Assembly: GCA_045636385.1 (NCBI GenBank)
Contig: JAZTXK010000048.1
Span: 1,954 to 65,953, forward strand
DNA length: 64,000 nucleotides
Direction of reading: 5' to 3'
Source: Eubacteriales bacterium
GTDB taxonomy: Bacteria; Bacillota; Clostridia; Oscillospirales; CAG-272
Part shown: positions 1 through 64,000 of the stretch, one piece after another
How positions within the stretch are numbered: position 1 is the first letter of the stretch
Layout of the letters: the number at the start of each line of letters is the position of its first letter
Program-made: the position numbers and the translations under genes
Notes under the pieces: model-generated
The model's database searches: none
Seen by the model: only the letters and a program-made list of their open reading frames with translations
Told to the model about the DNA's origin: nothing

Positions 1-1
1 T

Positions 2-301
2 ATTGCACAGAAACCCGCGGGATTGAATTTTTGCCGCGTGGTTGCGGCAATTTGTCCCGATCATTTATGGGGTTCGCAAATAATTATTTTTTATGACCAA
101 GAATATTATGATTGGTTTTTCACGCGCGGCGACACACCCGACGAGACTTGGACTCCGATAAAGAACGATGCACGTTCATTCGCAAATGAGCGCAACATCA
201 AAACACCGCTTTCGGAACGGGGATATACACACGGATATACCGAAGGGGAAACTTACGCCGAAGACGAGATCTGGTTTTACGGAGAAATACCCGAATCTTG
301 A
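2..301 (+). CDS. hypothetical protein, 5' end outside window
   Basis: The frame is open from the window edge to TGA at 299-301. The listed ORF starts at an internal TTG. No motif I recognise. Confidence 0.3.
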   Translation: MAQKPAGLNFCRVVAAICPDHLWGSQIIIFYDQEYYDWFFTRGDTPDETWTPIKNDARSFANERNIKTPLSERGYTHGYTEGETYAEDEIWFYGEIPES

Positions 302-455
302 TTAAATCTTAGTTAAAAGAACTATTTCCGCGCTAATTTTACGCGCAAACGGCGAATGCAACCGCTGGTTGCGCGAATTCCACCTATTATTGGTTGAAAT
401 CGCGACTGTTTTATGCTATAATTAGGTCGAAATCAAACGAAAGGTGATCTACCAA

Positions 456-1385
456 ATGGATAAAGTTACTACGCTTGGCGAAAGGATCAATAAATACCGC
501 ACCGCGCGGGGACTTTCACAGCTCGAGCTTTCCGAGCTGCTCGACGTCTCGCGCCAGTCGATCTCGAAGTGGGAGACAGACGTTGCCGTCCCCGAGCTTT
601 CAAAGCTCGTGAAGATGGCAGAAGTTTTCGGAATAAGCCTCGACGAGCTTGTGCTTGGAAAAACATCGGAAGAAACGCAACCGACCGCCACTCCCGAACC
701 CACTCCCGCCGTCCCGATCGCGGAAATACGCGAGCGTAGCCGCGTCAAGCTCGGATTCGGTTTTACCTTCCTCGGTGTCGGAATTCTGCTTTCATTCCTC
801 ATTTTACTTCTTGCGGGCGACTTTCTCGCCGCGCTCATTCTCTTCGTTCCCTTCGGCGTTTCGGCGTTTTTCTGCCTCAAGCAGTTCCGCCGCGCCGCAC
901 TTTGGTGCGTTGAGGCTTGGTATTGCTGGTTCGCGGCGTATTTCTATTACGGAACGGGCGTGCATTGGAACGCGTGGCTGCCGCGGCTCTTCCACATAGC
1001 CACTCTCGGAATCGATATACAGACGGTTCTCTCCTTCGGCTTCTTCCTTCTGCTCGTTTTCTTCATTTTTATGACGGTTTTCGTGCATCGCAAGGAAGAG
1101 TTCGAATATTCGAAGAAGAAACACGTCGTCCTCGCCGTGGTGACAGCGATTGCGATTCCGTTAAAGCATCTCGTTCTTTGGCTTTCGAGCGCATTTTGGT
1201 TCTACGTTATCGGCAAAGGCGACGGCGAATACTACACCCGCGTGATCTTAATGAATTACCGCGCACTTATCCCAACACTCGAATTCCTCATAGACCTCGC
1301 CTTCACCGTCACCTTCACCGCTTGCCTTGTTCCGACATTTTATTGGATACGCAGATCGGTTAAGGAAAAGCGGACAAAAAACTGA
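456..1385 (+). CDS. XRE-family HTH regulator fused to a multi-pass membrane domain
   Basis: N-terminal HTH_3 signature (RTARGLSQLELSELLDVSRQSISKWE), a Pro/Thr-rich linker, then several hydrophobic helices. ATG 456 has AGGTG about 9 nt upstream; the listed GTG 444 has no RBS. Confidence 0.75.
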   Translation: MDKVTTLGERINKYRTARGLSQLELSELLDVSRQSISKWETDVAVPELSKLVKMAEVFGISLDELVLGKTSEETQPTATPEPTPAVPIAEIRERSRVKLGFGFTFLGVGILLSFLILLLAGDFLAALILFVPFGVSAFFCLKQFRRAALWCVEAWYCWFAAYFYYGTGVHWNAWLPRLFHIATLGIDIQTVLSFGFFLLLVFFIFMTVFVHRKEEFEYSKKKHVVLAVVTAIAIPLKHLVLWLSSAFWFYVIGKGDGEYYTRVILMNYRALIPTLEFLIDLAFTVTFTACLVPTFYWIRRSVKEKRTKN

Positions 1386-1406
1386 TCTGCAACCCAACAT
1401 ACCCAA

Positions 1407-1431
1407 CAGCGGCGTTCTGCCGCTGTTTTTT
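1407..1431 (+). terminator. intrinsic terminator after the HTH-membrane gene
   Basis: Stem CAGCGGC/GCCGCTG with a 5-nt loop, followed by a T-run. Confidence 0.6.
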
Positions 1432-1432
1432 A

Positions 1433-1461
1433 TTGACAAAAAACACCCTATATGTTATAAT
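1433..1461 (+). promoter_or_regulatory. sigma-A type promoter for the sigma/anti-sigma operon
   Basis: TTGACA (1433-1438), 17-nt spacer, TATAAT (1456-1461), about 30 nt upstream of ATG 1491. Confidence 0.6.
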
Positions 1462-1490
1462 AAAATATATACCATCTTGGGAGAGCAACT

Positions 1491-2045
1491 ATGTTACTAT
1501 TCCTTATGCTTATCGCGGAGGATGATCATCGCGATAAGATTTTATGGCTTTTTGAAACGTATCACGATAATATGCTCCGATATGCGCGGAGCCTTTTGGC
1601 GTTGTACGGTAAGAAAAGATATCTACGCCACAGCGAGGATATCGTTCAGAACGCTTTTGAGAAGATCACCAAATTCATAGACAGAATCGACACCTCTCTG
1701 CCCGAAAAGGTTATCGGCGGCTATCTGATGACGATCGTCAAGCACGAGGTTGCCGAATTCATAAAAAAAGAGCGGAACGATCTGTCTCTCGATGATATGT
1801 TAACAATTTGTGAAGATTGCAATTATCTTGAAGAATTTTCGAAAAAAGACCTGTATAAAAGAGCAGTGGGCGAGATTGAGAGGATGGAGCCCATCTACCG
1901 CGACGTTATGATACTGAAATTCATCGAGGAAAAGACCGCGAAAGAGATCGCGAGCGAGCTCGGCATCCCCGAAAAGACGGTGTATACCCGCCTTTCCCGC
2001 GCGCTGGCGAAGCTGAGAGAAAAATTCAAGGATGAGGTGCTTTAA
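1491..2045 (+). CDS. ECF-type RNA polymerase sigma-70 family factor (module 1)
   Basis: 184 aa. Region-2-like N-terminus and a region-4 HTH (TAKEIASELGIPEKTVYTRLSRALAKLREKF). GGGAGAG RBS. Its TAA overlaps the next gene's ATG (TAATG). Confidence 0.85.
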   Translation: MLLFLMLIAEDDHRDKILWLFETYHDNMLRYARSLLALYGKKRYLRHSEDIVQNAFEKITKFIDRIDTSLPEKVIGGYLMTIVKHEVAEFIKKERNDLSLDDMLTICEDCNYLEEFSKKDLYKRAVGEIERMEPIYRDVMILKFIEEKTAKEIASELGIPEKTVYTRLSRALAKLREKFKDEVL

Positions 2046-2731
2046 TGGAAATTGAACTCAAAAATATAACCGAAGCGGAGAAGGCAGCGCTTGCCGACGA
2101 ATACGACAAAGCGCTCAGCTTCTGCGCGGACGAAAGCGCGGAATACTCGCTCTCGCACTACGGAAAAATGAAGAAAATAATCGGCACGCGCCCCACTCCT
2201 TGCGCGAGTATAAGAAGAAAGAGATCGCGCATCGCCGCCGTCCTTGTCGCCGCAACGATGTTGATCGCCCTCGTCGGATGCACCGCCGCCGTCTACAAGC
2301 AGCAGATCGGTGATTTCTTTACCGAAATCTATGAAAATCACATCAAAGGAAGCTTTTCGGACGAGACCGATGTCAACAATCAGTTCATAGATGAATACTA
2401 TACGTTGACCTACATTCCCGAGGGGTACCAGATTGCCGATGAAAAGTTCGGCAGTTTAGTAGCAAGAAGTGTTTGGTATAATACTGATGGGAACAAGATG
2501 ATTTTAATCCAAGTACCTATTAAATCAATAAACTATTTTATCAATAATGAAATTGGTATAACCGACGTCATAGAGGTTGGTGAATACACTGTATATTGCC
2601 GGAGCACAGTTGATACATATTGCTGTATTTGGAACAATAAAGAATATGCATTTGAACTTTATTTTGACAATGAAATAAGCGAAGAGGAGATAATTCATAT
2701 TATATCAAAAATCATGCCACTCAAAAAATAA
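2045..2731 (+). CDS. membrane anti-sigma factor candidate with DUF4367-like extracytoplasmic domain
   Basis: Translationally coupled to the sigma gene. One TM helix (IAAVLVAATMLIALVGC). C-terminal segment with YYTLTYIPEGYQ, as in DUF4367-type proteins. Paralogue of 35724-36392. Confidence 0.7.
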   Translation: MEIELKNITEAEKAALADEYDKALSFCADESAEYSLSHYGKMKKIIGTRPTPCASIRRKRSRIAAVLVAATMLIALVGCTAAVYKQQIGDFFTEIYENHIKGSFSDETDVNNQFIDEYYTLTYIPEGYQIADEKFGSLVARSVWYNTDGNKMILIQVPIKSINYFINNEIGITDVIEVGEYTVYCRSTVDTYCCIWNNKEYAFELYFDNEISEEEIIHIISKIMPLKK

Positions 2732-2819
2732 TTGTTATAATATGTAACATCTTACAAATATTATACAATCCAAGCCGATTTTTTTAGTTTTTTCAAAAAA
2801 ATAAAAAATTTTTTATAAA

Positions 2820-2854
2820 GTTGAAGAATAATGTGAAAAACGGCAGTATATATA
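2820..2854 (+). promoter_or_regulatory. candidate ECF-sigma-dependent promoter (GTTGAA-N20-GTATATATA)
   Basis: The same motif with the same spacing recurs at 7820-7854 and, on the minus strand, at 35614-35648. Each copy sits upstream of cassette genes. Confidence 0.35.
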
Positions 2855-2918
2855 AGCGAAGAAACAAAATCAGAACAAAAATCATTATCATTGTTTCTTT
2901 AGAAAGGATTGTATTACT

Positions 2919-3341
2919 ATGAAAAAGTTCACCAAACTTCTCACCCTCCTACTCACGGTAGCGACATTTTGCACATTCGTTTTGCCGCTTTTTGCAAGCG
3001 CTGAAGATGGGATAACCCCGTATTATGTCACCACCGATAATTGTTCATGCGCTTTTGTTGCTTCAAACGGCAAAGGTGTAGCGGCTGTATTATACAATGC
3101 ATATAGCAACGTATTCTCCTATGCATCTGTCACGGTAAAAATTCAGAAGCGCTTCCTCGGCATATTCTGGTCAACGGTTGACGAGTGGACGGAGACCTGC
3201 TACGACGTCAACGGATACGTTGAAAATTCAACTGACCTCGAAGACACCGGAACTTACCGCGCCGTCTTCACCGTCGAGATCTACGGCATAGACGGCTCGG
3301 TGGACACAATCGAGGATAAGATCACCTCAACCTACGAATAA
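2919..3341 (+). CDS. secreted 140-aa protein of unknown function
   Basis: Signal peptide MKKFTKLLTLLLTVATFCTFVLPLFASA with an RBS. Its 3' end is repeated as relics at 5479-5556 and 11708-11776. Confidence 0.7.
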   Translation: MKKFTKLLTLLLTVATFCTFVLPLFASAEDGITPYYVTTDNCSCAFVASNGKGVAAVLYNAYSNVFSYASVTVKIQKRFLGIFWSTVDEWTETCYDVNGYVENSTDLEDTGTYRAVFTVEIYGIDGSVDTIEDKITSTYE

Positions 3342-3449
3342 TTTACAAAAATTATTCGCGAGAGGGGTGAGTCCGATGTTCAGATAAGGCTCAAGCGGCA
3401 CTTTGGTGCAATCTTTTTTCAAAAAACGAACCTTATCAACTTCAGGTAC

Positions 3450-3478
3450 TTGAGAAATACCGAAAAACATCTTATAAT
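3450..3478 (+). promoter_or_regulatory. sigma-A type promoter upstream of S1
   Basis: TTGAGA, 17-nt spacer, TATAAT. About 15 nt before the RBS of 3494. Confidence 0.5.
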
Positions 3479-3493
3479 AAAGGAGAAATCAAA

Positions 3494-3991
3494 ATGAAAA
3501 ACTTTAAAAGAATCATTTCCTTCGTGATGGCTATGATCATCTTCACTTCTTTCTGTTGCCTTAACAGCGGTGCGGAATTCCGTAATTTCTATGAATCAGG
3601 CACGAAATATAAAATGTTCACTTACAATGATGACAATCTGTCAGAAGCATGTGCCTCTATAACAAATTGGGGATATGACGAGGAAGATAACGATCTTTTC
3701 GCAGAAACTTGGGCGCACAGCGGCGGAATTGCGAATTGTAGAGCGCTTTGTGCTGTATCCGGTGTGTCTGTTCTTTTGGACGATTATACAGGAAGATCCG
3801 GTGAAAGTGAAATATTTTATCTCTACGGTGCTGAGTGGATGTACGCATATCACGAAGGTGGTCAATATGATGATTTCGATCACTGCGTCATTGGATTCGA
3901 TACTTCACATAAAGTATATGTCATTCAGTATATTAATGGCTTTATTGATAGCCAATACGGTGACACTTTCTATATAGGTACTTCATCTTAA
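3494..3991 (+). CDS. S-family small secreted protein (S1)
   Basis: AAAGGAG RBS. Signal peptide MKNFKRIISFVMAMIIFTSFCCLNSGA shared with 5710 and 8068. The mature part is acidic/aromatic and highly diverged. Confidence 0.75.
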   Translation: MKNFKRIISFVMAMIIFTSFCCLNSGAEFRNFYESGTKYKMFTYNDDNLSEACASITNWGYDEEDNDLFAETWAHSGGIANCRALCAVSGVSVLLDDYTGRSGESEIFYLYGAEWMYAYHEGGQYDDFDHCVIGFDTSHKVYVIQYINGFIDSQYGDTFYIGTSS

Positions 3992-4045
3992 TATATTTCC
4001 CCCTCGACTGAGGGGGAAATTAATAAATATGCGAGGTATATTCAA

Positions 4046-5449
4046 ATGAAACGAATGTTTTACGCACTTTTGATGGTTTTCATATTATGTATCTTGATTA
4101 CTTCCTGCACGAGCATATACTTTGAATTGCCGGAAGATGACATCAATTCGTCCTTAAATGTCGATACGAATAAAGAATATTTCACCACGGGAGCTGTACT
4201 CTCAAAAGGAAATATTAGTGAAGGCGTTTTTTATAACGGGTATTGGATATACAGAGAAGTACAGGAGTACAGGTACAACTATCTACGCGCTGACGGTAAA
4301 ATCGTGACGTCGTCGCCCACTCAGTTAGCCCGTTTTGTCAAAGTAAACGCCGCAACCGGTGTGGTTTCAAGTCTATGTCTTGATCCTGTATGCAATCATT
4401 CCGTAGGTTCGGGGTGCATAATGATCTGCCCCAAAGGCGGCATTCCGGTTATTCAGGGCTTAGTCGGCGATAACATTCTTTTTACGTACGGAATCCGTGA
4501 TGAAATCTACGGAACTGTAAACCAATCTTACTTATACAATCTGAAAACCGGCGAAGCCAACACTATTTTTGCTCAAAATATGGAAGGGGATATCTTGACG
4601 AAATATTCTTCAAGATATATCTTCGGCGACACTTATTACGTTGTTAAAAATATTCTGGATTTTTCGGAGACCGATTATGATCCTGCAGACCGGGTTCCTC
4701 TCTCGTTCTATACCCCAAAGACAGTCAGCATCCTTTGTGAATACGATTTTAAAAAGAACAATATAAAAGAATTGTTCGAAATCCCCGAGGATTATTCGTT
4801 ATGCATCGTCAGCAGCGAGAGATTTTTCTTCAGTACTCCCGAAAACGAGATATATTCCTGCTATTACAGCGGAAAAAATATGAAGAAAGAAAAGATTCTC
4901 GACTTTTCTCCGGAATATGTGTGCGGAACCTATGCCTATTCTGTCGATTACGAAACTTACAAAATAGTGATATATGACCTGTTAAACAACAAAAAATTCG
5001 CACTTCAAAATGAAGTAAGATCTACTTATTATACGATAACGGACGCGGGCATTATCAAGAACGATCTTTCGGTTCTCGATGAATACCGAAGGATTCAAAG
5101 CAGTTACGATGAACTTAAGGAACAGGGAATAACGCCGACTGCCGCCGATCACGATAAACTCTGCAGAAAGGTCCGCTGCAGCGGAGTAACGCAGATCTGG
5201 AAGTGGAGACACGACGGTAGCAATCCTGAAATGATATTTGAAATTGATAAATCACTGGTAAATATACTTTTTGCAACCGATGATTATCTCTATGGTTTTG
5301 TCTACCGCGCCGATCCCAATAATAATTTCGAAGAAATGCCGTATGAGAATGAAGGCAGAAGCTATATCGACCTCAAAACAGGCGAGATTACGCCGATTCC
5401 CTATCTTGAGTTGATCATTCCCGACCTTGTTGAGCAGCCAGGGAACTAA
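4046..5449 (+). CDS. L-family lipoprotein with C-x4-C-N-H Cys motif (L1)
   Basis: Lipobox ITSC. Conserved blocks SSLCLDPVCNHSVGSGC, YNLKTGE, CEYDF..KELFEIP, GTYAY and DLKTGEITPIP (INxKTGE in the other paralogues) shared with five paralogues in the window. Confidence 0.85.
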   Translation: MKRMFYALLMVFILCILITSCTSIYFELPEDDINSSLNVDTNKEYFTTGAVLSKGNISEGVFYNGYWIYREVQEYRYNYLRADGKIVTSSPTQLARFVKVNAATGVVSSLCLDPVCNHSVGSGCIMICPKGGIPVIQGLVGDNILFTYGIRDEIYGTVNQSYLYNLKTGEANTIFAQNMEGDILTKYSSRYIFGDTYYVVKNILDFSETDYDPADRVPLSFYTPKTVSILCEYDFKKNNIKELFEIPEDYSLCIVSSERFFFSTPENEIYSCYYSGKNMKKEKILDFSPEYVCGTYAYSVDYETYKIVIYDLLNNKKFALQNEVRSTYYTITDAGIIKNDLSVLDEYRRIQSSYDELKEQGITPTAADHDKLCRKVRCSGVTQIWKWRHDGSNPEMIFEIDKSLVNILFATDDYLYGFVYRADPNNNFEEMPYENEGRSYIDLKTGEITPIPYLELIIPDLVEQPGN

Positions 5450-5478
5450 TTTATCATTATTTCTCATAGTAACTCGCG

Positions 5479-5556
5479 ATGTTCATAGTCGAGATCTACG
5501 GCATAGACGGTTCGGTCGACACGATCGAGGACAAGATCACCTCAACCTACGAATAA
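5479..5556 (+). pseudogene. relic of the 3' end of the 140-aa secreted-protein gene
   Basis: Near-identical to 3264-3341 (..VEIYGIDGSVDTIEDKITSTYE*), including the downstream non-coding block. Confidence 0.65.
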
Positions 5557-5666
5557 TTTACAAAAATTATTCGCGAGAGGGGTGAGTCCGATGTTCAGGT
5601 AAGCCGCGTCCGTTACGTTCCGAAAGCAAAAACTTCGGAATAACACAACTTTGTCAACGCAACCGC

Positions 5667-5695
5667 TTGACAGATCACAAAAAATATCTTATAAT
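5667..5695 (+). promoter_or_regulatory. consensus sigma-A promoter upstream of S2
   Basis: TTGACA, 17-nt spacer, TATAAT. The same block is present at 8025-8053. Confidence 0.6.
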
Positions 5696-5709
5696 TAAGT
5701 AGAAAGAAA

Positions 5710-6240
5710 ATGAAAAAATTCAAAAGAATTATTTCCCTCGCGATGGCTATGATCATCTGCGCGTCGTTTTTGCTCGTAAATAGCGGAGCGGCATGGTATG
5801 AATACACCGTGGGAAGTGTAGATATGAGATCTGACTATACTGACGCAACTGCGTATATTGAAATTACCGAATGGCCGCAGGATACCGGTGGTACGGATCT
5901 TAAGGCAGGTACTATAGCTTGCACAGAGGGATATATCGATAACTTAGGTGATCGTTTCGTAACTTTTAGTGTATACGTTCACCTCGGAATAACGCTTGAA
6001 GATTATTTCTCATACAGCAGGGATCTGACCGTTGATTGGGACGGTGAAGAAGATTTTGCCGAGGCAATGATAGATGCAAGTGATTATCCGTTGGGAGAGC
6101 CTTATTATGCAATTATCGACTTGGGCTCGGTTCACGAAGTTACGGTAACCATATATACCAGATTTGATCGTGACTACGTCTGGTGCGACCCCGAACCTTT
6201 TCAGGACGGAGATTTGGTAGTATTCGGAATATCTTACTGA
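5710..6240 (+). CDS. S-family small secreted protein (S2)
   Basis: Signal peptide MKKFKRIISLAMAMIICASFLLVNSGA. The mature region shares only scattered positions with S1 and S3 (I.ITEW....TDL.A.T). Confidence 0.75.
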   Translation: MKKFKRIISLAMAMIICASFLLVNSGAAWYEYTVGSVDMRSDYTDATAYIEITEWPQDTGGTDLKAGTIACTEGYIDNLGDRFVTFSVYVHLGITLEDYFSYSRDLTVDWDGEEDFAEAMIDASDYPLGEPYYAIIDLGSVHEVTVTIYTRFDRDYVWCDPEPFQDGDLVVFGISY

Positions 6241-6298
6241 TCGTTATCCCCCGCGGCTTTGCCGCGGGGGAGCACGCAACACCAAAGGAGGCAATATT

Positions 6299-7720
6299 AT
6301 GAAAAAAACATCTTTAGTCAGCTTGATCCTTGTGCTGTGTATACTTCTATCCTCCTGCAGTACGGTCTATATCGATCCCGAAAAAGGATCGGATAATGAG
6401 TCCACTCTCATCGATGGAGAATATTTTACCGACGGTTCGTTATATCAAGCAGGAGAAAATCAGTCAGGCTTTTTTTACGAGGGCTGTTGGCTATATATTG
6501 AGATGCAAAAGACGATCGGCCCCTCCGGTTATTATATTCGAGACGGTGAAAAGCATATAATATACGACGACCAAGTGCAGATGAAGCGTATCGTCAAGTA
6601 TAATCCGCACACGGGCACAGTCTCAAGTCCCTGCCTTGATCCCGCTTGCAATCACAGCTTTGAATCGGGATGCCTGATGCTCGCTCCGCTGCCCGAGGGA
6701 CGCCAGAAAGTAACGTTCCATATCCGAACGATAATCGGCGATTGGATGCTGATATTTACCCAATGGACCGATGACGTATACGTTACGTTGAATAAAAATA
6801 TCGCATACAACCTGAAGACCGGCGAGTCGAAGGAGATCTTTGAGGAAGAGCTTGGGGAAAGTGTAATGACGCGCTGGATGGGAACAACTCATTTCGGCCA
6901 TAAATATTATATTGTCAAGCAAACTCTTGATTATTCAAATACGGAATATACGCACGGTACGGGCAATCAAAGCGTGCTTGACTTCGCACCCGAAACAAAG
7001 CAGATGATCTGCGAATACGACTTTGATACCGGTACGATGAAGGAGCTCTTTGAGATCCCCGAGAACTTTTACTTAAGCGACGTAACAAATAAAAGGTTTA
7101 TCTTGCGCGATGATATGAATGAGATGTATTCCTGCAGCTACGATGGAAGCAATATGTCCAAAGAAGAATATCTGGACGCACAGCAGGAAAATATGATAGG
7201 GCACTATGGTTACATATTTACTGATCTTGATGGCTTCATTATGTTTGATCTGAAGACGAATGAGAAAAAGCAGGTGACGGTCGATTATGACGAATACTAC
7301 GGCGCGGGGATCTGTGAGGAGGGAATACTTCTTGACCACGTAAGCGGGTACGAAAAATACAGAGAGCATCTCTCCCTGCGGAAGGAGCTTCCTTCCAAAT
7401 ATGCCCAAGAGTTGAATATCAGCCTTGAAGAAGCACGGGAAAAATATGACGCTGAAAAGAATGAGATATTGTTTGGCGGTACGACAAGGGTATATATGTG
7501 CGACTTCGACGGCGAGAATATGCGCGTGATCTATGAGGAAGAAAATGCCGTTATCCGATCGTGGTATGCGGAGGGAGACTTTTTGTTCGCCGAAAGAAGC
7601 GTTCTTAATGCCGACGGAAAAAAGAAGGTTTCCGATTGTGTTATCAATATGAAAACGGGAGAGATCACCGAGCTTCCCTTGCTCGATATCGTCGTTCCCG
7701 ATTGGTACGTAAACGATTAA
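6299..7720 (+). CDS. L-family lipoprotein (L2)
   Basis: GGAGG RBS, lipobox LSSC, SSPCLDPACNHSFESGC motif, C-terminal LDIVVPDWYVND. Confidence 0.85.
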   Translation: MKKTSLVSLILVLCILLSSCSTVYIDPEKGSDNESTLIDGEYFTDGSLYQAGENQSGFFYEGCWLYIEMQKTIGPSGYYIRDGEKHIIYDDQVQMKRIVKYNPHTGTVSSPCLDPACNHSFESGCLMLAPLPEGRQKVTFHIRTIIGDWMLIFTQWTDDVYVTLNKNIAYNLKTGESKEIFEEELGESVMTRWMGTTHFGHKYYIVKQTLDYSNTEYTHGTGNQSVLDFAPETKQMICEYDFDTGTMKELFEIPENFYLSDVTNKRFILRDDMNEMYSCSYDGSNMSKEEYLDAQQENMIGHYGYIFTDLDGFIMFDLKTNEKKQVTVDYDEYYGAGICEEGILLDHVSGYEKYREHLSLRKELPSKYAQELNISLEEAREKYDAEKNEILFGGTTRVYMCDFDGENMRVIYEEENAVIRSWYAEGDFLFAERSVLNADGKKKVSDCVINMKTGEITELPLLDIVVPDWYVND

Positions 7721-7727
7721 ATATTAT

Positions 7728-7761
7728 ACAGAGAACCACGCGAGGTTCTCTGTATTTTTTT
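7728..7761 (+). terminator. intrinsic terminator after L2
   Basis: Stem ACAGAGAACC/GGTTCTCTGT followed by ATTTTTTT. The same structure recurs at 10104 and 11847. Confidence 0.7.
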
Positions 7762-7819
7762 GCCAAAGGTATGGACTTTTTCAAAAAATGTGATAAATTA
7801 AATAAAAATTTCCGAATTA

Positions 7820-7854
7820 GTTGAAGAAAAAGCGTAATAATGACGGTATATATA
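7820..7854 (+). promoter_or_regulatory. second copy of the candidate ECF-type promoter motif
   Basis: GTTGAA-N20-GTATATATA with spacing identical to 2820-2854. Followed by what looks like a deleted remnant of the 140-aa gene start. Confidence 0.35.
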
Positions 7855-8024
7855 AATGAAGAAATACGAGCTATGATCGCATTCTCAAAAACGGTGGTAT
7901 TGATTAATAAAAAACCTACCAAAAATATTCGCGAGAGGGGTGAGTCCGATGTTCAGATAAGCCGCGCCCGTTACGTTCCGAAAGCAAAAACTTCGGAATA
8001 ACAAAATTTTGTCGACCCAACCGC

Positions 8025-8053
8025 TTGACAGATCACAAAAAATATCTTATAAT
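8025..8053 (+). promoter_or_regulatory. consensus sigma-A promoter upstream of S3
   Basis: TTGACA, 17-nt spacer, TATAAT. Part of a block nearly identical to 5565-5790. Confidence 0.6.
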
Positions 8054-8067
8054 TAAGTAGAAAGAAA

Positions 8068-8601
8068 ATGAAAAACTTCAAAAGAATTATTTCCTTCGCG
8101 ATGGCTATGATCATCTTCGCGTCGTTCTGCCTTGTAAACTGCGGGGCGGTACCTTATCGCTTCTGTCCTCTGTCAGAGCGTTATACTATCGAATACTTTT
8201 CCACAACAAGCGCATACGCATATGTCTACATTACCGACTGGGCTGAAGAAGAAAACACCACAGACCTTTCTGCATCCACCTACGCTTTTGTTGAAGATTA
8301 CGATTATTGGGACAATTTCGAAAACCTTACAGTATCCGTAAAGTTAGCAGTTTGGCTTGATGACGGTTCCGATTTTTGCCTTATCAGAACCGATTCCGTA
8401 GATGCTACCGATAATGAGGTTGAACTTGAAGCATTTGTCAGTGGCCAAACCTGCCTCGACAGTGAAAATCATTACCCTATAGAATATTTTGATACAGAAC
8501 ATGAAGTTGTCATAACTTTAATCAATGATAACGATCTGTCAAGTAATTATTATGACTATGTAAATGACGGCCCCGTTATTTGTATAGGTCCCGAGTATTA
8601 A
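8068..8601 (+). CDS. S-family small secreted protein (S3)
   Basis: Signal peptide MKNFKRIISFAMAMIIFASFCLVNCGA. Acidic, diverged mature region. Confidence 0.75.
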   Translation: MKNFKRIISFAMAMIIFASFCLVNCGAVPYRFCPLSERYTIEYFSTTSAYAYVYITDWAEEENTTDLSASTYAFVEDYDYWDNFENLTVSVKLAVWLDDGSDFCLIRTDSVDATDNEVELEAFVSGQTCLDSENHYPIEYFDTEHEVVITLINDNDLSSNYYDYVNDGPVICIGPEY

Positions 8602-8668
8602 TTCTTATTCATCTTTCCCACGCAGCTCTGCCGCGGGGAAAATGATAAGACGATTTTGGAGGTAATAT

Positions 8669-10087
8669 ATGAAAAAGCTAATACGGATGATACTATTTAC
8701 AGCAATTATTGCTATTCTATTGTCCTCATGCCAATCAATATATGAAATGCCCGTTGTAACCACCGGTCCCGCAGAAGGATTTGAATTAGCCCCCGACCAG
8801 GAATATTATACTATGGGTTACCCTTATCAAAGTGGAGATATTGCTTACGGAATGCTGTATGAAGGATGTTTAATTTTTATCGAGGAACGTCCGACTATAG
8901 GTCAGGTCGGAGTAAAGACGAACGGCGAAGAAAGCGTCCCTGTATATGGCGAAACAACTGTCAAAAGAGTTGTCAAATACAATCCGGTAACGGGTATTAT
9001 TTCAAGCCCCTGCCTTAATCCGAGCTGCAATCATTCGATCGGCTCAGACTGCCCTATGCTCTTTCCTTATATCGAGGAAGAGAAACACGATCATATATTC
9101 AGAGGAATATTCGGCGATTGGCTTGTAATATGGACGAATATTTATAATGAAGAATTTCGGATGCTCTATGAGGAAACCCTATATAATCTCAAAACGGGAG
9201 AGGTACGGCGCGTTTTCAGTGATGAATTGGGTTCAGAAATATTGGTTCGCTGGAGCGGCGGCTCTTATTATAACGGAAAATATTACAGAGTGAAAAAGAT
9301 TCTGAACTATTCGGGCACCGGTTATAAACCCGGGCAAAAGGGGATGAGTATTAGTAAATACACGCCCTTTACAAGGCAATTTCTTTATGAATATGATTTC
9401 GAAAGCGACACAAGTAAAGAGCTTTTTGAAATACCTACAGGATATAATCTTGGTAAGTTTACTAACAAAAGAATTTATTTTGCTAACGATGTGAGAGATA
9501 CAATCTCCTTTAAAATGGACGGCACGGATAAACGCAGAGAAGAATCCATGGATGGTATGGGTATAAATAATTTGGTTGGTACATATACGATTTACCAAAA
9601 AGACACTGGCAAAATCAATGGCTACATGGTTCACGATCTTAAAACCAAGGAACAAAAAGAAGTGATCTTTGATTTTTCAATGATAGGTTACGTCTGCGCG
9701 ACCGAAAAAGGCATTCTTGCTAATCATCAGACAAAATATGACGAATGGAAGAACTTTTCAGCAAAGGAATACCGCGAGCAGAATCCCGGTGCAACTACAA
9801 AAGAAGTCAATGCCGCAGCAAAAAAGATTTTAGCTGAGGGCACGGCACAGATATGGCAGTGCGGCTATATGGGCGAGGATCCTCACGTGATCTTCGAATT
9901 GAAGCATGCTATGATAAAAACGATCGCAGCACAAGGTGATTACCTTTTTGCCATAGTAAGCCGCTACGACCCCGAAACCGGAGAAGAAATATCAAATGGC
10001 AGATCGGTTATAAATATAAAAACCGGTGAGATCAGCGAGATCCCCTATCTCGATATCGTTGTTCCCGATTGGTACGTTAACGATTAA
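8669..10087 (+). CDS. L-family lipoprotein (L3)
   Basis: GGAGG RBS, lipobox LSSC, SSPCLNPSCNHSIGSDC motif, C-terminal LDIVVPDWYVND. Confidence 0.85.
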   Translation: MKKLIRMILFTAIIAILLSSCQSIYEMPVVTTGPAEGFELAPDQEYYTMGYPYQSGDIAYGMLYEGCLIFIEERPTIGQVGVKTNGEESVPVYGETTVKRVVKYNPVTGIISSPCLNPSCNHSIGSDCPMLFPYIEEEKHDHIFRGIFGDWLVIWTNIYNEEFRMLYEETLYNLKTGEVRRVFSDELGSEILVRWSGGSYYNGKYYRVKKILNYSGTGYKPGQKGMSISKYTPFTRQFLYEYDFESDTSKELFEIPTGYNLGKFTNKRIYFANDVRDTISFKMDGTDKRREESMDGMGINNLVGTYTIYQKDTGKINGYMVHDLKTKEQKEVIFDFSMIGYVCATEKGILANHQTKYDEWKNFSAKEYREQNPGATTKEVNAAAKKILAEGTAQIWQCGYMGEDPHVIFELKHAMIKTIAAQGDYLFAIVSRYDPETGEEISNGRSVINIKTGEISEIPYLDIVVPDWYVND

Positions 10088-10103
10088 GATTAATACGCTT
10101 TAC

Positions 10104-10131
10104 AGAGAACCCCGCGGGGTTCTCTCTTTTT
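10104..10131 (+). terminator. intrinsic terminator after L3
   Basis: AGAGAACCCCGCGGGGTTCTCT hairpin followed by CTTTTT. Confidence 0.65.
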
Positions 10132-10141
10132 GAAAAATATA

Positions 10142-10170
10142 TTGACATTTCACAAAAAATGTGTTATTAT
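10142..10170 (+). promoter_or_regulatory. sigma-A type promoter upstream of L4
   Basis: TTGACA, 17-nt spacer, TATTAT. The spacer shares TCACAAAAAAT with the S2/S3 promoters. Confidence 0.5.
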
Positions 10171-10252
10171 ATAGGTACAATATTGTTACATTGTTACATT
10201 TTTTACGGCAATGCAGCTGAGGTTGGTAAAATATATTATGAGGCATATTGAT

Positions 10253-11662
10253 ATGAAACGATTTGTTAACCTTATTTTGCTATCCATCGCGCTCTGTATT
10301 TCATTTACTTCCTGCACCGGTATTTATTCGGAGCTTCCCGATGTCGTAACGACGAATACTGTCACTGTCGATCTGAATAAAGAATATTTCACCACCGGTT
10401 CGGTATATGAAAAAGGCAATACGACCGAGGGCGTTTTCCACAACGGGTATTGGATCTACAGAGAGGTACAAGAATATTCATACAATTATAAAAGGCCCGA
10501 CGGTAAGATTGTAACGTCGAGCGGAAACAATATGGTTCGTTTTGTCAAATTAAATACTGCAACCGGGGTATTATCAAGCCTTTGTCTTGATCCCGTGTGC
10601 AATCATTCTATCGGTTCGGGATGCATTATGATATGTCCGTCGGGCGGCACACCGCTGATTCAGGGGTTTGTGGGCGATAATATTCTTTTAACTTACGGAG
10701 TACGTGACGAAATATACGGATATTTAAATCAATCCTACGTATATAATCTCACAACCGGTGAGACGAAAATTATTTTTGCACATAATATGGCAGACAATGT
10801 GCTCACTAAGTATTCATCAAGATATATTTTTGATGATACTTACTATGTTGTAATGGATGTTCTGGATTATTCGAATACCGGATACAACCCTCAGGATCAA
10901 CAACCGTTGTCAAATTACAATCCCGAAACCGTTAGCATACTTTGTGAATATGATTTTAAAAAGGACACCCTTAAAGAATTGTTTGAAATTCCCGTCGGGT
11001 ATTCGTTGTGCATTGTCAGCAACAAGCGCTTTTTCTTTTCAAGTACCGAAATGGATATGTATTCTTGCGATCGCAACGGTGAAAATATGAAAAAAGAAAA
11101 AGTGCTCGATTTTTCTCCGCAATTTTTATGTGGGACCTACGCTTATAATATTGATTATGAAACGTATGAAATCGAGATCTACGATCTGAATACAAATGAA
11201 AAGCATACGCTGAAAAATGAAATCAGTTCGACATATTGCACGATTGCAGAATCGGGTATCATCAAGAATGATCTGTCTGTTATGGATGAATACAAGGATG
11301 TCAAAGCAAACGGTTTTAAAGAGCTTGAAAAACAATATCCGGATCTCCATAGAAATGAAATAACCAAAATGTACGATACACTCTGCCGAAAGGTGCGCTG
11401 CAGCGGAACAACACAGATTTGGAAATGGGATCTCAACGGAAGCAACCCGCAAATGTTATTTGAATTTGATAAAGCATTGGCAAAGATAATCTTTGCTACC
11501 GATGATCACCTTTACGGCTTCGTATACCGCGCCGACCCGAACAACAATTATGAAGAAGCGCCGTACGAAAACGAAGGAAGAAGCTACATCAACCTCAAAA
11601 CCGGAGAAATAACGCCGATCCCATATCTGGAACTTATTATTCCCGAACTTGTTGAACAGTAA
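10253..11662 (+). CDS. L-family lipoprotein (L4, closest to L1)
   Basis: ATG 10253 has GAGG 7 nt upstream and gives the lipoprotein signal MKRFVNLILLSIALCISFTSC. The listed start 10211 adds 14 residues that do not look like signal peptide. Motif SSLCLDPVCNHSIGSGC. Confidence 0.8.
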   Translation: MKRFVNLILLSIALCISFTSCTGIYSELPDVVTTNTVTVDLNKEYFTTGSVYEKGNTTEGVFHNGYWIYREVQEYSYNYKRPDGKIVTSSGNNMVRFVKLNTATGVLSSLCLDPVCNHSIGSGCIMICPSGGTPLIQGFVGDNILLTYGVRDEIYGYLNQSYVYNLTTGETKIIFAHNMADNVLTKYSSRYIFDDTYYVVMDVLDYSNTGYNPQDQQPLSNYNPETVSILCEYDFKKDTLKELFEIPVGYSLCIVSNKRFFFSSTEMDMYSCDRNGENMKKEKVLDFSPQFLCGTYAYNIDYETYEIEIYDLNTNEKHTLKNEISSTYCTIAESGIIKNDLSVMDEYKDVKANGFKELEKQYPDLHRNEITKMYDTLCRKVRCSGTTQIWKWDLNGSNPQMLFEFDKALAKIIFATDDHLYGFVYRADPNNNYEEAPYENEGRSYINLKTGEITPIPYLELIIPELVEQ

Positions 11663-11707
11663 GGAAACCAATTAATAATTTTCACAGAGATCCATACTGG
11701 GGTCTCT

Positions 11708-11776
11708 GTCCAGATATACGGCAAGGATGGCTCGGTCGATACGATTGAGGATAAGCTCACCGATACTTACGAATAA
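11708..11776 (+). pseudogene. second, more diverged relic of the 140-aa gene 3' end
   Basis: Encodes ..QIYGKDGSVDTIEDKLTDTYE*; compare ..EIYGIDGSVDTIEDKITSTYE* at 3341. Confidence 0.55.
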
Positions 11777-11846
11777 ATCCAAACCCGATTTCGGGCCGGG
11801 GGTGTACGCATAGACTCCATACCCTGCGCGTAATATCATAGCTTTC

Positions 11847-11880
11847 ACAGAGAACCCCGCGAGGTTCTCTGTATTTTTTT
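11847..11880 (+). terminator. intrinsic terminator closing the cassette array
   Basis: ACAGAGAACCCCGCGAGGTTCTCTGT followed by a T-run. It and the next ~40 nt duplicate 7728-7800. Confidence 0.65.
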
Positions 11881-11948
11881 GCCAAAGCTATGGACTTTTC
11901 AAAAAAATGTGATATAATATATAGGAAATAATTTTTAAGGATAACGCT

Positions 11949-12797
11949 ATGGTAAAAAAGATAATCAAGGATTATGCCGTCATAACCTTCGGCGCGGTCG
12001 TTGCCGCGGCGGCGATCTACTTTTTCATGCTTCCAAGCCACATCGCGGTCGGAAGCGGCTCGGCTCTGGCGATGGTTCTCGCGAACTTCATCCCCCTGCC
12101 CGTGTCGGTCATTTCGCTCTCACTCAACATCATCTTTCTGATACTCGGATTCATCCTGATCGGCCCCGAATTCGGTGCCAAAACGGTCTACACCACCATA
12201 CTCGTGCCTGTTTCGCTCGGTATTTTTGAGACGTTTTTTCCCGATTTTCAGTCGCTGACCGCCGATCCACTGCTCGATATGGTCTGCTATCTGCTTATAG
12301 TCGGCATCGCAATGGCTCTGCTCTTCTCGCATAACGCGTCGTCGGGCGGCCTTGATATCGTCGCGAAGATAATGCATAAATATCTCAGAATGGAGCTTGG
12401 CACGGCAATCTCGGTCTCGGGACTCGCGGTTGCGCTGACGACCGTCTTCGCCTACGACTCAAAAACCGTCGTGCTCAGTATCCTCGGTACATATCTCAGC
12501 GGAATCGTCGTTGACAAGTTCATTTTCGGACTCAACATCAAGCGCCGCGTCTGCATCCTTTCAAAGGAGCATACCGAGGAGATCGTCGATTACCTGCTCC
12601 ACGAGCTCCACAGCGGCGCCTCGCTCTACGACGTCATCGGCGCTTACGACGGTGCCGTCCGCCGTGAAATACTCGCAATCGTTGATAAAAATGAGTACCG
12701 CAAGCTGATGGACTTCGTCAAGAAGACCGACCCCACAGCATTCGTCACCGTTTATTCTGTCAATGAGCTGAGATACCAGCCGAAAGTAAAGCGGTGA
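11949..12797 (+). CDS. YitT-family membrane protein (with DUF2179-like C-terminus)
   Basis: N-terminus KDYAVITFGAVVAAAAIYFF with several TM helices. Soluble C-terminal domain ending FVTVYSVNELRY, typical of YitT/DUF2179. Confidence 0.7.
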   Translation: MVKKIIKDYAVITFGAVVAAAAIYFFMLPSHIAVGSGSALAMVLANFIPLPVSVISLSLNIIFLILGFILIGPEFGAKTVYTTILVPVSLGIFETFFPDFQSLTADPLLDMVCYLLIVGIAMALLFSHNASSGGLDIVAKIMHKYLRMELGTAISVSGLAVALTTVFAYDSKTVVLSILGTYLSGIVVDKFIFGLNIKRRVCILSKEHTEEIVDYLLHELHSGASLYDVIGAYDGAVRREILAIVDKNEYRKLMDFVKKTDPTAFVTVYSVNELRYQPKVKR

Positions 12798-12805
12798 GAG
12801 CAAAT

Positions 12806-12944
12806 GAGGAGGGCAGAGGTAAGAGGGCAGAGGGCAGAGGTAAAGGAAAATTTCCTCACTCCGTTCGGAAATTATTTTAATAAAAAATTGCTTTTCGCTT
12901 GCGAAAAGCTTCCATACCTCTGCCCTCTGCCCTCTGCCCTCTGC
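12806..12944. repeat. inverted repeat built from tandem GGGCAGA heptamers flanking an inner hairpin
   Basis: Left arm GAGGAGGGCAGAGGTAAGAGGGCAGAGGGCAGAGGTA. Right arm TACCTCTGCCCTCTGCCCTCTGCCCTCTGC. Inner hairpin GCTTTTCG-CTTG-CGAAAAGC at 12890-12909. Confidence 0.8.
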
Positions 12945-12979
12945 AATAAAAAATCTGAATTATAATAAAGGATATAAAA

Positions 12980-13777
12980 ATGAAAAACATAGAAAACCTC
13001 CTCCTCCCCCTCATCCGCGAGGCGGGTAAAATTATGACGGGTGCGCGAGAAATCGAAGGCACTGTCAGCGAAAAGGGCGGCGACAGCGCGAATATGGTGA
13101 CCGTATTTGACGTCGCTGTGCAGAATTTCCTGATGAATGAGATCACAAAGCTCATTCCCGATGCCTTTTTCTTCGCCGAGGAAAAGGAAAACAACGCCGA
13201 GGATCTTATGCGCGACTACTGTTTCGTCATTGATCCGATCGACGGAACGACCAATTTTGTTCACGAATACCGCTATTCCTGCATCTCCGTCGCAATGTTC
13301 TCGCGCGGAGAGGTAAAATTCGCCGCGATATACGATCCCTACGCCGACGAGATGTTCTCCGCCGCGAAGGGTTGCGGCGCATTCCTCAATGGGGCGCCGA
13401 TGAAGGTCTCCGACCGCGACATGGCGCATTCTCTCGTTGCCTTCGGCACCTGTCCGCATTCGAAGGGACAGCTTGGCGAGGCGAGCTTTCGTCTTGCTCA
13501 CGCGCTTTACAGCGAGTGCAGCGACGTTCGCCGCGCAGGCGCGGCGGCACTCGACATCGCGCATCTTGCCGCGGGCAGAAACGATATTTTCTTTGAGCTT
13601 CTGCTCTCGCCCTGGGATTTCGCCGCGGGCTCGCTCCTTGTCCGTGAAGCGGGAGGCATCATTACCAACGCCGAGGGAAAAGAGATCGACTTTTCCGCTC
13701 CCTCGCCCGTCCTCGCCGCAAATCCCCGCGTCTTTGGCAGTTTTCTCGAGATCGCCAAAGAAGTCCTTGCTAAATAA
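12980..13777 (+). CDS. inositol monophosphatase family protein
   Basis: IMPase signatures FVIDPIDGTTNFVH and WDFAAGSLLVREAGG. Confidence 0.85.
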   Translation: MKNIENLLLPLIREAGKIMTGAREIEGTVSEKGGDSANMVTVFDVAVQNFLMNEITKLIPDAFFFAEEKENNAEDLMRDYCFVIDPIDGTTNFVHEYRYSCISVAMFSRGEVKFAAIYDPYADEMFSAAKGCGAFLNGAPMKVSDRDMAHSLVAFGTCPHSKGQLGEASFRLAHALYSECSDVRRAGAAALDIAHLAAGRNDIFFELLLSPWDFAAGSLLVREAGGIITNAEGKEIDFSAPSPVLAANPRVFGSFLEIAKEVLAK

Positions 13778-13782
13778 AAAAA

Positions 13783-13807
13783 CACTCACCCGACCGTCGG
13801 GTGAGTG
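13783..13807. terminator. bidirectional terminator hairpin between convergent genes
   Basis: CACTCACCCGA-CCG-TCGGGTGAGTG, preceded by an A-run. Confidence 0.55.
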
Positions 13808-13816
13808 AATTCATAA

Positions 13817-14251
13817 TTACTTGCCTTCGTATTCGTAAATTCTCGCGAGCTTGGGCGCGGAACGGCTGTTTTCGTCGTAGGTGACCGAAAGGTATTCCTT
13901 AACGATGCACTTAGCAAGCTCGTTACCGACGACCTGCGAGCCGATGGTGATGATGTTTGCGTGGTTGGAAAGCTCGGCGCGCTGTGCCTGATAAACGTCG
14001 TGAACGCAGGCTGCGTATGCACCCTTCACCTTGTTTGCGGCGATCGAAACACCGATTCCGGTTCCGCAGATAAGTATGCCACGGTCGTATTTCTTTGCGG
14101 CAACAGCCTCAGCAACCTCGAAGGCTACGTTCGCGTAGATCGTATCGTCGCTTCCGAAGTCACAAACCTCGTGACCGAGAGCGGATACGAATTCGATAAG
14201 CTCCTTTTTAAGTGCCGCGGCGTTGGGGTCGCAGCCAAAAGCGATCTTCAT
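13817..14251 (-). CDS. rpiB: ribose-5-phosphate isomerase B (RpiB/LacA/LacB family)
   Basis: MKIAFGCDPNAA..., CGTGIGVSIAANKVKGAYAA and a 144-aa length are typical of RpiB. Confidence 0.85.
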   Translation of the reverse strand: MKIAFGCDPNAAALKKELIEFVSALGHEVCDFGSDDTIYANVAFEVAEAVAAKKYDRGILICGTGIGVSIAANKVKGAYAACVHDVYQAQRAELSNHANIITIGSQVVGNELAKCIVKEYLSVTYDENSRSAPKLARIYEYEGK

Positions 14252-14386
14252 TTTTTATTTTCTCCCTGAATAAAATATTGCGCTGATGACGATAATAAAA
14301 CAGAAAATTTGCGCGCAATTATATTATATCATAACGTAAAGAATATTGCAATAGAATGACAGATTTTTGTGGTCAGGAGAACAACA

Positions 14387-15172
14387 ATGTTTAAGCTTTT
14401 CAATAATTTCTTCACACACAAGGACTTCCTCGGCGGACTCGATCTGCCGGGACGGCTTTTTTCGCCGCTTCATCTGATATTTTCCGCCTGCCTTCTGGCG
14501 GTGATCATCCACTCGGCTTTCCGCATAGCAAAGAAATCGGAAAGCGCACAAAAGAAGTTGCTTTTGACACTTTGGGCGTTTTTCGTGATCTTCGAGATCG
14601 TCAAAACGCTCTACGAAACATTTTGCGGAGAGAGCGTGCGCTTTGAGGTGACAGGCGTTCTGCCGCTTTATCCTTGCAGTGTTTATCTCTATTCCCTCCC
14701 CTTTTGCTTTTCAAAAAAACGTCAAGTAAAGCTTGCCGCGTGCGGTTATCTCTTCACGGTGGGGCTTCTCGGCGCAGCGATCAATTTCGTCTATCCCGCA
14801 AACGTCCTCTCGAACTATTCCTGCATCTCATTTATGGGATTCCACACGCTTTTCTATCACGGAACGATGCTCTTTTCGATGCTTGTGATGCTCATTTCGG
14901 GCTATCACCGCTATAACGGCGTCGAAAAAGCTTGGGAATTGCTCCTCCCCGCCCTGCCGATGCTGATAATGTCGATCCCCGCGAATATAATCAATTTCTC
15001 ACCGATTGGCTCTGATTATATGTTCTTCAAGTGCAATTCCTTCTTCCTCCCCGCAATCTTCGGCGGACTTTCCGACGGCGTGACGACGGTGCTGGCTTAC
15101 TTGCTTTACGCAATACTGCCGGGACTGTTCTATTTGCCGGGGTATTTGATGAATAAAAAAACAGATAAATAA
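14387..15172 (+). CDS. integral membrane protein (possibly YwaF/TIGR02206-like)
   Basis: About 7 hydrophobic helices. AGGAG sits 7 nt before ATG 14387. The family assignment is tentative. Confidence 0.45.
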   Translation: MFKLFNNFFTHKDFLGGLDLPGRLFSPLHLIFSACLLAVIIHSAFRIAKKSESAQKKLLLTLWAFFVIFEIVKTLYETFCGESVRFEVTGVLPLYPCSVYLYSLPFCFSKKRQVKLAACGYLFTVGLLGAAINFVYPANVLSNYSCISFMGFHTLFYHGTMLFSMLVMLISGYHRYNGVEKAWELLLPALPMLIMSIPANIINFSPIGSDYMFFKCNSFFLPAIFGGLSDGVTTVLAYLLYAILPGLFYLPGYLMNKKTDK

Positions 15173-15175
15173 TTA

Positions 15176-15214
15176 CCTTGGCTGTCTCACTTTATCGTGG
15201 ACAGCCAAGGTTTA
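15176..15214. terminator. hairpin terminator between convergent genes
   Basis: CCTTGGCTGTC ... GACAGCCAAGG stem followed by TTTA. Confidence 0.5.
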
Positions 15215-15333
15215 TATCTGCGAAATTATTGTTTGCATTCATCTGCGTTTAATGTTTAGCTTCGTACTATAATCAATGCCCCCATAAGTGAGAAACGTCT
15301 GTACTGCATAATACCAATAAGTAGCGATACTAT

Positions 15334-15699
15334 TTACACCCCATAATGAATCATATATTTCTCATCCTCTATCGCATTACGGATGGTTTCAGCCAATGCG
15401 GCAAGGGATTTATCGATTGCATACCTTTTATCGGAAACAACAATATCGAGAAATGACGGAAGGGATTCGGGCGGGATTATTGTTATTCCCCCACGCGAAA
15501 GTGACTTTTGCGATTGTAAAATGTGATTCGAAAAAACATTAAATGTATCAATTTGGGAAAGCGACTCCCACCAATCATTCAGATACATATCGTCATCTAT
15601 GGCTACACAATGATACTTTTCGGGAGCATATTCTAAGTATTTTCCTCGCTTTTGGAATTTTTCGAAGTCATCAATAATTCCAAATTCCGTACTGATCAT
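15334..15699 (-). CDS. small hypothetical protein, last gene of the McrB-like operon
   Basis: ATG 15699 is preceded by GGTGA. The listed start 15738 is TTG and overlaps the upstream gene. AT-rich relative to upstream genes. No recognised motif. Confidence 0.5.
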   Translation of the reverse strand: MISTEFGIIDDFEKFQKRGKYLEYAPEKYHCVAIDDDMYLNDWWESLSQIDTFNVFSNHILQSQKSLSRGGITIIPPESLPSFLDIVVSDKRYAIDKSLAALAETIRNAIEDEKYMIHYGV

Positions 15700-15727
15700 T
15701 TTATCACCATTATAGTCGAAATTATTC

Positions 15728-16054
15728 TTATTTATCAATAATGAAAGTCCATCTTGCCGCTATCTTCTCGGGCATCATACCCCTCAGAATTTCTGCGTCT
15801 CTTTTCAAAGCATGTTGGCGCGCGTGGAAAAACTCAAACTCGCCTCTGCCTTCGTGGAATCCGAACTGAAATTCAAGACCGTTTTTCTTTTTATACGGAA
15901 AAACAGGATCAAGAACTGCGTAAATCGCATTCAGGACGTCCATCGAGTTGGTTTTCCAGTTGGCAATTATCCATTCTTCATTTTCTTCAAACCAACCCCA
16001 AAAATATTTGGCAGCCGCAATATCTATTTTCTTTTTTAAAAACAGATCAAACAT
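15728..16054 (-). CDS. small hypothetical protein (108 aa)
   Basis: ATG 16054 has GGAGGT 8 nt upstream and overlaps the YdcF-like stop by 8 nt. AT-rich. No recognised motif. Confidence 0.55.
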   Translation of the reverse strand: MFDLFLKKKIDIAAAKYFWGWFEENEEWIIANWKTNSMDVLNAIYAVLDPVFPYKKKNGLEFQFGFHEGRGEFEFFHARQHALKRDAEILRGMMPEKIAARWTFIIDK

Positions 16055-16673
16055 TCAAGCTTACCTCCATGTCCTCAATAACCCCGCTGTCGGCGAGGTC
16101 TTTAAGGAGTCTCACCTCGGTATCGAGGGCTTTGAGGTTGTCTTCTGACTTGAACCATTCGTCGGTGGGGGCGTTGTGGAATGCGGGGTAGGCGGAGAAA
16201 GTCAGCATACGGGGCATGAGGGCTTTTGCGAGTGCCATACTGCGCTTCATATGCGCCTCGGAGGTGACGATGATGACGTGCTCGGCGTTCTTGAACTTCA
16301 GCTTACGGTAGATCTGCAGAGTGCCGAAGATCATATTCTCGACCGTGGTGGTCGCTTGATTTTCGAGGATGATCGCTTCCTCGGGCACGCCGTTTTCGGT
16401 CAGAATACGCTTCATAAAGTGCGATTCGCTGATCATCTCGCCGTCGATATCCCACTTGACGCCGCCGCTGGGGATGATGTAGGGCACTCTGCCCGCGCGG
16501 TAAAGCTCTGACGCCGCGAGGGCGCGGTTGCGGGCATTGTTCGGATTGCCGCCGAGCAAGAGCGCGACGGGCGCACTCATACCGTCGTCGACGATGTCGC
16601 CGCAGACGAACTCATATTTTTCACGGGGAGAGAGCGCCATAAGCGTCTCTTTTTTGATTTCGGTAATTTTCAT
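16047..16673 (-). CDS. YdcF/DUF218 (ElyC/SanA-type) family protein
   Basis: From MKITEIKK: LLLGGNPNNARNRALAASELYRAGRVPYIIPSGG and TTVENMIF..IIVTSEAHMKRS are typical DUF218. ATG 16673 lies 1 nt after the upstream stop. The listed longer ORF overlaps the upstream gene. Confidence 0.75.
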   Translation of the reverse strand: MKITEIKKETLMALSPREKYEFVCGDIVDDGMSAPVALLLGGNPNNARNRALAASELYRAGRVPYIIPSGGVKWDIDGEMISESHFMKRILTENGVPEEAIILENQATTTVENMIFGTLQIYRKLKFKNAEHVIIVTSEAHMKRSMALAKALMPRMLTFSAYPAFHNAPTDEWFKSEDNLKALDTEVRLLKDLADSGVIEDMEVSLNV

Positions 16674-16674
16674 T

Positions 16675-18063
16675 TTAATGCTCCTTTCCGCAAACGGGGC
16701 AGAGGAAAGCTCCATCGCCCGAAAGCGGGGTGATATTTCTGTAATGATAAGCTCCCGCGCCGCCGTGCGACTTTCGGGTGAAATTCTTGATGGAGGTGGA
16801 GTAATAGCCCGTGCCCGTTTCGGGGCAAACGTGCGCGCGGATGACGGTTCGGCACGCGCCGCATTCGTATGACTCATCGGTTTGAGTCATAGCTTTACCG
16901 CAAAATGGGCAGATTTTATGTTCGTCATCGGCGTAAACCATCGCGCGGAGCAGCATCTGCTGAACTCGGCGGAACGAATCAATATCGTAGAGGCTGAGGC
17001 GGAGTGATTCGACCCCGTCGGGCGTGACGGTTATGACCTCGTGGGCGTCATATTCGCTCTCGCGCATTGGAGATAGGAATATTTTATATTCAAATTCCTT
17101 CTTGACAGCGAGCAGGATGCCGACGTCCTCGGCTTTGATCGTAAGTATCCAATCGCCGAAGCGGGCGGATGTGTTGATGTTGGTGAAATGTATTGTTCGA
17201 TATTTGTCGAATTTAAAGTTAAAATGTCCCGCGGCAAAAACGCAGAGCATCGCGCAGAAGTGGGAATATTCCTCTTCGTCAACAAGTCCCACCTCGGAAA
17301 GATCGACCGCGCCGATATCCGAGAGGTATTTCGCGAGCGAATAGAGCTTGCGATAGTCCTTTTGCGAGCGGAAAATATTCGTGCGCTTGAGAGAGAGGTT
17401 GGTCTTGCACTTCTTACACTTTTTGTAGACGGGCATCGAAAGGCGCGAGGTGAGCGTGCGCTCGATCGTGCAGAGCTTTTCGTAGCAACGCTCGATCGGG
17501 AGCAGATATTTGTCGTAATCGCGCAGATAACCCGTGTGGAGCTTGCCGAGGGCGAGGAAATACGAGGGATGATTCTCGCGCTCGAGCAGATTGAAGCGCA
17601 TTTCGCGGTTTGCGTAGAGCATATCGCGCAGAACGGCGAGATTTGCCTCAGTCAGCCGAAGGATCGCTTCGACCGTCCTCGCGAAAACTATATTCTCATA
17701 GAGCGCGTAATCGTCCTCCTGTCTCACCGACATCAGCTTGCGCGGGATGAGTTGACCGTCCTTTACGTTCTCCCATAGCTCGCTGTGAACCGAAATATGC
17801 GCCAGCGTTTTGTTGTTTACAACGCGAACCGTCTCGACGGGCAGTATCTCGCCCGAGTCGCGCAGACGGATGATCGGCGCGGAAAAGATATGCCTTAGCG
17901 CGGGGAGCGCGGAGATTATTCTGTCGAGGATCGCTTCAAGTCCTTCAAGGTCGATATCCTCGCGCAGGGCGAAAAGATTGAGATCGGTCTGCGTCAGTGC
18001 GTCGAAATCGGCGTAGGAGATCGGCGCGGAGAGGAATAATTTACGGTAGCAGAGGTCGCTCAT
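16675..18063 (-). CDS. McrC/DUF2357-like partner protein with C-terminal zinc ribbons, no evident nuclease motif
   Basis: 462 aa. Starts 4 nt after the ATPase gene stop. RQEDDYALYENIVFARTV resembles the DTPEN-type motif of DUF2357/McrC N-domains. Cys pairs at C193/C198, C216/C219, C385/C388, C401/C404 and C455/C458. No PD-(D/E)xK recognisable by eye. Confidence 0.5.
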   Translation of the reverse strand: MSDLCYRKLFLSAPISYADFDALTQTDLNLFALREDIDLEGLEAILDRIISALPALRHIFSAPIIRLRDSGEILPVETVRVVNNKTLAHISVHSELWENVKDGQLIPRKLMSVRQEDDYALYENIVFARTVEAILRLTEANLAVLRDMLYANREMRFNLLERENHPSYFLALGKLHTGYLRDYDKYLLPIERCYEKLCTIERTLTSRLSMPVYKKCKKCKTNLSLKRTNIFRSQKDYRKLYSLAKYLSDIGAVDLSEVGLVDEEEYSHFCAMLCVFAAGHFNFKFDKYRTIHFTNINTSARFGDWILTIKAEDVGILLAVKKEFEYKIFLSPMRESEYDAHEVITVTPDGVESLRLSLYDIDSFRRVQQMLLRAMVYADDEHKICPFCGKAMTQTDESYECGACRTVIRAHVCPETGTGYYSTSIKNFTRKSHGGAGAYHYRNITPLSGDGAFLCPVCGKEH

Positions 18064-18067
18064 TTTA

Positions 18068-20422
18068 TCAGTCCTCGTTGAGGCTCAGAACGAAGTCGCG
18101 GCAACGGAGAAGTCCGAGGCGTTCAAACTCGGCGGCGAGCTCATCCTTATCGTCAACGCTCTTGAACTCGAGCTTTGCGACGATCTTCGAGAGCAGAATG
18201 CGCTCAAGTCCGTCCGCAACGGCTCGCTCGCCTCCGCCGAAGCAAGCGGCGTAGACACGGACGAAGTCCTCGATCTGATTTGCGATTCGGTTTCCGAAGG
18301 AAATATTATAGGGCGCGAGCAGAGCCTCGACCTGCGCGATGACGGGAGAGGACTCGATATCGAAGTAAACGGCATTCTTTGCCTCGCGGAAAAGATCGAG
18401 CAGAGTTTGCGCCGATATAAATCTTTGCGGGATCGGCTCGGAGAGCGAACGGATCTTCGGCGCGCGCTTGTTGAAGTTCATCGTGTGCGCGCGGTCGTAG
18501 ACCTTGTCGCTGATCTCAAAGGTGCTTTCGTCGCGGTTTGCCGTGCCGATAAACCAGACGTTTTCGGGAACGTTGATCGAAAGTCCCTCGCTCAGACCAA
18601 GATAGCGGTAACGGACGCCGCCGTGCTTGCGGTAGAGGGGCGTGCCGAGAAGTCTGATCGAGCGTCTGCCCTCCTCGTTTTCCATAAGCGAGAGGAAATC
18701 CGAGAAATAATACTCGATTCGCGAGAGGTTCATTTCGTCGAGGACGATGAATGTGGGGCGTTCGGGGAAGAGGCGGGCGCGGTAGAGTGCCTGCGTGAAC
18801 TTTTTGGGTGTGTAGATTCTGCTGAATTCGTTGTAATAGCCGAGAAGCTCGTTCTTGTCGCGCCAAGCCGACTCGACCTCGACAAGGTCACATCCGCCGA
18901 GAATCGCCTCGGCAAAGATCTTCGGAAGGCTCGTTTTACCCGTACCGCTCATACCCTGAAGGATTGTCAAGCGTGTTGTGCCGAGTCCCGCGATGAAGGT
19001 CGCGATATCCTCGGGGGTGTAGTAAAGGTGCAGGCGCGAGTCGCGCGCGTAGGTTACGATAAAATTGACGATCTCGGGGAGAGTGGGGTTCTCGAATGCC
19101 GTCGCGCGTGCCTCGTCAAGCTCTTCACGAAGCGTTTCATATTTGCGGTCGATAGCGGTAAAGGCGGGGCAGGGATCGTGGTCGCCGGGTGCGGCGGGAG
19201 TCTCCTTTTCCTCGGGAAGCTCTTCACCGAAGGAGGAATCGAGCGTGCCTACCGTCTGTGCGCCCGCGATGATAAGCTCGCCCTTCGTTCCTCTCGAGTA
19301 GGGCTTACGGATCAAAATAAGGCAAATAAGCGCAACCGCGCCGACGAAGAACCAATGCGAGGGGCTTTGAATATCGTAATTGAGACCGATCGACTCGGGG
19401 TCAATAAGACCGCCGAAGCCGTGGCTTTCAAGCTGGAAGGAGACCCAAGCGTCGAGAACATCCTTGTTGATCTGCTCGGCGATGGCAAAATACTTGCCGA
19501 AAAGACCGACGACGAAGGTGGTGACACCGCCCGTGACCACCTGACCGAGCGAGATCTGATAAAAGAGTCGCGAACGGCCGATCAGCGAGGTCAGCGAGAG
19601 AAGAAACAGAGCAAAGTTAGCGGCTACGAACGCGAGGACGAAGAAAACGAGTATCTGCATACCGCCCGTCACCTCGGTGACACCTCGAAGAGCATCCAAG
19701 CCGTTGAAGTAGATCTCGGCGATCTCAATATCGAATTTTACCCAAAGGATATCTCCGAGTGCGCAGAGGATTGCGAGCGCGGAAAGCGCCGTGCTGTAAA
19801 TAAATAGCTCAAAGCGCGCGCCGCGAGCGATATTTTTAGGCTTTTTGACCTTTTCCGCTGAAAGGGTATTTCTCGCAAGAATTGCAAAGAGAACCGTCAT
19901 AACGGCACAAATCCAGAACGCAAAGCCGCTCGAGGGCTTGTAGTGCGTGGTTGAGGATGCCGCGTTGCGTATTGCCGATGCCACGATGCTTGAGATAAAG
20001 AATGCGGCGGTCACAAAATCGGCGTAGACAAGGAGAGTTTGCAGAGCGCCGACAAATTTGCCGTCCTCAGCCGAATATTTGCGTACCGCGGAAAAAAGCA
20101 GATACGCGGATACCGCACCGATGATTATTATCGCAATAAACAGCACGAGCGCTTCAACGGTGAAGAGGTCACCGGGATCTACAACCACGTTGTTCAGCGT
20201 CGGCTTGAGATCTCGCTTATTAAAAATATCAAATGCGCGAACTCTGCCCTCGGTGAACGAGACGTTTGAGTTAACGGCAGTAGTTCTGTAAAAGGGTGCC
20301 CATAGCAATGAAAAAATCAGAATTACAGATATGATACCGAGTGCGATCAGGATCTGTTTTCGCATTTTATCGTTAAAAGCGGGGAGAGTGATGGTCCTTC
20401 CCGTACTTGGTTTTCGTGTCAT
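18068..20422 (-). CDS. membrane-anchored McrB-type AAA+ NTPase (about 8 TM helices + AAA_5-like core)
   Basis: 784 aa. Residues 1-375 contain about 8 hydrophobic helices. Walker A is LQGMSGTGKTS (G490-T497). McrB-style Walker B block FIVLDEMNLSRIEYYFSDFLSLME. Also NVWFIGTANRDESTFEISDKVYDRAHTMNF. GGAGGA RBS. Confidence 0.7.
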   Translation of the reverse strand: MTRKPSTGRTITLPAFNDKMRKQILIALGIISVILIFSLLWAPFYRTTAVNSNVSFTEGRVRAFDIFNKRDLKPTLNNVVVDPGDLFTVEALVLFIAIIIIGAVSAYLLFSAVRKYSAEDGKFVGALQTLLVYADFVTAAFFISSIVASAIRNAASSTTHYKPSSGFAFWICAVMTVLFAILARNTLSAEKVKKPKNIARGARFELFIYSTALSALAILCALGDILWVKFDIEIAEIYFNGLDALRGVTEVTGGMQILVFFVLAFVAANFALFLLSLTSLIGRSRLFYQISLGQVVTGGVTTFVVGLFGKYFAIAEQINKDVLDAWVSFQLESHGFGGLIDPESIGLNYDIQSPSHWFFVGAVALICLILIRKPYSRGTKGELIIAGAQTVGTLDSSFGEELPEEKETPAAPGDHDPCPAFTAIDRKYETLREELDEARATAFENPTLPEIVNFIVTYARDSRLHLYYTPEDIATFIAGLGTTRLTILQGMSGTGKTSLPKIFAEAILGGCDLVEVESAWRDKNELLGYYNEFSRIYTPKKFTQALYRARLFPERPTFIVLDEMNLSRIEYYFSDFLSLMENEEGRRSIRLLGTPLYRKHGGVRYRYLGLSEGLSINVPENVWFIGTANRDESTFEISDKVYDRAHTMNFNKRAPKIRSLSEPIPQRFISAQTLLDLFREAKNAVYFDIESSPVIAQVEALLAPYNISFGNRIANQIEDFVRVYAACFGGGERAVADGLERILLSKIVAKLEFKSVDDKDELAAEFERLGLLRCRDFVLSLNED

Positions 20423-20455
20423 AGGCTTGTCCTCCGTCGATATTACTTCATAATA

Positions 20456-20484
20456 ATTATATCAATAAAACACTCGCGTGTCTA
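20456..20484 (-). promoter_or_regulatory. sigma-A type promoter of the McrB-like operon
   Basis: On the minus strand: TAGACA, 17-nt spacer, TATAAT. About 30 nt upstream of ATG 20422, directly after the ddh terminator. Confidence 0.45.
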
Positions 20485-20496
20485 TATATATGACCG

Positions 20497-20531
20497 AAAA
20501 AAACGCCCAAGGTTTCACTTCCTTGAGCGTT
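20497..20531 (-). terminator. intrinsic terminator after ddh
   Basis: Minus strand AACGCTCAAGG-loop-CCTTGGGCGTT followed by TTTTTTT. Confidence 0.65.
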
Positions 20532-20579
20532 TCTCTATTTTGAACAAAAATGCGAGTGTAAAATTGTCTAAAATGCCAA

Positions 20580-21554
20580 TCAAAGCATATGCGCGCGAAG
20601 CTCCTCGGGAGAAAGGGGAGAAAGATCGGCGGGCGCGATATCGAAGATTGTCTTGCAGCCCGTCATTCCGCGGCTGTGCATACGGTTTATCGCGCGTGCG
20701 CAAGCAACAAGAACGCTTGAGGTGAACTCGGGATTCGAATCGAGCGCGAGCGAGAACTCGACGGTGTGCTTATGCTCGCCCGAAAGACCGCTGACGCCGC
20801 TTCGGATAACCGATCCGCCGTGCGGGAGAGCCGAATGGTTCGCGCGGAGCTCTTCGAGAGTGATAAAGGTCACGCTTGTGTCGTAGTCGGCAAAATAGTT
20901 GGGCATATTCTTGATCTCGGACTCGATGCGAGCGAGATCTGCGCCCTCCTCTGCCACAACGTAGCACTCGCGGGTGTGCTTCTGTCTGGTCGTCAGGGTG
21001 GGATTTTCACCGTTTCTTACCGATTCGAGTGCCGCGGGCACGGGAACGGTATACTGTCTTGCGTCAAGAACGCCTTCGATACGGCGGATAGCATCCGAGT
21101 GTCCCTGGCTGACGCCTCTGCCCCAGAAGGTGTAATCCTTGCCCTCGGGGAGAACCGACGAAGCATAAAGTCTTGCGATCGAGAAAAGTCCGGGATCCCA
21201 GCCGCCCGAGATCATTGCGATATGACCGCTCTTCTCTGCCGCCTCATTCACGCGGGCAAAATGCTCGGGAATGGTGGCGTGGGTGTCGTAGCTGTCAACA
21301 ACGTTGAAATGCTCTGCGAGCTTATGTGTCATCTCGGGCAGATCGGTCGCGCTTCCTCCGCAGAGGATGAGAACGTCGATTCTTTCCTTGAAATCAAGGA
21401 TCGACTCTGCCGAATAAACGGGTGTACCCGCAGTTTTGACCGTTGCGGGATCGCGTCGGGTGAAGACCGCGACAAGCTCGCAGTCGGTGTGGTATTTCAT
21501 AGCCGCCTCGACACCGCGGCCGAGGTTGCCGTATCCGTAAATTGCTATTTTCAT
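20580..21554 (-). CDS. ddh: meso-diaminopimelate D-dehydrogenase
   Basis: MKIAIYGYGNLGRGVE..VAVFTRRDP N-terminus and a 324-aa length are typical of Ddh. Lies in an operon with dapB/dapA. Confidence 0.85.
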   Translation of the reverse strand: MKIAIYGYGNLGRGVEAAMKYHTDCELVAVFTRRDPATVKTAGTPVYSAESILDFKERIDVLILCGGSATDLPEMTHKLAEHFNVVDSYDTHATIPEHFARVNEAAEKSGHIAMISGGWDPGLFSIARLYASSVLPEGKDYTFWGRGVSQGHSDAIRRIEGVLDARQYTVPVPAALESVRNGENPTLTTRQKHTRECYVVAEEGADLARIESEIKNMPNYFADYDTSVTFITLEELRANHSALPHGGSVIRSGVSGLSGEHKHTVEFSLALDSNPEFTSSVLVACARAINRMHSRGMTGCKTIFDIAPADLSPLSPEELRAHML

Positions 21555-21560
21555 CTTAAA

Positions 21561-22337
21561 TCATACCTTCTGGGGAGTTTTTGCGCCGCTGACGAGCGAC
21601 TTCATATCGTACATTCCCGCCTCGCAATTAACGAGGAACGCCGCCGCGGCGAGTGCACCCTCGGCGAAAAGTGCGCGGGAGTGCGCCTCGTGCTTGAGGG
21701 TGATGGTCTGGTTCGGCGTGCCGATCATAACCTCGTGCTCACCGACGATATTGCCCATTCTGATCGCGTGGATACCGATCTCCTCGCGCGTGCGCTTACC
21801 CTGACCGCTTCTGCCGCAGTTGAGAGTCGCCTCAGGGCGAACCTCGCAAAGGGCATCGGCAAGCATAAGTGCCGTGCCGCTGGGAGCGTCGATCTTGCGG
21901 TCGTGGTGCTTTTCGATAATTTCGATCTCCGCCTCGGGGAAAGCCGCCGCCGCTTGCTTTGCAAGCTCAACAAGGAGCGCAACGCCGAGCGACATATTTG
22001 CCGAGAAAAAAAGCGGGATCTTTTCAGCCGCCAGCGCGATCTTTGCCTTTTCCTCGGGGGTGTGACCCGTAGTGCAAAGAACGGTGGGGATATTTCTTGC
22101 GATCGCAAAATCAAGAAGCGCGGGGGTGAGGGTATGGTGCGAGAAATCGACGATGCAGTCGATCTCCGCCTCGGGAACGTCCGAGAAATCCTTGTAGACC
22201 ACATAAGCTTCGCCGCCCTTGGCAAAGGCATCAACTCCGCCAACGCATTCCGCGCCGCGGTAGCCCGCCTCGCAAAGTGTGAGCACCTCGCGGCCCATAT
22301 GTCCGCAGATTCCGTTAATCAATATTTTCATTTTCAC
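21561..22337 (-). CDS. dapB: 4-hydroxy-tetrahydrodipicolinate reductase
   Basis: GICGHMGREV N-terminus and the EKHHDRKIDAPSGTAL signature. Confidence 0.9.
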   Translation of the reverse strand: MKMKILINGICGHMGREVLTLCEAGYRGAECVGGVDAFAKGGEAYVVYKDFSDVPEAEIDCIVDFSHHTLTPALLDFAIARNIPTVLCTTGHTPEEKAKIALAAEKIPLFFSANMSLGVALLVELAKQAAAAFPEAEIEIIEKHHDRKIDAPSGTALMLADALCEVRPEATLNCGRSGQGKRTREEIGIHAIRMGNIVGEHEVMIGTPNQTITLKHEAHSRALFAEGALAAAAFLVNCEAGMYDMKSLVSGAKTPQKV

Positions 22338-22397
22338 TTATTCCTTTAAATAAGATTCTTATCCAATTGCAAAATTATGCAAAGTTTAATAAAATCT

Positions 22398-22558
22398 GTT
22401 TTTTTGGTGGCTTTGCCGCCGAAAAAACACCGATCAGGCGAGCCTTGCGAGCCCGCGCGCCGAGGGGAGCAAGTCAAAATTAACGATTTTGACTTGCGGC
22501 GATAAGCGCGCGTTCCCCGCCGCGCGGTCTTCAATTGTAAAACGCAGTTTTACAATTG
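22398..22558 (-). repeat. structured intergenic repeat, copy A (dapA-dapB spacer)
   Basis: About 160 nt that aligns as the reverse complement of 27800-27946. Three hairpins: CAATTGTAAAAC..GTTTTACAATTG, AAGTCAAAAT..ATTTTGACTT, TTTTTCGGCGG..CCACCAAAAA. Confidence 0.8.
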
Positions 22559-22559
22559 A

Positions 22560-23444
22560 TTAAATAAGATTTTCGGCTCTCATAAGCTCATAGAGAACCT
22601 CTGCCTTGTCGGCACTCATAGGAGTCAGGGGCAGACGGAGATAGTTCTCGCCGAATCCCATAGCCGCGCAAGCCGCCTTTGCGGGGATCGGGTTGACCTC
22701 CGAGAAGAGGGCGTTGATGAGGGGGATGTAGTGAAGCTGCATCTCTCGCGCGCCCGCAATATCGCCCGCGAGGAACTTTTTGCACATAGCCGAGGTCTCG
22801 GCGGGGATAATATTTGAAAGAACCGAAATAACACCCTTGCCGCCGAGCGACATGATCGGCACGATCTGATCGTCGTTGCCCGAATAGATATCCATCTTGT
22901 CGCCAACGAGAGCGGCAAGCTCCGCGATCTGCGAAATGTTTCCGCAAGCTTCCTTGATAGCGACGATGTTTTCGTGCTCCGCAAGACGAGCTGCAGTCGC
23001 GGGAAGCAGGTTGCATCCCGTACGCGAGGGTACGTTATAAAGAATACAGGGCTTGTCGGATGCCTCCGCGATCTTGAGGAAGGAAAGCTCCATTCCCGCC
23101 TGAGTCGCCTTGTTGTAGTAGGGGGTAACGAGGAGCATCGCATCCGCACCGACAGCGCAGGAATACTTTGTCAGCTCGATGGCATAATTAATGTCATTCG
23201 AGCCGGTACCCGCGATAACGGGAACTCTGCCCGCGGTTCGTTCAACGCAATATTTGATTGCCGCCTTGTGCTCGGCGTCGTCGAGGGTGGAGCCCTCGCC
23301 CGTGGTACCGACGGCAACAAGCGCGTCGATGCCCTTTTCTATCTGAAAATCAATAAGCTTACCGAAATTTTCAAAGTCGATGCCCGATTCGGTCAGGGGA
23401 GTAACGAGGGCGGTTGCCGCGCCCGTGAACACAGTCTTCTTCAT
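22560..23444 (-). CDS. dapA: 4-hydroxy-tetrahydrodipicolinate synthase
   Basis: GAATALVTP...VAVGTTGEGSTL and a 294-aa length. AAGAGGT RBS. Confidence 0.9.
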   Translation of the reverse strand: MKKTVFTGAATALVTPLTESGIDFENFGKLIDFQIEKGIDALVAVGTTGEGSTLDDAEHKAAIKYCVERTAGRVPVIAGTGSNDINYAIELTKYSCAVGADAMLLVTPYYNKATQAGMELSFLKIAEASDKPCILYNVPSRTGCNLLPATAARLAEHENIVAIKEACGNISQIAELAALVGDKMDIYSGNDDQIVPIMSLGGKGVISVLSNIIPAETSAMCKKFLAGDIAGAREMQLHYIPLINALFSEVNPIPAKAACAAMGFGENYLRLPLTPMSADKAEVLYELMRAENLI

Positions 23445-23478
23445 TATATTTATACCTCTTAAAATTAATTACGCATGA

Positions 23479-23690
23479 AAAAAGGCAGCCGCAAGACAGC
23501 TACCGATACTCCCGACAGTACGGGAAGAAGGTATTGGATAGCTCTCCGCAAAAGCGACAGCAGGGCGGATCTTATCCGAACTGCCAGCAAAACGCCCGCC
23601 GCGGCGTTCCACTTCGGCACCCGTACCTTTCCCGCGCGGCTTTGGCAACCGTTTTTCCGCAGTAATCTTTACAAGGTGCGCCTCTATCAA
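23479..23690 (-). promoter_or_regulatory. lysine riboswitch (L-box) with terminator in the dapA leader
   Basis: The minus strand reads GATAGAGGCGCACC...GGTGCCGAAG...CTGTCG...GGAGAGCTATC, matching conserved L-box blocks of the B. subtilis lysC leader. It ends in GGTAGCTGTCTTGCGGCTGCC plus TTTTTT. Confidence 0.8.
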
Positions 23691-23701
23691 ATATTTTTTA
23701 C

Positions 23702-23730
23702 ATTTTACCATACTTTTGAGCGTTTGTCAA
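23702..23730 (-). promoter_or_regulatory. sigma-A promoter of the L-box/dapA operon
   Basis: Minus strand TTGACA, 17-nt spacer, TAAAAT, just upstream of the riboswitch 5' end. Confidence 0.55.
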
Positions 23731-23809
23731 TACTTTTTCCCCGATTTTACTTGCTTTTTTCTCAAAAATATGTTATCATTATAATATAAAAGGAAAAGGA
23801 GCGATCAAA

Positions 23810-24178
23810 ATGCCACTTGCAGAATCGGGCGAGATGTATCTCGAAACAATATACGTGCTGACGAGGCATTCGACCTCGGTGCGCTCCATCGACGTTGCCG
23901 AGAGTATGGGCTACTCGAAGCCGAGCGTAAGCCGCGCCATCGGTATCCTGAAGTCGGGCGAATATATAACGGTCGATAAGTCGGGTTTCATCACTCTGAC
24001 CGAAAAGGGCGTCGCAACAGCCGAAGAGCTTTACGAGCGCCATACGATACTGACCGACCTGCTCGTTTCGCTCGGTGTGGAGAGAGAGGTCGCCGCAGTA
24101 GACGCCTGCAAGATCGAGCACGTGATCAGCGCCGACTCTTTTGAGGCGATAAAGAGCTATATCAGCAATAAAAAATAA
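23810..24178 (+). CDS. DtxR/MntR-family metal-dependent transcriptional regulator
   Basis: GEMYLETIYVL...SIDVAESMGYSKPSVSRAIGILK wHTH and the ERHTILTDLL dimerisation helix. Confidence 0.8.
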   Translation: MPLAESGEMYLETIYVLTRHSTSVRSIDVAESMGYSKPSVSRAIGILKSGEYITVDKSGFITLTEKGVATAEELYERHTILTDLLVSLGVEREVAAVDACKIEHVISADSFEAIKSYISNKK

Positions 24179-24350
24179 AAATATCGGGACTGATTTTTCA
24201 GTCCCGATATTTATTCTGCACAAAATCGGCATCATGTTTTTGTGCAAGTCTACAAAACGAATATTTTTTTGAAAAAGCTGAAACCAAATCGGGCATATTT
24301 GGTACTTGATAGGTGAAGGGCCCTTATGAATAAGAAAAGGAGGAAGATCA

Positions 24351-24908
24351 ATGAAGGATGAGCAGATAATCGATCTTTTGCAAAAGCGCGATGAGAATGC
24401 GTTGCGTGCGGCAGAGGAAAAATACGGCAGCTTCTGCCACACGGTCACGTCGAATATTCTTTCTATGCGCGAGGACCGCGAGGAATGCCTCAACGATATG
24501 CTTTTAGCACTTTGGAACAATATTCCTCCCGAAGTACCGCGAAGCCTGAAGGCGTATATTGCAAAGATCATCCGCAATCTCGCGCTCAAGAAAACGCGGT
24601 CGGAGAACGTCTGGAAGCGCACCTCGAGCTTTGCCGAGCTCGGCGCGGAATTTATCGAGGCGATTCCCGACACCTGCAATCTCTGCGAGCAGTTCGAGGC
24701 GGCGCGCGCGGGCAGGATCATCAACGAATTCCTCGAAACTATCCCCGCGCACGAATCCGACGTATTTATTTTGCGTTATTATTTCGGAGAACGAGTGGAA
24801 TGCGTTGCGGAAGATATGGGATTTACGGTCGGAAAGGTAAAATCCATCCTACACCGAACTCGCCGCAGACTCGCCGAAAAACTTAAAAAGGAGGGTATAA
24901 TAATATGA
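24351..24908 (+). CDS. ECF-type sigma-70 family factor (module 2)
   Basis: 185 aa. Region 2 (REDREECLNDMLLALW) and region 4 (VAEDMGFTVGKVKSILHRTRRRL). Overlaps the next gene by 4 nt. Confidence 0.85.
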   Translation: MKDEQIIDLLQKRDENALRAAEEKYGSFCHTVTSNILSMREDREECLNDMLLALWNNIPPEVPRSLKAYIAKIIRNLALKKTRSENVWKRTSSFAELGAEFIEAIPDTCNLCEQFEAARAGRIINEFLETIPAHESDVFILRYYFGERVECVAEDMGFTVGKVKSILHRTRRRLAEKLKKEGIII

Positions 24909-26233
24909 AAAAGGATCAGAACAAACGACTCCTCGGCGCGATGGAGTTTATTGATGACAAGCTCATCGACCGCGCCGCAGAAAAGATCAAGGAGCGCCCC
25001 GTCGGCGCGCCCGCAGAAAAACCGAGCAAGAAGAAGGCGTTCCGTCAGCTCGCCTTGCTAGCCGCGTGCCTTTTGCTCCTCGGCGCGGCAGTACCGCTTG
25101 CGGTCAGGCTCGTTAATTACATCCCGAATATGTTAAATCCCGGCGGAATCGATGAAACGACCGAATCGAATATTCTCGATACTAACGAAACCGAACCGCC
25201 CGAGGTCGATGCGGTCCCCGAGGAATATTTCACAAACGGTTGGCTTTACTACTTATCGTCCGACTTCGAATACGAGGGCAAATGGATACACGTAACCAAA
25301 CTGCCGGGTACGGAAGTTCAAGCGATAGCAAGCTATGATCCCGTGACAAACACAACCTCGAGTATTTGTCTTAATTCGGCGTGCAATCACGTAACCGCGG
25401 ATTGCCCCGCTTGCATGGGGGGCTGGGATTTCAGATATATGAACATTATGGACGATTGGTGTGTGTACCAGATAGACGGTGAGCGCAAGTATAGCACCGA
25501 GGTTCGTATGTATAATATGAAGACCGGCGAATATCGAGTCATTTTTGAAGATACCGAAAACGGGAACGTTATAACCTATGCGTCAATAACCTTCGTAATG
25601 GACGGCAAGGTGTATTTAGGTATTTGGGATATAGACGACACGTCGAACACAAGGCGTAATTATATATCGTATTACGATCCCGAGACCGATAAGATCGAGC
25701 ATTTGCTTGACGTACCCGAGAATCTGAGTATGATAAACCTTTCCAATAAGCGTATCTTCTTCATTGAATCTCGCAAGTCGCTTCGCGAGCCCGCCACAGT
25801 CTGGTCATCCGATCATTCGGGCGGCAACCTCAAAAAAGAAGAGGTAGCGAATTTCGACTTCGTCCTCCTCAGCGGAACCTATGCGTATGAACCCGTTTTT
25901 GAGGATAATTACGGAAAGAACGGCTACAACCTGCGAGTTTACGATCTCGCGACAGATTCGATGCACGAGGTTGACCTTGGCGCACCGGTGCAAAGCTTTA
26001 TTCTGGCAGAGGGTAAGCTATACTACGTTCCGGAAGATAGCGGAAAGCTGTATCTTTCCGATGCACTCGGAAAGAATCCCGAGCTTGTAGTTGAATTTGA
26101 CAGTGCGACATTCCACCCCTATTACGTGCTCGGAGATTATATCATCTGCGGAGTCCGGAACCAAGACGGAGGCACGGCAATCAATATCAAAACCGGAGAG
26201 ATCAATCCGATCCCCGGCATAAGCTATCCCTAA
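24905..26233 (+). CDS. anti-sigma factor fused to an L-family extracytoplasmic domain (L5)
   Basis: N-terminal anti-sigma-like segment, one TM helix (LALLAACLLLLGAAVPLAV), then L-family blocks SSICLNSACNHVTADC, YNMKTGE, NLSNKRIFF, GTYAY, INIKTGEINPIP. Confidence 0.75.
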   Translation: MKKDQNKRLLGAMEFIDDKLIDRAAEKIKERPVGAPAEKPSKKKAFRQLALLAACLLLLGAAVPLAVRLVNYIPNMLNPGGIDETTESNILDTNETEPPEVDAVPEEYFTNGWLYYLSSDFEYEGKWIHVTKLPGTEVQAIASYDPVTNTTSSICLNSACNHVTADCPACMGGWDFRYMNIMDDWCVYQIDGERKYSTEVRMYNMKTGEYRVIFEDTENGNVITYASITFVMDGKVYLGIWDIDDTSNTRRNYISYYDPETDKIEHLLDVPENLSMINLSNKRIFFIESRKSLREPATVWSSDHSGGNLKKEEVANFDFVLLSGTYAYEPVFEDNYGKNGYNLRVYDLATDSMHEVDLGAPVQSFILAEGKLYYVPEDSGKLYLSDALGKNPELVVEFDSATFHPYYVLGDYIICGVRNQDGGTAINIKTGEINPIPGISYP

Positions 26234-26320
26234 ACCAAACAGCGCGGCGAACGTTGGAGCATTTTCCGACGTTCGCCGCGCTATTGATTATATTATCCAC
26301 CAAGTGTACGCTTGTCGTTA

Positions 26321-26431
26321 GTGGAGTACAGACTCCGCCACCCCTCATCCGGCGCTACGCGCCCCCTTCTCCCAAGGTCCGTGAGAAGGTGTCACGAAGT
26401 GACGGATGAGGGGTGGCGAAGTCTGCACTAC
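26321..26431. repeat. long imperfect palindrome between convergent genes
   Basis: Arms GTGGAGTACAGACTCCGCCACCCCTCATCCG and CGGATGAGGGGTGGCGAAGTCTGCACTAC enclose two small hairpins (CCTTCTC..GAGAAGG and GTCAC..GTGAC). Confidence 0.7.
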
Positions 26432-26437
26432 ATATTA

Positions 26438-27025
26438 TCAAATACACCCTATCGCAGACTGCAGACCTCGCACAATTTCCGAAAGCTCCATAGACGGTAC
26501 GCCTTCTTTGGCTTGCTCGGGGAGAAAAGGCACGTGGATGAAGCCGATCTTGATATCGGTGTCCTTATACCGATACAACAGCGAATAGAGCAGATCGTTG
26601 CAGACAAATGCTCCCGCGCTGAATGAGAGCGAGGCGGGCAGACCTTCCTCCTTGATCGCTTCGACCATCTCGCGGACGGGGAGCGTCGAGAAAATCCCGT
26701 CGGGCGCGCCCGCGCGTATCTTTTCGTTTTTCGGCATATTGCCCGCGTTGTCGGCAATCGACGCCTCGCGCAGATTGATCCCGATCACTTCGGGAGTGAT
26801 TCCGCGCCGTCCGCCCGCCTGACCGACACAAATGACGGCGGCGGGGCGTATTTCTTCGATCTTTTCGGTCATTATTTCAGCCGCGCGTCCGAAAACTGTG
26901 GGAAGTTCGATTTTGGTAAGCTCGTATTCGCCGATGACGTCGGGGAGAAGCTTGACCGCCTCGTATGAGGGATTTATCGCCTCGCCACCGAAGGGGTCGA
27001 AGCCGCTTATCAGTAATTTTTTCAT
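26438..27025 (-). CDS. pcp: pyroglutamyl-peptidase I
   Basis: MKKLLISGFDPFGGEAINPS, CVGQAGGR and FVCNDLLY signatures. Confidence 0.9.
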   Translation of the reverse strand: MKKLLISGFDPFGGEAINPSYEAVKLLPDVIGEYELTKIELPTVFGRAAEIMTEKIEEIRPAAVICVGQAGGRRGITPEVIGINLREASIADNAGNMPKNEKIRAGAPDGIFSTLPVREMVEAIKEEGLPASLSFSAGAFVCNDLLYSLLYRYKDTDIKIGFIHVPFLPEQAKEGVPSMELSEIVRGLQSAIGCI

Positions 27026-27669
27026 TTCCGTCTCCTGTATTCGCTCGGCGACACGCCGTATTTCTCCTTGAAAGCCGAGGTGAAACGGCTTGCGCTGTCA
27101 AATCCCACGGCGCGGGCGGCGTCGCTGACGCTCATATTTCCCTCGCGCAGAAGGATCTCGGCGCGCTCCATTCGGTGCTCCTTCGTGTGCGCCGCGATCG
27201 ACGAGCCGTATTCGTCCTTGAACGCCTTTTTGAGCGTGGTCGGGTTGATATGGAATTTCCGCGACAGCTCCTCGATAGTCACGCGCTCCGAGATATGCTC
27301 GAGCAGATAGTCATGGACTCGGCGCACGGTTTCTGCGGCGGTCGCGCCGCCCGCGCTTTCGGGACAGGCGATCTCGGTCACGCTCTCGACCGCCGTGTGC
27401 ATCGCGCGGCCGATCTCGTTGTCGGCGAGGCGGTAATAGACCTCCTTGCCGTCGCGGTGCGAGACGATCAGACCGCATTCGCGCAGGACGCGCAGATGGT
27501 GTGCCGCTGCGGGCGCGGATATGCCGAGCCGTTCGGCAAGATGCGTGCCGCATTCCTCGCCGTGGCAGAGGATCCAGAATATTTTTATCCGAGTGCCGTC
27601 GCCGAGCATCTTGAAAAACTCTGCGGCGGCTTCGAAATTTCCGATTTCGTTATGGTGATGCGTCGCCAT
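27022..27669 (-). CDS. dual-HTH regulator: ArsR/SmtB-type N-domain fused to AraC-type C-domain
   Basis: FKMLGDGTRIKIFWILCHGEECGTHLAERLGISAPAAAHHLRVLRECGL is ArsR-like. The C-terminal HTH_18-like part is GSSIAAHTKEHRMERAEILL...FDSASRFTSAFKEKYGVSPSEYRR. Overlaps pcp by 4 nt. Confidence 0.75.
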   Translation of the reverse strand: MATHHHNEIGNFEAAAEFFKMLGDGTRIKIFWILCHGEECGTHLAERLGISAPAAAHHLRVLRECGLIVSHRDGKEVYYRLADNEIGRAMHTAVESVTEIACPESAGGATAAETVRRVHDYLLEHISERVTIEELSRKFHINPTTLKKAFKDEYGSSIAAHTKEHRMERAEILLREGNMSVSDAARAVGFDSASRFTSAFKEKYGVSPSEYRRRK

Positions 27670-27799
27670 TTCTTTCTCCTTTTTGGTAAGAAAATCTGCC
27701 TTTTCAGTCGCTTTCTGCAGAAAAGAGTTGATTTTTTGTTATATAAACAGTATAATACTTTCAGAACGATTAAACAAGTGTTTAATTGTAAATAAAGCT

Positions 27800-27946
27800 C
27801 AATTGTAAAACTTCGTTTTACAATTGAAAGACGCGCGCTTATCGCCGCTTGACAAAATCGGAGATTTTGTCAGCTCCCCTCGGCGCGCGGACTCGCTCGG
27901 CTCGTCTAAGCGGTGTTTTTTCGGCGGCAAAGCCACCGAAAAACCG
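27800..27946 (+). repeat. structured intergenic repeat, copy B (upstream of HMA/ATPase genes)
   Basis: Aligns with the reverse complement of 22398-22558. The hairpins are retained with compensatory substitutions in the second stem. Confidence 0.8.
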
Positions 27947-27982
27947 GATCATATTAATAATCAATAAAAGGAGAAATACATA

Positions 27983-28201
27983 ATGAAAAAGATCTATAAA
28001 ATCGAGGTTGACTGCGCGCATTGTGCCGCAAAGGCGGAGGACGCCGCAAAGAAGGTTGCGGGTGTTGCCGACCTCTCTATCAACTTTATGACGCAGAAGA
28101 TGAGCGTAGAATTCGCCGAGGGCGCGGACGAGAAGAAGGTGCTTGGTGAGATCCTCAAGACCTGCCGCAAGGTCGAGCGTCATTTTGCGATCGAGGCGTG
28201 A
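27983..28201 (+). CDS. heavy-metal-associated (HMA) domain protein
   Basis: 72 aa with a CAHC metal-binding motif in a KIEVDCAHCAAKAEDAAKKV context. Its TGA overlaps the ATPase ATG. Confidence 0.8.
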   Translation: MKKIYKIEVDCAHCAAKAEDAAKKVAGVADLSINFMTQKMSVEFAEGADEKKVLGEILKTCRKVERHFAIEA

Positions 28202-30039
28202 TGAAAAGACGGCACAAGATAATGCTCGCGCGGATAACTCTCTCCGCCGCGAGCACACTTTTGCTTAATATTTTGCCGCTCGAGGGCGTTTTGCGCCTCG
28301 CGCTTTTCACCGCGGTTTATCTGCTGATCGGCTACGATATTCTTTGGGAAGCGCTCCGCGGAATTTGGAACCGCCAATTTCTCGATGAAAATTTCCTTAT
28401 GGCGATAGCCACCGTCGGCGCATTCGCGCTCGCCGTCTACACGAAAAGCGGCGACTACAACGAGGCGGTCGCGGTTATGCTCTTTTACCAGACGGGCGAG
28501 CTTTTTCAGTCGATCGCGGTCGGCAAGAGCCGCAAGAGCATCGCCGAGCTGATGGATATCCGCCCCGATCTGGCGCGGGTTGAGCGCGAGGGCGAGCTCA
28601 TTGAGCTTGACCCCACGGAAGTCGCGCTTGGAGAGATCACCGTCGTGCGCCCCGGTGAGCGCATACCGATCGACGGCGTGATAATCGAGGGCGACGGCGC
28701 GGTCGATACCTCGGCGCTGACGGGCGAGAGCGTACCGCGCGAGGTTTCGGCGGGCGATTCCGTCGTCAGCGGTTGCGTGAACCTCACGGGACTTCTCCGC
28801 ATTCGCACCGAAAAGGAATTTGCCGAATCAACCGTTTCGCGCATCCTCGAGCTCGTTGAAAACGCAAGCTCGCGCAAGTCGCGTTCGGAAAAATTCATAT
28901 CGAAATTCGCGCGCGTTTATACTCCCGCTGTCTGCGCGTCGGCACTCGCACTTGCCGTCATTCCGCCCCTTTGCGGGCTTGGCGAATGGTCGGTCTGGCT
29001 CTACCGCGCGCTTACCTTCCTCGTCATCAGCTGCCCATGCGCCCTCGTCATCAGCATTCCGCTGACCTTTTTCGCGGGCATCGGAGGCGCGAGCCGCGAG
29101 GGAATACTCGTCAAGGGCTCGAATTATCTCGAAGCACTCGCAGAGGTCAAGGTCATCGCCCTCGACAAGACGGGAACTCTGACTCGCGGTGTCTTTGAAG
29201 TAACCGAAATTATTGAAAATAAGATTCCGAAAGAAAAACTGATCGAGATCGCCGCGCACGCAGAGGCTGCGTCCACGCATCCGATCGCGAAAAGCATCGT
29301 TTCGTCCTACAGCGGCGTAATCGACGCGCGACGCGTTACAAATATCCGCGAGGTCGGCGGTCTTGGCATTACCTGCGAGGTTGACGGCATTCCCGTTGCC
29401 GTCGGAAACCGAAAGCTGACCGAAAACGCACCCGAATATTCGGGCGCATCGACGGCGGTTTACGTGTCGGTCGGCTCGGAATTTGCGGGGATCATACTCG
29501 TTGCCGACGCCGTAAAGGACGAATCTCGCGATGCGATCGCCGAGCTTAAAAGGATCGGCATCGAAAAATGCGTGATGCTGACTGGCGACGGCGAGGCGGT
29601 CGCCCGGGAAGTTGCCGAAAAGCTCGGCATCCCCGAATACCGCGCCGCACTTCTGCCCGCCGACAAGATCGACGAGGTCGAAGCGCTCCTTTCGGAAAAG
29701 ACCAAGCTCGCCTTCGTTGGCGACGGCATCAACGATGCGCCCGTCCTCGCGCGCGCCGACGTCGGAATCGCGATGGGCGCGATGGGCTCGGATGCCGCTA
29801 TCGAGGCGGCGGACGTCGTGCTGATGAAGGACGATCCGCGCGATATCAGCAAGGCGATCGCGATCTCGCGCAAATGCATTTCTATCGTAAAACAAAATAT
29901 AATCTTCTCACTCGCTGTCAAATTCGGCTGCCTCGCGCTCGTCGCCGCGGGATTTGCCGATATGTGGCTCGGCATCTTCGCAGACGTCGGCGTAATGGTG
30001 CTGGCGGTGCTGAATGCTATCAGAGCGATGAGAGAATAA
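28201..30039 (+). CDS. heavy-metal (Cd/Zn/Co-type) translocating P1B-type ATPase
   Basis: CPC motif (SCPCALVIS), DKTGTLT phosphorylation site, GDGINDAP hinge. Confidence 0.9.
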   Translation: MKRRHKIMLARITLSAASTLLLNILPLEGVLRLALFTAVYLLIGYDILWEALRGIWNRQFLDENFLMAIATVGAFALAVYTKSGDYNEAVAVMLFYQTGELFQSIAVGKSRKSIAELMDIRPDLARVEREGELIELDPTEVALGEITVVRPGERIPIDGVIIEGDGAVDTSALTGESVPREVSAGDSVVSGCVNLTGLLRIRTEKEFAESTVSRILELVENASSRKSRSEKFISKFARVYTPAVCASALALAVIPPLCGLGEWSVWLYRALTFLVISCPCALVISIPLTFFAGIGGASREGILVKGSNYLEALAEVKVIALDKTGTLTRGVFEVTEIIENKIPKEKLIEIAAHAEAASTHPIAKSIVSSYSGVIDARRVTNIREVGGLGITCEVDGIPVAVGNRKLTENAPEYSGASTAVYVSVGSEFAGIILVADAVKDESRDAIAELKRIGIEKCVMLTGDGEAVAREVAEKLGIPEYRAALLPADKIDEVEALLSEKTKLAFVGDGINDAPVLARADVGIAMGAMGSDAAIEAADVVLMKDDPRDISKAIAISRKCISIVKQNIIFSLAVKFGCLALVAAGFADMWLGIFADVGVMVLAVLNAIRAMRE

Positions 30040-30042
30040 TTT

Positions 30043-30069
30043 AAGCCGAGCGCAAATTGCGCTCGGCTT
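30043..30069. terminator. bidirectional terminator hairpin
   Basis: Perfect 13-bp palindrome AAGCCGAGCGCAA/TTGCGCTCGGCTT followed by a T-run, between convergent genes. Confidence 0.65.
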
Positions 30070-30076
30070 TTGTATT

Positions 30077-31327
30077 TTATTTGCCTGTTAATCTGATAAC
30101 TCCGTCGGTGCAGTTTACCGTCACGAGCCAGCTGTTGCTCTTCCAACTTTCAGCCTTTTCGATTGCGTTCCATTCCGCCACCGTGCCCGCGAAATTGATC
30201 ACGGCTTCACCGTTTTGGTAAAGGAAAGCAAATGAGCATTCGTCTATTTTCTCAAGAGCGGGGCTCAGGTTGATCGTCAAAGACGTGCAGCCATGAAATG
30301 CGTGGGTATCGATATACGTGACGTTTTCACTGCCCTTTACCTCTTTGAGAGAGGTGCAAGCCATGAACATTGAGGGCTCTATCACAGAATAACCGTTCAG
30401 ATCAACACACTCGAGATTTGTGCAATTCGAGAAGGTAGAACCAAAGTTCTTTTCAAGCGTGCTCGGCAGACGGAGATTTTTAAGTCCGAGACAAAAGCTG
30501 AACGCGCCGGGCTCGATCGTTTTGATTCCCTCGGGCAAGTAGGTTGCGGTGAATTCTACGGCATTATAAAACGCGCTCGCCCCGATTATCTCAATACTTC
30601 CATTATCGGGAATGACGGAGGTATTGCATCCCCATACAAGTCGCTTGCTTCTGAGATCAATAAGGCAGTTCCCCTCGTCCGAATAATACTTGTTTTCGGG
30701 AGACACTTCGATGCTTACTACCTTCGATGGATAAATCATCATTGGATTCTGGAAGCCTTCAACCGATGCGCCGATATAAACGCGCTCGAGATTCGGACAT
30801 TCGTCTATGATCGCTCCAAGAACACGCTTTACGGTATCCGAAATGGTTATGCTCTTTGCATATTCGTTCCCGTAAGCAAAGTCATTGTAATGATGATTGT
30901 CATTATAATAAGGCTGATTTCTCATTTCGACGACGGGCAGACCGTTATAATGCGAGGCAATAACGATGTCCTCGTCTGTGCACGTACCAAAGCCGACGAA
31001 GGACGCGGTCTCGCCGTCATCATTGACCTTATAGAGCAGTCCGCGGCTTCCGTCGTATTCGGGGGCAGATTGGACTTCTTCGTTGCCGCCGAAAACTCCG
31101 GGTATAACTGCGCTGAACTCGGTAACGACGGTATTCGTTATCGGTATCGCGAGCATAAGAAGCACAAGGCAAGCCGCAACAGCCGCCGCTATCACAAAAA
31201 GGTTCATCCTCTTACGGTAACTCGGCATCGAGGCGGGCTTTTCGCCGTAATATTCCATCGCTTCGCTGACGTAGCGCGCATCGATACGGTCAAGCGCTTC
31301 GGTCAATTTTTCGTTTTGTTTACTCAT
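30077..31327 (-). CDS. anti-sigma factor candidate with BspA-type leucine-rich-repeat ectodomain
   Basis: N-terminus LTEALDRIDARYVSEAMEY, one TM helix (LFVIAAAVAACLVLLMLAI), then repeated IGASAF/IEPGAFSFC/IEPSMFMAC/IDTHAFHGC/IDECSFAF LRR_5-like units. Overlaps the sigma gene end by 4 nt. Confidence 0.7.
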   Translation of the reverse strand: MSKQNEKLTEALDRIDARYVSEAMEYYGEKPASMPSYRKRMNLFVIAAAVAACLVLLMLAIPITNTVVTEFSAVIPGVFGGNEEVQSAPEYDGSRGLLYKVNDDGETASFVGFGTCTDEDIVIASHYNGLPVVEMRNQPYYNDNHHYNDFAYGNEYAKSITISDTVKRVLGAIIDECPNLERVYIGASVEGFQNPMMIYPSKVVSIEVSPENKYYSDEGNCLIDLRSKRLVWGCNTSVIPDNGSIEIIGASAFYNAVEFTATYLPEGIKTIEPGAFSFCLGLKNLRLPSTLEKNFGSTFSNCTNLECVDLNGYSVIEPSMFMACTSLKEVKGSENVTYIDTHAFHGCTSLTINLSPALEKIDECSFAFLYQNGEAVINFAGTVAEWNAIEKAESWKSNSWLVTVNCTDGVIRLTGK

Positions 31328-31881
31328 AGCAAAATTCCTTCCTTTCTGAGTTCCTCTCCCAGCCGCCGTCTCATTCGCATAAGCAGCATCTTGATCTTAC
31401 CCTCGGAAAAACCGGTTCGGGCAGAGATATCTTTAACACTCTCCATAAGATAATAGCGCATAACAAAAACGGCGCGGTCTTCCTTTGCCTGCGAGTTGAG
31501 GAATCGGTTTATGACCTCTCCCGCAAGCGTTGATTCGTATTCTTCGGCGAGGGTGGCATTGTCGGCAAGATCGAAGATCAGCTCGTCGCTGATCACCTAC
31601 ACGTTGCCTCCGCGCTTCCCTGCGGCATCCCGACGAAGTCTGTCTATCGCGCGGCTCCGGATTATCGCAGCGATATAAGCCTTCAGGTCGAGGGGGCGTT
31701 CCGGCGGAATACGGCGCCAAAGCTCGAGAAGCGTGTCATTGAAGCACTCCTCACGGTCCTCACGCCGGGAAAGGAAGTTTTCGGCAAGGTGCATGCAAAG
31801 CTTGCCGTACTTTTTCGTTACCTCGGAAAGACACGCCTCGTCGCGGGCAAAAAAGAGTTCGATAATTCTGTTGTCGTCCAT
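31324..31881 (-). pseudogene. ECF-type sigma factor (module 4) interrupted by one in-frame TAG
   Basis: ORFs 31597-31881 and 31324-31596 are in the same frame, separated only by TAG (31597-31599). Together they align end to end with the 185-aa sigma at 24351-24908. Confidence 0.7.
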
Positions 31882-32019
31882 TGTTTTTGCCTCCTTTCAT
31901 CCTATAAGACGAATTCTTCGCGCCACAGGTAACGGAATTTTGCAATTTTATTATAACATAACACAAATTTTTTGTCAATAAACAAAAAACTGCCGACCCC
32001 GCGGGGTCGGCAAAGGTTT

Positions 32020-33267
32020 TTAATGTCTCTTTCTCACAACCGCAAAGGCTTCCTCGGCGATATCGACGGTCTCGGCGATATCGGCATCGGTGAGGGCGGC
32101 GTTGATGAAGTGGTTGTGGTGGTTGGTGAAGAATACTCCGCGCTTTACGCACTCGGCGATCCACTCCTGATGGAGCATCAGCGTGGGGTCGTCGGCTATG
32201 CGGAGATAGAAGAGCGAGGGCGCGCCCGTGACGCGAAGGTCGAAGCCGTTGCGCTCGCCCGCGGCGATGAGTCCCGATTTCAGCTTTTCGCCCTTCTCGA
32301 TGAGGGTGCGCGGCATATCGAGGCGCTTCATCTTGTTGATACAAGCGATTCCCGCGGCGAACGGGACGGCGGAGAGCCAATAGCTGCCCGTGTAGGACAT
32401 ACCCGAAACGGTGTTTTTGAGGAAATTCTTGCCGCAGAGTGCGGAGACGTTATATCCGTTTGCAAGTGCCTTGCAGAAGCAGATGAGATCCGCTTCAAAG
32501 CCGAAATAGTGATCCGAGCCCGCGATATCGAGTCGGAATCCCGCGCGGACATCGTCAACGACGAGAACCGTGCCGTTTTCGGTGCACATTTTGCGCACCT
32601 CCTGCCAGAATCCTTCGGCGGGCATCACGTTATCCATAAAGTTGCCGTGCATATAGGGCTGTGAGATGACGGCAGCGATCTGTCCCTCGTTTTCCTTGAA
32701 GACACGGCGCAGTCCGTCGAGATCGTTCCAATTGACGTAGATATTGTGCATTACGTCCTCTTCGATGACGCCCGCGTAGTCGATCTTCTGTGTCCAGGGC
32801 GCGACGCCGTGGTAATATCCCTTGAAAAAGACGATCTTTTTGCGATGTGTATACGCTCTCGCGGTCATGACGGCGAGGGTGGTAACGTCGTTTCCGTTCT
32901 TCGCGAAGAACGCCCAATCGGCACTTGCGACGGTATCGACAAGCAATTCCGCAAACTCCACCATCTTGGTCGAGGGGAGGGTGGTGCAGTCGCCGAGTGC
33001 TCTCTGCTCTGCCGCCGCGGCATCGACGTCGGGATCATTGTAGCCGAGAACGTTCGGACCGTAAGCGCACATATAGTCGATAAAGCGGTTGCCGTCAAGG
33101 TCCCAGACGTATGTTCCCTCTGCCTTCGAGGAGAAGAAGGGGAATGCTTCGACGGGAGTGTAGCATCCCTCGGCGGGGCCGAGATGACCGTAGATGCCCG
33201 AGGGAATGACCTTCATCGCGCGGGCAAACGCCTCGCGGCTTTTATCGTAAGTATAAGTTTCTCTCAT
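32020..33267 (-). CDS. class-III (GSA-aminomutase-like) PLP-dependent aminotransferase
   Basis: N-terminus SREAFARAMKVIPSGI..., GYYHG, and a D..CFCKALANGY lysine motif. Confidence 0.75.
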   Translation of the reverse strand: MRETYTYDKSREAFARAMKVIPSGIYGHLGPAEGCYTPVEAFPFFSSKAEGTYVWDLDGNRFIDYMCAYGPNVLGYNDPDVDAAAAEQRALGDCTTLPSTKMVEFAELLVDTVASADWAFFAKNGNDVTTLAVMTARAYTHRKKIVFFKGYYHGVAPWTQKIDYAGVIEEDVMHNIYVNWNDLDGLRRVFKENEGQIAAVISQPYMHGNFMDNVMPAEGFWQEVRKMCTENGTVLVVDDVRAGFRLDIAGSDHYFGFEADLICFCKALANGYNVSALCGKNFLKNTVSGMSYTGSYWLSAVPFAAGIACINKMKRLDMPRTLIEKGEKLKSGLIAAGERNGFDLRVTGAPSLFYLRIADDPTLMLHQEWIAECVKRGVFFTNHHNHFINAALTDADIAETVDIAEEAFAVVRKRH

Positions 33268-33276
33268 AATTTCACC

Positions 33277-34032
33277 TCACGCAAGATAGAGTGCGACGCG
33301 GTCGAGGATTCTGTTGACGTTATCGACCTGCGAGATCATTCCGCCGATGCGGACCTTGCCCTCGCCGACCGAGGCAACGGCGTTGACCTTGCCGTCGAAA
33401 AGATCGCGGGCGAGCTTGATATCCTCGAATCTCATAAACGAGGAAAAGCTTTCGGGCGCGGAGGGGAGGGCGCGGAGGACGTGATCCTTCGCCTCGATGC
33501 CGAGGATGTGATCGTCGCCGATGGCGAGCTTGATCACGCCGTCAACGATATAGGATGCGCTCGCACGGCCGACCTTATCGACGTTTCCGATCTGCGCGAT
33601 CGCGTTTGCGATCAAATGGAACATCAGAAGCGTGCTTTTTTCAAAGAAAACGGGATCCTCCAGTGCCTTTTCGTCAGCGCGGAGGTAGGAGGAGAGGATA
33701 TCGGTCAGCGGCATAAACTTTTTGAGCAAAAATCCGATCTTCGTAAATCCCTTCGAAGGAATCGGCGTGACCGTTCCGTCGATCATTCCGTTGAATTTTT
33801 CGGGGGAGGAAAAGGGCAAAATAATATTGCAGGAATCGCATTCCGCGGCAAACCACGCCTTGCCGCCCGAAAAGCAGAGTGCGCCCGAGGGTCCACCCTT
33901 GACGCGGAATCCGAGTGAAACCTTTTCATTCTTTATGAGCTCTTTTGCGCGCTCGTCAAGCTCGCAAAGATATGGAATACTGCCGAGGATGGCGTGGAGA
34001 TTGATATAAGCGAGTGTTTTTGCATCCGTCAT
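33277..34032 (-). CDS. hypothetical protein (possible SCP2-like C-terminus)
   Basis: 251-aa ORF with coding-like composition, 9 nt upstream of the aminotransferase. ARDLFDGKVNAVASVGEGKVRIGG resembles SCP2-fold sequences. Tentative. Confidence 0.4.
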   Translation of the reverse strand: MTDAKTLAYINLHAILGSIPYLCELDERAKELIKNEKVSLGFRVKGGPSGALCFSGGKAWFAAECDSCNIILPFSSPEKFNGMIDGTVTPIPSKGFTKIGFLLKKFMPLTDILSSYLRADEKALEDPVFFEKSTLLMFHLIANAIAQIGNVDKVGRASASYIVDGVIKLAIGDDHILGIEAKDHVLRALPSAPESFSSFMRFEDIKLARDLFDGKVNAVASVGEGKVRIGGMISQVDNVNRILDRVALYLA

Positions 34033-34120
34033 TTTATTACCACCTATTATTTGTTGTATACAATTATATCATAAATAAATAATAAGTTCAAGTGACTACA
34101 GTTCAATTATTATTGATATT

Positions 34121-34152
34121 AAAAAAGCAGACTCGCTTGGAGTCTGCTTTTT
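34121..34152 (-). terminator. intrinsic terminator after L6
   Basis: GCAGACTC-GCTTG-GAGTCTGC flanked by A and T runs. Confidence 0.65.
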
Positions 34153-34159
34153 GGCTTAA

Positions 34160-35563
34160 TTAATTCACGTACCAATAAGGAACGACGATATCGAACTGCG
34201 GAATTGGCGTTACCTCTCCGGTGGCGATATTGATGCAGCAGGGTTGACTGTCGTAACCTTCCAAATGCTCTCCGGTTTCGGGGTTGTATCTGCTGACTGT
34301 TGCAAAAACGTAATCGCCGTATGCGGAGATGATCTCCATATACGCCGCGGGGAGCTCGAAGATAACGTGATTATCCTCGCCCAAATAGCCGCATTGCCAT
34401 ATCTGCGCCGCGCCGGATGCCAATATCTTTCTGACCTCTCTGTTTACCTCTTCCGTGGTTGCATTAGGATTATTTTCTCTGTACTTGCTTGCCGAGAACG
34501 CCTTTCTTTCTTTATGCTTCGTTTGATATGTCGTCAGTATACCTTTTTCTGTTACACATACTGGATTTACCAACGAATAATCAAATATTACTTCTTTTAC
34601 CTCATCGGACTTCAAATCGTTAATGAGATACCCGTCGCTTATATAATTGATAGTATAAGTACCTACAAGATTACTTGTTCGTATTTCCGGCTCCGACCGT
34701 TGATCTGTTCCGTTTTTAGTTAATGAAACAATTTCCCCGGTATCCATACGGAAATAAAATCTTTTATTTGAAACTCTGCTGAGCGACCAGTTCTCTCCTA
34801 TTTCAAAAAGCTCTTTGGACGTATCTGCTTCAAAATCGTATTCATATAAAAAATGTCTTGTTTTCGGCTCATAATCTGTAACAGATTGTCCTATTCCGGA
34901 TTTGTATCCTGTATTGCTGTAATCCAAAACACTTTTCACCTTATAATACTTGCCGTCAAATGACATTCCGGCAGTCCATCTTTCAAGGATCTCTTGACCA
35001 AGATTATCTTCAAAAACAGTTCTCTTCTCTCCGGTTTTTAAATTATACATAATTTCGGTATTAATCACACCGTACTCATCGTCCAGTGCTTGTATAAGGT
35101 AAACGATCCAATCTCCGAATATACCTTTAAACTTATAATACTCATGCGACCGTAATCCATATCCCAAAAGCATCGGACAACCCGATTCAAGAGAATGATT
35201 ACATGACGGGTCAAGACAAGGACTCGAAACCGTCCCTGTAACAGGATTGTACTTGACTATTCTGCTGACTTCAACATCACCGTATTTAGCGATTTTTTCA
35301 CCAGCGGGGCTTGTTTTGTAGCCGATGATTCCCGTAGTAGTATAGGTTTCAATGTAAATCAGACACCCTTCGTATAATGTACCGGAATAAAAATCTCCCG
35401 TATGATAAGGCATTCCGATAGTATAGTACTCTTCTTCTAAATCTATTTCAGGATTCGCGGTAGTTTCCGAGGGAACAATCGGAACATCGTAAACCGATTG
35501 GCAGGAGGAGAAAAGGAATAGAATCGCTAACAGAAGACTTGCGAGTTTTATTGTGTTTTTCAT
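34160..35563 (-). CDS. L-family lipoprotein (L6)
   Basis: Lipobox FSSC, SSPCLDPSCNHSLESGC, YNLKTGE, YEYDFEADTSKELFEI, INIATGEVTPIP, C-terminal DIVVPYWYVN. Confidence 0.85.
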   Translation of the reverse strand: MKNTIKLASLLLAILFLFSSCQSVYDVPIVPSETTANPEIDLEEEYYTIGMPYHTGDFYSGTLYEGCLIYIETYTTTGIIGYKTSPAGEKIAKYGDVEVSRIVKYNPVTGTVSSPCLDPSCNHSLESGCPMLLGYGLRSHEYYKFKGIFGDWIVYLIQALDDEYGVINTEIMYNLKTGEKRTVFEDNLGQEILERWTAGMSFDGKYYKVKSVLDYSNTGYKSGIGQSVTDYEPKTRHFLYEYDFEADTSKELFEIGENWSLSRVSNKRFYFRMDTGEIVSLTKNGTDQRSEPEIRTSNLVGTYTINYISDGYLINDLKSDEVKEVIFDYSLVNPVCVTEKGILTTYQTKHKERKAFSASKYRENNPNATTEEVNREVRKILASGAAQIWQCGYLGEDNHVIFELPAAYMEIISAYGDYVFATVSRYNPETGEHLEGYDSQPCCINIATGEVTPIPQFDIVVPYWYVN

Positions 35564-35613
35564 TTTTGTACCATCCTTTCGGGGAATTGTTTTTATTATT
35601 TTTTCCCTCTATA

Positions 35614-35648
35614 TATATGTACAGAAAAAACTCGTGATTTTGTTCAAC
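35614..35648 (-). promoter_or_regulatory. third copy of the candidate ECF-type promoter motif
   Basis: Minus strand GTTGAA-N20-GTACATATA upstream of L6, with the same upstream TTTTCAAAAAA block as the other copies. Confidence 0.35.
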
Positions 35649-35723
35649 TTTGGCAAAAAAATTAATGTTTTTTGAAAAAATTTTATTCTCCCCAAAACTA
35701 CTATTTTGACTTGATTATAATTA

Positions 35724-36392
35724 TTATTTTTTCGCTATTCCGTCAAGTATCAGATATAATTCATCCTTTTCAATTTCCACACTAATTTTCAATAAATAAG
35801 AATACTTTTCATCACACCAAACATAATAATTATATTTATCAATCGTTTGACAATAAAGAATAATATCTTCACATTCAACAGCCGAATAGCTTCCGGATTC
35901 CGAATCCAATGTAAATTGCATTGTAGACAATACATCCTGCTCAAATACTATAATATCTCCATAAGCATTTTTCCATTTATTTTGATTCCATATTGAAGAT
36001 TCGTTATTCTCAAACGCTTCATACCCTTCAGGTACATATGTAAGCGTATAATACTCTTCAATATTATCTCCCTTTTCCTCATCGTTGCTAACAAAATAAC
36101 CTTTGATATAAGTGTCATACGTGTTTACAAAGAAATTTCCGATTTGTTCTCTGTATACGACAGCCACACAGCCGGCAAGGAGTATGGCGGCTGCAATTAG
36201 TATCGCGACAACTGTACGCCTTAACGCTTTGCGCTTCATATTCGGTCTTGTCACCTCAAATCCGAACGTTTCGCTCAACTTGCGGTAATATCCGTCGCTG
36301 CAAATAATATTTTCGCCACAAGCGGTATCCTGATCGATACGAAGAAGCAATCCTTCGCTCACCGCCTGCTTGAACATCTCTTTATTTGTCAT
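35724..36392 (-). CDS. membrane anti-sigma factor candidate with DUF4367-like domain (module 3)
   Basis: One TM helix (VVAILIAAAILLAGCVAVV) and EEYYTLTYVPEGYE. Paralogue of 2045-2731. Starts 2 nt after the sigma gene. Confidence 0.7.
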   Translation of the reverse strand: MTNKEMFKQAVSEGLLLRIDQDTACGENIICSDGYYRKLSETFGFEVTRPNMKRKALRRTVVAILIAAAILLAGCVAVVYREQIGNFFVNTYDTYIKGYFVSNDEEKGDNIEEYYTLTYVPEGYEAFENNESSIWNQNKWKNAYGDIIVFEQDVLSTMQFTLDSESGSYSAVECEDIILYCQTIDKYNYYVWCDEKYSYLLKISVEIEKDELYLILDGIAKK

Positions 36393-36394
36393 TC

Positions 36395-36940
36395 TTATTT
36401 CTCCTTCAAAGCTTCAAGAAGCTGTTGCTTTCCTCGTCTGAGTCTTGTATTAACGGTATTTATGCTCACGTCAAGCATTTTTGCCACTTCCGCAGGCTTG
36501 ATCTCCTCAACAAGGCACAGATGCAAGGTCGTGCTGTATATCGGTTCAAGCCTTGATATGGCGCGGACAACGTTTTCGTATTCCTCCGCAATATTGATTG
36601 ATTCAATAAAATCCTCATCGTTCGGAATCACGGACAGCACATCAAGCTCTTGCCGTTTCTTGTGATCTTCCAGTATCAAATAGCATTCGTTGACCACTAC
36701 AGTATATAAATACGCCCGAATTTCTTTATCGGAACGATTCATATCCGGCTTTCCGTACCGAATTATTTTCATATATGCGTTTTGAACCGCATCCTCGCAA
36801 TCCAAAGCAAAATTTTTATGATCATAATATTCCAATACTCTGCGCGCAGTTCTTAACATAAATCCATTATACCTTGCGTACAGCTTTCGAATCATCTTTT
36901 GATCTTTTTCATCAACTAACGTCAGCAAAAAAACAAGCAT
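36395..36940 (-). CDS. ECF-type sigma-70 family factor (module 3)
   Basis: Paralogue of 1491-2045 (MLVFLLTLVDEKD..). Region 4 is PAEVAKMLDVSINTVNTRLRRGKQQL. Confidence 0.85.
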   Translation of the reverse strand: MLVFLLTLVDEKDQKMIRKLYARYNGFMLRTARRVLEYYDHKNFALDCEDAVQNAYMKIIRYGKPDMNRSDKEIRAYLYTVVVNECYLILEDHKKRQELDVLSVIPNDEDFIESINIAEEYENVVRAISRLEPIYSTTLHLCLVEEIKPAEVAKMLDVSINTVNTRLRRGKQQLLEALKEK

Positions 36941-36965
36941 GGCGATCTCCTATCAATGTAAGTCT

Positions 36966-36994
36966 ATTATACCATAGAATCGCTTTATTGTCAA
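36966..36994 (-). promoter_or_regulatory. consensus sigma-A promoter of sigma module 3
   Basis: Minus strand TTGACA, 17-nt spacer, TATAAT. Confidence 0.6.
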
Positions 36995-37020
36995 TCTTTA
37001 TTCATTTTTGCGCTTTTATC

Positions 37021-37049
37021 TTGAATATTTATGCGCTTCGTGGTATAAT
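37021..37049 (+). promoter_or_regulatory. sigma-A type promoter of the PAP2 operon
   Basis: TTGAAT, 17-nt spacer, TATAAT. 24 nt before ATG 37073. Confidence 0.55.
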
Positions 37050-37072
37050 AAGGATAAATCGGAGGTGAAACA

Positions 37073-38008
37073 ATGTCTTTTCTTTATTTATTGGAAGAAA
37101 TACGAAATCCCGTGCTTGATTTTCTGTTTTCGATCGTCACGCTTTGCGGCGAGGAAACCGTGTTTATGGCGGCGGGAATGATCGTCTTTTGGTGCATAAG
37201 CAAGCAGAAGGGGTATTATCTGCTCTCCGTCGGCTTTGTCGGCACCGTTATCAATCAATTTCTCAAAATCACCTTCCGCATTCCGCGCCCGTGGGTCAAA
37301 GATCCGAATTTCACGATAGTCGAATCGGCGCGCGAGGCGGCAAGCGGATATTCCTTCCCCAGCGGTCACACGCAGACCTCGGTCGGACTTTTCGGCGGTC
37401 TTGCGCTGAAATTCAAGCATCGCGCCATTCGGATCGCCTCGATCGCGCTTTGCGTGCTCGTTCCCCTCTCGAGAATGTACCTCGGAGTTCACACGCCCGC
37501 TGACGTCGGCGTTTCCATCGTGATCGCGCTGATACTCATTTTTGTGCTCTCACCGATATTCGAGAAGGCGGAAAATTCGCCGAAGGTGATGTACTCCCTT
37601 CTCTTCTCGCTGACCGGAATCATGCTTGCATACCTCTGCTTTATGAGCTTTTGGCAGTTCCCCGAGGAAGTTTTCCACGTCGATAACGTACACAATTACA
37701 TCTCGGCGGTCAAGAATGCATACACGCTGACCGGCTGTATGCTCGGATTCCTCGTTGTTTACACCGTAGACCTCAAATGGATCAAGTTCAACACCAAAGC
37801 CGTATGGTGGGTGCAGATCATCAAGATCGTCGGCGGTCTTGCGCTCGTTCTTGCCGTCAAGGAGCTTATGCGCGCGCCGCTTGAAGCTTTTCTCCCCGCG
37901 AACACCTGGGCAAGAATGCTTCGCTACTTCCTTATGGTCATTATGGCGGGCTCGGTTTGGCCCGTGACATTCAAATATTTTGCAAAACTCGGAGGTAAAA
38001 AGGAATGA
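37073..38008 (+). CDS. PAP2-family membrane phosphatase
   Basis: PAP2 motifs KITFRIPRP, SFPSGHT and SRMYLGVHTPADV. Confidence 0.85.
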   Translation: MSFLYLLEEIRNPVLDFLFSIVTLCGEETVFMAAGMIVFWCISKQKGYYLLSVGFVGTVINQFLKITFRIPRPWVKDPNFTIVESAREAASGYSFPSGHTQTSVGLFGGLALKFKHRAIRIASIALCVLVPLSRMYLGVHTPADVGVSIVIALILIFVLSPIFEKAENSPKVMYSLLFSLTGIMLAYLCFMSFWQFPEEVFHVDNVHNYISAVKNAYTLTGCMLGFLVVYTVDLKWIKFNTKAVWWVQIIKIVGGLALVLAVKELMRAPLEAFLPANTWARMLRYFLMVIMAGSVWPVTFKYFAKLGGKKE

Positions 38009-38739
38009 CTTTCAATGTAAACCATCCCCTGCTCTTCGTCATCGTCGGCGCGATCATTGCGGTCGTTCTGGCGCAATCCGCATTCTTCCTTGCCCGCGCG
38101 ATCAAGCGCGCAAAGGAGCTCGGACTCGGCGAACACATCAAAAAGACGGTAATTTCCGCCGCAATCTTCACGATAGCGCCCGCAGTTGCGGTGTTGATCG
38201 GCGTCGTTGCGCTCTCGAAGAGCCTTGGCATCCCTCTCCCTTGGCTTCGCCTTTCGGTAATCGGCTCGATCACTTACGAGACCGTCGCGGCGGGCAATGC
38301 GCTTGAAGCCGCAAATATGAGCGCGGGCACGACAGTTGCCGATCCCTCGATCTACATCACGATCGCGTGGGTAATGACCGTCGGCATCGCCGCGGGACTC
38401 ATCCTCGTTCCCTTCGTCACCAAAAAGCTTCAGAGCGGACTTGCCAAGGTCGGTATGAAGGACAAAAAGTGGGGCGAGATCTTCAATAACGCTATGTTCC
38501 TCGGTATGATATCGGCATTCCTCGGCTACGTTTTCTGCGACGTCGGACTTATCGCAAAGGGCGACACCTCGGGACTGATTCCCGTCTGCGTAATGGCGAC
38601 CTCGGCGGTCGTTATGGCGATCTGCGGTACTATCGCGACGAAATGTAAGATTCGCTGGCTGACCGACTACGCTCTTCCGATGAGCCTTATCGCGGGAATG
38701 GCTTCGGCAATTCCCTTCACTATGCTTTTAGGAGGTTAA
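38005..38739 (+). CDS. multi-pass membrane protein (unknown function)
   Basis: 244 aa with several TM helices. ATGA overlap with the PAP2 gene. Confidence 0.55.
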   Translation: MTFNVNHPLLFVIVGAIIAVVLAQSAFFLARAIKRAKELGLGEHIKKTVISAAIFTIAPAVAVLIGVVALSKSLGIPLPWLRLSVIGSITYETVAAGNALEAANMSAGTTVADPSIYITIAWVMTVGIAAGLILVPFVTKKLQSGLAKVGMKDKKWGEIFNNAMFLGMISAFLGYVFCDVGLIAKGDTSGLIPVCVMATSAVVMAICGTIATKCKIRWLTDYALPMSLIAGMASAIPFTMLLGG

Positions 38740-38743
38740 AGAT

Positions 38744-39412
38744 ATGAAAAACACTAACCTTTCATATATGGAAAGCGTCCATAAGTACGGACGCATCTGG
38801 GGCATCGCGGTTGCCTGCGTGCTTTTCGCCTTTCCGCTCTCCCTTTCGCTGATCTTCTCTACCGCACCCGACCTCGGCGTGCTTCTCAAGGGTATTTTCG
38901 CAACCGCACCGATGTACTGGGCTGTCGGAATCGTTGAGATCTTCACCTACGTTCCTATGCTCGGCGCGGGCGGCACCTACCTCTCCTTCATCACGGGCAA
39001 TATCTCGAACCTCAAGCTCCCCTGCGCCATTGACGCTATGGAGCGCGCGGGCGTTAAGGCTTCCGACGAGGAAGGCGAGGTCATTTCCACCATCGCGATC
39101 GCGGTTTCGAGCATCGTGACCACACTCATTATCATCATCGGCGTTATCTGCATCGTTCCGCTGACGCCCGTTCTTGAATCCCCCGTTCTCGTTCCCGCGT
39201 TCGATATGATCCTACCCGCGCTCTTCGGCGGTCTTGCGGTAGTTTTCATTTCGAAGAACCTCAAGCTCTCGATCGCGCCCATCATCCTGATGCTCGCGCT
39301 CTTCATCTTCGTTCCCGCGCTCAACGCATCGACCGTCGGCATTATGGTTCCCGTCGGAGTCGTTTTCACCGTCATCGTCGCGCGCATCCTCTACAAGAAG
39401 GGAGCGCTTTGA
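38744..39412 (+). CDS. multi-pass membrane protein (unknown function)
   Basis: 222 aa and hydrophobic. 4-nt gap from the previous gene and 1-nt gap to the next. Confidence 0.55.
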   Translation: MKNTNLSYMESVHKYGRIWGIAVACVLFAFPLSLSLIFSTAPDLGVLLKGIFATAPMYWAVGIVEIFTYVPMLGAGGTYLSFITGNISNLKLPCAIDAMERAGVKASDEEGEVISTIAIAVSSIVTTLIIIIGVICIVPLTPVLESPVLVPAFDMILPALFGGLAVVFISKNLKLSIAPIILMLALFIFVPALNASTVGIMVPVGVVFTVIVARILYKKGAL

Positions 39413-39413
39413 T

Positions 39414-40850
39414 ATGTGGGCACTCGCACTCATCCCCGCGGCACTCGTGATATTCGTCGCGGTACTCGTAATCCGCGCCGCGGCTTTCAAGCCGAAAAAG
39501 CAACCCGAGCTTGACAGTTACGAGGTAAGCTTTGACAAAGACAAGGCGGCTTCGGACCTCGCCGAGCTCGTTCGCTGCAAGACCGTATCCTACCGCGACG
39601 CTTCTCTCGAGGACGACGCGGAATTCGAAAAGCTGATCGCGCTTCTTCCCTCTCTTTACCCGAACGTAAACCGCGTTTGCGAGTTCACTCGCTTCCCCGA
39701 CCGCGGAATTCTCTTCCGCTGGGCGGGCAAAAGCGCCGACGCGCCCGCCGTTATGATGGCGCACTACGACGTTGTTCCCGTCAACGAGGACCTTTGGGAT
39801 ACCCCCGCATTCGAGGGCATCATCAAGGACGGATTCATCATCGGACGAGGTACGCTTGATACAAAAGTTACCTTCTCGGGCATTCTTTTTGCCGCAAACC
39901 ACCTCATTTCCGAGGGATTTGTACCCGAAAACGACATTTATTTCGCATTTTCGGGCGGCGAGGAGGTCAACGGACTCGGAGCCGTTCGCATCGTTGACTA
40001 CTTTGAGGAAAAGGGCATCACCCCCGCGCTCGTTATCGACGAGGGCGGTGCGGTTGTAGAAAACGTATTTCCCGGCGTCAAGGCTCCTTGTGGTTTGATA
40101 GGCATCGCAGAAAAAGGTATGATGGACGTCAAATATACCGTAAAATCACAGGGCGGTCACGCATCGGCACCCAAGCCGGGCGCGCCGATCGACAGACTCG
40201 CGTCGGCTTGCCGCAGAATGGTTGAGAACCCCTTCAAGCTCAAGCTGACCGCGCCCGCCGCGGAGATGTTCGACACCCTCGGCAGATATTCCTCCTTCGT
40301 CTACAAGATCATTTTCTCGAACATCAAGCTCTTCCTCCCCGTCCTCGATATGATCTGCAAGAAGGGCGGCGGCGAGATGAACGCGCTGATGCGCACCACG
40401 GTCGCCTTCACGCAGGCACAGGGCTCGTCGGCAACCAACGTAATCCCGCCCGAGGCATCGCTCGTTTCAAACATCCGACTCAATCCCGCCGACGATATGG
40501 AATCGGCACTTGAATATATCAAAAACACCGTCGGCGACGAGCACGTTGAGGTCACCTGTATGCACGGAATGAACCCCTCCCGCATCTCGCGCACCGACTG
40601 CGAGGGATTCGACAGAGTGGCTTCCGCCGTTGCATCGACCTGGAAGGGCTGCATCGTCGCGCCCTACCTGATGGTTCAATGCTCCGACTCGCGCCATTGG
40701 GGACGCATCTCCGACCGCGTTTACCGCTTCTCGGCGATGGACCTCACAAGCGAAGAACGCGCCTCGATCCACGGCAACAACGAAAAGATCCGCATTGATG
40801 CACTCGGCAGAACCGTGGAATTTTATATCAGACTTATGAAAAAATGCTAA
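39414..40850 (+). CDS. M20-family metallopeptidase with N-terminal membrane anchor
   Basis: MAHYDVVPV, GRGTLDTK and FSGGEE motifs of M20/M25/M40. N-terminal TM helix. Confidence 0.8.
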   Translation: MWALALIPAALVIFVAVLVIRAAAFKPKKQPELDSYEVSFDKDKAASDLAELVRCKTVSYRDASLEDDAEFEKLIALLPSLYPNVNRVCEFTRFPDRGILFRWAGKSADAPAVMMAHYDVVPVNEDLWDTPAFEGIIKDGFIIGRGTLDTKVTFSGILFAANHLISEGFVPENDIYFAFSGGEEVNGLGAVRIVDYFEEKGITPALVIDEGGAVVENVFPGVKAPCGLIGIAEKGMMDVKYTVKSQGGHASAPKPGAPIDRLASACRRMVENPFKLKLTAPAAEMFDTLGRYSSFVYKIIFSNIKLFLPVLDMICKKGGGEMNALMRTTVAFTQAQGSSATNVIPPEASLVSNIRLNPADDMESALEYIKNTVGDEHVEVTCMHGMNPSRISRTDCEGFDRVASAVASTWKGCIVAPYLMVQCSDSRHWGRISDRVYRFSAMDLTSEERASIHGNNEKIRIDALGRTVEFYIRLMKKC

Positions 40851-40886
40851 TAAAAAAGGTTGGCTCACCGAGCCAACCTTTATTTT

Positions 40887-41549
40887 TTAATTATTATCAA
40901 GCAGTCCGAATCCCGCAACTGCGGTGACGGGGAGCGACATTACTACCGCGCCTGCGTCGGTCTGGGTGCCTGCTTTATCGATGATGGACTTCATAATAGC
41001 CGCCTTTTCCGAGGATTTTGCAACTATCATAATGACTTCCTTCTCGCTTGCTATCGAAACGCCGAAGAATTTTGCGGCGTCCTTCGAGCCGGTGCCCTTG
41101 CCGTGAAGAACAGTACCTCCGCGTGCGCCCGCCTCGCGTGCGGCGTCCATAACGGTGTCGGTGTGTCCCTCGTTGGCGATAGCCAGAACGATCTCGTAAT
41201 TATAATTTATCTCGGGCGCGCCCTCGGTGGGTCTGCCTCCATTAAGATTTGCCAAGGTCTTGCCTCCTCCTACACTTTTGATGGGTGTTGCTACGATGAT
41301 TCCCTGACCGGGAGCGTCGATATAAAGATTCTTTCGTGCTTCCTCGACCAGACGCGCCGTGCGGTCACGGTCGGCTATCGTCATAATGACGTGGTATTCG
41401 TGCGTGCTCAGTCCAAGAAGGTCGAGCACGTTTTTCCTCGCCGTGCCTCTGCCGAGAAGCTCTATCGACAAGGGAAGCTCGAGTGACTGCATAATGGCGT
41501 TCATCTTCGGCGCCATATTCGGATTTACAACAGAAATTACAAAATTCAT
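40887..41549 (-). CDS. tandem P-II-like protein
   Basis: From MNFVISV: two P-II-like halves (HVIMTIADRDRTARLVEEA; EIVLAIANEGHTDTVMDAAREAGARGGTVLHGKG). GGGGGTGAG RBS before ATG 41549. Adjacent to a DUF1538-type gene, a known pairing. Confidence 0.6.
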   Translation of the reverse strand: MNFVISVVNPNMAPKMNAIMQSLELPLSIELLGRGTARKNVLDLLGLSTHEYHVIMTIADRDRTARLVEEARKNLYIDAPGQGIIVATPIKSVGGGKTLANLNGGRPTEGAPEINYNYEIVLAIANEGHTDTVMDAAREAGARGGTVLHGKGTGSKDAAKFFGVSIASEKEVIMIVAKSSEKAAIMKSIIDKAGTQTDAGAVVMSLPVTAVAGFGLLDNN

Positions 41550-41554
41550 TACTC

Positions 41555-43009
41555 TCACCCCCAAAGCTCAATGATCTCGTCGTCGGGTGCAATATCTTCC
41601 ACAGGTGCGTCAGTCTTCTTGCGTCCGTAGATGAAGCCGACGATCTGGATCGAGATAAGCGGCATCATAGCGACGGTTGCAACGATACCGAAGGCATCGG
41701 TCAGAATATTTCCGCCCGCCGCAGAGCAGACTCCGATAAGGAACTGGAGCATAAAGGTCGCCGTCATGGGACCCGACGCAACTCCGCCCGAGTCGAAGGC
41801 TATTGCGGTATAAATATCGGGAACGAAGAAGGTCAGGATCAGCGCGATTGCGTATCCGGGAACCACGAACCACATGATCGAAATACCCGTGATAACGCGG
41901 AGCATTGCGATTCCCATTGCGATCGCGATCGCGATAGAAAGGCTGTATTTGATCGCCTTGCCGGGGATCGCGCCCGAGGAAACGCTTTCAATCTGCTTCT
42001 CAAGGACGTAGACCGCAGGCTCGGCGGAAATAATAAACCAACCGAGGCACATTGCAAGCGGGATCAGGAGATACTTCGTCCAGCCGTCGTAAAGCGCTGC
42101 GCCGAGCACCGCACCGAGCGAGGAAAATCCGACGTTAACGCCCGTCAGGAAGAGGACGAGTCCGACGTATGTAAAGAGAATACCCCAACAGATCTTGAAG
42201 AAGGGGCGCGCCTGCATCTTCAGCACGAAGAACTGGAAGATGAGGAATATCGCAACGATGGGCAGAAGCGCCATCGAGGTTTCAAGCAGATAGTGCGGTA
42301 TTGCCTCGATATAAGCCATACCGATCTCGGTCGTGCTCGACCAATCGACGGTGGTGACGCTCGTCACGCCGTCGGCATTCGGATAGAGGAAGCCGAGAAT
42401 GAGAACGAAGAGGATCGGTCCGATCGAGCAGAGCGCAACGAGACCGAAGCTGTCCGAGCCCGCGTCACGGTCGGAACGCATATTTGCAACACCGACGCCG
42501 AGCGCGAGGATGAAGGGAACCGTCATAGGACCCGTGGTAACTCCGCCCGCATCAAAGGCGATACAGAGATAATTCGGATCGGCAAGTGCCGCGAGGACGA
42601 AAACGAGAATATAAAATCCGAGAAGCAGCCAACGGAGCTTGATTCCGAGGAAGATACGGAGCATACATACCATAAGGAAGAAGCCGACGCCGATTCCGAC
42701 GGTCACGATCAGCACCATATTGTCGATGTGAGGTACCGTCTGCGCCAAGACCTGAAGGTCGGGCTCCGAGATAGTGACAGCCAAACCGAGTATGAAGCTG
42801 ACGATAAGTATCAGCCAGAGCTTCTTTGACTTTGTCAGCGCGGCGCCGATACGGTTTCCTATGACCGTCATCGAGGTCTCCGCGCCCTGGGTGAAAAGTC
42901 CCATGCCCACAATTATCATCAGAGTTCCGATAAGGAACGCGACGAGGAGGCTTGGTTGAATTGGTGTCAAAAACAGGCACAAGAGTGCTACAATGATGAC
43001 TATCGGCAT
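41555..43009 (-). CDS. DUF1538-family membrane protein
   Basis: Two homologous hydrophobic halves with FDAGGVTTGPMTVPF and FDSGGVASGPMTATF repeats. The start is uncertain (see rejected notes). Confidence 0.6.
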   Translation of the reverse strand: MPIVIIVALLCLFLTPIQPSLLVAFLIGTLMIIVGMGLFTQGAETSMTVIGNRIGAALTKSKKLWLILIVSFILGLAVTISEPDLQVLAQTVPHIDNMVLIVTVGIGVGFFLMVCMLRIFLGIKLRWLLLGFYILVFVLAALADPNYLCIAFDAGGVTTGPMTVPFILALGVGVANMRSDRDAGSDSFGLVALCSIGPILFVLILGFLYPNADGVTSVTTVDWSSTTEIGMAYIEAIPHYLLETSMALLPIVAIFLIFQFFVLKMQARPFFKICWGILFTYVGLVLFLTGVNVGFSSLGAVLGAALYDGWTKYLLIPLAMCLGWFIISAEPAVYVLEKQIESVSSGAIPGKAIKYSLSIAIAIAMGIAMLRVITGISIMWFVVPGYAIALILTFFVPDIYTAIAFDSGGVASGPMTATFMLQFLIGVCSAAGGNILTDAFGIVATVAMMPLISIQIVGFIYGRKKTDAPVEDIAPDDEIIELWG

Positions 43010-43214
43010 GACCGAGATCGCCGATTCCTTGATCTTTTCGCCGAAAATTGCGAATTTGCTTTGCGGTTTTATCTTTCCATCCTCCCATTAACGCGGGGCT
43101 TTGCGCCCGAAATTTGAATTTTTCCTTCCTATTAATTATATCAAATATCCGCCCCCTTGTCAACCGCGAAGTTTGACGAAAGAGTGACATCGTCATAAAT
43201 TTATTAATAATTTT

Positions 43215-43241
43215 AAAAGGAGCCGACGGGCGGCTCCTTTT
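43215..43241 (-). terminator. terminator after the MATE gene
   Basis: GGAGCCG-loop-CGGCTCC flanked by A and T runs. Confidence 0.55.
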
Positions 43242-44594
43242 TCATATCTTTTTCATTGCCTTCTTGAATTGGAAGGCGAAGAGGATCACTGTGAAAGTAA
43301 CGGCGATAATATCCGCGATCGGCTCTGCGGTGTAAACTCCGACCGCCTTATCAGCCATAAACTGCGGAACTATATAGATCAGCGGCAGAAGGAGCACGAA
43401 TTTGCGCACGACGGCAACCGTGACCGACGAAAGCGCCTTACCGAGCGAAACAAAGGTCATCTGGCAAGCGATCTGCGCGCCGAAAATGATAAGTCCGCCG
43501 AAATAGATTCGGATGACGCCCGCGGTGAAGTCGATAAGCGCCGCGTCGGGAGTGAATATCGAGGGTAAGAAGCGCGGGAAGATCATGATCACGCCCCACA
43601 AAAGAACCGAATAGCTAAGGCAGGAGATAAGGAGCAGGCGGTAGGTCTTTTTGACGCGGTCGGCGTTTTTCGCGCCGTAATTATAGCTGAGTATCGGCTG
43701 TGCTCCCTGCGCGATACCGTTCATCGGGAGCATTGCAAACTGCATCACGCTTGAAAGGATCGTCATCGCGCCGACGGCAATATCTCCGCCGTATTCGAGA
43801 AGTGACGAATTGAAGCATACCGAGATCACGCTCTCGCTCGCCTGCATCATAAAGGGAGCAAGTCCGAGCGCAAGACAGGGGAATATGACCTTCCCCTCAA
43901 TCTTCATATCGGAGAATTTCAAGCGAAGCAGTGCCTTTTTCGAGAAAAGGAAGAAGAGAACCCAAGCGGTTGAAAGCGACTGCGCTATGACGGTTGCAAG
44001 CGCGGCGCCGCGGACTCCCATATTGAAGCCGTAAATGAACAGCGCATCAAGCAGGATATTCGATATCGCTCCGATGCCGACGGATATCATCGAGATCTTC
44101 GAGCAGCCCTGAGCCGTCACGAATGCATTCATTCCGAGCGTAAGCTGAACGAAAATCGTGCCGAGGGCGTAGATGCTCATATAATCGCAGGCGTATTCGA
44201 TCGTGTTTTCACTCGCGCCGAAGGCTAAGAGCAGCGGACGGTTAAATACAAGCAAAACGGTGGTCAGTATCACCGAAACCAATATCTGAAGCGAGAAGCA
44301 ATTGCCGAGAATCTTCTCCGCAGAGTCGATCTTTCTTTCACCCATTGCGATCGATGCGCGCGGCGCGCCGCCCGAGCCAACCAGAGCGGCTACCGCAGAA
44401 ACGGTCATAATGATCGGCAGACAAACTCCGACACCCGTAAGCGCGAGATCTCCGACCCCGGGGATGTGTCCTATGAAAATACGGTCCACGATATTATAGA
44501 GCATATTGATCAGCTGCGCCGCAACTGTCGGTACGGCGAGTTTAAAAAGCAGCCTTCCGATCGGCGCAGTACCAAGGAATTCTTTGTTGTTCAT
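43242..44594 (-). CDS. MATE-family efflux transporter
   Basis: From MNNKEFLGTAPIGRLLFKLAVPTVAAQLINMLYNIVDRIFIGH, a typical MATE N-terminus. About 12 TM helices. Confidence 0.85.
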   Translation of the reverse strand: MNNKEFLGTAPIGRLLFKLAVPTVAAQLINMLYNIVDRIFIGHIPGVGDLALTGVGVCLPIIMTVSAVAALVGSGGAPRASIAMGERKIDSAEKILGNCFSLQILVSVILTTVLLVFNRPLLLAFGASENTIEYACDYMSIYALGTIFVQLTLGMNAFVTAQGCSKISMISVGIGAISNILLDALFIYGFNMGVRGAALATVIAQSLSTAWVLFFLFSKKALLRLKFSDMKIEGKVIFPCLALGLAPFMMQASESVISVCFNSSLLEYGGDIAVGAMTILSSVMQFAMLPMNGIAQGAQPILSYNYGAKNADRVKKTYRLLLISCLSYSVLLWGVIMIFPRFLPSIFTPDAALIDFTAGVIRIYFGGLIIFGAQIACQMTFVSLGKALSSVTVAVVRKFVLLLPLIYIVPQFMADKAVGVYTAEPIADIIAVTFTVILFAFQFKKAMKKI

Positions 44595-44757
44595 ACAAAT
44601 CCCCCTTCGTTTTATAAATAGTATTTTACCACAATAAAATATTTTTGTCAACAATAAATTGTTCAACAATTGTTGAAATAAAAAGCGAATAACGCGGTAG
44701 ACAACGGGGAATTTTTATGATATAATATAAGATACAAAAGTTTCAAAGGAGGACGAA

Positions 44758-45528
44758 ATGGCAAAAAAGGTCAAGAATTTCCGAGATCTCGGCGGCATTC
44801 CCGCGGCAAACGGAAAGAGCGTTTGCTACGGCAAGCTTTACCGTAGCGGACATCTCGGCAAGATCAAGCTCGAGGTTGCAGAAAAGCTGCGCGATAAAAA
44901 GGGACTTCGCACCGTCATCGACCTCCGCGCGCCCGCAGAGCTTTCGCACAAGCGCGATATCGTTCCCGAGGGCGTAGATTATCTCCACATCCCGCCGCTG
45001 ACCGACGAGCAGAATCCCGCGGTCACGCGACACACCGGGCCTTCGATCCTGAAAAAGATCATGAAGGTCGAGGGCGGCGCGCGCACCTACCTCGCCGACA
45101 CCTACCGCACTATGATCTCATCCGAAAACTCACTTGAAGCGCTCCGCGAGTTTTTCCGCGTTCTGCTCGAGGACGACGGCGCGGTGCTTTGGCATTGTAC
45201 GCAGGGAAAGGATCGCACGGGCGTTGCCGCGGCGGCTATCCTTCTCGCGCTCGGCGTTGACCGCGACGAGATAATGCGCGACTATATGAAGACTAACCGC
45301 ACCTGCTTCTTCAAGAACTTCTGGATCTATATCGGCGTTGTGCTTGTGACCTTCAACGTTCGCAAGGCGCATAACCTCAACCTCCTTCTCTCCTCCCGCC
45401 GCGGCTTTATGCGCGCCGCATTCGACGAGATCGACCGCGTATGGAACGGCACGGAAGGATTTCTTCACAATGCGCTCGGGCTTTCCGATGCTGATATAAA
45501 AGAGTTACGAGAGATTTATCTTGTTTAA
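44758..45528 (+). CDS. protein-tyrosine phosphatase family protein
   Basis: NFRDLGG N-terminus and the CX5R active site HCTQGKDRTG. Confidence 0.8.
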   Translation: MAKKVKNFRDLGGIPAANGKSVCYGKLYRSGHLGKIKLEVAEKLRDKKGLRTVIDLRAPAELSHKRDIVPEGVDYLHIPPLTDEQNPAVTRHTGPSILKKIMKVEGGARTYLADTYRTMISSENSLEALREFFRVLLEDDGAVLWHCTQGKDRTGVAAAAILLALGVDRDEIMRDYMKTNRTCFFKNFWIYIGVVLVTFNVRKAHNLNLLLSSRRGFMRAAFDEIDRVWNGTEGFLHNALGLSDADIKELREIYLV

Positions 45529-45530
45529 TA

Positions 45531-45562
45531 AAAAAAGCAAGTCCACGCGGACTTGCTTTTTT
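45531..45562. terminator. bidirectional terminator hairpin
   Basis: GCAAGTCC-ACGC-GGACTTGC flanked by A and T runs, between convergent genes. Confidence 0.65.
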
Positions 45563-45563
45563 G

Positions 45564-46505
45564 TTATTCAAATGCCTTCGAGAACGGAAGAATATCCGCT
45601 TCGCCGTAAAGCTCCTCGTAATCTTCGCCAAGGAAGCAGGCAAAAGTACTTGCTCGACCGAATCCCATTTCACGGTATTCGCGGACGTCCTCCACCATCG
45701 CATCTTCATTCAGAACAAAGCGGGCGGGCGGCTTTTTCCAGCGCGAATAGAGCGAATTATCGTACCAATATTCAAGAACCTTCGCATCCGCTCTGCCGAA
45801 ACAATCGAGAAGCGGCGCGATCATCTCGCGTTCTCTCTCAATACGAACTGCGGAATCCTCGCCTTTAGCGGTGTACTTTTCAAAGGGCGCGTATTCGAGG
45901 AAGATCGAACCGTCCTTCCGAACCGAGGTCGGGGGTGCAATCGTGTCGATATAAGCAAGATACGCCATCCGCGCATCGGGGATATGCCGTCTGATCTCGC
46001 CGAGAGCCGCGCGCAAGGCTATATACTGCTGATCCGACGGAGAAAGGTTTTGACACTTCGGGCAGTTGCAATGAATCCCGCGCCCGTCGTCCATCCAGAA
46101 ATAATAATCCTTACCGCTTCCGTAAAGCGCGAGAGCAAGATCGGCGGCACGGCGTGCGAAAAGACCAAGTGCCTCGGGGTTCGAAACGCAGAAATTCCAA
46201 TCGGGCGTCCGCTCGCCATCTGAATTCATTCTGAAATATTCGGGGTGCTCCGCGAAAAGCGACTTATCCATAAGGTATCCCGCCGCGTGGAACTCGTATT
46301 CAACCTCAAGTCCGCGGCTTCGGGCGTAGTCGATAAGCTCGCGGTATTCGGGCGTTTTCAGCAAATCAAGCAGACGCTCAAGCGACTTCGGCGCACCGCT
46401 TCCGCCCTCGGGATGGATACCGAGCACGTTAATATTTGCATTCGCAAGCCTGTCGATCCACTTTTTCGACAGCTCACCGGGGTGAATTATCATTCCGTTT
46501 TTCAT
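45564..46505 (-). CDS. hypothetical glycosidase-like protein with CNCPKC motif (possibly DUF4838-type)
   Basis: 313-aa ORF of good coding quality. Contains WMDDGRGIHCNCPKCQ. The family assignment is tentative. Confidence 0.4.
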   Translation of the reverse strand: MKNGMIIHPGELSKKWIDRLANANINVLGIHPEGGSGAPKSLERLLDLLKTPEYRELIDYARSRGLEVEYEFHAAGYLMDKSLFAEHPEYFRMNSDGERTPDWNFCVSNPEALGLFARRAADLALALYGSGKDYYFWMDDGRGIHCNCPKCQNLSPSDQQYIALRAALGEIRRHIPDARMAYLAYIDTIAPPTSVRKDGSIFLEYAPFEKYTAKGEDSAVRIEREREMIAPLLDCFGRADAKVLEYWYDNSLYSRWKKPPARFVLNEDAMVEDVREYREMGFGRASTFACFLGEDYEELYGEADILPFSKAFE

Positions 46506-46517
46506 ATTTTAACCCTT

Positions 46518-49238
46518 TTACTTAAAACAGTTTCCAAGCACGGCGGCGAGGTGGTCGTAGGTCGGCTCTGTCAGCTTATATCTCGCGGGGTAGTCGAAAT
46601 TTCCGACGGTTTCGTAATAGCCGCAGGTGATGCTCGCACCGTTCGCCTCGGGGCATATCGAGAAGGAAAAGACCGTCTGATAGTCGTAATAAAGCTCGAC
46701 GTGGTAGGTAAATCCGTAATATCCGCGGCTGCTGACGGGGTTGGTCGCCTCTATCTTCTTTACCGTATCAATTATCGTTTGGAAAAGGACTTTATCCAAC
46801 CACTTATTCAAATATGCCCGCTTCCCCGTCTGCCCATTCGTGACAACGATGCGGTCAACCAGTGAAAGGTCTATCTCGGAAAGATCGAGCTTTTTTATCA
46901 GCTCACGGGACTTGGTATCCTCGATCTCAGTCAGCTTAACGTGACCACTCTCGAGCGTGATCACGTAGATATGGGTCGCGCCGTCCTCGGTCACACCGCG
47001 CAGGCGGAGATTTCCGTCGTCGGTGTAAAGCTTAACACTCATCGGAGCGACCTCGTAGGTATCGTCATAGATGAGCGCCCTTCCGTCCTCGCTGACCATA
47101 TAGCGAAGTGTGAACTTATCGCCGTCAAGTCCGAGGGCAATCTTATTTAGCTCCTGAGCACCGTCGCCGTCGATATCAAAATAGGTTGATTCATAGACCG
47201 AAGGATAATATATGCGCTCCGACACGCCGAAAAGCATATCGTACAACATAGCAAGATACAGATTTTTCTGCGGAGTGGCATCGTCCATCGCCACCCAATT
47301 CATCCAATAATCGCCGATATAGCTCGATATCGGATTCTGCCAAGGTACTATGTTAATGTCATTCGGTCCGAGGTTATTTTGAATCAGAATCTGCCGCATC
47401 CCGCTTGCGTCAACGCCCTTGAGATCCCAAAGCTCATCGTCAAGCCAATCACGCTCCTTGGATTCAAGCAGACCGAAGGAAAAGCCTCCCTTACCCATCT
47501 GCCAGACGTAGACGTCGTATTTTTTCGAGGAATCGTATACGAAATCGAGAGAGTTCTTCTTCTCTTCCCTTACCACCTCAAAATCCACCCACGCGCCGTG
47601 GCATTCAAAGCGGTATTTGCCGGGTGTGGATATGTCGTAATGCTCGGTTATATTGTACCCGGACGACGAATTTGAACCGGACAATACAATGCTCTCATTT
47701 TGATCCCATCCGCATTTGTCCTCAAGCTTAACAAGTTCGTCACCCTCATAGTGGAAAACCTCAAAATGGGGGCCGATCACTTGCTCCTTGTCGCTTCCAT
47801 TTATCCAGTTGATTTGGAAAATAATGTCGTCGCCGGCGTCACGCGCGTGCTTGAGCTCGATGTTGACACCCGGCACGTCACAACCGCTGTCACCGATTTG
47901 GACATAAAGCTCATGATTCCACTCTAAAACCCGCCCGGAAAGCACCGGGTTTCCATACTCATCAAGAAGCCATTCGGCATCCGTCTTCTCAAAGACAAGC
48001 TCGCCATCCATAAGTCCGAGCTTGTCCACATCGACCTCGAGAACAAGATCGCCGCGCCTCATTTTGAACTTGCCTGAAAGCAGCAGATCTGTATCGGTTA
48101 TCTCAATGTCATAGAGAGGGTCCTTGTATATCTCGGCGACCGCGTTATTTCCCGCCTCCCGCCAATAAATGGTAATAACATAGCTTTTAGCGTCCTGCGA
48201 CAGATACCCCTTTATACTGTAATCATCGTCGACGTAAAAGGACACAAGCACATCGTCGAGGCATACCCATTCGGTTCCCGGCTCAAGCATCTCCTTCACT
48301 TTAGTACGAGGATTCGTTAAGAAGCAGACCGAAAGGACGAGCGTTGCAACGAACGCGACAACAATTATCCAAAACGCAGGCTTTTTATAATTCAGTACCA
48401 TTTTTATTCTCTCCTTTACTCCAACCTCGCCAAACGCAAGCGGGCAAGCCATTATCCGTCTGCGGTGCAGGCTGCATGCGAGAAGTGCCTCGGAATAGCT
48501 CTTTTTCGCGTCGGCGGGCATCTCTTTAATAACCTTTTCGTCGCACGCCGCTTCGATATCGCGGCAAAGAAGCGCGTAAGCCGCCCACAAAAGCGGGTTG
48601 AACCAGTAAAACGCGAGAAGTGCGAATCCCACCGGCTTCCAGAGGTGGTCGCCGCGGCGGAGGTGCGCCTTTTCGTGGGCGAGGACGTGATCAAGTGCTT
48701 CGCCGCGCATTCCCGACGGAACGTAAACGCGCGGGCGGAATACTCCGAGTATAAATGGCGAATCGACGTCGTCGCAGAAATAAACCTTATTCTCGCCCTT
48801 GACCGACACGCGAACCTTGACGCGGAGCGAAATATAGGAAACGATTCCGTAGCCGAGCATCAGAGCGATGCCGATCACCCAGACCCACGAGGCTGCCGCG
48901 ATGACAATCTGCATCGGATTGACACTTGCGCCGACCTCGGGCGCGAGGGTGGTCGAAATTATCGGATTTATCGCATCATTCAGCACGCCGACGCCGCTGT
49001 TTATCGCGGGCGCGGGCGACATTGTGATATTCTGCGGCAGAGGTTCCGCCGACGGCACGAGGCTGAATATGCTTTCAAGCGAAAACGGGAAAACGAGCCG
49101 CAAGCCGACGATGCCCCAGAGAAGGCAGTTTATCCATTTCGGCGCCTTCTTCATCAGCGGGCGGCAGATGAGTATGGCAAGCACGAGCCAACCCGCGGTC
49201 ACGCCGAGGTTGAAAATTTTAATGAAAAGGTCGTTCAT
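46518..49238 (-). CDS. BlaR1/MecR1-type M56 peptidase signal transducer with ~600-aa C-terminal ectodomain
   Basis: N-terminal TM helices and the zinc motif LAHEKAHLRRGDHLWK. The long C-terminal region has no motif I recognise. 2 nt downstream of blaI. Confidence 0.8.
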   Translation of the reverse strand: MNDLFIKIFNLGVTAGWLVLAILICRPLMKKAPKWINCLLWGIVGLRLVFPFSLESIFSLVPSAEPLPQNITMSPAPAINSGVGVLNDAINPIISTTLAPEVGASVNPMQIVIAAASWVWVIGIALMLGYGIVSYISLRVKVRVSVKGENKVYFCDDVDSPFILGVFRPRVYVPSGMRGEALDHVLAHEKAHLRRGDHLWKPVGFALLAFYWFNPLLWAAYALLCRDIEAACDEKVIKEMPADAKKSYSEALLACSLHRRRIMACPLAFGEVGVKERIKMVLNYKKPAFWIIVVAFVATLVLSVCFLTNPRTKVKEMLEPGTEWVCLDDVLVSFYVDDDYSIKGYLSQDAKSYVITIYWREAGNNAVAEIYKDPLYDIEITDTDLLLSGKFKMRRGDLVLEVDVDKLGLMDGELVFEKTDAEWLLDEYGNPVLSGRVLEWNHELYVQIGDSGCDVPGVNIELKHARDAGDDIIFQINWINGSDKEQVIGPHFEVFHYEGDELVKLEDKCGWDQNESIVLSGSNSSSGYNITEHYDISTPGKYRFECHGAWVDFEVVREEKKNSLDFVYDSSKKYDVYVWQMGKGGFSFGLLESKERDWLDDELWDLKGVDASGMRQILIQNNLGPNDINIVPWQNPISSYIGDYWMNWVAMDDATPQKNLYLAMLYDMLFGVSERIYYPSVYESTYFDIDGDGAQELNKIALGLDGDKFTLRYMVSEDGRALIYDDTYEVAPMSVKLYTDDGNLRLRGVTEDGATHIYVITLESGHVKLTEIEDTKSRELIKKLDLSEIDLSLVDRIVVTNGQTGKRAYLNKWLDKVLFQTIIDTVKKIEATNPVSSRGYYGFTYHVELYYDYQTVFSFSICPEANGASITCGYYETVGNFDYPARYKLTEPTYDHLAAVLGNCFK

Positions 49239-49240
49239 AA

Positions 49241-49603
49241 TTACTCCTTTCCGAATTGCTCGATCATACGGCGGATCTCCTCTATCTCGCTTTCGCTCGG
49301 CTTTTTGCGCGAAGCAAATGCCGCGATAAAGGCGGGAAGCGAGCCGCCAAAGGTATCGTCTACGAATTTTTCGCTCTGCATCGCGTAAAATTCATCCCTT
49401 GCTATCAGCACACTGACGGTGCTGTTCTCCGTATGAAAAATTCCGCGCTCGCAAAGCTTTTTGAGCACCGTGTACGTCGTTGTGCGTTTCCAGTTGAGCT
49501 CCCTCTCGCAGAGTGCGACAAGCTCCTTGGTCGAAAGCGGAGCATTTGCCCACACGATATCAGCGAAGCGCGCCTCAACCGCGCCGAGTCTTAATTCTTC
49601 CAT
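49241..49603 (-). CDS. BlaI/MecI/CopY-family transcriptional repressor
   Basis: 120 aa. wHTH (TKELVALCERELNWKRTTTYTVLKKLCERG). Immediately upstream of the M56 gene. Confidence 0.85.
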   Translation of the reverse strand: MEELRLGAVEARFADIVWANAPLSTKELVALCERELNWKRTTTYTVLKKLCERGIFHTENSTVSVLIARDEFYAMQSEKFVDDTFGGSLPAFIAAFASRKKPSESEIEEIRRMIEQFGKE

Positions 49604-49619
49604 TTCAATCCCCTTTCTT

Positions 49620-49674
49620 GTCTATCGTCAGTAGACTGCATATATAGTCTATCACAAATAGACAGATTTGTCAA
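49620..49674 (-). promoter_or_regulatory. promoter with three interlocked GTCTA/TAGAC inverted repeats (candidate BlaI operator)
   Basis: GTCTA-N7-TAGAC (49620-36), TAGACT-N8-AGTCTA (49632-51) and GTCTAT-N5-ATAGAC (49647-63). Minus-strand TTGACA at 49669-74, 17 nt from TAGACT. Confidence 0.4.
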
Positions 49675-49693
49675 GGGTTTTTGAAAATATTCT

Positions 49694-49725
49694 CAAAAAA
49701 ATTTCGGGGCGCGGATGCGCCCCGA
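49694..49725 (-). terminator. intrinsic terminator downstream of the RyR islet
   Basis: TCGGGGCGC-GGAT-GCGCCCCGA, followed on the minus strand by AAATTTTTTT. Confidence 0.6.
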
Positions 49726-50068
49726 TTTGAATATTATTCCTTATTCATAAAGCCGGCGATGCTGATAAATCCTTTGCTCAAAGCAAAGAAACGATCATTG
49801 TACCGTCGCCGATATTGTATCCATAGCAGCCTTCGAGCATTCCACAGTTTGCTATACGTACAGCAACAGCCCCTTCAACACGTTTATACTACGCGAGGTG
49901 AAACGACATAAGGAAAAGCTTATTTTTCAGCATCCACCCAAGCCGTGAAGCACATGGGCAGATTGCATTGCAAACCGCCCATGCGTTTGCATCGTAATTT
50001 GCTATTTCGTCCTCAGTTGATTTCAGGTTAATTTAATTATTCACCGTATCTATGAAAATTAAACAGCT

Positions 50069-50350
50069 TTAGCTTTTTTCTATTTTATAACCGAGCGCAA
50101 CTATAAGCTTAAGCGTTGCAAATGCAGTTGCGCGGTCATACTCGCGCTCGCTGTCCGGGAGATCGGAATATGGGATCAGACAGGGATGCGTCTTCTTTTC
50201 ATCATTTCGCTCCTCGCCGTAGGTCCAGCCCTCAGCAATCCTGCCCTGCGACCAAACGTCGTGCACCTGCTCCGCGATCTTTTCCGTAAGTTCAAGAAGC
50301 TCCTCCGGAAGCTTTACGTTATCGGTATTAATTGGTTTTGGTGTGTACAT
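50069..50350 (-). CDS. stand-alone RyR-domain protein
   Basis: LLELTEKIAEQVHDVWSQGRIAEGWTYGEERNDEKKTHPCLIPYSDLPDSEREYDRATAFATLKLIVALGYKI closely matches the RyR (PF02026) repeat consensus. ATG 50350 has AAAGG 6 nt upstream; the listed start is GTG 50392. Confidence 0.75.
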   Translation of the reverse strand: MYTPKPINTDNVKLPEELLELTEKIAEQVHDVWSQGRIAEGWTYGEERNDEKKTHPCLIPYSDLPDSEREYDRATAFATLKLIVALGYKIEKS

Positions 50351-50394
50351 TTTCTGCCTTTCATATATGATATTTGATTCTATTATATGCACGC

Positions 50395-52407
50395 TTACGC
50401 ATCCTTGCGCAGATCATCGTCGGTAAGCTTTTTAACCGACACAAGCTTATCGTGAGTTTTAGTAAGATCGTTGCGTGTTTCAGAGTAACAGTACCCTTCG
50501 CTGCGCATATATGCATTCCAGCGCACGTGCTCGAACAGTCCGATCTCAAGCTTTTCCTCATCATTGAGTTCTTCCCAAGCCTTGCCCAAGCCCTTGATGG
50601 GTTGTATGTACTTTCTGTCAACCAGCTTAACACGAAGCGCCTCATGGATAGCCTTGGCAATGGAAGATTTATAATGATAATTATATTTCCAAAATTTCTT
50701 TTCTTCCTTGACTTTATCCTCTGCGGTATTCGCCCAACGGCTATTTACCACTTTGCCTGCCTCAATAAGCTCCGAATTTATAACAGTCTTAACGGAGTAA
50801 AAGCTTTCGAGATCACCGATCATATGTATATTGTAAGCCTGACCTTTGAAATTCTTGATACCGCCCGGATCGCTGTTTTTCGTCAGATCGCCCGGGAAGG
50901 TAACACTCATTTCGCGCGTGATATTGGTATCGTAAACCACAGTCTCTATATCGGGATTCATATTTGGAGCAATCTTACAGTACTCAGAACGTATCCTTAC
51001 GGCAACATCAATATTCTCCTCGTCCTTACCCAGACAAACAAAAATGTACGTTGGGTCACTGACACAATTTAGTTTTTCGTAAAAATCATATCTGCTTACG
51101 TCTACTCCACCGTAGATATTTATATCGTAGTACGCCTCACCCTCTGTTTTATCGCGATTTTTCTCAATAAGCTCCGGGCACTGTGCCTTAAATTTTGCCT
51201 CTATATCCTCATCTTCGTCAAAAACCGTGATCTTTATCTTAAATCCGGGCACCTGACAGTACCAGACGAGAGCCTTAAGCATTTCAATGCCGTATCTTCC
51301 AAGACCTACTATGACTGCTGATATAGTATTATTATTCTGCTTATGGGCGTTATCAAAAAGTCTTATGCCGTTGGCGTAAAGATTGTGATATATCAAAGCC
51401 TGAATATCATTGACCCTGTATATCTGCATTTTCTTATTATCCCAGGCGCTGAGAAGCATCTCGCACTCCATAGTGTCGGAGAAGACATACATAGCGACCT
51501 CGTCATAGTCCCACCTTTTGATAATATGCGTCGCATAATTAATCTTTTCGGTTTCATGTTCGCCCGTAAGATAGAAGGTTATCCTGACTTTACTTTTTTT
51601 CTTCTCTACTTTCTTCCGCTTGGTTTCTTTTACTTTTTTCGGATTTTTCTGCTTAACTTTTTTCTTCGTCGACGATTCTTTGTCTTTTTTCACCTTATCT
51701 TCGGGAAGGAAACGCTTAAAACGTACGCTATCGATATTGGAATTAAAGATAACCGCACCCATTTCGCGAGCCTTATCGAGGAGCTCGTCATCTTTGTCCT
51801 TCTTTTCGCAACCCGTAAAGACTACCAAAGGCTTAAAAAACCACCTTTTGAACGCATTTTTCTCTTTTTCCGACGCATTCTTTAGAATGCTGTCCGCAAG
51901 AATAACCGTCTTCACGTTCAACTCCGAAAAAACTTGCTTTTCACGCCAGAAAAAGAACCCATATTTTAACCCCGGAACAAAATTCTTTATAAATGATATA
52001 ACAAATCCAAATGTCAGAAAGGGAGCAATAAGCTGAATTGCAAGAACAACAAATTCATAAACTTCAAACAGATGAGCATACTGATGATGCATTGTGCCAT
52101 TCGTTCTCACAAGTTTTTCTATCTGATCACTTATGTTTTCATATATATTGTCGCTCATAAACACTCTTATGGCGTTGTTTATGCTGAAAACGATCGATTT
52201 TATCACCTTATATGACTCTGAGGAATACTTTTCCATAAGCGCGGGAAAGCAAAGGAGCGCAGACATCAGTGCACAGCTTCCCATTAACAAATAAATAACC
52301 CTTCTGCGGTGGTTGAACAGGTCTTTACTAATGAAATCTATAATGAGCAATACAATCTCTATTGACATTACCAGCATTGCTAATAAAAAGCATATACACC
52401 AAATCAT
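50395..52407 (-). CDS. membrane protein with Lys-rich linker, Rossmann (GxGxxG) domain and RyR-like C-terminus
   Basis: 670 aa. 3-4 N-terminal TM helices. KVKKDKESSTKKKVKQKNPKKVKETKRKKVEKKKSK linker. AVIVGLGRYGIEMLKAL dinucleotide-fold motif. C-terminal FEHVRWNAYMRSEGYCYSETRNDLTKTHDKLV. GGGAGG RBS. Confidence 0.6.
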   Translation of the reverse strand: MIWCICFLLAMLVMSIEIVLLIIDFISKDLFNHRRRVIYLLMGSCALMSALLCFPALMEKYSSESYKVIKSIVFSINNAIRVFMSDNIYENISDQIEKLVRTNGTMHHQYAHLFEVYEFVVLAIQLIAPFLTFGFVISFIKNFVPGLKYGFFFWREKQVFSELNVKTVILADSILKNASEKEKNAFKRWFFKPLVVFTGCEKKDKDDELLDKAREMGAVIFNSNIDSVRFKRFLPEDKVKKDKESSTKKKVKQKNPKKVKETKRKKVEKKKSKVRITFYLTGEHETEKINYATHIIKRWDYDEVAMYVFSDTMECEMLLSAWDNKKMQIYRVNDIQALIYHNLYANGIRLFDNAHKQNNNTISAVIVGLGRYGIEMLKALVWYCQVPGFKIKITVFDEDEDIEAKFKAQCPELIEKNRDKTEGEAYYDINIYGGVDVSRYDFYEKLNCVSDPTYIFVCLGKDEENIDVAVRIRSEYCKIAPNMNPDIETVVYDTNITREMSVTFPGDLTKNSDPGGIKNFKGQAYNIHMIGDLESFYSVKTVINSELIEAGKVVNSRWANTAEDKVKEEKKFWKYNYHYKSSIAKAIHEALRVKLVDRKYIQPIKGLGKAWEELNDEEKLEIGLFEHVRWNAYMRSEGYCYSETRNDLTKTHDKLVSVKKLTDDDLRKDA

Positions 52408-52433
52408 AAAATGCCTCCCAAAAGGTCAAATGA

Positions 52434-54710
52434 TTAATTTCCCGTATCCACTCTGATAAAGTCGATCTGATTGGTAACGAGGAAGGATCCGCTGGAGTTG
52501 CTGTTGCCGAGGTAGCTGAAGGCGAAATCGGCGATGAAGGGGTATGCGCTGAGGTCGGTTGCGCTGCCGCCGTTGAAGTCGCCGGTGACGAGGTTGATAT
52601 TTTCAACCGTCAGCACACCGTCGCGGTAAACGCTTACAACGCTCTTGCCTGTTATCGCGTCATAGGTATTGACGAGCTTGATAACGGTGCCGGACGAGAG
52701 GCGGGAGCCTTCATCGGAATAATTATAGTAGCCCGCATTGGCAGCGAAGCCCTTGATATCGTAATCCGAAACCGTCAGCTTGCCGCCGCGGTAGGAGAGT
52801 GCCTTATTGCCCTTGATATTCGTCGCTTCGGTAGCGAGAATGAAGCCGTTCGCACCGGTTATGTCGCCAAAGCCAATCTCGATAGACCAGTTCTTATCGT
52901 GACGGAGATCGATCGCCTTAACGATCTCGAGCTGTGCCTTAGTGAGGCAAAGGATGCCGTTTTCAAACTTATAAGAACCGAAAAGTGCCTTTTCGAGCAT
53001 AGCGTTTACAACTCTGTCGTCCTTATCGCGCGCGAGGAGGTCGCCGTCGAATTCCCAAGAGTACTGCGCGGGAAGATCGGCGGGAAGATCGATGCTGTTA
53101 TCGAAGATCTTGTAGGTTACAGTTCCCTTTTCGCCCGACTTTGCGGTGAAGGTAACGGTGATCTGAACGTCGGAGAGATTCTTCAGCTTCTTGATATTGA
53201 CGCAACCGAAGTTCGCGCCCGTGGAGTTTATCACCTCAGCGGTAACGTCCTTGCCCGCGCTCGTGATCTTGATCTCAACCGTGCCCGCTGTCGAGCCGTC
53301 GGTCATACGGAACGCGAGATCGTCAGCCATTTCGGTGATATCGACCTCAACGGTTGCGCCCGCCTTCGAGATCTTGCGATCCTCGGGTCTGCCCGAAGCA
53401 TTTGTCATAAGGAAGGAGAACTCCGAGCCGTGGAGCGCGCGGTACATATTGTAAGCCGCGTCGGAGGCGATGAGGGTGTAGCCGAATTTGCCGTAGTGGT
53501 TATTGTTATTCGAGCCGAAGAGGGTGCTCATAGGCATAGTCAGCGCGCCGTTTTTGAAGGTTGCGGTGTTGCCGTGAGTATCCTTATAGCTGTCGATGGA
53601 GGAATACTCCGCCATCATTCTGATGTAATTCTTGATGTCGACGGTCTTCTTAGCAGTCGGTGCGCCGGTGAAATACTCGGTAAGCGTTGTTGCCATAAAG
53701 ACGTCGGGGTTCTTGTTGACAACGTCGAACTGCGCCGCGACGGTGGTGGAATAGAAAATATCGTTATTGAGCGTATTCTTATCGCCGCCCTGACGGACAC
53801 GCATTATTGCCATATATTCAATTCCCGCGTCCTTCTTGAGTCGGTTGAAGATCGCGGTAAGACGAGCGGAGTAATCAACGGGATCGATTCCGCGAACGCC
53901 GTCGCCCTCGCCCTGAAGCCAGTAAACGCCGCGGCTGACGATCTCGACCTTATCGGCGATGCCCTCATAGTATGCTACGCATTTATTAACCATCTCGACG
54001 GTATAATCGGTACCCGAGGTGTCGGTAGCGCTTACAGCCCAGCCGGAAATGGACGAGCCGTTCTTACTCGTTCCCTGTCCTGCGGAGGATCCGCCCTCGT
54101 GCCAGACGAGAACGTTCTTCACGGGATCGCCCGCCGCTACGCTCTGCGCGTAGAGCTCGGCAAGCAGAGTGCTGTGGAAGCCCTTGGTCGCCATTGTGAA
54201 ATCGGACGGAGACTTCGCAGCCGTGCCTCTGCCCGCGCCCCACCAATATGCCGTGCCGAGGGGGCAGGTGATATCCGAGGTAGCGTTATCGAAATGGTTG
54301 CCGGAGTTGCTCTGTCCCATAATAACGATGAGATTGAGCTTCGCCTTACCGACGGTGACCTCAACGGTCTTGGTGCCGTCGCTGATCTTTACCGTGCCGA
54401 TATCCTTGGCGTGGAAATAAGCCGCACCCTTGACGGTCTTCAGCTCGACGGCATCGCCTTCAACGGTAACGCCCTCGGCATCGGGAAGAATGCCCGCGAT
54501 CTCGGTGAGGTAATCGTCGTAAGAAATAGTCAGCGGATCGAGAGTCTCTATCTGAGGCTCGGTCTCGATGGGCTGAGTCTCAATGGGGGCGGTAGTTTCG
54601 GGTACCGAAGCCTCGGTAGTTTCCTCGGGAACTTCCGCGGGGGAGCAAGCGCAAAGAAGCGCAAGCGTGAGCGCGATGATGATAACGAACAGATTCTTTT
54701 TCATTTTCAT
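52434..54710 (-). CDS. secreted lipoprotein with SASA/SGNH-type esterase domain and lectin-like C-terminal region
   Basis: Lipobox LCAC. LIVIMGQSNSGNHF (GQSN esterase motif). About 300 aa of beta-rich C-terminal sequence. Confidence 0.5.
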   Translation of the reverse strand: MKMKKNLFVIIIALTLALLCACSPAEVPEETTEASVPETTAPIETQPIETEPQIETLDPLTISYDDYLTEIAGILPDAEGVTVEGDAVELKTVKGAAYFHAKDIGTVKISDGTKTVEVTVGKAKLNLIVIMGQSNSGNHFDNATSDITCPLGTAYWWGAGRGTAAKSPSDFTMATKGFHSTLLAELYAQSVAAGDPVKNVLVWHEGGSSAGQGTSKNGSSISGWAVSATDTSGTDYTVEMVNKCVAYYEGIADKVEIVSRGVYWLQGEGDGVRGIDPVDYSARLTAIFNRLKKDAGIEYMAIMRVRQGGDKNTLNNDIFYSTTVAAQFDVVNKNPDVFMATTLTEYFTGAPTAKKTVDIKNYIRMMAEYSSIDSYKDTHGNTATFKNGALTMPMSTLFGSNNNNHYGKFGYTLIASDAAYNMYRALHGSEFSFLMTNASGRPEDRKISKAGATVEVDITEMADDLAFRMTDGSTAGTVEIKITSAGKDVTAEVINSTGANFGCVNIKKLKNLSDVQITVTFTAKSGEKGTVTYKIFDNSIDLPADLPAQYSWEFDGDLLARDKDDRVVNAMLEKALFGSYKFENGILCLTKAQLEIVKAIDLRHDKNWSIEIGFGDITGANGFILATEATNIKGNKALSYRGGKLTVSDYDIKGFAANAGYYNYSDEGSRLSSGTVIKLVNTYDAITGKSVVSVYRDGVLTVENINLVTGDFNGGSATDLSAYPFIADFAFSYLGNSNSSGSFLVTNQIDFIRVDTGN

Positions 54711-56320
54711 TCTCCTTTCGGCTCGGAGCAGATATAATAGCTGTCTCCGAAGTGAAGTTCATTTTTATAAAGATAGAAAACTTCGTTTTCCACTTTAAGT
54801 TCTTCGCAAATTGCCCGCTCGGTGTGGCCGTCGCGGAAGTGAAGGATGCATTCGGGCGCGTTTTCGGTCGGCTCGACGGCGATAGGATAACCGAGGAAGT
54901 ACTCGCCGTGGTCGGTCGTCCACGCATCGAAGCCCGAGAGATAGGTATTGTCATTCGAGGGGCCGTTTATCTCCCACTTGCTCGGCGAGAGTGTCCACGA
55001 GCGCGACCAGACGAATACGTGGAGCATGCGGAATTTCGCGTATTCGTTGAAAAGGCGGTTGATGTTGACGTCCTCGGGATTGTAGCCCGCGGCACAGCCC
55101 GTAGTCAACTGCGCAACGCGGTAAATTCTGTCCTCCGCCTCCTCGCGATTCTCGGGCGCAGCGGGAATATTCTTTCCGCCCTCGCACCAACCCAGGGGAA
55201 GGTATGGGATACGCTTATGAACGTATCGGAGTCCCGGCTCGAGCGAGCCGCCCATAATACCTATGCAGTTTTCCTGCGAAAGCCCGTCGCACAGAAGCTC
55301 GTCGGTCATCGCGGTCAGCAGCTCGACCTTGTGGTACTTCGCCGACGGCTTGATCTCGATCAGCACGGGCGTGTCGGGATACTGCTTCATTTCGTGCATA
55401 AGATCGTCGAAACGGTCGATAGTTTCGTTCGGATGCTCGATTCGGCGGAGCGAGGAAAGGAATTCGTAGCTGCTTTCCTCGGTCACGGCAACCTCGCAAT
55501 CGAAAAGTCCCTTGGTGTTGGTGTTGTGCATAACCACCGCGATGTCATCCGAGGTCAGCTTGACGTCGATCTCGGCACCGTCAAAGTGATTCTTCGCCGC
55601 GGCAACGACCGAGGTGATCGTATTTTCGGAAAATTCGCCGTTGTTGGCAAATCCCTTGTGCGCCAAGAGGTTGCGGCGGCGGAAATTCGTTCCCTCGGGG
55701 AAGGACGAAAGGAACGAGTACGCGCCCGCGAGATCGGCGGTGATAATACCGTTTACGCCGCGAGTGGCAAGCTTACCGAAGCCGCCCTCTGAAATAACGT
55801 GTATAAATCTCTGCTGGAGAGAATGAACGGTATCGGCGGTTGCGATTTCGGAATCAAGAATGACCGAGGTTGCGCCGCTTGCGACCGCAATTCCGGGCAA
55901 TTTCTCGATTTCGGGCTTCATTCCTCTGCAATCGAGCATTCCGCGGAGCATCGGCATCGCGGCGTATGCCTTTGCGAGCACATCTTTCTTTTCCAAAGAT
56001 GCGCAAAGGATCGCATCGCCGACGTGATTGAGATCGCAAAACTCCGCAAGAGGCGCGACGGTCGCTTCGTCGTCGATATAAAGAATCGGAACGGAGCGCG
56101 AACAGAGCGCGAGAGCATCGTAAATCGGCACGCCCTCGACGGTCAGATCGGGCGAAATATGTAAAATCACGTTCTGCGGGGGTGTCTCGCAAGTAAGCAG
56201 AGCGAGGTCTGCCGCATTTTTGACCTCAAGAACTACCGTCGGCGCGGCAACGACGGGGCAGACGGGCATATATATATCCTTCGAGAAGGACGCGCGAATG
56301 CTTTGATAGAGTGGTTTCAT
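54707..56320 (-). CDS. glycerophosphodiester phosphodiesterase domain protein
   Basis: AHKGF...ENT...AEIDVKLTSDDIAVVMHN GDPD motifs in the central region. 4-nt overlap with the downstream gene. Confidence 0.65.
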   Translation of the reverse strand: MKPLYQSIRASFSKDIYMPVCPVVAAPTVVLEVKNAADLALLTCETPPQNVILHISPDLTVEGVPIYDALALCSRSVPILYIDDEATVAPLAEFCDLNHVGDAILCASLEKKDVLAKAYAAMPMLRGMLDCRGMKPEIEKLPGIAVASGATSVILDSEIATADTVHSLQQRFIHVISEGGFGKLATRGVNGIITADLAGAYSFLSSFPEGTNFRRRNLLAHKGFANNGEFSENTITSVVAAAKNHFDGAEIDVKLTSDDIAVVMHNTNTKGLFDCEVAVTEESSYEFLSSLRRIEHPNETIDRFDDLMHEMKQYPDTPVLIEIKPSAKYHKVELLTAMTDELLCDGLSQENCIGIMGGSLEPGLRYVHKRIPYLPLGWCEGGKNIPAAPENREEAEDRIYRVAQLTTGCAAGYNPEDVNINRLFNEYAKFRMLHVFVWSRSWTLSPSKWEINGPSNDNTYLSGFDAWTTDHGEYFLGYPIAVEPTENAPECILHFRDGHTERAICEELKVENEVFYLYKNELHFGDSYYICSEPKGE

Positions 56321-56322
56321 TT

Positions 56323-57087
56323 TTATTCCTCCGAAACGAAGTTTGCAAGTCCGATTGCGATTTCAAAATGCCCCGAATCGTGCTGGGTGTGCTTAATCTG
56401 TCCTTCTTTCGCTCGCATCGTCCACTTCGGGGAGTCGAGAAGGTCGCCGCTTGTGAAGAAGACGAATAGCTTTAGTCCGCGGAAGGCGCAGACCGCCTGC
56501 ACTCCCGCGCATTCCATTTCGACGGAGATACATCCGTCTGCCTTGCGCTTGGCGAAAGTTGCCTCGGTCTCGCGGAAGATGGCATCGGTCGTCCAGGTTT
56601 TACCCTTGACGTACGCAATCTCGTTCTCCTTCATAAATGCCTCGACCGCATCGTGACAGGGAATGTCGATATAGTCGGACGCGGGTGCGTAGTGGTAGGA
56701 CGTTCCCTCGTCGCGGTACGCCGCCGTCGGGATCATAACCTTGCCGCGCGCGATCTCGCGGTCAAGACATCCGCATCCGCCGAAAAGAATATATTTATCG
56801 GTCGAAAAGATCGCGCGAGTGTCCTCAACCGACGCCGCCGCGGCGGGCGCACCGACGAAGGACTTGAAAAAGGCGAACTTTTTGTTCTTATATTTAATAA
56901 GGTAGACGGGCGTGTTTCCCGTGACCGACTTCGACTCGCCGATCTGCTCGCAATCGTAGGTCTCGGTCACGAACTTTTCGATGATATATGAAAAAGTGAT
57001 GATGCAGGCGTCAACCTTCAGGGCATCAGGGTTTATAAAGGGATTCAGCTTTGCCGTGGGGTTCGGATCAAACGTCGTTGTTATCAT
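56323..57087 (-). CDS. nucleoside phosphorylase (PNP/UDP family 1)
   Basis: FGGCGCLD and ISVEMECAG motifs. 254 aa. Confidence 0.7.
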   Translation of the reverse strand: MITTTFDPNPTAKLNPFINPDALKVDACIITFSYIIEKFVTETYDCEQIGESKSVTGNTPVYLIKYKNKKFAFFKSFVGAPAAAASVEDTRAIFSTDKYILFGGCGCLDREIARGKVMIPTAAYRDEGTSYHYAPASDYIDIPCHDAVEAFMKENEIAYVKGKTWTTDAIFRETEATFAKRKADGCISVEMECAGVQAVCAFRGLKLFVFFTSGDLLDSPKWTMRAKEGQIKHTQHDSGHFEIAIGLANFVSEE

Positions 57088-57146
57088 AATATTCCCTCAC
57101 TTTCATTTTCTTTAATGATACCACAAAAAAGCTTCGTTGTCAATAC

Positions 57147-57214
57147 AAAAAGACCGCTTCTGCGGTCTTTTTTCTTCATAATAAAATCCTTCCTATATAT
57201 ATAGGAAGGATTTT
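57147..57214 (-). terminator. two tandem hairpins terminating the GH/phosphoesterase/NTase operon
   Basis: AGACCGC-TTCT-GCGGTCT with A/T flanks, and the perfect palindrome AAAATCCTTCCTATATATATAGGAAGGATTTT. Confidence 0.6.
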
Positions 57215-57359
57215 AAAACGTCCCGAGGTGGAACAAGCGGCGAAGTCGCACAGATATCGAGTATAACGTCAAAACGGCTCGTCTTTTGCAGTTTTTCCGC
57301 CAATTCTTCCTGAGTCAGACCGCGGATACGTCTGAGCTCGTTAAATTCCGTAATAAACC

Positions 57360-58007
57360 TTAAATATGATTTTTCACCCAAGCAAACAACAGCTCGGACG
57401 CTTTTTCAAAATCAACTTCTCCGCCGTTTTTCAGTTGAATAAACGTTTCAATGATCGCTCTTTCGCCCGATGAAGCGACGGCGTGGAGGTCATTCAAATT
57501 ACTAACATACTGCCCCGTCTCTCGGAAAACCACCGCCTGAACGACGAAGGACGCCGATTTGTAGAGTCCGCGCAGGATCTCCGTGCTCTTTTCGTGGAGC
57601 ATATTGTGGACGCATCCGTGATAGATATTGCACGCGCCGATCTTTACCGCGCGGGCGACGGCGGCATCGTCAATAAGGGGAAGCAGACCGTCAAGACTGC
57701 CGCGGATCGGCTTTGTGTCGCGGTAAAACTGGAAAAGATCGGACGGCTCCCAACCCCAAAGCTCGTTTTTGCCCGAAAGGAATCCGCAGATCAGCTCGCG
57801 GTGGGAAAGTCCGTCGAGCATTGCGCCGTATTTTCGAATATCCGCCGCCGAGAGCTCGTCGAGGATCACGACGACGTCGATATCGCTCGTCTCGGTCGCC
57901 TCGCCGCGGGCGTAGCTTCCCTGAAGACCGACGAAAAAAACGCGGTCGGCAAAAACGGTGTCAAGTGCGTTCAAGAAATCCTTCATCCAAGCCAAAATAT
58001 CGATCAT
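57360..58007 (-). CDS. nucleotidyltransferase-domain protein
   Basis: Pol-beta-type NTase motif GLQGSYARGEATETSDIDVVVILD with a helical C-terminal half. 4-nt overlap with the upstream gene. Confidence 0.7.
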   Translation of the reverse strand: MIDILAWMKDFLNALDTVFADRVFFVGLQGSYARGEATETSDIDVVVILDELSAADIRKYGAMLDGLSHRELICGFLSGKNELWGWEPSDLFQFYRDTKPIRGSLDGLLPLIDDAAVARAVKIGACNIYHGCVHNMLHEKSTEILRGLYKSASFVVQAVVFRETGQYVSNLNDLHAVASSGERAIIETFIQLKNGGEVDFEKASELLFAWVKNHI

Positions 58008-58747
58008 TTTGTTCCCTCCATGATGTCATCGATGACGAGCACGTTAACTCGTCCGCTTTTTACAGTATAGGTATCAACAGCGATCATACCGTTGCCGAAA
58101 AAGGGCGTGTCATCATCGTTTGCGCGCGACTCGTCATACCAATACCCGAGCCTTGCGGGACGGTGTCCGCAGACGATGATCTTGTCCCGAAGAAGCGCGC
58201 CCGCGCGGTAAAACTGCTGCCACTGCGACCAATGCGCCTTTTTCCAGACAGCTTCGTCCGCCTCGCGCCAAGCGGGATCGACCGCAGGGCGGTAACCGCC
58301 TTCAAAAATATGCGGGAGCCAACCGTGGGTGAAGATATACTTCCCTTCCTCATAATAATTGACCATCGAATCGATAAAATCTACGATCTCCGCGGTGTTT
58401 TCTGCGTATTTCGGGGAAATATTTTCATTTTTCTCTATCGCATCCGCACCAAGCAGATCAATAACGGTAATATCGGTACTGTTGGATTTAGCGTCATTGG
58501 TCAATTTTCCACCCGCCAGAACCTCGCGCAGCATATCCTCGTGGTTGCCGCGGAGCAGAATTTTCCGCTCGAGCGAGCGCACAAAATCGTAAACCTGCAC
58601 ATTCTCGCCACCGCGATCAAAAAGATCGCCACAGCTTATGAATATATGATCCTCATTCGTTCGGTCAAATCCCGCGTCGTAAAGCGCCTCCATGAGCGCC
58701 GCAAAATGACCGTGAACGTCGGATACTGCGAATAATTTTCTGCTCAT
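58004..58747 (-). CDS. calcineurin-like metallophosphoesterase
   Basis: From MSRKLFAVSDVHGH...CGDLFDRGGEN...LRGNHED...VCGH motifs. The listed longer ORF overlaps the upstream gene. Confidence 0.8.
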   Translation of the reverse strand: MSRKLFAVSDVHGHFAALMEALYDAGFDRTNEDHIFISCGDLFDRGGENVQVYDFVRSLERKILLRGNHEDMLREVLAGGKLTNDAKSNSTDITVIDLLGADAIEKNENISPKYAENTAEIVDFIDSMVNYYEEGKYIFTHGWLPHIFEGGYRPAVDPAWREADEAVWKKAHWSQWQQFYRAGALLRDKIIVCGHRPARLGYWYDESRANDDDTPFFGNGMIAVDTYTVKSGRVNVLVIDDIMEGTK

Positions 58748-58748
58748 T

Positions 58749-60101
58749 TTACAGCTTCTTGATCTTAATGAGATACGAGGAAAGATTGGGCATTTTGAAC
58801 GCGGGGGTGAATCTTTCGCCGTAATATGTTGCCTTGCCGACAAGTTCGAGATCGTGCGATTCGTCGAGCAGGTAATATTCGATCGCGCATCCGCACTCCG
58901 CGCCGAAGCCCGAAAGATCGACCTCGACCTCCTCGGGATACTTTCCGTCATCATCGGAGTAGTGAGTCAGCATTACCGCCGCCTCGCCGTCGCCCACCGC
59001 CGCGCAGGCGTAAACGTCGCCGTTATCTATCTCCGCACTTACCGCGCTATCGAGGCGGTAGAGCTGATTGAACATATAGAAGGGATAGTAACCCTTGAGC
59101 TTATCGCATATCCTGTCGGTCGAGAACATACCGTTCATTCCGCCCGGACGCGCGTCGTAATACATCAGCATATCGAGCGGCTCATACTGGCACGACTCGA
59201 TCACCGCCGCGATAAAGGACGCGCCCTTGATGCTTTTCTCGCTTTTGAGGGTATATATCCAATCGTCACCCTCCCAGCCGCGGACGTAATTCCACTCGTT
59301 TAGTATGCTTTCGGTCTCCGTGAAGCCGTATTTGTCAAGCAACTCGCGCGCCAGGCGCACCTTGGCGACGAAGGTGTGCACGTTTTTGTCGTATCTGTGC
59401 CAGGAAAAGAAATCCGGAACGATATCGTTTTCCTTCAGTGCGCGGAAGAATCCGTCGAGCCACACGGGTCTGAGTCCCGCAACCGCAGGACCACCGATCT
59501 TCAGGTGAGGGAAGCACGCCTTCAGATGCTTATGCGCGATGCAGTAAAGCTCGTAAAACTGCGCCGCCGTACCGCCCCAGCAACGCTTATGCGTCGAATC
59601 GTCGGGATCAAGATCGGGCTCATTCCAGATCTCCCAATACTTTATATCGTAATGAAATCCGTCCGCCCAGCCCTCGGTATAGTGACGGATAATGTGCTCG
59701 CAAATGACCGCCCATTTCTTAAAATCACGCGGCGGAAGTGTACCGTATTTTTTAACGCCGTGCTCTATCTTCGAGCCAAGGCGGTAAAACGTGCGAACGC
59801 CCGCAAATTCGCAGACCTTGACGTATTCGTCGGTCATAGCGAAATCGTAAGACTCGGGCAGATAGGGATCGGCATCGAAATTCGTGAAAATATTATGCAC
59901 GTCGACGGTATGCTCGCCGCCGTAGGTCGAGTAGAACGCGGCATCGTGATTGCGCGCAAAAGGAATTCCCGCGGCGCGGTAGTCGTCGATATTCGTGATT
60001 CGCTGATCGACCGCGAATTTATAAACGGGACCGTTGTTCACCGCGTGCATCGGCTTCACACAGCCGAGCTTTTTACCAAAATCAATATTTATCCTTGCCA
60101 T
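58749..60101 (-). CDS. clan GH-A glycoside hydrolase (GH39-like)
   Basis: YWEIWNEPD acid/base motif in a TIM-barrel-like context. 450 aa. Confidence 0.55.
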   Translation of the reverse strand: MARINIDFGKKLGCVKPMHAVNNGPVYKFAVDQRITNIDDYRAAGIPFARNHDAAFYSTYGGEHTVDVHNIFTNFDADPYLPESYDFAMTDEYVKVCEFAGVRTFYRLGSKIEHGVKKYGTLPPRDFKKWAVICEHIIRHYTEGWADGFHYDIKYWEIWNEPDLDPDDSTHKRCWGGTAAQFYELYCIAHKHLKACFPHLKIGGPAVAGLRPVWLDGFFRALKENDIVPDFFSWHRYDKNVHTFVAKVRLARELLDKYGFTETESILNEWNYVRGWEGDDWIYTLKSEKSIKGASFIAAVIESCQYEPLDMLMYYDARPGGMNGMFSTDRICDKLKGYYPFYMFNQLYRLDSAVSAEIDNGDVYACAAVGDGEAAVMLTHYSDDDGKYPEEVEVDLSGFGAECGCAIEYYLLDESHDLELVGKATYYGERFTPAFKMPNLSSYLIKIKKL

Positions 60102-60205
60102 ATCCTACACCTCCGTAGATTTTAATTCATTATATCATTATTCACAGAGCTTGTCAAGAAATTTATAAGCAAAAAAGCAGGGCGAGCCTGCTTTTTGCCA
60201 AGTGT

Positions 60206-61063
60206 TTATGCGTTATTCTTATAATACTCAAATCTGCCGATGAGGTATTTTCCGACGACTGCCTGATATGCAAGTCCCTCGGCGTACAGATCGGTCGGAA
60301 GTCCTGCGAGGAATGCGGATGCCTCGTAGTTGAGGTCGCCCTTATAGTCGATGTCGGCAAGCGCCTTCATGACGCTTTCCCACTCGACATGGCCGTAGAA
60401 AGGCAGGGTGTGGCTGTCGCGGTCGCCGTTGTTATCGTGAACGTGGGTGCAACCGTGAACGAGGCGGGGACCGATCGCGCGGATAGCCTCTGCGGGGTCA
60501 ACGCCCTGAAGCAGGCAATGTCCGACGTCGAAGCAAACGGTAAAGACCGGATCGTTCAGAGTGTCGAAGAGCTTGTTGAGTCTTTCGGGGGTAGAGGTGA
60601 CCGAAATTCTGCCGATGTTCTCGATAGCAAGCTTGATGCCGCACTCGCGAGCAACGGGGATGAGCTTTTTATAGAAATTGAGGTTATACTCAAAAAGGAT
60701 CTCGGGGTTGCCCTCGACCGAGTAATCAAGATGAGTGCAGGGGTGAACGACGATCATCGGCGCGCCGAGGTAAGCAGCGTTCTTGATGCCCTGAACTATC
60801 TCGTCAAAGCGCTTTGCAGACTTTTCCTCGTCATCCTTGTAGCTCGAGGGGAAGGGCGCGTGCGCCTGACAGATTTCAACTCCGCGCGACTTTGCATACT
60901 CGCCGAGGGAGCGGTAAAACTCTGCATCGTGCTCGGTGGTGCAGTATTCTGCGACGTCGTTGTTGAAATCAATGCCCTCGAATCCCGCCTTTGCGAGAAC
61001 GTCAAACATATTTTCGATACCGTAAGTATCGTAAAGTCGGATCATATTTGCTGAAAGTAACAT
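60206..61063 (-). CDS. sugar phosphate isomerase/epimerase (xylose-isomerase-like TIM barrel)
   Basis: GFEGIDFN, VVHP, LAIEN and HVHDN motifs of the AP_endonuc_2 fold. Confidence 0.75.
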   Translation of the reverse strand: MLLSANMIRLYDTYGIENMFDVLAKAGFEGIDFNNDVAEYCTTEHDAEFYRSLGEYAKSRGVEICQAHAPFPSSYKDDEEKSAKRFDEIVQGIKNAAYLGAPMIVVHPCTHLDYSVEGNPEILFEYNLNFYKKLIPVARECGIKLAIENIGRISVTSTPERLNKLFDTLNDPVFTVCFDVGHCLLQGVDPAEAIRAIGPRLVHGCTHVHDNNGDRDSHTLPFYGHVEWESVMKALADIDYKGDLNYEASAFLAGLPTDLYAEGLAYQAVVGKYLIGRFEYYKNNA

Positions 61064-61135
61064 CGGATCATCTCCTTAGTATATTAATGTAATTTAATTA
61101 TATCACACTCGCCGCGAGGTGTCAAGATTTTTATT

Positions 61136-62251
61136 TCAAAATGCCATTCTTGCCCATCCCTCAGCAGAGATCGGCTCGAGCCCGAGCATTTCGCGCCCAA
61201 GATCGACGTAGTATCGGTATGTGTCAATATGCACTCCGTTCGGAATGCGGTGATCAAGTGCAAAAATCGTGCCGCCGCCCATAAGATTCGGCGCAAGACG
61301 GTATTCGAGCTCCGCCCGGACCGCATCGCGGCCTTTGACCAGAGCGTGCTTGTCAATTCCGCCCTTGAAGCAGAGCTTTGCCCCGTATTTCTTGCGAAGC
61401 TCAACGATATCGTTGCCGCCAACAGGCTCCATCGGATGAATGCAGTTGAGTCCGCAGTCGATGAGATCGCCGAGGATCGGCGACATATCGCCGTCGCTGT
61501 CCTGCGAGAAGAGCTTTGCGCCGTAAGCCCTCGCCGCTTCCCATACGCGCAGATAGTAGGGCTTGAAAAACTCCCTGATCTGCGTCGGTCCGAACAAGGG
61601 CCCCGACTTTCCCGCCATATCCTCGTGGACGATCAGGCAGTCGATCGGAACGATATCGCCGACTCGCTCGATAACACGGACGGCGGTGTCAGCGAAGGTT
61701 TCAAGCATATCGCGGAGCATTTCGGGTTCCTCGTAGCACGCGATGCAAAGCTCCGCCTCGCCCATGAGCTGACGCGGCTGGTCGAATGCGCCGAGCATAG
61801 ATATGACAGAAAGCGATCCGCGCTCCCATTCCTTTTTCTGTTCAAGCAGCCGCTCGCGGTTGATGCGCCGCTCGTCAAAAGCGTACCAATGCTTTACTCT
61901 CTCCCAATCCTCGGGAGTCGCAACGGGGTGGTCGAGCGGCAACGCAAGCGTTGCGCTGCTCTTTATCAGCTTCGTGTGGCGCCCCATATTGTCGATCGCA
62001 AGTGTGATCTCGGGCGTATCCTCAAGAATTTGCGCTTTCATTCCTGTTCGCGCACCAACGTGACCCGCAAGATGCGCGACGGGAACGTAATCCCAATCAA
62101 AAGCCTTCATCGAGATCTCGGATACGGTCGCGCCCTGCGCTTCCCATTCGCGTTCAAGGACGTGAAGCGGGCCGAAAAGCTCGCAGAACATTTCCCGTCC
62201 GGTATCTTCAAAAAGCGAATGCGCAATATATCTTTCACGGTTCCAGATCAT
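61136..62251 (-). CDS. uroporphyrinogen-decarboxylase-family protein
   Basis: C-terminal DSDGDMSPILGDLIDCGLNCIHPMEPVGGNDIVELRKKYGAKLCFKGGID is typical of URO-D/MtaA-like proteins. Confidence 0.65.
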   Translation of the reverse strand: MIWNRERYIAHSLFEDTGREMFCELFGPLHVLEREWEAQGATVSEISMKAFDWDYVPVAHLAGHVGARTGMKAQILEDTPEITLAIDNMGRHTKLIKSSATLALPLDHPVATPEDWERVKHWYAFDERRINRERLLEQKKEWERGSLSVISMLGAFDQPRQLMGEAELCIACYEEPEMLRDMLETFADTAVRVIERVGDIVPIDCLIVHEDMAGKSGPLFGPTQIREFFKPYYLRVWEAARAYGAKLFSQDSDGDMSPILGDLIDCGLNCIHPMEPVGGNDIVELRKKYGAKLCFKGGIDKHALVKGRDAVRAELEYRLAPNLMGGGTIFALDHRIPNGVHIDTYRYYVDLGREMLGLEPISAEGWARMAF

Positions 62252-62346
62252 CGGATCGCCTCCTTTTGATTCGATTAAAAGATTTTTCGCGGTGATAAAT
62301 TGCGAAAAGATCCCACACCCGCCCGAGCGAGGCGATGTAATGAATA

Positions 62347-63321
62347 TTATTTTTTCTTTCTGTTCTGCGACGATTTGACGCTGATGAAGATCGCAATTCC
62401 GAGGATCACGAGCGCGAAGATCATAAAGATGAGGCTGCCCGAATTTCCGCTCGGGGTCGCGAATACGTTGTCGATATAGTCAACGCAAACGACGGTATTG
62501 ATGCCCGTCGCGAAGGTGAAATCGACAAGCGCGGCGTTGACCGTTTCCGCGGTCAGCTTCGGCTCGGTCTCGCGGATCGAGTTGCCGTCGATACGGTAGG
62601 TCAGGTCAACGAGCTTCGATTCGCTCGGATCAGCCTTCACGATCGGCTCGTTCTCGAAGTGGGAGTCAAGCCCGAGAGCCGTGATCTGTTTTTCCATCTC
62701 CCGCACGACCGCCGCAAGGTTGGAGTCAAGCGAGTAGGCGTAATAATTCGCCACGTTGCCCTCGATCGCCTGACCGAACGCGGTATAGTTGTTGCCGAAA
62801 AGCTCGGCGATCTCGTAGTTTACGTTGTCGCCGACCCACGCGATGAAGTAAATATCCTCACAGTCCTCCTCAACGAGGAAGTAGAGCAGGATATTGTCCT
62901 CATAGGTCTTGCCCGCCTCGAAATATTCGGCGTATTTCGCGTCAGCCGCGCGCTGGAAGGCGGCTTCGTCGTAATTTTGACCGAAATCATCGGTGGAAAC
63001 GTGAACGTTTCCCGAGGGCAGGAGCATATAGATCAGCATAAATGCAAAGAATATAACGAAGATAATGGGAGCCATAAATGCGCCAAGGCATCCTCCGCCT
63101 CCGCCGTAATAACGGCGCGGACCGAATCCCCAACCGAAATGGGGACCGTGATGATGGTGATGATGGTGATGGTGTCCTCCAAAGCCTCCGGGACGCGGAC
63201 CTCCGCCAAAGCCTCCGCCGCGCGAACCGCCGGAAAAACCGCCGCCACCGAAACTGCCTCCACGGGAGCCGCCGCTAAAACCGCCGCCTCCGCCTCTTGA
63301 ACCTCCTCCGGGACCGGGCAT
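62347..63321 (-). CDS. Gly/His-rich bitopic membrane protein (TPM-like central domain?)
   Basis: From MPGPGGGSRGGGGG: about 75 aa of G/S/R/F low complexity containing His9, then a TM helix, a ~210-aa domain and a C-terminal TM helix. ATG 63321. Confidence 0.6.
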   Translation of the reverse strand: MPGPGGGSRGGGGGFSGGSRGGSFGGGGFSGGSRGGGFGGGPRPGGFGGHHHHHHHHHGPHFGWGFGPRRYYGGGGGCLGAFMAPIIFVIFFAFMLIYMLLPSGNVHVSTDDFGQNYDEAAFQRAADAKYAEYFEAGKTYEDNILLYFLVEEDCEDIYFIAWVGDNVNYEIAELFGNNYTAFGQAIEGNVANYYAYSLDSNLAAVVREMEKQITALGLDSHFENEPIVKADPSESKLVDLTYRIDGNSIRETEPKLTAETVNAALVDFTFATGINTVVCVDYIDNVFATPSGNSGSLIFMIFALVILGIAIFISVKSSQNRKKK

Positions 63322-63541
63322 ATCTGTTACCTCTCTTTCATAACAATAATAATATAACAATTATACCATCCGCGCGTGCGCTTGTCAATATTTTACGCAA
63401 GAATATATGAAAGATACCCCAAAAACAGGTTTACTCTGAACAAATGCAGACCTTTTTAAAAAAATCACTTGACAAACCGCCGGGATTGTGATATAATATA
63501 TTGCTGATGTATGTAATTTACAAAAATTTACTGAATTTCAA

Positions 63542-63618
63542 CGAGATGTGGCTCAGTTTGGTAGAGCGCTACGTTCGGGACGTAGAAGTCGCAGGTTCGA
63601 ATCCTGTCATCTCGACCA
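63542..63618 (+). tRNA. tRNA-Pro (anticodon CGG), CCA encoded
   Basis: The 77-nt cloverleaf folds by hand. Acceptor CGAGATG/CATCTCG, D stem GCTC/GAGC, anticodon stem CTACG/CGTAG with loop TTCGGGA, T stem GCAGG/CCTGT with loop TTCGAAT, 3' ACCA. Confidence 0.9.
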
Positions 63619-63622
63619 AATA

Positions 63623-63649
63623 ACGGAGGTTCGATGAACCTCCGTTTTA
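63623..63649 (+). terminator. intrinsic terminator after tRNA-Pro
   Basis: ACGGAGGTTC-GAT-GAACCTCCGT followed by TTTT. A second hairpin with a T-run lies at 63671-63706. Confidence 0.7.
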
Positions 63650-63880
63650 CTTTGTTTTATAAGACTATTGGAGCATTTCGGAACTACTTCCGAAATGCTC
63701 TTTTTTCTACACTGCTACACAGCTTTTTGGGCGTTGCTACACAAATTGCTACGCAAAAGTGTGTTACACCGTATTTTGAATCGCTTTGCAACCTTTCCGC
63801 TAACAATACCCCAAAGCCATTCGCAAACTTCAATTTTCACGATATAATTATCCTATCTTAATCAAACAGGAGTGATAATT

Positions 63881-64000
63881 ATGAGATCAATTTTAGAAGA
63901 ACTATTCTACGGCAACATATGCCCGAGCACGGATTGCCGTAGCACTGACAAGGAAACCGCGGAACTTATGGGCTACGTAGCGGACCATCACGAAACACTT
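63881..64000 (+). CDS. hypothetical protein, 3' end outside window
   Basis: CAGGAG RBS, ATG 63881, 40 codons open to the window edge (MRSILEELFYGNICPSTDC...). Confidence 0.45.
   Translation, partial: MRSILEELFYGNICPSTDCRSTDKETAELMGYVADHHETL

Follow-up and report, generated by a model that had tools for sequence, protein, structure and literature searches.

The window analysed here, a stretch of 64,000 nucleotides, belongs to an uncultured Clostridia-type bacterium with a row of gene pairs that varies between strains; every pair encodes a secreted protein (S) and a lipoprotein (L) of uncharacterised families. How did this row arise, and what do the pairs do behind an ECF sigma factor?

Organisation of the locus

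The array consists, in order, of an ECF sigma factor, a DUF4367 anti-sigma, a protein of 140 aa (P140), three S+L pairs and a lone L4 (Table 1). The open reading frames are intact at all listed coordinates and, together with the domain matches, confirm the gene order given in the original prediction; its visual impression that the block is AT-richer than its flanks also held (GC 0.409 for 2760-11930 vs 0.512 for 11931-64000). The L4 reading frame opens at 10211, and its probable start at 10253 is preceded by a GAGG ribosome-binding site.

The sigma factor scores 66.9 bits against TIGR02937 (sigma70-ECF, cutoff 42.9); as SigV, SigW, SigX, SigM, SigY or SigZ it scores far under the respective cutoffs. 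The anti-sigma, whose start codon overlaps the stop codon of the sigma gene, has a cytoplasmic N-terminus, a transmembrane (TM) helix and an extracytoplasmic DUF4367 domain, a fold that we take to be LolA-like. Its helix ends in a lipobox-like LVGC (residues 76-79), and the L-x-G-C motif is kept in 12 of 12 homologues. P140, a family of 91 clusters, lies directly 3' of the sigma and DUF4367 genes in all contexts retrieved, among them distant taxa without S and L. The conserved core is this trio of sigma factor, DUF4367 anti-sigma and P140, and the array is a strain-variable repertoire of S+L cassettes appended to it.

The window contains two more sigma/L loci, which the original prediction had missed. 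The second has a GC content of 0.387. In the third, a 442-aa protein runs from a cytoplasmic N-terminus through a TM helix into an L-type propeller; its translation has a CLNSACNH...C motif and the end NIKTGEINPIP, and it matches L with 25% identity (tblastn, E 8e-24). The fused propeller is also found in six database relatives (P0173, P0175, P0177, P0181, P0182 and P0184), a comparison of protein architecture only.

Table 1. Coordinates of the features of the array and of the two further loci in the window.
Feature	Position	Strand	Remarks
Promoter of sigma gene	1433-1461	+	sigma-70-type, TTGACA-17-TATAAT, extended TG; 12/12 match
ECF sigma factor	1491-2045	+	184 aa; Pfam Sigma70_r2 and r4_2; TIGR02937
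Anti-sigma	2045-2731	+	228 aa, single-pass; DUF4367 35.5 bits, cutoff 22.1
Candidate sigma-dependent promoter	2820-2853	+	GTTGAA-N20-GTAYATAT, upstream of P140; putative function
P140	2919-3341	+	140 aa; Sec-type signal peptide; third core member
Junction block for S1-L1	3344-3493	+	sigma-70-type promoter 3450-3478 (11/12); homologous to 5559-5709 and 7917-8067
S1	3494-3991	+	secreted protein, 165 aa; signal peptide
S1/L1 intercistronic hairpin	3995-4020	+	GC-rich, 11-bp stem, no U-tract
L1	4046-5449	+	beta-propeller lipoprotein, 467 aa, clade A; lipobox
P140 3'-end relic (aa 115-140)	5476-5553	+	92% aa identity (tblastn); within 3267-3578/5482-5794 block
Junction block for S2-L2	5554-5709	+	perfect sigma-70-type promoter 5667-5695 (12/12); repeat match
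S2	5710-6240	+	secreted protein, 176 aa
S2/L2 intercistronic hairpin	6247-6271	+	GC-rich, 11-bp stem
L2	6299-7720	+	beta-propeller lipoprotein, 473 aa, clade B
Intrinsic terminator after L2	7726-7755	+	12-bp stem and T-run; first of three block copies; repeat family D10/D13
P140 promoter-motif relic ahead of S3	7820-7853	+	exact motif match, P140 CDS deleted; aligns with 2780-2870
Junction block for S3-L3	7917-8067	+	perfect sigma-70-type promoter 8025-8053; repeat match
S3	8068-8601	+	secreted beta-sandwich protein, 177 aa
L3	8669-10087	+	beta-propeller lipoprotein, 472 aa, clade B
Intrinsic terminator after L3	10104-10125	+	
Promoter of L4	10142-10170	+	sigma-70-type, extended TG; 11/12 match
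L4	10253-11662	+	unpaired beta-propeller lipoprotein, 469 aa, clade A
Second P140 3'-end relic	11705-11773	+	78% aa identity
Terminator closing array	11847-11872	+	rest of block (to 11923) carries YitT-family gene promoter
Third locus	24351-26233	+	ECF sigma 24351-24908 (Pfam sigma domains); 442-aa protein 24905-26233
Second locus	34160-36940	-	ECF sigma 36395-36940; DUF4367 anti-sigma 35724-36392; L5 34160-35563
Second-locus motif	35615-35648	-	GTTGAA-N20-GTACATAT, between anti-sigma and L5

The S and L proteins

The S, L and P140 families are all tiny (20 clusters for S), and their members come exclusively from metagenome assemblies; those records that carry a name are Eubacteriales/Clostridia MAGs. 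Their membership of no characterised family, as originally stated for S and L, was borne out: none of the three has a match in Pfam, NCBIfam, PADLOC, PHROGs or PDB sequences, and hmmsearch of the L profile against the PDB returned nothing at E <= 10. Their exposure at the envelope is likewise upheld, by Sec-type signal peptides on both P140 and S and by an L lipobox whose S20 and C21 do not vary among 52 family members. L further carries a C-x4-C-x-H-x5-C motif, with C111, C116, H118 and C124 unchanged across 54 sequences, the fused form included. Structure prediction gave a beta-propeller for L (L1 AF2 model, pLDDT 88.9), with Foldseek matches to beta-propellers, polysaccharide lyases among them, and a beta-sandwich for S (S3 AF2 model, pLDDT 89.4), for which Foldseek returned nothing at E <= 1e-3. 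Both folds are generic, and neither gives a clue to a ligand.

Several observations agree with the claim that S and L form a two-protein module. First, S precedes L at each of 13 independent sites, although L often occurs without S. Second, S type matches L type in every typable cassette (comparators L001, L010, L012, L016, L022, L024 and L025). Third, a GC-rich hairpin lies in nearly every S-to-L spacer, with z of -3.4 to -5.6 in five of seven; spacer 3975-4052, around the S1/L1 hairpin, folds to -24.8 kcal/mol (z = -4.9) and spacer 6225-6305, around the S2/L2 hairpin, to -28.6 kcal/mol (z = -3.5). The division of the lipoproteins into L1/L4 and L2/L3 subtypes needs qualification: the two tail types separate deep clades throughout the family, and L1 and L4 are 68% identical, but L2 and L3 share only 39%, against 33-35% across the two types. 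L3 is 53% identical to L5 of the second locus.

Old cassettes, recent rearrangements

The module had been described as rapidly evolving. Synonymous sites are saturated in all paralogue pairs, dN/dS is about 0.1 for L1/L4 and 0.09-0.34 for orthologues, and all genes are under purifying selection, which argues against both a recent amplification and fast sequence evolution. The cassettes are old lineages that were shuffled, and it is the cassette content that changes fast. According to the relics, the repeating unit was once [P140/S/L], and comparison shows that the array was assembled from such ancient, deeply diverged units. Of the proposed growth by unequal recombination, the recombination at junctions stands, but the paralogues are too old for any recent amplification.

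The junction blocks are 78-92% identical while the adjoining coding sequences have saturated dS, and homology breaks directly past the signal-peptide codons (3556-3578, 5784-5794 and 8130-8149). Segment 5559-5791 matches 7917-8149 at 92% and 3267-3578 matches 5482-5794 at 79%, and a terminator/promoter block is present in three copies (7728-7804, 10097-10173 and 11847-11923, the last 91% identical to the first). Together with the P140 relics, these repeats substantiate the prediction that unit junctions re-use promoter and terminator blocks and carry remnants of the 140-aa gene. Comparison shows that homologous recombination remodels the array where short blocks are conserved; one such block comprises the P140 3' flank, the promoter and the S signal-peptide codons, and the other the L 3' end and terminator. 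Recombination at shared blocks explains why close relatives differ in cassette number, order and type at the same site.

Indeed, relatives with 90-98% identical shared cassettes differ in all three respects, with breakpoints at the junction blocks; this comparison had been set beforehand as a refuting test, and the array is not invariant. The syntenic site holds one S and one L in L010 and L022; one S and two L, of new types, together with a 3' relic of S2 in L018; L-L-L-S2-L2 in L024; and S4-L4 in L025. In this last relative, where homology to the window begins at 10228, the L4 orthologue is 98% identical and has an S ahead of it (56% identical to S1). Orthologues of L2 show 90-94% identity in L018 and L024, and in L010 and L022 48-50%; the L2 cassette type is normally the one found at this chromosomal site. 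Relative to L010, dS is 1.0-1.2 for the anti-sigma ectodomain and P140 vs 0.3-0.6 for the flanks, which fits an import of older alleles.

Signals for expression

Five TTGACA-N17-TATAAT promoters (each 11-12/12) were found; S1, S2, S3 and L4 are each preceded by a consensus promoter of this sigma-70 type. Upstream of both sigma genes the sigma-70-type promoter is perfect, and neither shows obvious autoregulation. A distinct motif, GTTGAA-N20-GTAYATAT, has three matches in 64 kb (2820, 7820 and 35615 on the minus strand) vs 0.04 expected, the motif having been derived from these same sequences. In the window it occurs only before P140, before S3 (as a relic) and downstream of the second DUF4367 anti-sigma gene; it is also found in L016 and L018, and departs from the classical AAC/CGT pattern of ECF promoters.

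Judging from these motifs, P140 would be driven by the non-sigma-70 motif directly downstream of the anti-sigma gene. As there is no terminator before 7726, transcription from P140 can read through S1-L1-S2-L2, and the promoters of each S-L unit and of L4 may provide additional start points. The S/L hairpin, which has no U-tract, probably sets the S:L ratio.

Sigma/anti-sigma genes lie directly upstream of L or of P140-S-L at the three loci of the window and in L003, L008, L010, L016, L018, L022, L026 and L028, and most genomes have a single S, located at the sigma locus. About half of the L genes elsewhere (L001, L002, L007, L011 and L015) have no sigma/anti-sigma homologue within several kb, so L can work outside the pathway. 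The proposed sigma/anti-sigma control of S and L is unproven, given that every unit comes with a consensus sigma-70 promoter to itself.

What the cassettes may do

We tentatively suggest, as the best of several readings though one open to substantial doubt, that S and L are cognate secreted-ligand/propeller-receptor pairs tied to ECF signalling. L would be an extracytoplasmic binding module recognising its cognate S or an S-like ligand, and its propeller an input or partner domain of such ECF pathways, acting as a free lipoprotein beside the DUF4367 anti-sigma (loci 1 and 2) or fused to an anti-sigma-like membrane protein (locus 3).

The same pairing could reflect conflict between bacteria. 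S would be a Sec-secreted, polymorphic, bacteriocin-like antibacterial, L its cognate, outward-facing lipoprotein immunity or neutralising protein, and lone L genes and L-only arrays orphan immunity genes built up against the S variants of competitors, the ECF pathway and propeller anti-sigma sensing incoming S. A conserved leader followed by a variable body, with breakpoints at the boundary, is seen in polymorphic effector/immunity loci, and the invariable downstream partner, the orphan L genes and L-only arrays (L004, L008, L009 and L024), the strain-specific repertoires and the low GC point the same way. Tandem immunity paralogues, including the lipoprotein TipC, also recombine at conserved 5' and 3' blocks (PMC9484751). 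We nevertheless consider it unlikely: S looks like a plain beta-sandwich and is without toxin-like domain, database match or significant Foldseek match, a 450-aa propeller would make a large immunity protein, the way the hairpin is placed favours expression of S over L, most genomes have only the one S at the sigma locus, and secretion or killing machinery is absent nearby.

Another use of receptor-like propellers would be substrate sensing, with L (together with S) binding extracellular polymers or nutrients and the sigma/anti-sigma paralogues switching on matching genes. Analogues are the many sigmaI/RsgI pairs of Clostridium thermocellum and the ECF-linked SusC/D pairs of Bacteroides. Three paralogous sigma/anti-sigma loci with an L propeller in one 64 kb window, one propeller being the extracellular domain of an anti-sigma-like protein, suit this idea, and propellers and beta-sandwiches often bind carbohydrate, as the polysaccharide lyases among the Foldseek matches recall. 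Yet the arrays have no linked glycoside hydrolase, transporter or CBM gene, carbohydrate-binding family matches are absent, and a turnover of cassettes between strains is commoner in conflict or recognition loci than in nutrient systems. We regard this reading as rather improbable.

We find it similarly hard to believe that an envelope-stress ECF sigma simply has P140, S and L as its output, ordinary proteins of envelope maintenance whose paralogue number drifts neutrally by unequal crossing-over and without cognate recognition. The genes do lie downstream of sigma/anti-sigma and are all under purifying selection, and tandem lipoprotein clusters of variable copy number are known, S. aureus lpl (cited in PMC9484751) being one. 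But S type tracks L type, cassette types only 30-50% identical are kept side by side and differ between relatives 89-98% identical in shared cassettes and core, and propeller/anti-sigma fusions indicate an input role, not output alone.

It is unlikely in the extreme that the long array is a chimera of co-occurring strains whose single cassettes were joined at the shared junction blocks: although the window is a metagenome-type contig, all comparators are metagenome assemblies and related strains with differing cassettes occur in one sample series (SRR292779xx), the longest exact repeats within the array (66 and 58 nt) do not reach the length of typical reads and final k-mers, multi-L arrays were assembled independently in many samples (L004, L006, L008, L024 and L026/L027), and the internal relics fit a real recombination history.

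Comparison with known systems

Clostridium (Acetivibrio) thermocellum, also of the Clostridia, likewise carries several paralogous sigma/anti-sigma pairs in its genome; each anti-sigma of its sigmaI/RsgI (and sigma24C/Rsi24C) pairs has a different extracellular sensing module. There the sensors are carbohydrate-binding modules and the sigmas SigI-type, whereas here the propeller is uncharacterised and usually a separate lipoprotein. LpqB with MtrAB and CseA with SigE-CseBC are lipoproteins encoded beside an envelope-signalling system and thought to modulate its membrane sensor; unlike L, they are single-copy rather than polymorphic cassettes and belong to different phyla, folds and signalling chemistry. 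EUBREC_1955 (PDB 3S25), from the gut Clostridia member Eubacterium rectale, is a 7-bladed beta-propeller-like protein with no sequence-level relationship to L; it has the best target-normalised TM-score among the 50 PDB matches listed for L (TMt 0.53), the query-normalised score being only 0.37.

The core resembles SigmaV-RsiV of Bacillus subtilis and Clostridioides difficile, in which a Firmicute ECF sigma is paired with a single-pass anti-sigma; the extracellular domain of this anti-sigma is the direct receptor of a protein ligand, and its TM segment is also a latent signal-peptide-like cleavage site (PMC4183432, PMC5014341, PMC9044953). The present sigma differs from SigV (48.8 bits vs an equivalog cutoff of 190), its anti-sigma has a DUF4367 ectodomain and a TM helix ending in a lipobox (a type II signal-peptidase motif) instead of a type I site, and RsiV is without accessory lipoprotein or secreted-protein cassettes. 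Anti-sigma control is a role of some members of the LolA-like superfamily (PLLLF; RseB/MucB, GerS), and SsdC, the GerS orthologue of B. subtilis, bears an extra DUF4367 domain (bioRxiv 10.1101/2025.01.13.632879). RseB, unlike the array proteins, is a separate periplasmic protein of diderms.

For the array itself, Firmicutes offer parallels in which homologous recombination reshapes rows of tandem paralogues: the T7SS immunity genes esaG and tipC (the latter a lipoprotein) and, on the nuSa-alpha island of S. aureus, the tandem lipoproteins lpl (Garrett et al. 2022, PMC9484751). The S/L array has no sequence or family relationship to them (no Pfam match), and differs in its two-gene S+L unit with P140 relics, placed behind an ECF sigma/anti-sigma pair with no linked T7SS or known toxin. 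What they share is a string of non-identical paralogues with short conserved end or junction blocks as recombination handles, a copy number and composition that vary between close strains and, in TipC, Lpl and L, outward-facing lipoproteins.

Organisation of the array

Every gene listed in the original prediction is present among the ORFs of the window (Table): a sigma and an anti-sigma gene are followed by the gene of a 140-aa secreted protein (P140), three cassettes pairing a secreted protein (S1-S3) with a lipoprotein (L1-L3), and an unpaired lipoprotein gene (L4). This is the largest array among the loci compared, and its AT-richness, at first judged by eye, is borne out by a GC content of 0.409 in 2760-11930 against 0.512 in 11931-64000. 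Just upstream of the sigma gene, positions 444-1385 (+) encode an HTH protein of the XRE type whose C-terminal half has several TM segments. The gene is syntenic in one relative (L010, 88%) and replaced by AAA_14/DUF3916 genes in two others (L018, L028), so that it probably lies outside the module.

Table. Features of the array, of two further loci in the window and of the loci of relatives (L001 to L029, with three digits, are contigs of relatives; L1 to L5 are lipoproteins)
Feature	Position	Strand	Description
Sigma	1491-2045	+	ORF
Anti-sigma	2045-2731	+	ORF; start overlaps sigma stop at 2045
P140	2919-3341	+	ORF
S1	3494-3991	+	ORF
L1	4046-5449	+	ORF
S2	5710-6240	+	ORF
L2	6299-7720	+	ORF
S3	8068-8601	+	ORF
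L3	8669-10087	+	ORF
L4	ORF from 10211, likely start 10253	+	GAGG site ahead of 10253
P140 3' relic	5476-5553		after L1; 92% aa
P140 3' relic	11705-11773		after L4; 78% aa
P140 promoter-region relic			between L2 and S3
Repeat (self-comparison)	3267-3578 and 5482-5794		79%; P140 3' end, spacer, promoter, S signal-peptide codons
Repeat (self-comparison)	5559-5791 and 7917-8149		92%
Repeat (self-comparison)	4159-5556 and 10366-11776		72%; L1 + relic and L4 + relic
Repeat (self-comparison)	7640-7795 and 10007-10166		78%; L 3' end + terminator
Repeat (self-comparison)	7728-7804 and 11847-11923		91%
S-to-L hairpins	3995-4020, 6247-6271, 8591-8659		also in spacers of L001, L018, L022
Third locus	24351-26233	+	ECF sigma 24351-24908, overlapping ORF 24905-26233
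Second locus	34160-36940	-	sigma 36395-36940, DUF4367 anti-sigma 35724-36392, L5 34160-35563
Locus of L010			one S (43%) + one L (50% to L2) between P140 and YitT; flanks 88-99% aa (HTH 88, YitT 94, IMPase 96, RpiB 99), 92% nt over window 11843-17000
Locus of L018			P140, new S', new L', S2 3' relic, L2, YitT; anti-sigma 94%, P140 97%, L2 90%
Locus of L022			one S2-type S + one L2-type L ahead of YitT; P140 72%, YitT 78% aa
Locus of L024			L, L, L, P140 relic, S2, L2; S2 96%, L2 94%
Locus of L025			S (56% to S1) ahead of L4 (98%), then P140 relic + S-type promoter block
Locus of L026			sigma, anti-sigma, P140, S (46% identical to S3), L, L, L
Locus of L028			P140, S2-type, L; flanks as in L018
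Sigma/DUF4367/P140-homologue trio	L019/L020 4669-6429; L021 4695-6435		distant contigs without S or L
S1-type with clade A (L1/L4) L			L001, L025
S2-type with L2-type			L010, L022, L024
S3-type with L3/L5-type			L016, L012

The units are joined by re-used DNA. TTGACA-N17-TATAAT promoters (matching at 11-12/12) stand ahead of sigma, S1, S2, S3 and L4, and terminators lie 3' of L2, of L3 and of L4 with its relic. Leftover pieces of P140 mark the unit junctions, its 3' end after L1 and L4 and its promoter region ahead of S3, so that the ancestral repeat unit was P140-S-L, as was originally proposed. Perfect TTGACA-N17-TATAAT promoters were dropped as a speciality of the array because the 64 kb window holds 10 such sites, unusually many; two of the three ECF sigma genes are themselves preceded by one (1433, 36994). 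Two further candidates were rejected: invertible promoters or phase variation, where the inverted-repeat scan shows only terminator hairpins pairing together, and structured RNA in the junction blocks or the 5' UTRs of P140 and L5 (fold z around 0; one sub-threshold Rfam match). Another motif, GTTGAA-N20-GTAYATAT, is a candidate sigma-dependent promoter. It has three sites in the window (0.04 expected by chance, the motif having been derived from the same sequences in which it was counted), one ahead of P140, one ahead of L5 and one in the relic that precedes S3, and it recurs in L016 and L018.

Old cassettes, recently homogenised or exchanged junctions

The module had been described as rapidly evolving, which does not hold for substitutions. 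In all pairs of array paralogues synonymous sites are saturated (pS 0.70-0.82), dN/dS is about 0.10 between L1 and L4, and comparison with two syntenic relatives gives 0.09-0.34 for genes of the locus and 0.05-0.11 for flanking housekeeping genes. The cassettes are thus ancient lineages under purifying, somewhat relaxed selection, and these values rule out both recent tandem amplification and positive selection. Copy number and order do vary between relatives: S/L content differs at L010, L018, L022, L024, L025 and L028. L-like genes also stand in tandem in a MAG of another lineage (L017, 659-11947), five or more of them and very distant (22-31% identity), so that arraying seems to be a trait of the wider superfamily.

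Junction DNA is 78-92% identical, against saturation between the paralogues, and must therefore have been homogenised or exchanged recently. DNA homology stops at 3556-3578, 5784-5794 and 8130-8149; between genomes it breaks off directly behind the codons of the S signal peptide and at the terminator block, which makes these short conserved blocks the recombination handles. Relative to L010, dS reaches 1.0-1.2 in the anti-sigma ectodomain and P140, against 0.3-0.6 in the flanks, and is saturated between L2 and its L counterpart, a pattern that suits imported old alleles better than a local speeding-up.

Three protein families

P140 and S begin with a Sec-type signal peptide, and the lipoboxes of L1-L4 (ITSC, LSSC, LSSC and FTSC, read by eye against [LVI][ASTVI][GAS]C) predict lipoproteins; Ser20 and Cys21 are invariant across 52 L family members. 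The original view that S and L stand outside characterised families is upheld, and extends to P140, as none has a meaningful match in Pfam, NCBIfam, PADLOC, PHROGs or PDB sequences. Alignments of the three families used as profiles against PDB sequences gave nothing usable, and no match at all for L. The L family has 49 clusters among 5.8 billion, and its profile retrieves 171 representatives at E <= 1e-3 among 1.84 billion; every genome record with L is a MAG under the name 'Eubacteriales bacterium' or 'Clostridia bacterium'. The C-terminal tails by which two L subtypes had first been told apart turn out to separate two deep clades of the family as a whole: clade A (L1/L4) and clade B (L2/L3).

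The AlphaFold (AF2) model of L (pLDDT 88.9, pTM 0.83) has about 30 strands and, apart from a helical insert at 344-377, is entirely beta. Foldseek matches it at probability 1.00 to Kelch, WD40, BamB, methylamine dehydrogenase (MADH) and 3S25 propellers (159 matches at E <= 1e-3), with modest TM-scores of 0.3-0.5. L is thus predicted to be a beta-propeller, for which we infer about seven blades. Against PDB and viral structures only generic propellers were recovered, and no Pfam profile, those of DUF5050/EUBREC_1955-like propellers included, matched any L or ten remote relatives at E <= 1. C111, C116, H118 and C124 are invariant in 54/54 aligned L sequences, and we infer that this Cys3-His motif is a structural or sensing metal site.

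S (20 clusters) is modelled as a beta-sandwich (pLDDT 89.4) with no Foldseek match in the PDB at E <= 1e-3. Across 22 S proteins the signal peptide is near-invariant and the mature part about 35-50% identical. P140 is well conserved (91 clusters). Homology of P140 and S was ruled out, since hhalign pairs their signal peptides only.

The sigma/anti-sigma core

The sigma factor (184 aa) consists of sigma-2 and sigma-4 domains only (Pfam Sigma70_r2 26.6 bits, r4_2 55.7 bits) and scores above the generic ECF cutoff (TIGR02937, 66.9 vs 42.9 bits), which assigns it to the ECF (group IV) factors. It falls below the NCBIfam equivalog cutoffs of SigV (48.8 vs 190), SigW (45.2 vs 209), SigX (35.6 vs 194) and SigM (36.1 vs 199), and likewise of SigY and SigZ. 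The putative cognate anti-sigma is encoded directly 3' of it, an order kept in at least 10 loci. Its translation has a cytoplasmic segment and one TM helix ahead of a DUF4367 domain (PF14285, residues 119-223, 35.5 bits vs a gathering score of 22.1); a profile search against PDB sequences gave matches at E = 0.02 at best.

At residues 76-79 (window 2270-2281) this TM helix closes with a lipobox at its outer face. The same feature (LVGC, LAGC, LIGC or NGC) ends the helix in 12/12 DUF4367 anti-sigmas examined, namely this one, that of the second locus (35724-36392, -), which also has a weak Pfam LPAM_MltD match, and homologues in L003, L008, L010, L016, L018, L019, L021, L022, L026 and L028. The motif points to processing of the lipoprotein kind, by Lgt and type II signal peptidase. 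The DUF4367 domain would thereby be cut off from the part that binds sigma, and anti-sigma factors would have a cleavage route that is new and open to test. Our literature search found no description combining an anti-sigma factor, a lipobox and site-1 cleavage, none of lipoprotein-type anti-sigma processing, and essentially nothing on a sigma/DUF4367-anti-sigma/P140 module, DUF4367 itself being named in a single paper.

Two more loci of the window join L-type proteins to this pathway. The second is AT-rich (GC 0.387), has neither P140 nor S, and encodes L5 (53% identical to L3). Its flanking genes (33277-34032, 37073-38008) adjoin the YitT-side locus in other genomes, so that the two loci are rearranged relative to L003, L013 and L022. 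In the third locus, the ORF that follows and overlaps the ECF sigma gene encodes a 442-aa protein in which a TM helix separates a short cytoplasmic segment from a propeller of the L type carrying the Cys/His motif; this sigma gene has a TGAAAC-N17-GTAC element on its upstream side. By its predicted architecture this fusion links the propeller to anti-sigma function, and six database relatives share the fused TM and propeller. In two longer relatives, P0209 (668 aa) and P0211 (673 aa), an N-terminal segment and a TM helix are followed by an extra domain of about 200 aa and then by the propeller. A PEG-containing stretch of the extra domain is reminiscent of DUF4367, a domain that Pfam did not confirm in either protein; all three parts may be fused here.

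In other taxa P140 homologues (35-43% identical) lie directly behind sigma and DUF4367 genes without S or L. Judged by gene order, the trio is a wider uncharacterised three-gene module, and its persistence there argues that sigma, anti-sigma and P140 form the core and that S and L are clade-specific additions. The original reading put S and L under sigma/anti-sigma control. Three points speak against tight control: every S/L unit is preceded by a consensus sigma-70 promoter of its own, the window is rich in perfect sites, and five loci (L001, L002, L007, L011, L015) have L without a detectable sigma gene nearby. These loci also weaken the notion of L as an obligate sigma/anti-sigma partner.

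S and L as proposed cognate pairs

L follows S at 13/13 independent sites, and L often occurs without S, as in the L-only arrays of L004, L008, L009 and L024 and in the unpaired L4 and L5. Wherever both can be typed, S type equals L type. Nearly every S-to-L spacer contains a strong GC hairpin without a U-tract (z -3.4 to -5.6 in 5/7), conserved in position and not in sequence, which is consistent with a bicistronic mRNA on which the S:L ratio is set.

The structure of the array and its hypervariability as a locus are both well supported; its functional reading is hypothetical. Our tentative proposal, which we hold with some doubt, is that S is a secreted ligand and L its propeller receptor, in cognate pairs attached to an ECF signalling core, and that recombination remodels the repertoire. 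Its main rival takes the locus for an effector/immunity system that includes orphan immunity genes; systems of that kind have the same architecture (PMC9484751). The conserved N-terminal trafficking part of S, its variable C-terminal part with breakpoints at the boundary, the partner gene directly 3' at all S sites and the orphan partner genes would all suit it, but S shows no toxin signature in Pfam, NCBIfam, PADLOC, PHROGs or Foldseek (E <= 1e-3). Substrate sensing by the locus, a plain envelope-stress regulon and chimeric assembly of the array rank behind it as rivals.

If the ligand/receptor reading is true, it would 1) define three uncharacterised families (P140, S, L) and a conserved sigma/DUF4367-anti-sigma/P140 module; 2) provide a concrete hypothesis for what the DUF4367 anti-sigma senses; and 3) add a Gram-positive case in which recombination drives a repertoire of extracytoplasmic protein pairs specific to each strain, a genomic signature mostly linked to conflict between strains, to recognition or to phage/host pressure. 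With uncultured organisms and generic folds, function is a proposal. A bolder reading joins three parts: Sec-secreted beta-sandwich S proteins would be strain-specific ligands or effectors; L propellers with their conserved Cys3-His metal site would be cognate receptors or neutralisers, the propeller being in some paralogues the sensor domain of the anti-sigma itself; and the DUF4367 anti-sigma would be activated by lipoprotein-type processing at its lipobox, with type II signal peptidase as the site-1 protease and the sigma-binding fragment then passing to intramembrane proteolysis. That all three hold together as a previously undescribed Gram-positive cell-surface recognition/signalling system is improbable; if they did, the cassette repertoire would encode kin or competitor discrimination in uncultured Clostridia.

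Comparison with known systems

The S, L and P140 families, the cassette with P140 relics, the coupling to DUF4367 and the propeller/anti-sigma fusions were not found described in the literature searched. Tandem lipoprotein/partner-gene arrays that evolve by recombination at conserved blocks are already known. No protein of the array has a Pfam match to DUF576, the family of the S. aureus tandem lipoproteins (Lpl); what the array shares with these is its evolutionary behaviour only.

Follow-up and report, generated by a model that had tools for sequence, protein, structure and literature searches.

E. coli McrBC is a soluble system in which the AAA+ GTPase McrB, with an NxxD signature and a DUF3578 DNA-reading domain, is encoded upstream of the DUF2357 protein McrC, which carries a PD-(D/E)xK nuclease. 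A separate branch of McrB, which includes the CoCoNuT systems, is marked at sensor-1 by an NxD signature that is usually followed by E or D (Bell et al. 2024, PMC11090510). In CoCoNuT (types II/III; Bell, Koonin et al., eLife 2024) the NxD(E) GTPase CnuB possesses a coiled coil and is accompanied by the CnuH helicase, CnuE/HEPN, a TerY-P kinase module and other nucleases, and its partner CnuC, with an N-terminal extension and long inserts, spans 643-907 residues. Inactivated or lost CnuC nucleases as well as CPxC zinc ribbons have already been described for these systems (PMC11090510). Another NxD group, CoCoPALM, is mentioned but not analysed in the same study, where an association with pilus assembly rather than restriction is proposed; its GTPases have a membrane-associated N-terminus consisting of an FtsB-like single transmembrane (TM) helix and a coiled coil, and are found with signal-peptidase/pilus genes.

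Here we analyse a pair of adjacent genes in a 64,000-nucleotide stretch of DNA from a Eubacteriales bacterium (the window), which we identify with high confidence as a McrBC-derived module of two genes, consisting of a GTPase with a membrane domain of 8-12 helices and a reduced CnuC/McrC homologue. The pair shares with McrBC the AAA+ GTPase core, the downstream DUF2357 partner and the McrB-first operon order, and differs from it in signature, DNA-reading domain, nuclease and solubility. The resemblance to CoCoNuT is closer, as the GTPase has the same signature and its nearest soluble relatives lie in operons of CoCoNuT layout, while the partner is comparable to CnuC along its whole length, including DUF2357, the position of the nuclease domain, the DxxSFRR helix and the CPxC zinc ribbons. 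A sequence-only reading of the locus had known of no system with such an architecture, a view that must be revised with the GTPase placed in the NxD clade and the partner being a full-length homologue of CnuC. What is new is the polytopic TM domain in place of the coiled coil and the absence of any nuclease partner; the pair is a membrane-bound offshoot of the CoCoNuT systems. It is not a full CoCoNuT system, which is ruled out by the 8 TM helices and by the lack of a conserved third gene (counterparts of CnuH, CnuE/HEPN and the TerY-P module included) and of a nuclease domain in either protein, and the two genes sampled on either side do not give the picture of a defence island. CoCoPALM is similarly ruled out by the 8-12 TM helices and the lack of a coiled coil, and signal-peptidase/pilus neighbours are absent from the conserved clusters and the top of the Pfam census. 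A group of NxD McrB-like proteins with four TM helices (P0359, P0360, P0367, P0375, P0386 and P0388) is also membrane-anchored and followed by a DUF2357 protein, but forms a separate clade of the tree, with 4 rather than 8-12 helices and a GTANKDDS-type motif.

Organization of the locus

Both open reading frames were recovered with the lengths and the spacing given in the sequence-only reading (Table 1). The proposal that the operon has its own promoter is likewise supported at the level of consensus: the promoter-like site, with 11 of 12 consensus matches, is the best of the region, a GGAGGA ribosome-binding site is located about 8 nt before the ATG of the ATPase gene, and a hairpin with a T-run separates ddh from the gene pair. 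Within the window we also find no adjacent methyltransferase, as had been reported. Downstream, the real start of the DUF218 gene is the ATG at 16673, 1 nt past the stop codon of the partner gene; this gene is restricted to close relatives, and hence represents a lineage-specific third gene outside the conserved module. The versions of three and five genes considered previously contain add-ons of particular lineages, whereas the conserved unit comprises two genes.

Table 1. Features of the gene pair and its flanks, in window coordinates
Feature	Position	Strand	Basis
DUF218 gene	16047..16673	(-)	Pfam DUF218, E 9e-25
Partner gene, 462-aa CnuC/McrC-like protein	16675..18063	(-)	ORF and homology; start 4 nt past ATPase stop codon
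Partner, two predicted zinc-binding sites (residues 379-462)	16678..16929	(-)	Invariant Cys/His; zinc-ribbon Pfam matches
Partner, small domain (residues 286-378)	16930..17208	(-)	Five-strand beta meander and DxxSFRR helix (AF2 model, conservation)
Partner, long-helix DUF2357 (McrC N-terminal) domain (residues 40-285)	17209..17946	(-)	Pfam, hhalign
ATPase gene, 784-aa membrane-anchored McrB-like (NxD-clade) GTPase	18068..20422	(-)	ORF and homology
ATPase, AAA+ McrB-type GTPase domain (residues 441-784)	18071..19102	(-)	Walker A, Walker B, NxD-E; AAA_5 and McrB matches
ATPase, linker of variable length (residues 376-440)	19103..19297	(-)	Invariant DPCPAF at 416-421 (alignment)
ATPase, polytopic membrane domain (residues 1-375)	19298..20422	(-)	8 predicted TM helices, N-in
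Promoter-like site, TAGACA-17-TGnTATAAT (TG-extended)	20456..20484	(-)	Upstream of ATPase start; consensus match only
Terminator-like hairpin, ACGCTCAAGG / CCTTGGGCGT, 8-nt loop, then T-run	20497..20530	(-)	Directly past ddh; read by eye, unlisted by scan

The membrane-anchored GTPase

The motifs quoted earlier for the ATPase were all located at the positions given, including K496: Walker A at 488-498 (GMSGTGKT at 490-497), Walker B at 558-581 (IVLDEMN at 559-565), and the stretch beginning FIGTANRDE at 624-650, in which N629-R-D631-E632 forms the signature within GTANRDE. The two Walker motifs and GTANRDE are invariant in all 18 aligned homologues; GTAN(R/K)DE is common to all top relatives, and the NxD motif is found in about 145 relatives. 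Indeed, the proposed McrB-type identity is corroborated by several comparisons, with E. coli McrB being the best sequence match in the PDB (phmmer, E 0.005), the profile of the ATPase aligning to the same protein in hhalign (94.9%, E 4.4e-8), and the NRDE signature superimposing on its NTAD, congruent with an Nx(x)D signature. The Pfam family AAA_5 is matched with E 4.5e-4 and 20.7 bits, just below the 22-bit cut-off. Judged by these sequence features, we assign the ATPase, a predicted GTPase, with high confidence to the NxD branch of McrB, like the CoCoNuT systems.

As anticipated by the sequence-only reading, a Kyte-Doolittle scan reveals 8 hydrophobic segments in the first 375 residues (24-42, 92-110, 130-148, 165-183, 204-222, 257-275, 290-308 and 353-371), and the loop charges are compatible with an N-in orientation that leaves the C-terminus in the cytoplasm. 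Most homologues have 12 TM helices, compared with the 8 of the window protein. The membrane domain is poorly conserved in sequence (median identity 26% across loci), as opposed to the GTPase domain, for which identity is at least 59% across loci and classes. The residues that are retained are mainly found in cytoplasmic loops (R203/E205, S284 and R372-K-P-Y375), as would be expected for coupling to the predicted GTPase ring, and others follow TM7 (GLFGKYY..N319). In a neighbour-joining tree the TM-fused GTPases constitute a single clade, with soluble coiled-coil CnuB proteins of full CoCoNuT operons as the closest relatives; unlike these, the ATPase has no coiled-coil/SMC-like match in PADLOC. 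With high confidence, the membrane domain takes the N-terminal place that a coiled coil or a DNA-binding domain usually occupies in CnuB/McrB-like proteins. The operon of the nearest soluble relative encodes a kinase, a Upf1-like helicase, a 548-aa protein, the GTPase and the partner, an order that equals the CoCoNuT type II/III layout (PMC11090510), and adjoins HNH and N6-MTase genes.

The partner protein

The partner was previously likened to DUF2357/McrC, an assignment that we can confirm, even though the window protein itself scores 22.4 bits on Pfam DUF2357 against a cut-off of 23.3. The family is matched in 25 of 40 partner homologues (best E 5.8e-8), and hhalign relates the partner to a Deinococcus DUF2357 protein (97.4%) and, over residues 41-462, to the CoCoNuT-type CnuC of the nearest soluble relative (99.9%, E 3.6e-31); E. 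coli McrC gave no match in the same type of profile comparison. Conserved motifs of the DUF2357 domain are HxxxHSELW (89-97), YxxYENxxF (119-127) and FNLLERxNH (157-165), the second overlapping the block EDDYALYENIVFA at 116-128.

The small domain that follows, which includes LLAVKK at 317-322, sits where CnuC carries its (inactivated) PD-(D/E)xK domain. In agreement with the earlier failure to detect a PD-(D/E)xK triad, a conserved D...(D/E)xK triad is absent from the partner alignment, none of the 40 homologues matches a nuclease family in Pfam, and an AF2 model of residues 252-462 (pLDDT 86.5, pTM 0.85) retrieved no Foldseek matches at E<=1e-3 in the PDB or BFVD. We are highly confident that this domain is a remnant of the nuclease domain without the catalytic triad.

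Instead of the five CxxC-type pairs counted in the sequence-only reading, we count four strict ones (216, 385, 401 and 455), complemented by one CX3C and one CX4C, while the C-terminal zinc ribbons are retained as two conserved sites. Predicted site 1 is formed by C385/C388/C401/C404 and site 2 by C413/C455/C458/H462, with all eight residues being invariant in the 40 homologues (CPFC at 385, CxxC at 401 and CPxC at 455); C216/C219 are not conserved in the family. The partner and its homologues match zinc-ribbon families in Pfam, and both sites align with the zinc ribbons of CnuC. Collectively, the partner is with high confidence composed of a DUF2357 stalk domain, a nuclease-domain remnant and two zinc sites. 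With its 462 aa, it has neither the N-terminal extension nor the long inserts of CnuC.

Distribution and genomic context

Full-length homologues of each protein number in the hundreds, and in all 82 loci with downstream DNA the two genes lie next to one another, separated by -37 to +6 nt; the association is thus not due to chance. No third neighbour gene is conserved across 84 loci. The ATPase and the partner accordingly make up an obligate two-gene module, which is widespread among uncultured gut Firmicutes and present in at least 541 Firmicutes species, including the small-genome Anaeroplasmataceae and Izemoplasmatales. The pair is single-copy and chromosomal, with the GC content of its surroundings, and close relatives were not found in plasmid, phage or IMG/VR collections. 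In the lineage of the window, all 16 related loci carry the pair at dapA-dapB-ddh, among them all four chosen via Ddh alone. Between lineages the chromosomal site varies, and in more distant relatives the dapB-ddh locus is empty. Moreover, the pair evolves faster than the dap genes on its flanks, with identities of, for instance, 57% and 62% versus 86-88%.

We then considered whether the homologues sit in defence islands, for which the nearest neighbours gave little sign. In a census of two genes on either side (PADLOC v2.0.0), the 246 nearest neighbours from 72 loci included only about a dozen with matches to credible defence models (around 5%, approximately background), such as BrxL, AbiEii, a type IIG enzyme, LmuA and, within a single sub-lineage, PDC-S01. 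The remainder are housekeeping or miscellaneous genes, and enrichment is not seen.

Possible function

Several explanations of the pair can be weighed against these data. It is very improbable that it simply belongs to the catalogued PADLOC candidate PDC-M26. The ATPase matches PDC-M26A strongly (E 9.9e-49, 164 bits), but at the domain level only, as the match is confined to the GTPase region (protein residues 450-591 versus 301-440 of the 724 profile positions), and all tested NxD-clade relatives, soluble coiled-coil and plasmid-borne ones included, score in the same range (111-179 bits). Furthermore, the 40 partner homologues match no PADLOC model, and there is no PDC-M26B equivalent; a named system fitting both proteins was accordingly not found among these models. 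Conventional type IV restriction also appears unlikely; in this reading a divergent, unrecognised nuclease would lie in the small beta domain or in the zinc-ribbon module, and the membrane domain would serve for its localisation alone. Near-invariant or invariant polar residues do occur in the middle domain (H280, K322, E342, D360, R365 and R366), and PD-(D/E)xK domains are notoriously divergent, such that Foldseek and Pfam can miss them. Nevertheless, the order D...(D/E)xK is not present, the confident model retrieved no nuclease from the PDB or BFVD, and the Pfam searches that failed for all homologues readily detect PDDEXK_7 in the partner of a Lactococcus relative. The domain is also small, about 95 residues against about 164 for PDDEXK_7, and D360, S363, F364, R365 and R366 are equally kept in CnuC of a CoCoNuT-layout operon, a type with inactivated or lost nucleases (Bell et al.).

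A more serious contender, which we regard as quite possible albeit somewhat doubtful, is a domesticated, non-defence membrane machine, where an McrB-type ring and a CnuC-like stalk would have been recruited to a cellular process at the membrane, such as the handling of nucleic acid or another polymer. The layout of TM domain, variable linker and hexameric NTPase resembles FtsK/SpoIIIE, and the pilus-linked CoCoPALM relatives, following the proposal of Bell et al. for that NxD group, would be a parallel case. The predominance of housekeeping neighbours, the fixed dap locus, the single chromosomal copy of native GC content, the breadth of species down to small genomes, and the very strong conservation of the GTPase domain across classes are all in line with such a role. 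Yet conserved partner genes pointing to a cellular pathway are absent, different lineages carry the pair at different loci, and divergence is much faster in the membrane domain and the partner than in the adjoining housekeeping genes. The TM helices in addition show less conservation than a substrate-specific transporter would require, and the nearest relatives are found in defence-type operons.

As the best explanation of the whole, we tentatively favour, at somewhat short of an even chance, a membrane-anchored, nuclease-free McrBC derivative with a membrane output and a role in conflict or defence. By analogy to the solved McrBC complexes and to Bell et al. 2024, the GTPase domains would assemble into a hexameric ring at the cytoplasmic face of the membrane, anchored by 48-72 TM helices, and the DUF2357 stalk of the partner may insert into this ring and thereby stimulate GTP hydrolysis. 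The module of nuclease remnant and zinc ribbons could act as a nucleic-acid-binding sensor. Neither the pair nor its conserved neighbours carry a nuclease, and hence the output is presumably not cleavage, but may rather be a GTP-driven change of the membrane domain, resulting in lost membrane integrity (abortive infection) or blocked entry.

The role most likely lies in conflict or defence, directed at phages or at other nucleic acid that enters the cell, which we state with moderate to low confidence. The defence reading proposed from the sequence gains no backing from the genomic context: no locus examined in the window lineage lacks the pair, a stability that is unusual for a defence system, defence neighbours are few, the GC content is native, and close relatives are absent from the plasmid, phage and IMG/VR collections. 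What speaks for the defence reading is the company of its relatives, as all those with an informative context are located in defence-type operons. The faster evolution of the pair relative to the flanking dap genes is congruent with a conflict role, as is the separate group of 4-TM NxD GTPases, one locus of which adjoins two C5 DNA methylases.

Gene pair and identity of the GTPase

Both ORFs described in the sequence-only reading are real, including their 4-nt spacing (see table), and their GC content of 0.53-0.56 equals that of the surroundings. Upstream of the GTPase start codon, a hairpin with a T-run follows ddh, and a strong consensus promoter (TAGACA-17-TGnTATAAT) as well as a GGAGGA ribosome-binding site are predicted. 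The AAA+ motifs that had been quoted for the 784-aa protein were each recovered in place. By hydropathy, eight TM segments fall within residues 24-371, and the loop charges fit a predicted N-in topology, which would render the C-terminal domain cytoplasmic.

Coordinates of the gene pair and of associated features in the window and in loci (L) of relatives
Feature	Location	Strand	Remark
784-aa ORF (GTPase)	window 18068-20422	-	ORF reading
462-aa ORF (partner)	window 16675-18063	-	start 4 nt past the GTPase stop codon
DUF218 gene	window 16047-16673	-	translationally coupled to the partner, 1-nt gap
108-aa and 134-aa ORFs	window 15334-16054	-	small, overlapping; between DUF218 and a TMEM164-like gene
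Low-GC stretches	window 2001-11000, 34001-37000, 50001-52000		GC 0.34-0.43; background about 0.52-0.57
CoCoNuT type II/III-layout operon	L175 1-14493		metagenomic contig; 907-aa CnuC-like partner; closest soluble comparator
Two tandem DUF218 copies	L091 10878-12176		one relative
ddh adjoining the pair	L014 9814-10911; L018 9988-10974		distant sub-clade
4-TM NxD group	L174 190-2504; L177 1794-9957		followed by a DUF2357 protein

In Pfam, the AAA_5 match of the GTPase falls just below threshold. By sequence, E. coli McrB is its best match among solved structures, and when 18 homologues are combined into a profile, its alignment to McrB reaches 94.9% probability (E 4e-8), pairing N629 with the asparagine of the McrB NTAD signature. 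The GTPase signature reads N-R-D-E and is invariant in the homologue alignment. A one-residue-shorter NxD signature, mostly followed by E or D, marks a large branch of McrB-like GTPases, within which the CoCoNuT systems (a McrB-like CnuB with a McrC-like CnuC) fall (Bell et al., eLife 2024, PMC11090510). By this signature the GTPase is a member of the NxD branch.

With the cytoplasmic part as query, an exhaustive HMMER search returned 740 cluster representatives at E<1e-30. The top ~75 relatives, a few fragments aside, possess 7-13 predicted TM helices, and below them the score drops sharply to soluble proteins with the same GTAN(R/K)DE motif and ~400-aa N-termini that are matched by SMC-like coiled-coil models. 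In a neighbour-joining tree the polytopic GTPases form one clade with a soluble relative as sister, and include just two non-TM sequences, the N-terminally truncated 329-aa fragment P0305 and the 546-aa P0324. NCBIfam yielded no match for either protein of the pair. A separate NxD McrB-like group has only 4 TM helices in about 560-660 aa, in one case with two C5 DNA methylase genes upstream.

A partner related to CnuC and devoid of a detectable nuclease

DUF2357 is matched by the window partner at 22.4 bits and by 25 of 40 partner homologues (best E 5.8e-8). Rather than the five CxxC pairs previously proposed, only four are strict; three of these are conserved, together with C413 and H462. Among soluble proteins, P0317 is the closest to the GTPase. 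In its operon a gene for a Ser/Thr kinase comes first, then those for an Upf1-like helicase of 1057 aa, a protein of 548 aa, the GTPase and a 907-aa partner, with HNH and N6-methylase genes adjoining; such a layout is the one described for type II/III CoCoNuTs (PMC11090510). The partner-family profile aligns to the 907-aa protein across residues 41-462 with 99.9% probability (E 3.6e-31), spanning the DUF2357 motifs (HSExW, YAIYEN, FNLxE), LKKTNIF, the DxxSFRR helix and both zinc sites, whereas the 907-aa protein has long middle-region inserts relative to the window partner. A DUF2357 protein from a Deinococcus plasmid, whose companion is likewise an NxD GTPase, matches the profile as well (97.4%). 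These alignments, that to the 907-aa protein above all, identify the partner as a reduced CnuC. Using hhalign, the profile matched neither E. coli McrC nor the 'nuclease domain-containing' partner of a Lactococcus plasmid, and when HMM profiles of the two families were run on PDB sequences, all they recovered were zinc ribbons of the eL43/TiaS type and one spurious match, to MamA.

None of the 40 partner homologues matches a PD-(D/E)xK family, unlike the partner of a Lactococcus relative, which readily matches PDDEXK_7, and no D...(D/E)xK pattern is conserved in the family alignment. Foldseek with the full-length partner model (pLDDT 77.6) gave nothing significant against the PDB, the pore-forming-toxin helices lying at E>0.4, and residues 252-462 were therefore predicted alone. 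The resulting, confident AF2 model (pLDDT 86.5, pTM 0.85) has, in order, one helix, a meander of five strands, a second helix and a pair of zinc ribbons; against PDB and BFVD it found nothing at E<=1e-3, only zinc-ribbon fragments. The earlier view of the partner as nuclease-less is thus supported by Pfam-type searches, alignment, and the AF2 model with Foldseek. Bell et al. (PMC11090510) report that CoCoNuT types II/III have an inactivated CnuC nuclease or none, while the CPxC motifs are kept, hence nuclease loss is an already known trait of the subgroup and not new in itself. There, nuclease activity is supplied by other proteins, such as the HEPN-domain components CnuE and CnuH, whereas nothing else is present here.

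Distribution of the pair

Scanning one genome per GTDB species, we recovered at least 541 carriers, nearly all gut or rumen MAGs, among Clostridia (Acutalibacteraceae, Oscillospiraceae, Christensenellales) and Bacilli (Anaeroplasmataceae, Izemoplasmatales, Erysipelotrichaceae and others). The partner lies directly downstream of the GTPase in all 82 loci having downstream DNA, and clustering of all flanking ORFs revealed no further conserved neighbour. Operons of three or five genes were rejected, as DUF218 is present in close relatives only, and the two small ORFs of 108 and 134 aa are confined to the window and a single near-identical relative.

Proposed mechanism and competing explanations

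The data show what domains the two proteins have, that they form an obligate pair, how the GTPase is predicted to lie in the membrane, and that a nuclease is lacking. By analogy with the McrBC structures reviewed in PMC11090510, the GTPase domains would assemble into a hexamer, and the DUF2357 stalk would enter the ring to tune hydrolysis through the Nx(x)D aspartate. Judging from the protein anatomy, 48-72 helices may hold the ring at the inner membrane face, with the C-terminal module of the partner as a likely nucleic-acid sensor. Conserved residues of the TM domain cluster mainly in cytoplasmic loops (R203/E205, S284, RKPY372-375), which suits coupling of the membrane domain to the ring. 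Since no nuclease is present, the membrane domain is the sole candidate output.

We consider a membrane-anchored GTPase/partner mechanism with a role in conflict to fall only slightly short of an even chance. It is favoured by the relatives with informative context, every one of which is found in a defence-type operon, by the 4-TM group beside C5 methylases, and by the pair diverging much faster than the adjacent dap genes: in one example of syntenic relatives the latter are 86-88% identical, compared with 62% for the partner and 57% for the GTPase (43% in the TM part). Counted against defence, and hence towards a domesticated membrane machine without defence function, are the scarcity of defence neighbours, with about a dozen credible model matches among 246 nearest neighbours in 72 loci, and the fixed position in the window's lineage, where the pair is at dapA-dapB-ddh in every case, including four loci picked solely via the Ddh protein. 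In the Pfam census of the neighbours, everyday metabolic and transport genes prevail. Moreover, carriage on plasmids, phages or viral contigs was rejected, as the relatives recovered from such collections were all distant and soluble (<=38% identity). The housekeeping surroundings that the sequence-only reading had named as an argument against its proposal are encountered in part. In more distant lineages the pair is located elsewhere and the dapB-ddh locus is empty. Such domestication is a serious contender, yet somewhat on the unlikely side.

A cryptic nuclease in the partner is improbable considering the searches of family, alignment and structure. Plain membership of PDC-M26, a PADLOC candidate defence model, appears exceedingly unlikely: the PDC-M26A match (E 1e-48) covers the GTPase part only and was rejected as domain-level, and all NxD relatives tested score like the window GTPase. 

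The boldest reading that fits the data is tentative and less likely than not: the McrB-type ring and a gamma-subunit-like CnuC stalk would constitute a nuclease-free, membrane-embedded, nucleic-acid-gated machine, either a GTP-driven 48-72-helix pore or gate that kills or seals the cell once the zinc-ribbon partner senses foreign nucleic acid at the membrane, or a domesticated housekeeping motor in gut Firmicutes.

Relation to known systems

McrBC-type systems are regarded as GTP-driven nucleases, and for the CoCoNuT branch RNA targeting is a prediction. Family, motif and partner type are all known, and the pair therefore represents no new category. No description of a polytopic-membrane McrB-like GTPase was found in the searchable literature, where only the CoCoNuT paper and preprints surfaced, and neither 'membrane' nor 'transmembrane' occurs in the searchable supplements of that paper (PMC11090510). 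Among NxD groups with a membrane link, CoCoPALM alone is mentioned; it differs in having a single FtsB-like helix with a coiled coil. The pair can be regarded as McrBC-type machinery cut down to motor and activator, fixed to the membrane and without a nuclease. A defence role would bring a new effector logic to the McrBC family, in which a McrC-like sensor gates an output at the membrane, and add a common system for little-studied gut Clostridia and wall-less Bacilli; a non-defence role would clearly exemplify the co-option of a restriction motor for a cellular membrane function. If the pore/gate or housekeeping-motor proposal holds, this would be the first McrBC-family member with membrane rather than DNA/RNA output. 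Either way, the pair offers a minimal two-protein entry point into NxD GTPase biochemistry.

Accessory genes and local observations

Throughout the window's lineage the DUF218 (YdcF/SanA-like) gene is translationally coupled to the partner with a 1-nt gap, and at 60-96% identity its divergence keeps pace with that of the pair; it may serve the system as an accessory particular to this lineage. The two small ORFs (108 and 134 aa), with a GC of 0.40 compared with 0.53-0.56 around, have no Pfam, PADLOC or NCBIfam match and occur only in the window and its closest, near-identical relative (L009), while in the other relatives TMEM164 directly follows DUF218. The stretch has the look of a recently inserted segment and may encode a pair of the immunity type or one related to toxins. 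The three low-GC stretches of the window may be foreign DNA islands.

In a distant sub-clade, where the GTPase is 48-49% identical, the pair once more has ddh beside it, but on the downstream side and in convergent orientation instead of upstream and co-directional, which could be coincidence or a leftover of old synteny. Finally, one Clostridiales sub-lineage (L060, L066, L069, L070, L073; about 9.5-13.6 kb) harbours a very large ORF of up to about 1,330 aa directly after the pair; three flank proteins of a second census that strongly match the PADLOC candidate model PDC-S01 (E down to 8e-167) are probably these ORFs.

Follow-up and report, generated by a model that had tools for sequence, protein, structure and literature searches.

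To our knowledge, no function of the RyR/Repeat12 domain outside animal channels had been established before 2026. Repeat12 (R12) of the animal ryanodine receptor, one of the tandem repeats inside a ∼5000-aa ER channel, serves as a regulatory module attached to the cation channel; it binds ATP and dantrolene through residues shared with the ligand site of phage RyR-domain proteins. Those phage proteins bind cADPR-type Thoeris signals or hydrolyse them (2026 preprints PMC13232231; 10.64898/2026.06.04.730250). The ligand residues of RyDEP (mycobacteriophage DyoEdafos) and RyR-Tad (Pectobacterium phage CB1 gp68) bind (nanomolar) or cleave 2′/3′cADPR and cADPR, and ADPR too; most tested phage RyR homologues retain these residues yet merely bind the ligand (PMC13232231; 10.64898/2026.06.04.730250). 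An earlier note on the DNA studied here, made from the sequence alone, had regarded the RyR homologues of prokaryotes and phages as lacking an established function, a statement outdated by these two preprints. Both phage proteins belong to fold family PF02026; they are soluble, serve immune evasion and form homodimers via α1 and α4. The ‘putative ryanodine receptor’ of Bacteroides thetaiotaomicron (PDB 3NRT, 4N05, 6UAG), a stand-alone RyR domain of ∼100 aa, is known from structure alone.

Two other kinds of described systems are relevant. Gating rings of the RCK type are found in GsuK, MthK, Kch, TrkA/TrkH, CASTOR and Slo2.2; one of these, the dual-RCK channel GsuK, responds to ADP/NAD+ as gating ligands (PMC3510474). 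Among Thoeris systems, those that act through the membrane (type II Macro-TM; types V and VII; type X) combine a TIR protein as signal maker with a signal-binding membrane effector. Type X (TIR plus ion channel) has been validated experimentally; none of the published Thoeris types is listed with an RyR or RCK effector.

The locus described here, in a 64-kb stretch of DNA from a Eubacteriales bacterium (the window), holds two genes: one for a large protein with a predicted membrane module and one for a small stand-alone RyR protein (Table 1). The explanation we favour, with a probability of about one half, is that the large protein is a membrane effector gated by an ADPR-type nucleotide, that the small RyR protein is its modulator, and that in this genome the system has been reduced to an orphan pair.

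Table 1. Features of the locus, with coordinates counted from the first nucleotide of the window
Feature	Coordinates	Strand	Basis
Large gene, 670 aa	50395..52407	-	ORF call; founder of unannotated family
N-terminal membrane module, residues 1-155	51943..52407	-	Model helices, charge-based topology, conservation
First Rossmann/RCK-like lobe, residues 157-332, no glycine motif	51412..51939	-	Beta-alpha pattern, Foldseek
Lys-rich disordered linker, about residues 232-275	51583..51714	-	pLDDT 49-61
Second Rossmann/RCK-like lobe, residues 361-530	50818..51327	-	Weak TrkA_N match, fold matches
Truncated RyR/Repeat12-type core, residues 622-670	50398..50544	-	hhalign, PDB profile matches, residue tetrad
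Small RyR gene, ATG start, 93 aa	50069..50350	-	ORF call, PF02026
Small RyR gene, alternative GTG start, 107 aa	50069..50392	-	ORF call
YbjN-like pseudogene remnant, frame-shifted	49737..49964	-	tblastn E=3e-17, three fragments
Intrinsic terminator closing the module	49704..49725	-	9 pairs, 8 G-C, T-run (terminator scan)

As had been read from the sequence, the two genes are co-directional, and the gap between them is 2 nt with the GTG start and 44 nt with the ATG. We consider ATG to be the true start of the small gene, since all homologues open with MY(T/K)P, the database model has 93 aa and AAAGG is located 6 nt upstream. The AT-richer stretch reported between the flanks is also present, with the exception of the small gene: GC content is 40.1% (GC3 0.47) in the large gene versus 52–55% (GC3 0.64–0.70) in neighbouring genes, and the small RyR gene, with GC 49.3%, is not AT-rich. 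The dip is genuine in comparison with the flanks, yet unexceptional within the window: in 2-kb windows its z-score is −1.7 (rank 52 of 621), and two other regions are equal or lower. In most genomes the GC content of the family matches that of the flanks.

The islet is flanked by ordinary metabolic genes. Neither a defence island nor a prophage, the settings in which the earlier note proposed to look for the pair, was found around it in the window, which is devoid of phage and integrase genes; nowhere in the 64 kb did we see a gene for a TIR protein, a CARF-nuclease or an AAA-M41 protein, or an intact YbjN gene. Searches of BFVD viral structures and of Rfam gave no match, and PADLOC-DB v2 produced no match to a catalogued defence system for either protein. 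A PADLOC match of the large protein to AbiLii was rejected as spurious (E=0.003; its 46 profile positions, starting within the Lys-rich linker, are stretched across ∼200 residues). Both genes are under purifying selection, with dN/dS of 0.09–0.11 for the large gene and 0.03–0.06 for the small one, values that rule out two decaying pseudogenes.

The small protein, described earlier as a nearly consensus RyR domain, matches PF02026 over the full length of the profile (positions 1–91 of 91) with 124.4 bits (cut-off 27.4) and E=2.2e-36. It aligns over its full length with B. thetaiotaomicron 3NRT (E=5e-34), a stand-alone domain of similar kind, and over 88 residues with Repeat1 of RyR2 (75 bits); it has >2159 homologues, with identity of 73–96% among the best 120. 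Its tetrad is H30, W33, H55 and D72. Unlike the Bacteroides protein, the Clostridial sub-clade to which it belongs is linked to the large-protein family.

The large protein has no Pfam or NCBIfam match at curated thresholds. It has >266 close homologues; its family, mostly from gut and rumen Clostridia and without a Pfam model, comprises 3395 clusters at 50% identity. In the AF2 model (pLDDT 89, pTM 0.81) helices span residues 2–26, 28–60 and 104–151, giving three TM helices where three to four had been claimed. The membrane module runs from TM1 through a cytoplasmic basic loop to TM2, then through two short outer helices bearing the motif R81-x-F83-x-x-D86 to a long inner helix bearing A-P129-x-L-T-F-G-F...N142. 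The protein is predicted to reside in the cytoplasmic membrane with its N-terminus out and C-terminus in, and the acidic loop that joins TM2 to TM3 on the outer side is conserved. The outer motif, R-L-F-x-x-D-G-D-Y, is conserved in the family, and the topology of TM, outer loop and TM fits a pore loop; a canonical selectivity filter (such as T-V-G-Y-G) or other K+ signature is absent from the module. A homology search with this module alone gave zero matches, and a fold search with the separately modelled TM module gave no significant match (NavMs pores at probability ≤0.21 and E >4 are a hint only).

In the cytoplasmic part, the Lys-rich linker and the Rossmann motif VGLGRYG were both found as the earlier note had them. 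The linker is a lineage-specific insertion present only in the window protein and its two closest relatives (P0002 and P0003). The motif (residues 366–373) holds the GxGxxG of the second lobe (residues 368–373, nt 51289–51306), and its glycines G368, G370 and G373 are conserved in 209–212 of 212 family members. Foldseek ranked TrkA first (4g65/4j9v, probability 1.0, TMt 0.42), followed by CASTOR (6o7a) and Slo2.2. The match of residues 365–409 to TrkA_N had 15.0 bits, below the Pfam threshold of 23.8, and neither PF02254 nor PF22614 was reached; the RCK similarity of the window protein, as judged from its predicted structure, is one of fold level only. Slo-like_RCK and TrkA_N matches occur in a sister family, one protein of which (L180), adjoining a stand-alone RyR, matches Slo-like_RCK with 29.6 bits (cut-off 24), RyR also being above the Pfam threshold. 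The tandem Rossmann unit resembles the gating rings of the channels named above in fold and in the GxGxxG nucleotide site; on the other hand, its identity to them is 8–10%, there is no TVGYG-type filter and no adjacent TrkH/KtrB, and the large protein has one more TM helix at its N-terminus and carries an RyR-type module at its C-terminus.

One could argue from this likeness for a housekeeping role of the large protein, as a cation channel or transport regulator under nucleotide control: an RCK-gated ion channel of the MthK/GsuK/Kch kind that would tune ion flux or membrane potential to the adenine-nucleotide/NAD(H) state, with the RyR protein as an auxiliary sensing subunit and with no role in phage defence. 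The tandem-RCK ring fold, the matches of the sister family, the GsuK precedent and the ATP binding of animal R12 are all in its favour, as are the wide distribution of the family in Clostridia with GC content like that of the flanks in most genomes, the strong purifying selection, the metabolic neighbours in the window and the conserved position in relatives (see below). The lack of a K+ selectivity signature and of a TrkH/KtrB-type partner speaks against it: no K+ transporter gene of this type exists in the window or among the recurrent neighbours at 82 family loci. The earlier note had named conserved synteny with K+ uptake genes, together with a match to a characterised transporter regulator, as the finding that would overturn its reading; what we saw was the fold-level likeness to RCK proteins and no adjacent K+ transporter gene. 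We regard the housekeeping channel as rather unlikely.

The C-terminus of the large protein had been said to resemble half of an RyR repeat, and profile comparison indicates that this block is homologous to the RyR core. In hhalign its residues 622–670 aligned with positions 25–73 of the RyR family (95.2%, E=2.8e-8), and a PDB profile search with the core retrieved RyR domains only (6uhi, 3nrt); PF02026 itself scored 14.5 bits on the C-terminus (E=0.04, profile positions 29–67) and did not reach the gathering score. The core is without the N-terminal strand and the last helix of the RyR domain. Its tetrad H627, W630, H652 and D669 is conserved in 199–211 of 212 members; the protein ends one residue past D669, and 193 of the 212 members end ≤10 aa after it. 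As the large-family profile recognises the small RyR protein (E=5e-7), the two proteins share a module. The tetrad spacing equals that of RyDEP (H75/W78/H100/D117) and RyR-Tad (H129/W132/H154/D171): both window proteins have the same kinds of residues as these phage proteins, H, W(+3), H(+25) and D(+42). Unlike the phage proteins, the window pair is chromosomal; one RyR copy, which lacks α4, forms the end of a membrane RCK protein, and the second copy is its operon partner. Both also differ from R12 in its setting, a giant channel with an unrelated pore; the shared feature, attachment of a regulatory module to a channel, holds for the large protein if it is a channel, as proposed.

With these residues in place, the large protein might be a membrane-anchored enzyme instead of a channel: NAD(P) or a similar dinucleotide would occupy its Rossmann lobe, an H627/D669 glycosidase dyad would degrade cADPR/ADPR-type molecules at the membrane, and the small RyR protein would serve as another hydrolase or as a sponge, the whole making a signal-clearing or NAD-salvage unit. 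H and D are near-invariant where RyDEP has its catalytic dyad H75/D117, the GxGxxG is invariant, and genes of NAD/ADPR metabolism stand near some loci of the family (ADP-ribosylglycohydrolase; NADAR-DarT1 with a CTP_transf_like, i.e. nucleotidyltransferase-family, gene). However, residue conservation does not imply catalysis, given the phage homologues that keep the residues and merely bind. Furthermore, the cytoplasmic part is closer to regulatory RCK rings than to dehydrogenases, and an enzyme would give no reason for a membrane module that is conserved and has an invariant motif on its inner helix. We consider this improbable and prefer to see the tetrad as a nucleotide-binding pocket on a gated effector; the description of the large protein as a nucleotide- or ligand-sensing membrane protein with an RyR-type module is supported as to its appearance.

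Gene neighbourhoods of the family were counted at 82 species-level loci. The RyR gene was adjacent to the large gene and co-directional with it at 18 of them, in either order and in differing neighbourhoods, the gaps being overlapping or very short; co-occurrence elsewhere, proposed earlier as a check, was thus observed. The two genes were also linked in the closest relatives of the pair and in all four of four sampled contexts of close RyR relatives, an early figure that came solely from the closest RyR relatives. In a broader sample of 78 RyR loci (52 with enough flank to judge) ∼7–12 had a neighbour of the large type. A strict two-gene system is ruled out: most loci of the large gene are without an adjacent RyR gene, and most RyR genes at 57–73% identity are without a large gene. 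The data support a genuine functional module of large gene and RyR gene. It is not simply the two-gene module of the earlier note: the pair is a reduced remnant, and elsewhere the family belongs to larger modules.

These larger modules include TIR genes at 13 of the 82 loci, all co-directional with the large gene and 10 of them within about 100 nt, a combination that follows the Thoeris logic of signal maker and membrane effector. The TIR partners come in at least five architectures from several lineages; unlike in Thoeris, they are large multidomain proteins (LRR, MORN, HD, TPR), and the window has no TIR gene. At one locus a TIR-MORN gene is followed by a large-like gene and an RyR gene, adjoining an ADP-ribosylglycohydrolase gene. 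Other partners were CARF-PD-(D/E)xK (E=8e-29) and an IetA-like AAA+/M41 protease (E=2e-48). Operons with TIR, CARF-nuclease or the IetA-like protease account for 29 of the 82 loci; 32 loci have no recurrent partner. For a housekeeping channel the operons of these 29 loci, with TIR proteins of such diversity, are hard to explain, and the great variation of the neighbourhoods also speaks against it; a CitMHS/ArsB permease next to the large gene at eight loci agrees with such a channel. The conflict or defence role suggested earlier is thus backed by association, but not by the window, which is without a defence island.

It might also be that the small gene is an anti-Thoeris sponge (RyR-Tad/RyDEP-like) of a mobile element or prophage, placed by chance beside an unrelated membrane protein in an acquired AT-rich islet. 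Phage RyR proteins are indeed anti-Thoeris sponges or glycosidases, there are RyR-like PHROG families and RyR relatives on IMG/VR contigs, the AT content of the islet exceeds that of its flanks, and its junction on the blaI side varies between strains. Nonetheless, a chance neighbour is difficult to reconcile with the tight and repeated linkage of the two genes in both orders, with the module shared between the two proteins, or with the chromosomal and syntenic location of the pair in relatives, which sets it apart from phage-encoded immune evasion, and in a window free of phage and integrase genes. The large gene had one match in 2.9 million viral contigs (IMG/VR), and viral RyR loci had no large gene. 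We think this highly unlikely.

Close relatives reveal the history of the locus. In L091 (82% identical) the gene order is esterase, large gene, RyR gene, YbjN, YbjN′; the YbjN-like genes are intact, and one has PF10722 YbjN. The ∼340 nt reported as degraded, followed by a strong terminator, turned out to be a YbjN-like pseudogene: tblastn with L091 p156 as a query found its fragments in shifted frames, with blastn identity of 72–80%. Decay, ruled out for the two ORFs, holds for this remnant. The window pair is a reduced remnant of the L091 arrangement, in which one of the YbjN genes has disappeared and the other has decayed. In relatives at 69–82% identity the pair occupies an unchanged chromosomal position and follows the same esterase; hence, acquisition was not recent, and a recent horizontal transfer is ruled out. 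The phrase ‘horizontally acquired’ could be retained for the deeper past only, given the syntenic relatives, the purifying selection and the GC content of the family. In another relative (L089) sequence identity starts inside the terminator loop, at about 49713; blaI and the promoter are common up to mid-terminator, and a different gene lies upstream. L089 was rejected as an ‘empty site’: the junction next to blaI varies, with no clean insertion site.

Returning to the nucleotide-gated effector, we suppose that the large protein would oligomerise like other RCK-gated channels, and that an adenine-containing ligand would fill the putative H627/W630/H652/D669 pocket and thereby cause the membrane module either to open or to disrupt the membrane. 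The likeliest ligand would be a signal derived from ADP-ribose, for instance a cADPR isomer. The small RyR protein, having the same pocket, would most likely act as a modulator: it could buffer or hydrolyse the ligand, thus setting a threshold; alternatively, it could dock onto the truncated module, which misses the last (dimerisation) helix. Operons with diverse TIR proteins in other genomes make the large protein a candidate Thoeris-like effector, with these TIR proteins as the likely signal makers. With no TIR gene and with the YbjN partners lost, the window copy would be an orphan sensor–effector pair, whose input may be metabolic nucleotides or a signal that originates elsewhere. GC content like that of the flanks and the conserved position would be equally expected of a housekeeping gene, and this counts against the explanation. 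Further points against it are the metabolic flanks and the lack of partner genes in the window, the 32 loci with no recurrent partner, the majority of family loci with no adjacent RyR gene, the small share of large-type neighbours in the broader RyR sample, the membrane module with neither a significant structural match nor a canonical filter, the TrkA_N score below the Pfam threshold and the negative PADLOC result.

One could speculate further, though we hold the idea doubtful as a whole, that the family represents a new class of bacterial immune effector and a new Thoeris type: a TIR-made signal derived from ADP-ribose would bind an RyR/Repeat12-type pocket and so open an RCK-gated membrane channel, with the host-encoded stand-alone RyR protein as signal sink or subunit. 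Such a system would be the prokaryotic counterpart of the animal ‘cADPR → ryanodine receptor channel’ axis and might even be its forerunner; phages would have borrowed the sensor fold of the host for their anti-Thoeris sponges.

An unannotated family located beside TIR immune-signalling genes suggests a new bacterial signal-gated membrane effector. If true, this would add a new effector class for TIR signalling, drawn from ∼3400 clusters (50% identity) without a Pfam model, and would offer a tractable bacterial model for asking whether cADPR-type ligands act via the Repeat12 pocket of the ryanodine receptor. If host proteins use the RyR pocket as a receptor on a membrane effector, the origin of phage sponges would be explained as well. 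Were it to prove a housekeeping channel, the family would nonetheless add a new kind of membrane protein under RCK regulation, one equipped with a further nucleotide sensor.

The two co-directional genes, the AT-richer stretch and the strong terminator that the earlier note had described were confirmed by the ORFs, by GC and GC3 values and by a terminator scan (see table). Both genes lie on the minus strand. We take the ATG as the true start of the small gene, which codes for a stand-alone RyR protein, since all its homologues begin with MY(T/K)P (A3, the alignment of RyR partners), its database entry is 93 aa long and AAAGG is situated 6 nt upstream of this codon.

Features of the gene pair, of the predicted LARGE structure and of the sister family
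Feature	Location	Strand	Description
LARGE	50395..52407	-	670 aa, ORF
Stand-alone RyR gene	50069..50350	-	93 aa, ATG; alternative GTG 50392 gives 107 aa
Strong terminator	49725-49704	-	terminator scan; blaI promoter directly after
LARGE, helical membrane module	residues 1-155		N-terminal; AlphaFold model
LARGE, two Rossmann-type lobes	residues 157-332, 361-530		AlphaFold model
LARGE, helical C-terminal region			closes in RyR-like block; AlphaFold model
Sister family	L180:7161-9113; also L121, L165, L174, L179, L184		Slo-like_RCK/TrkA_N plus complete C-terminal RyR domain; each adjoins a stand-alone RyR

The term 'AT-rich islet' fits this stretch in part: LARGE, the membrane protein gene of the pair, has GC of 40.1% and GC3 of 0.47, below the flanking blaI, blaR1, esterase and GDPD genes (GC3 0.64-0.70), but the small gene is not AT-rich, and the dip, genuine in comparison with the flanks, is unexceptional in a mosaic window (z=-1.7, with two further regions equal or lower). 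LARGE is 9-12 GC points under the esterase in relatives too; in 73 other loci the family has the GC of its flanks (median -0.9 points). Five paralogous lipoproteins of ~470 aa fill the other AT-rich regions of the window, with GC of 37-42% (4046-5449, 6299-7720, 8669-10087, 10211-11662 (+) and 34160-35563 (-)); they are mutually 31-68% identical, carry a signal peptide followed by a lipobox-like LSSC and have no Pfam match. Near them are DUF4367 membrane proteins (2045-2731, 35724-36392) and an HTH_3/CI-repressor-like gene (444-1385).

Searches of Pfam and NCBIfam gave no match to LARGE, and PADLOC gave no meaningful one. The family is uncharacterised and large: 3,395 clusters at 50% identity (E<=1e-3), 1,349 of them at E<=1e-30. 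All members with a named source come from Clostridia MAGs, mostly of gut and rumen samples, and viral contigs hardly ever carry it (1 in 2.9 million). The AlphaFold model of LARGE is confident (pLDDT 89, pTM 0.81); its Lys-rich linker is disordered, an insertion confined to the window and the two closest relatives. The cytoplasmic part is nearest to tandem-RCK gating rings, with TrkA at the top of the Foldseek results (4g65/4j9v, probability 1.0, TM 0.42 by target), followed by CASTOR and Slo2.2; the GxGxxG glycines are kept in 209-212 of 212 members.

The charge distribution in the membrane module (loop 27-37, +4, and residues 133-158, +3, inside; residues 61-106, -3, outside) implies an N-out/C-in arrangement of three TM helices, with TM2 and TM3 separated by two short helices on the outside. 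A conserved motif, R81-L-F83-x-x-D86-G-(D/E)-(Y/F), lies in the outer segment, and a near-invariant one, A-P129-x-L-T-F-G-F...S-F-F-K-N142, in the inner helix. A pore-loop channel could have such a predicted topology. As a structural search with the module modelled on its own (pLDDT 78.5) returned no significant match, NavMs pore domains being weakly matched, the channel idea derives from the RCK context.

With hhalign, the last 49 residues of LARGE pair with RyR family residues 25-73 (95.2%, E=2.8e-8). RyR domains were the only PDB matches of the LARGE family profile, which also detects the window's own small protein (E=5e-7); the latter is a complete RyR domain (PF02026, 124 bits), close to the solved Bacteroides thetaiotaomicron 'putative ryanodine receptor' and to animal RyR2 Repeat1. 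The RyR core of LARGE is truncated and lacks the helix that mediates dimerisation in phage RyR proteins. The truncation is a defining trait of the family, of which 193 of 212 members terminate <=10 residues past the Asp of the ligand tetrad described below.

The statement that prokaryotic and phage RyR homologues have no established function is now superseded: a ligand class is known from two 2026 preprints, namely, cADPR-type Thoeris signals, which phage RyR-domain proteins were shown to bind or hydrolyse, with ligand residues H75/W78/H100/D117 in RyDEP and H129/W132/H154/D171 in RyR-Tad, two phage anti-Thoeris proteins (PMC13232231; 10.64898/2026.06.04.730250). The same tetrad, H, W(+3), H(+25), D(+42), is present with identical spacing in both window proteins, as H30/W33/H55/D72 in the small one and H627/W630/H652/D669 in LARGE; across the LARGE family its residues are kept in 211, 211, 210 and 199 of 212 members, respectively. 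In alignment A3 the phosphate-contacting His (window H55) is retained in all RyR genes upstream of LARGE and replaced by Thr in many downstream ones; this split hints at two functional RyR sub-types, which may differ in their ligand or in whether they bind or hydrolyse it. That LARGE is itself a membrane-anchored hydrolase would be the second, weaker rival to the reading of it as a nucleotide-gated effector.

We considered 82 non-redundant LARGE-centred loci. The expectation that the two-gene module would co-occur elsewhere was borne out in part: a co-directional stand-alone RyR gene, mostly directly up- or downstream, was found within 6 kb in 18 loci, but other LARGE loci belong to larger modules. 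A TIR-domain protein was present in 13 loci, always co-directional and in 10 of them within ~100 nt; YbjN-like genes in 12; a double-AAA+/M41 protease (PADLOC IetA-like, E=2e-48) in 11; a CARF-PD-(D/E)xK nuclease (E=8e-29) in 8. Some recurrent partner accompanied LARGE in 50 loci, and a TIR, CARF-nuclease or AAA-M41 gene in 29. Domain composition varied among the TIR partners, with at least five architectures (TIR+LRR_5, TIR+MORN, TIR+HD, short ThsB-like TIRs and TIR+TPR/Sel1). Typical gene orders were permease -> TIR-LRR -> LARGE; YbjN x2 -> CARF-nuclease -> LARGE1 -> LARGE2 -> RyR; LARGE -> AAA-M41 -> YbjN; and TIR-MORN -> LARGE-like -> RyR with an ADP-ribosylglycohydrolase beside it. The main rival reading would make LARGE a housekeeping RCK channel sensing metabolic nucleotides.

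Several loci deserve separate mention. The ADP-ribosylglycohydrolase (PF03747; L097:5684-6481 (-)) is convergent and comes right after the TIR-MORN operon; a sister strain (L099) has neither this gene nor the TIR part. The protease, a ~1,160-aa fusion of Clp-like AAA_2, AAA and Peptidase_M41 (L050:10105-13596, L095:5303-8821, L081:3709-7197), recurs with YbjN-like genes, LARGE and RyR; a larger, uncharacterised module may be built around it. In L015, L016, L017 and L024 (e.g. L024:4706-5959) the gene immediately upstream of tandem LARGE paralogues and RyR codes for the Card1/Can2-like CARF nuclease; no cyclase or Cas10 gene was visible within the 6-kb flanks of these loci. On contig CBDOLN010000093.1 (L094) a 49%-identical LARGE homologue adjoins an unannotated 101-aa gene, with NADAR-DarT1, CTP_transf_like (nucleotidyltransferase-family), Metallophos, DUF2828 and a phage-type integrase nearby; the locus resembles a mobile element that carries NAD/ADP-ribose-related cargo.

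Starting from RyR genes, we found a LARGE-family gene in each of the four contexts sampled for close relatives (>=72% identity); in a systematic sample at 57-73% identity LARGE was seen in a few of 52 loci only. In several other RyR loci the gene directly adjoining is from a diverged sister family (membrane proteins, 650-715 aa), and one of these proteins (L180) is above Pfam thresholds for both Slo-like_RCK and RyR. A stand-alone RyR beside a membrane RCK protein with its own RyR module is the recurring rule; the small protein as an anti-defence sponge merely sitting beside an unrelated gene is a minor rival.

The window flanks are ordinary (BlaI/BlaR1, a SASA-type esterase, GDPD, a nucleoside phosphorylase, a MatE transporter and others), and no TIR, intact YbjN, AAA-M41 or CARF-nuclease gene is present in the 64 kb. 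The BlaR1-like protein (46518-49238 (-), 906 aa) matches Peptidase_M56 at residues 8-281 only; its C-terminal ~600 aa have no Pfam match and appear unlike the usual penicillin-binding sensor domain. In L091, a relative at 82% identity, the same esterase (86% identity) precedes LARGE, RyR, YbjN (PF10722) and a YbjN-like gene, in this order; the order in a 69% relative (L092/L093) is GDPD, esterase, LARGE, RyR. Since both share the esterase-LARGE-RyR order, the position of the pair was inherited within the clade. The ~340 nt suspected to be degraded indeed derive from the second YbjN-like gene, of which they are a frame-shifted remnant (E=3e-17); the first YbjN gene was deleted. The two-gene module proposed earlier as horizontally acquired is what remains of a larger module, and the acquisition was not recent. 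L089, a short contig of a different sample, is identical to the window from mid-terminator through blaI and diverges upstream, so the junction beside blaI is variable. The identity (L089:1-135) starts inside the terminator loop (window ~49713), with the left stem arm on the variable side and the right arm on the conserved blaI side; the L089 gene upstream of the terminator ends in ...VNDFVNVAQNQ. The dN/dS values, 0.09-0.11 for LARGE and 0.03-0.06 for RyR, are comparable to that of the esterase and indicate purifying selection on both intact genes; the window copy is a reduced, TIR-less pair still maintained by selection.

The best-supported reading is that LARGE would be a nucleotide-gated membrane effector or channel, with its RyR-type pocket sensing a ligand derived from ADP-ribose (or another adenine ligand); the small RyR protein would modulate it in an accessory role, as a ligand sink or as a docking subunit, and the LARGE family would serve as effector of TIR-based, Thoeris-like modules in many genomes. 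The conflict or signalling system suggested in the earlier note is partly supported, with the module's reduced state, its age and the known RyR ligand class as amendments. Type X Thoeris, a TIR protein with an ion-channel effector, is a validated precedent; RyR or RCK effectors are absent from its survey, where effectors are given by label, and in the literature searched we found no prokaryotic joining of RyR and RCK domains. The LARGE family provides a hypothesis that is specific and directly testable.
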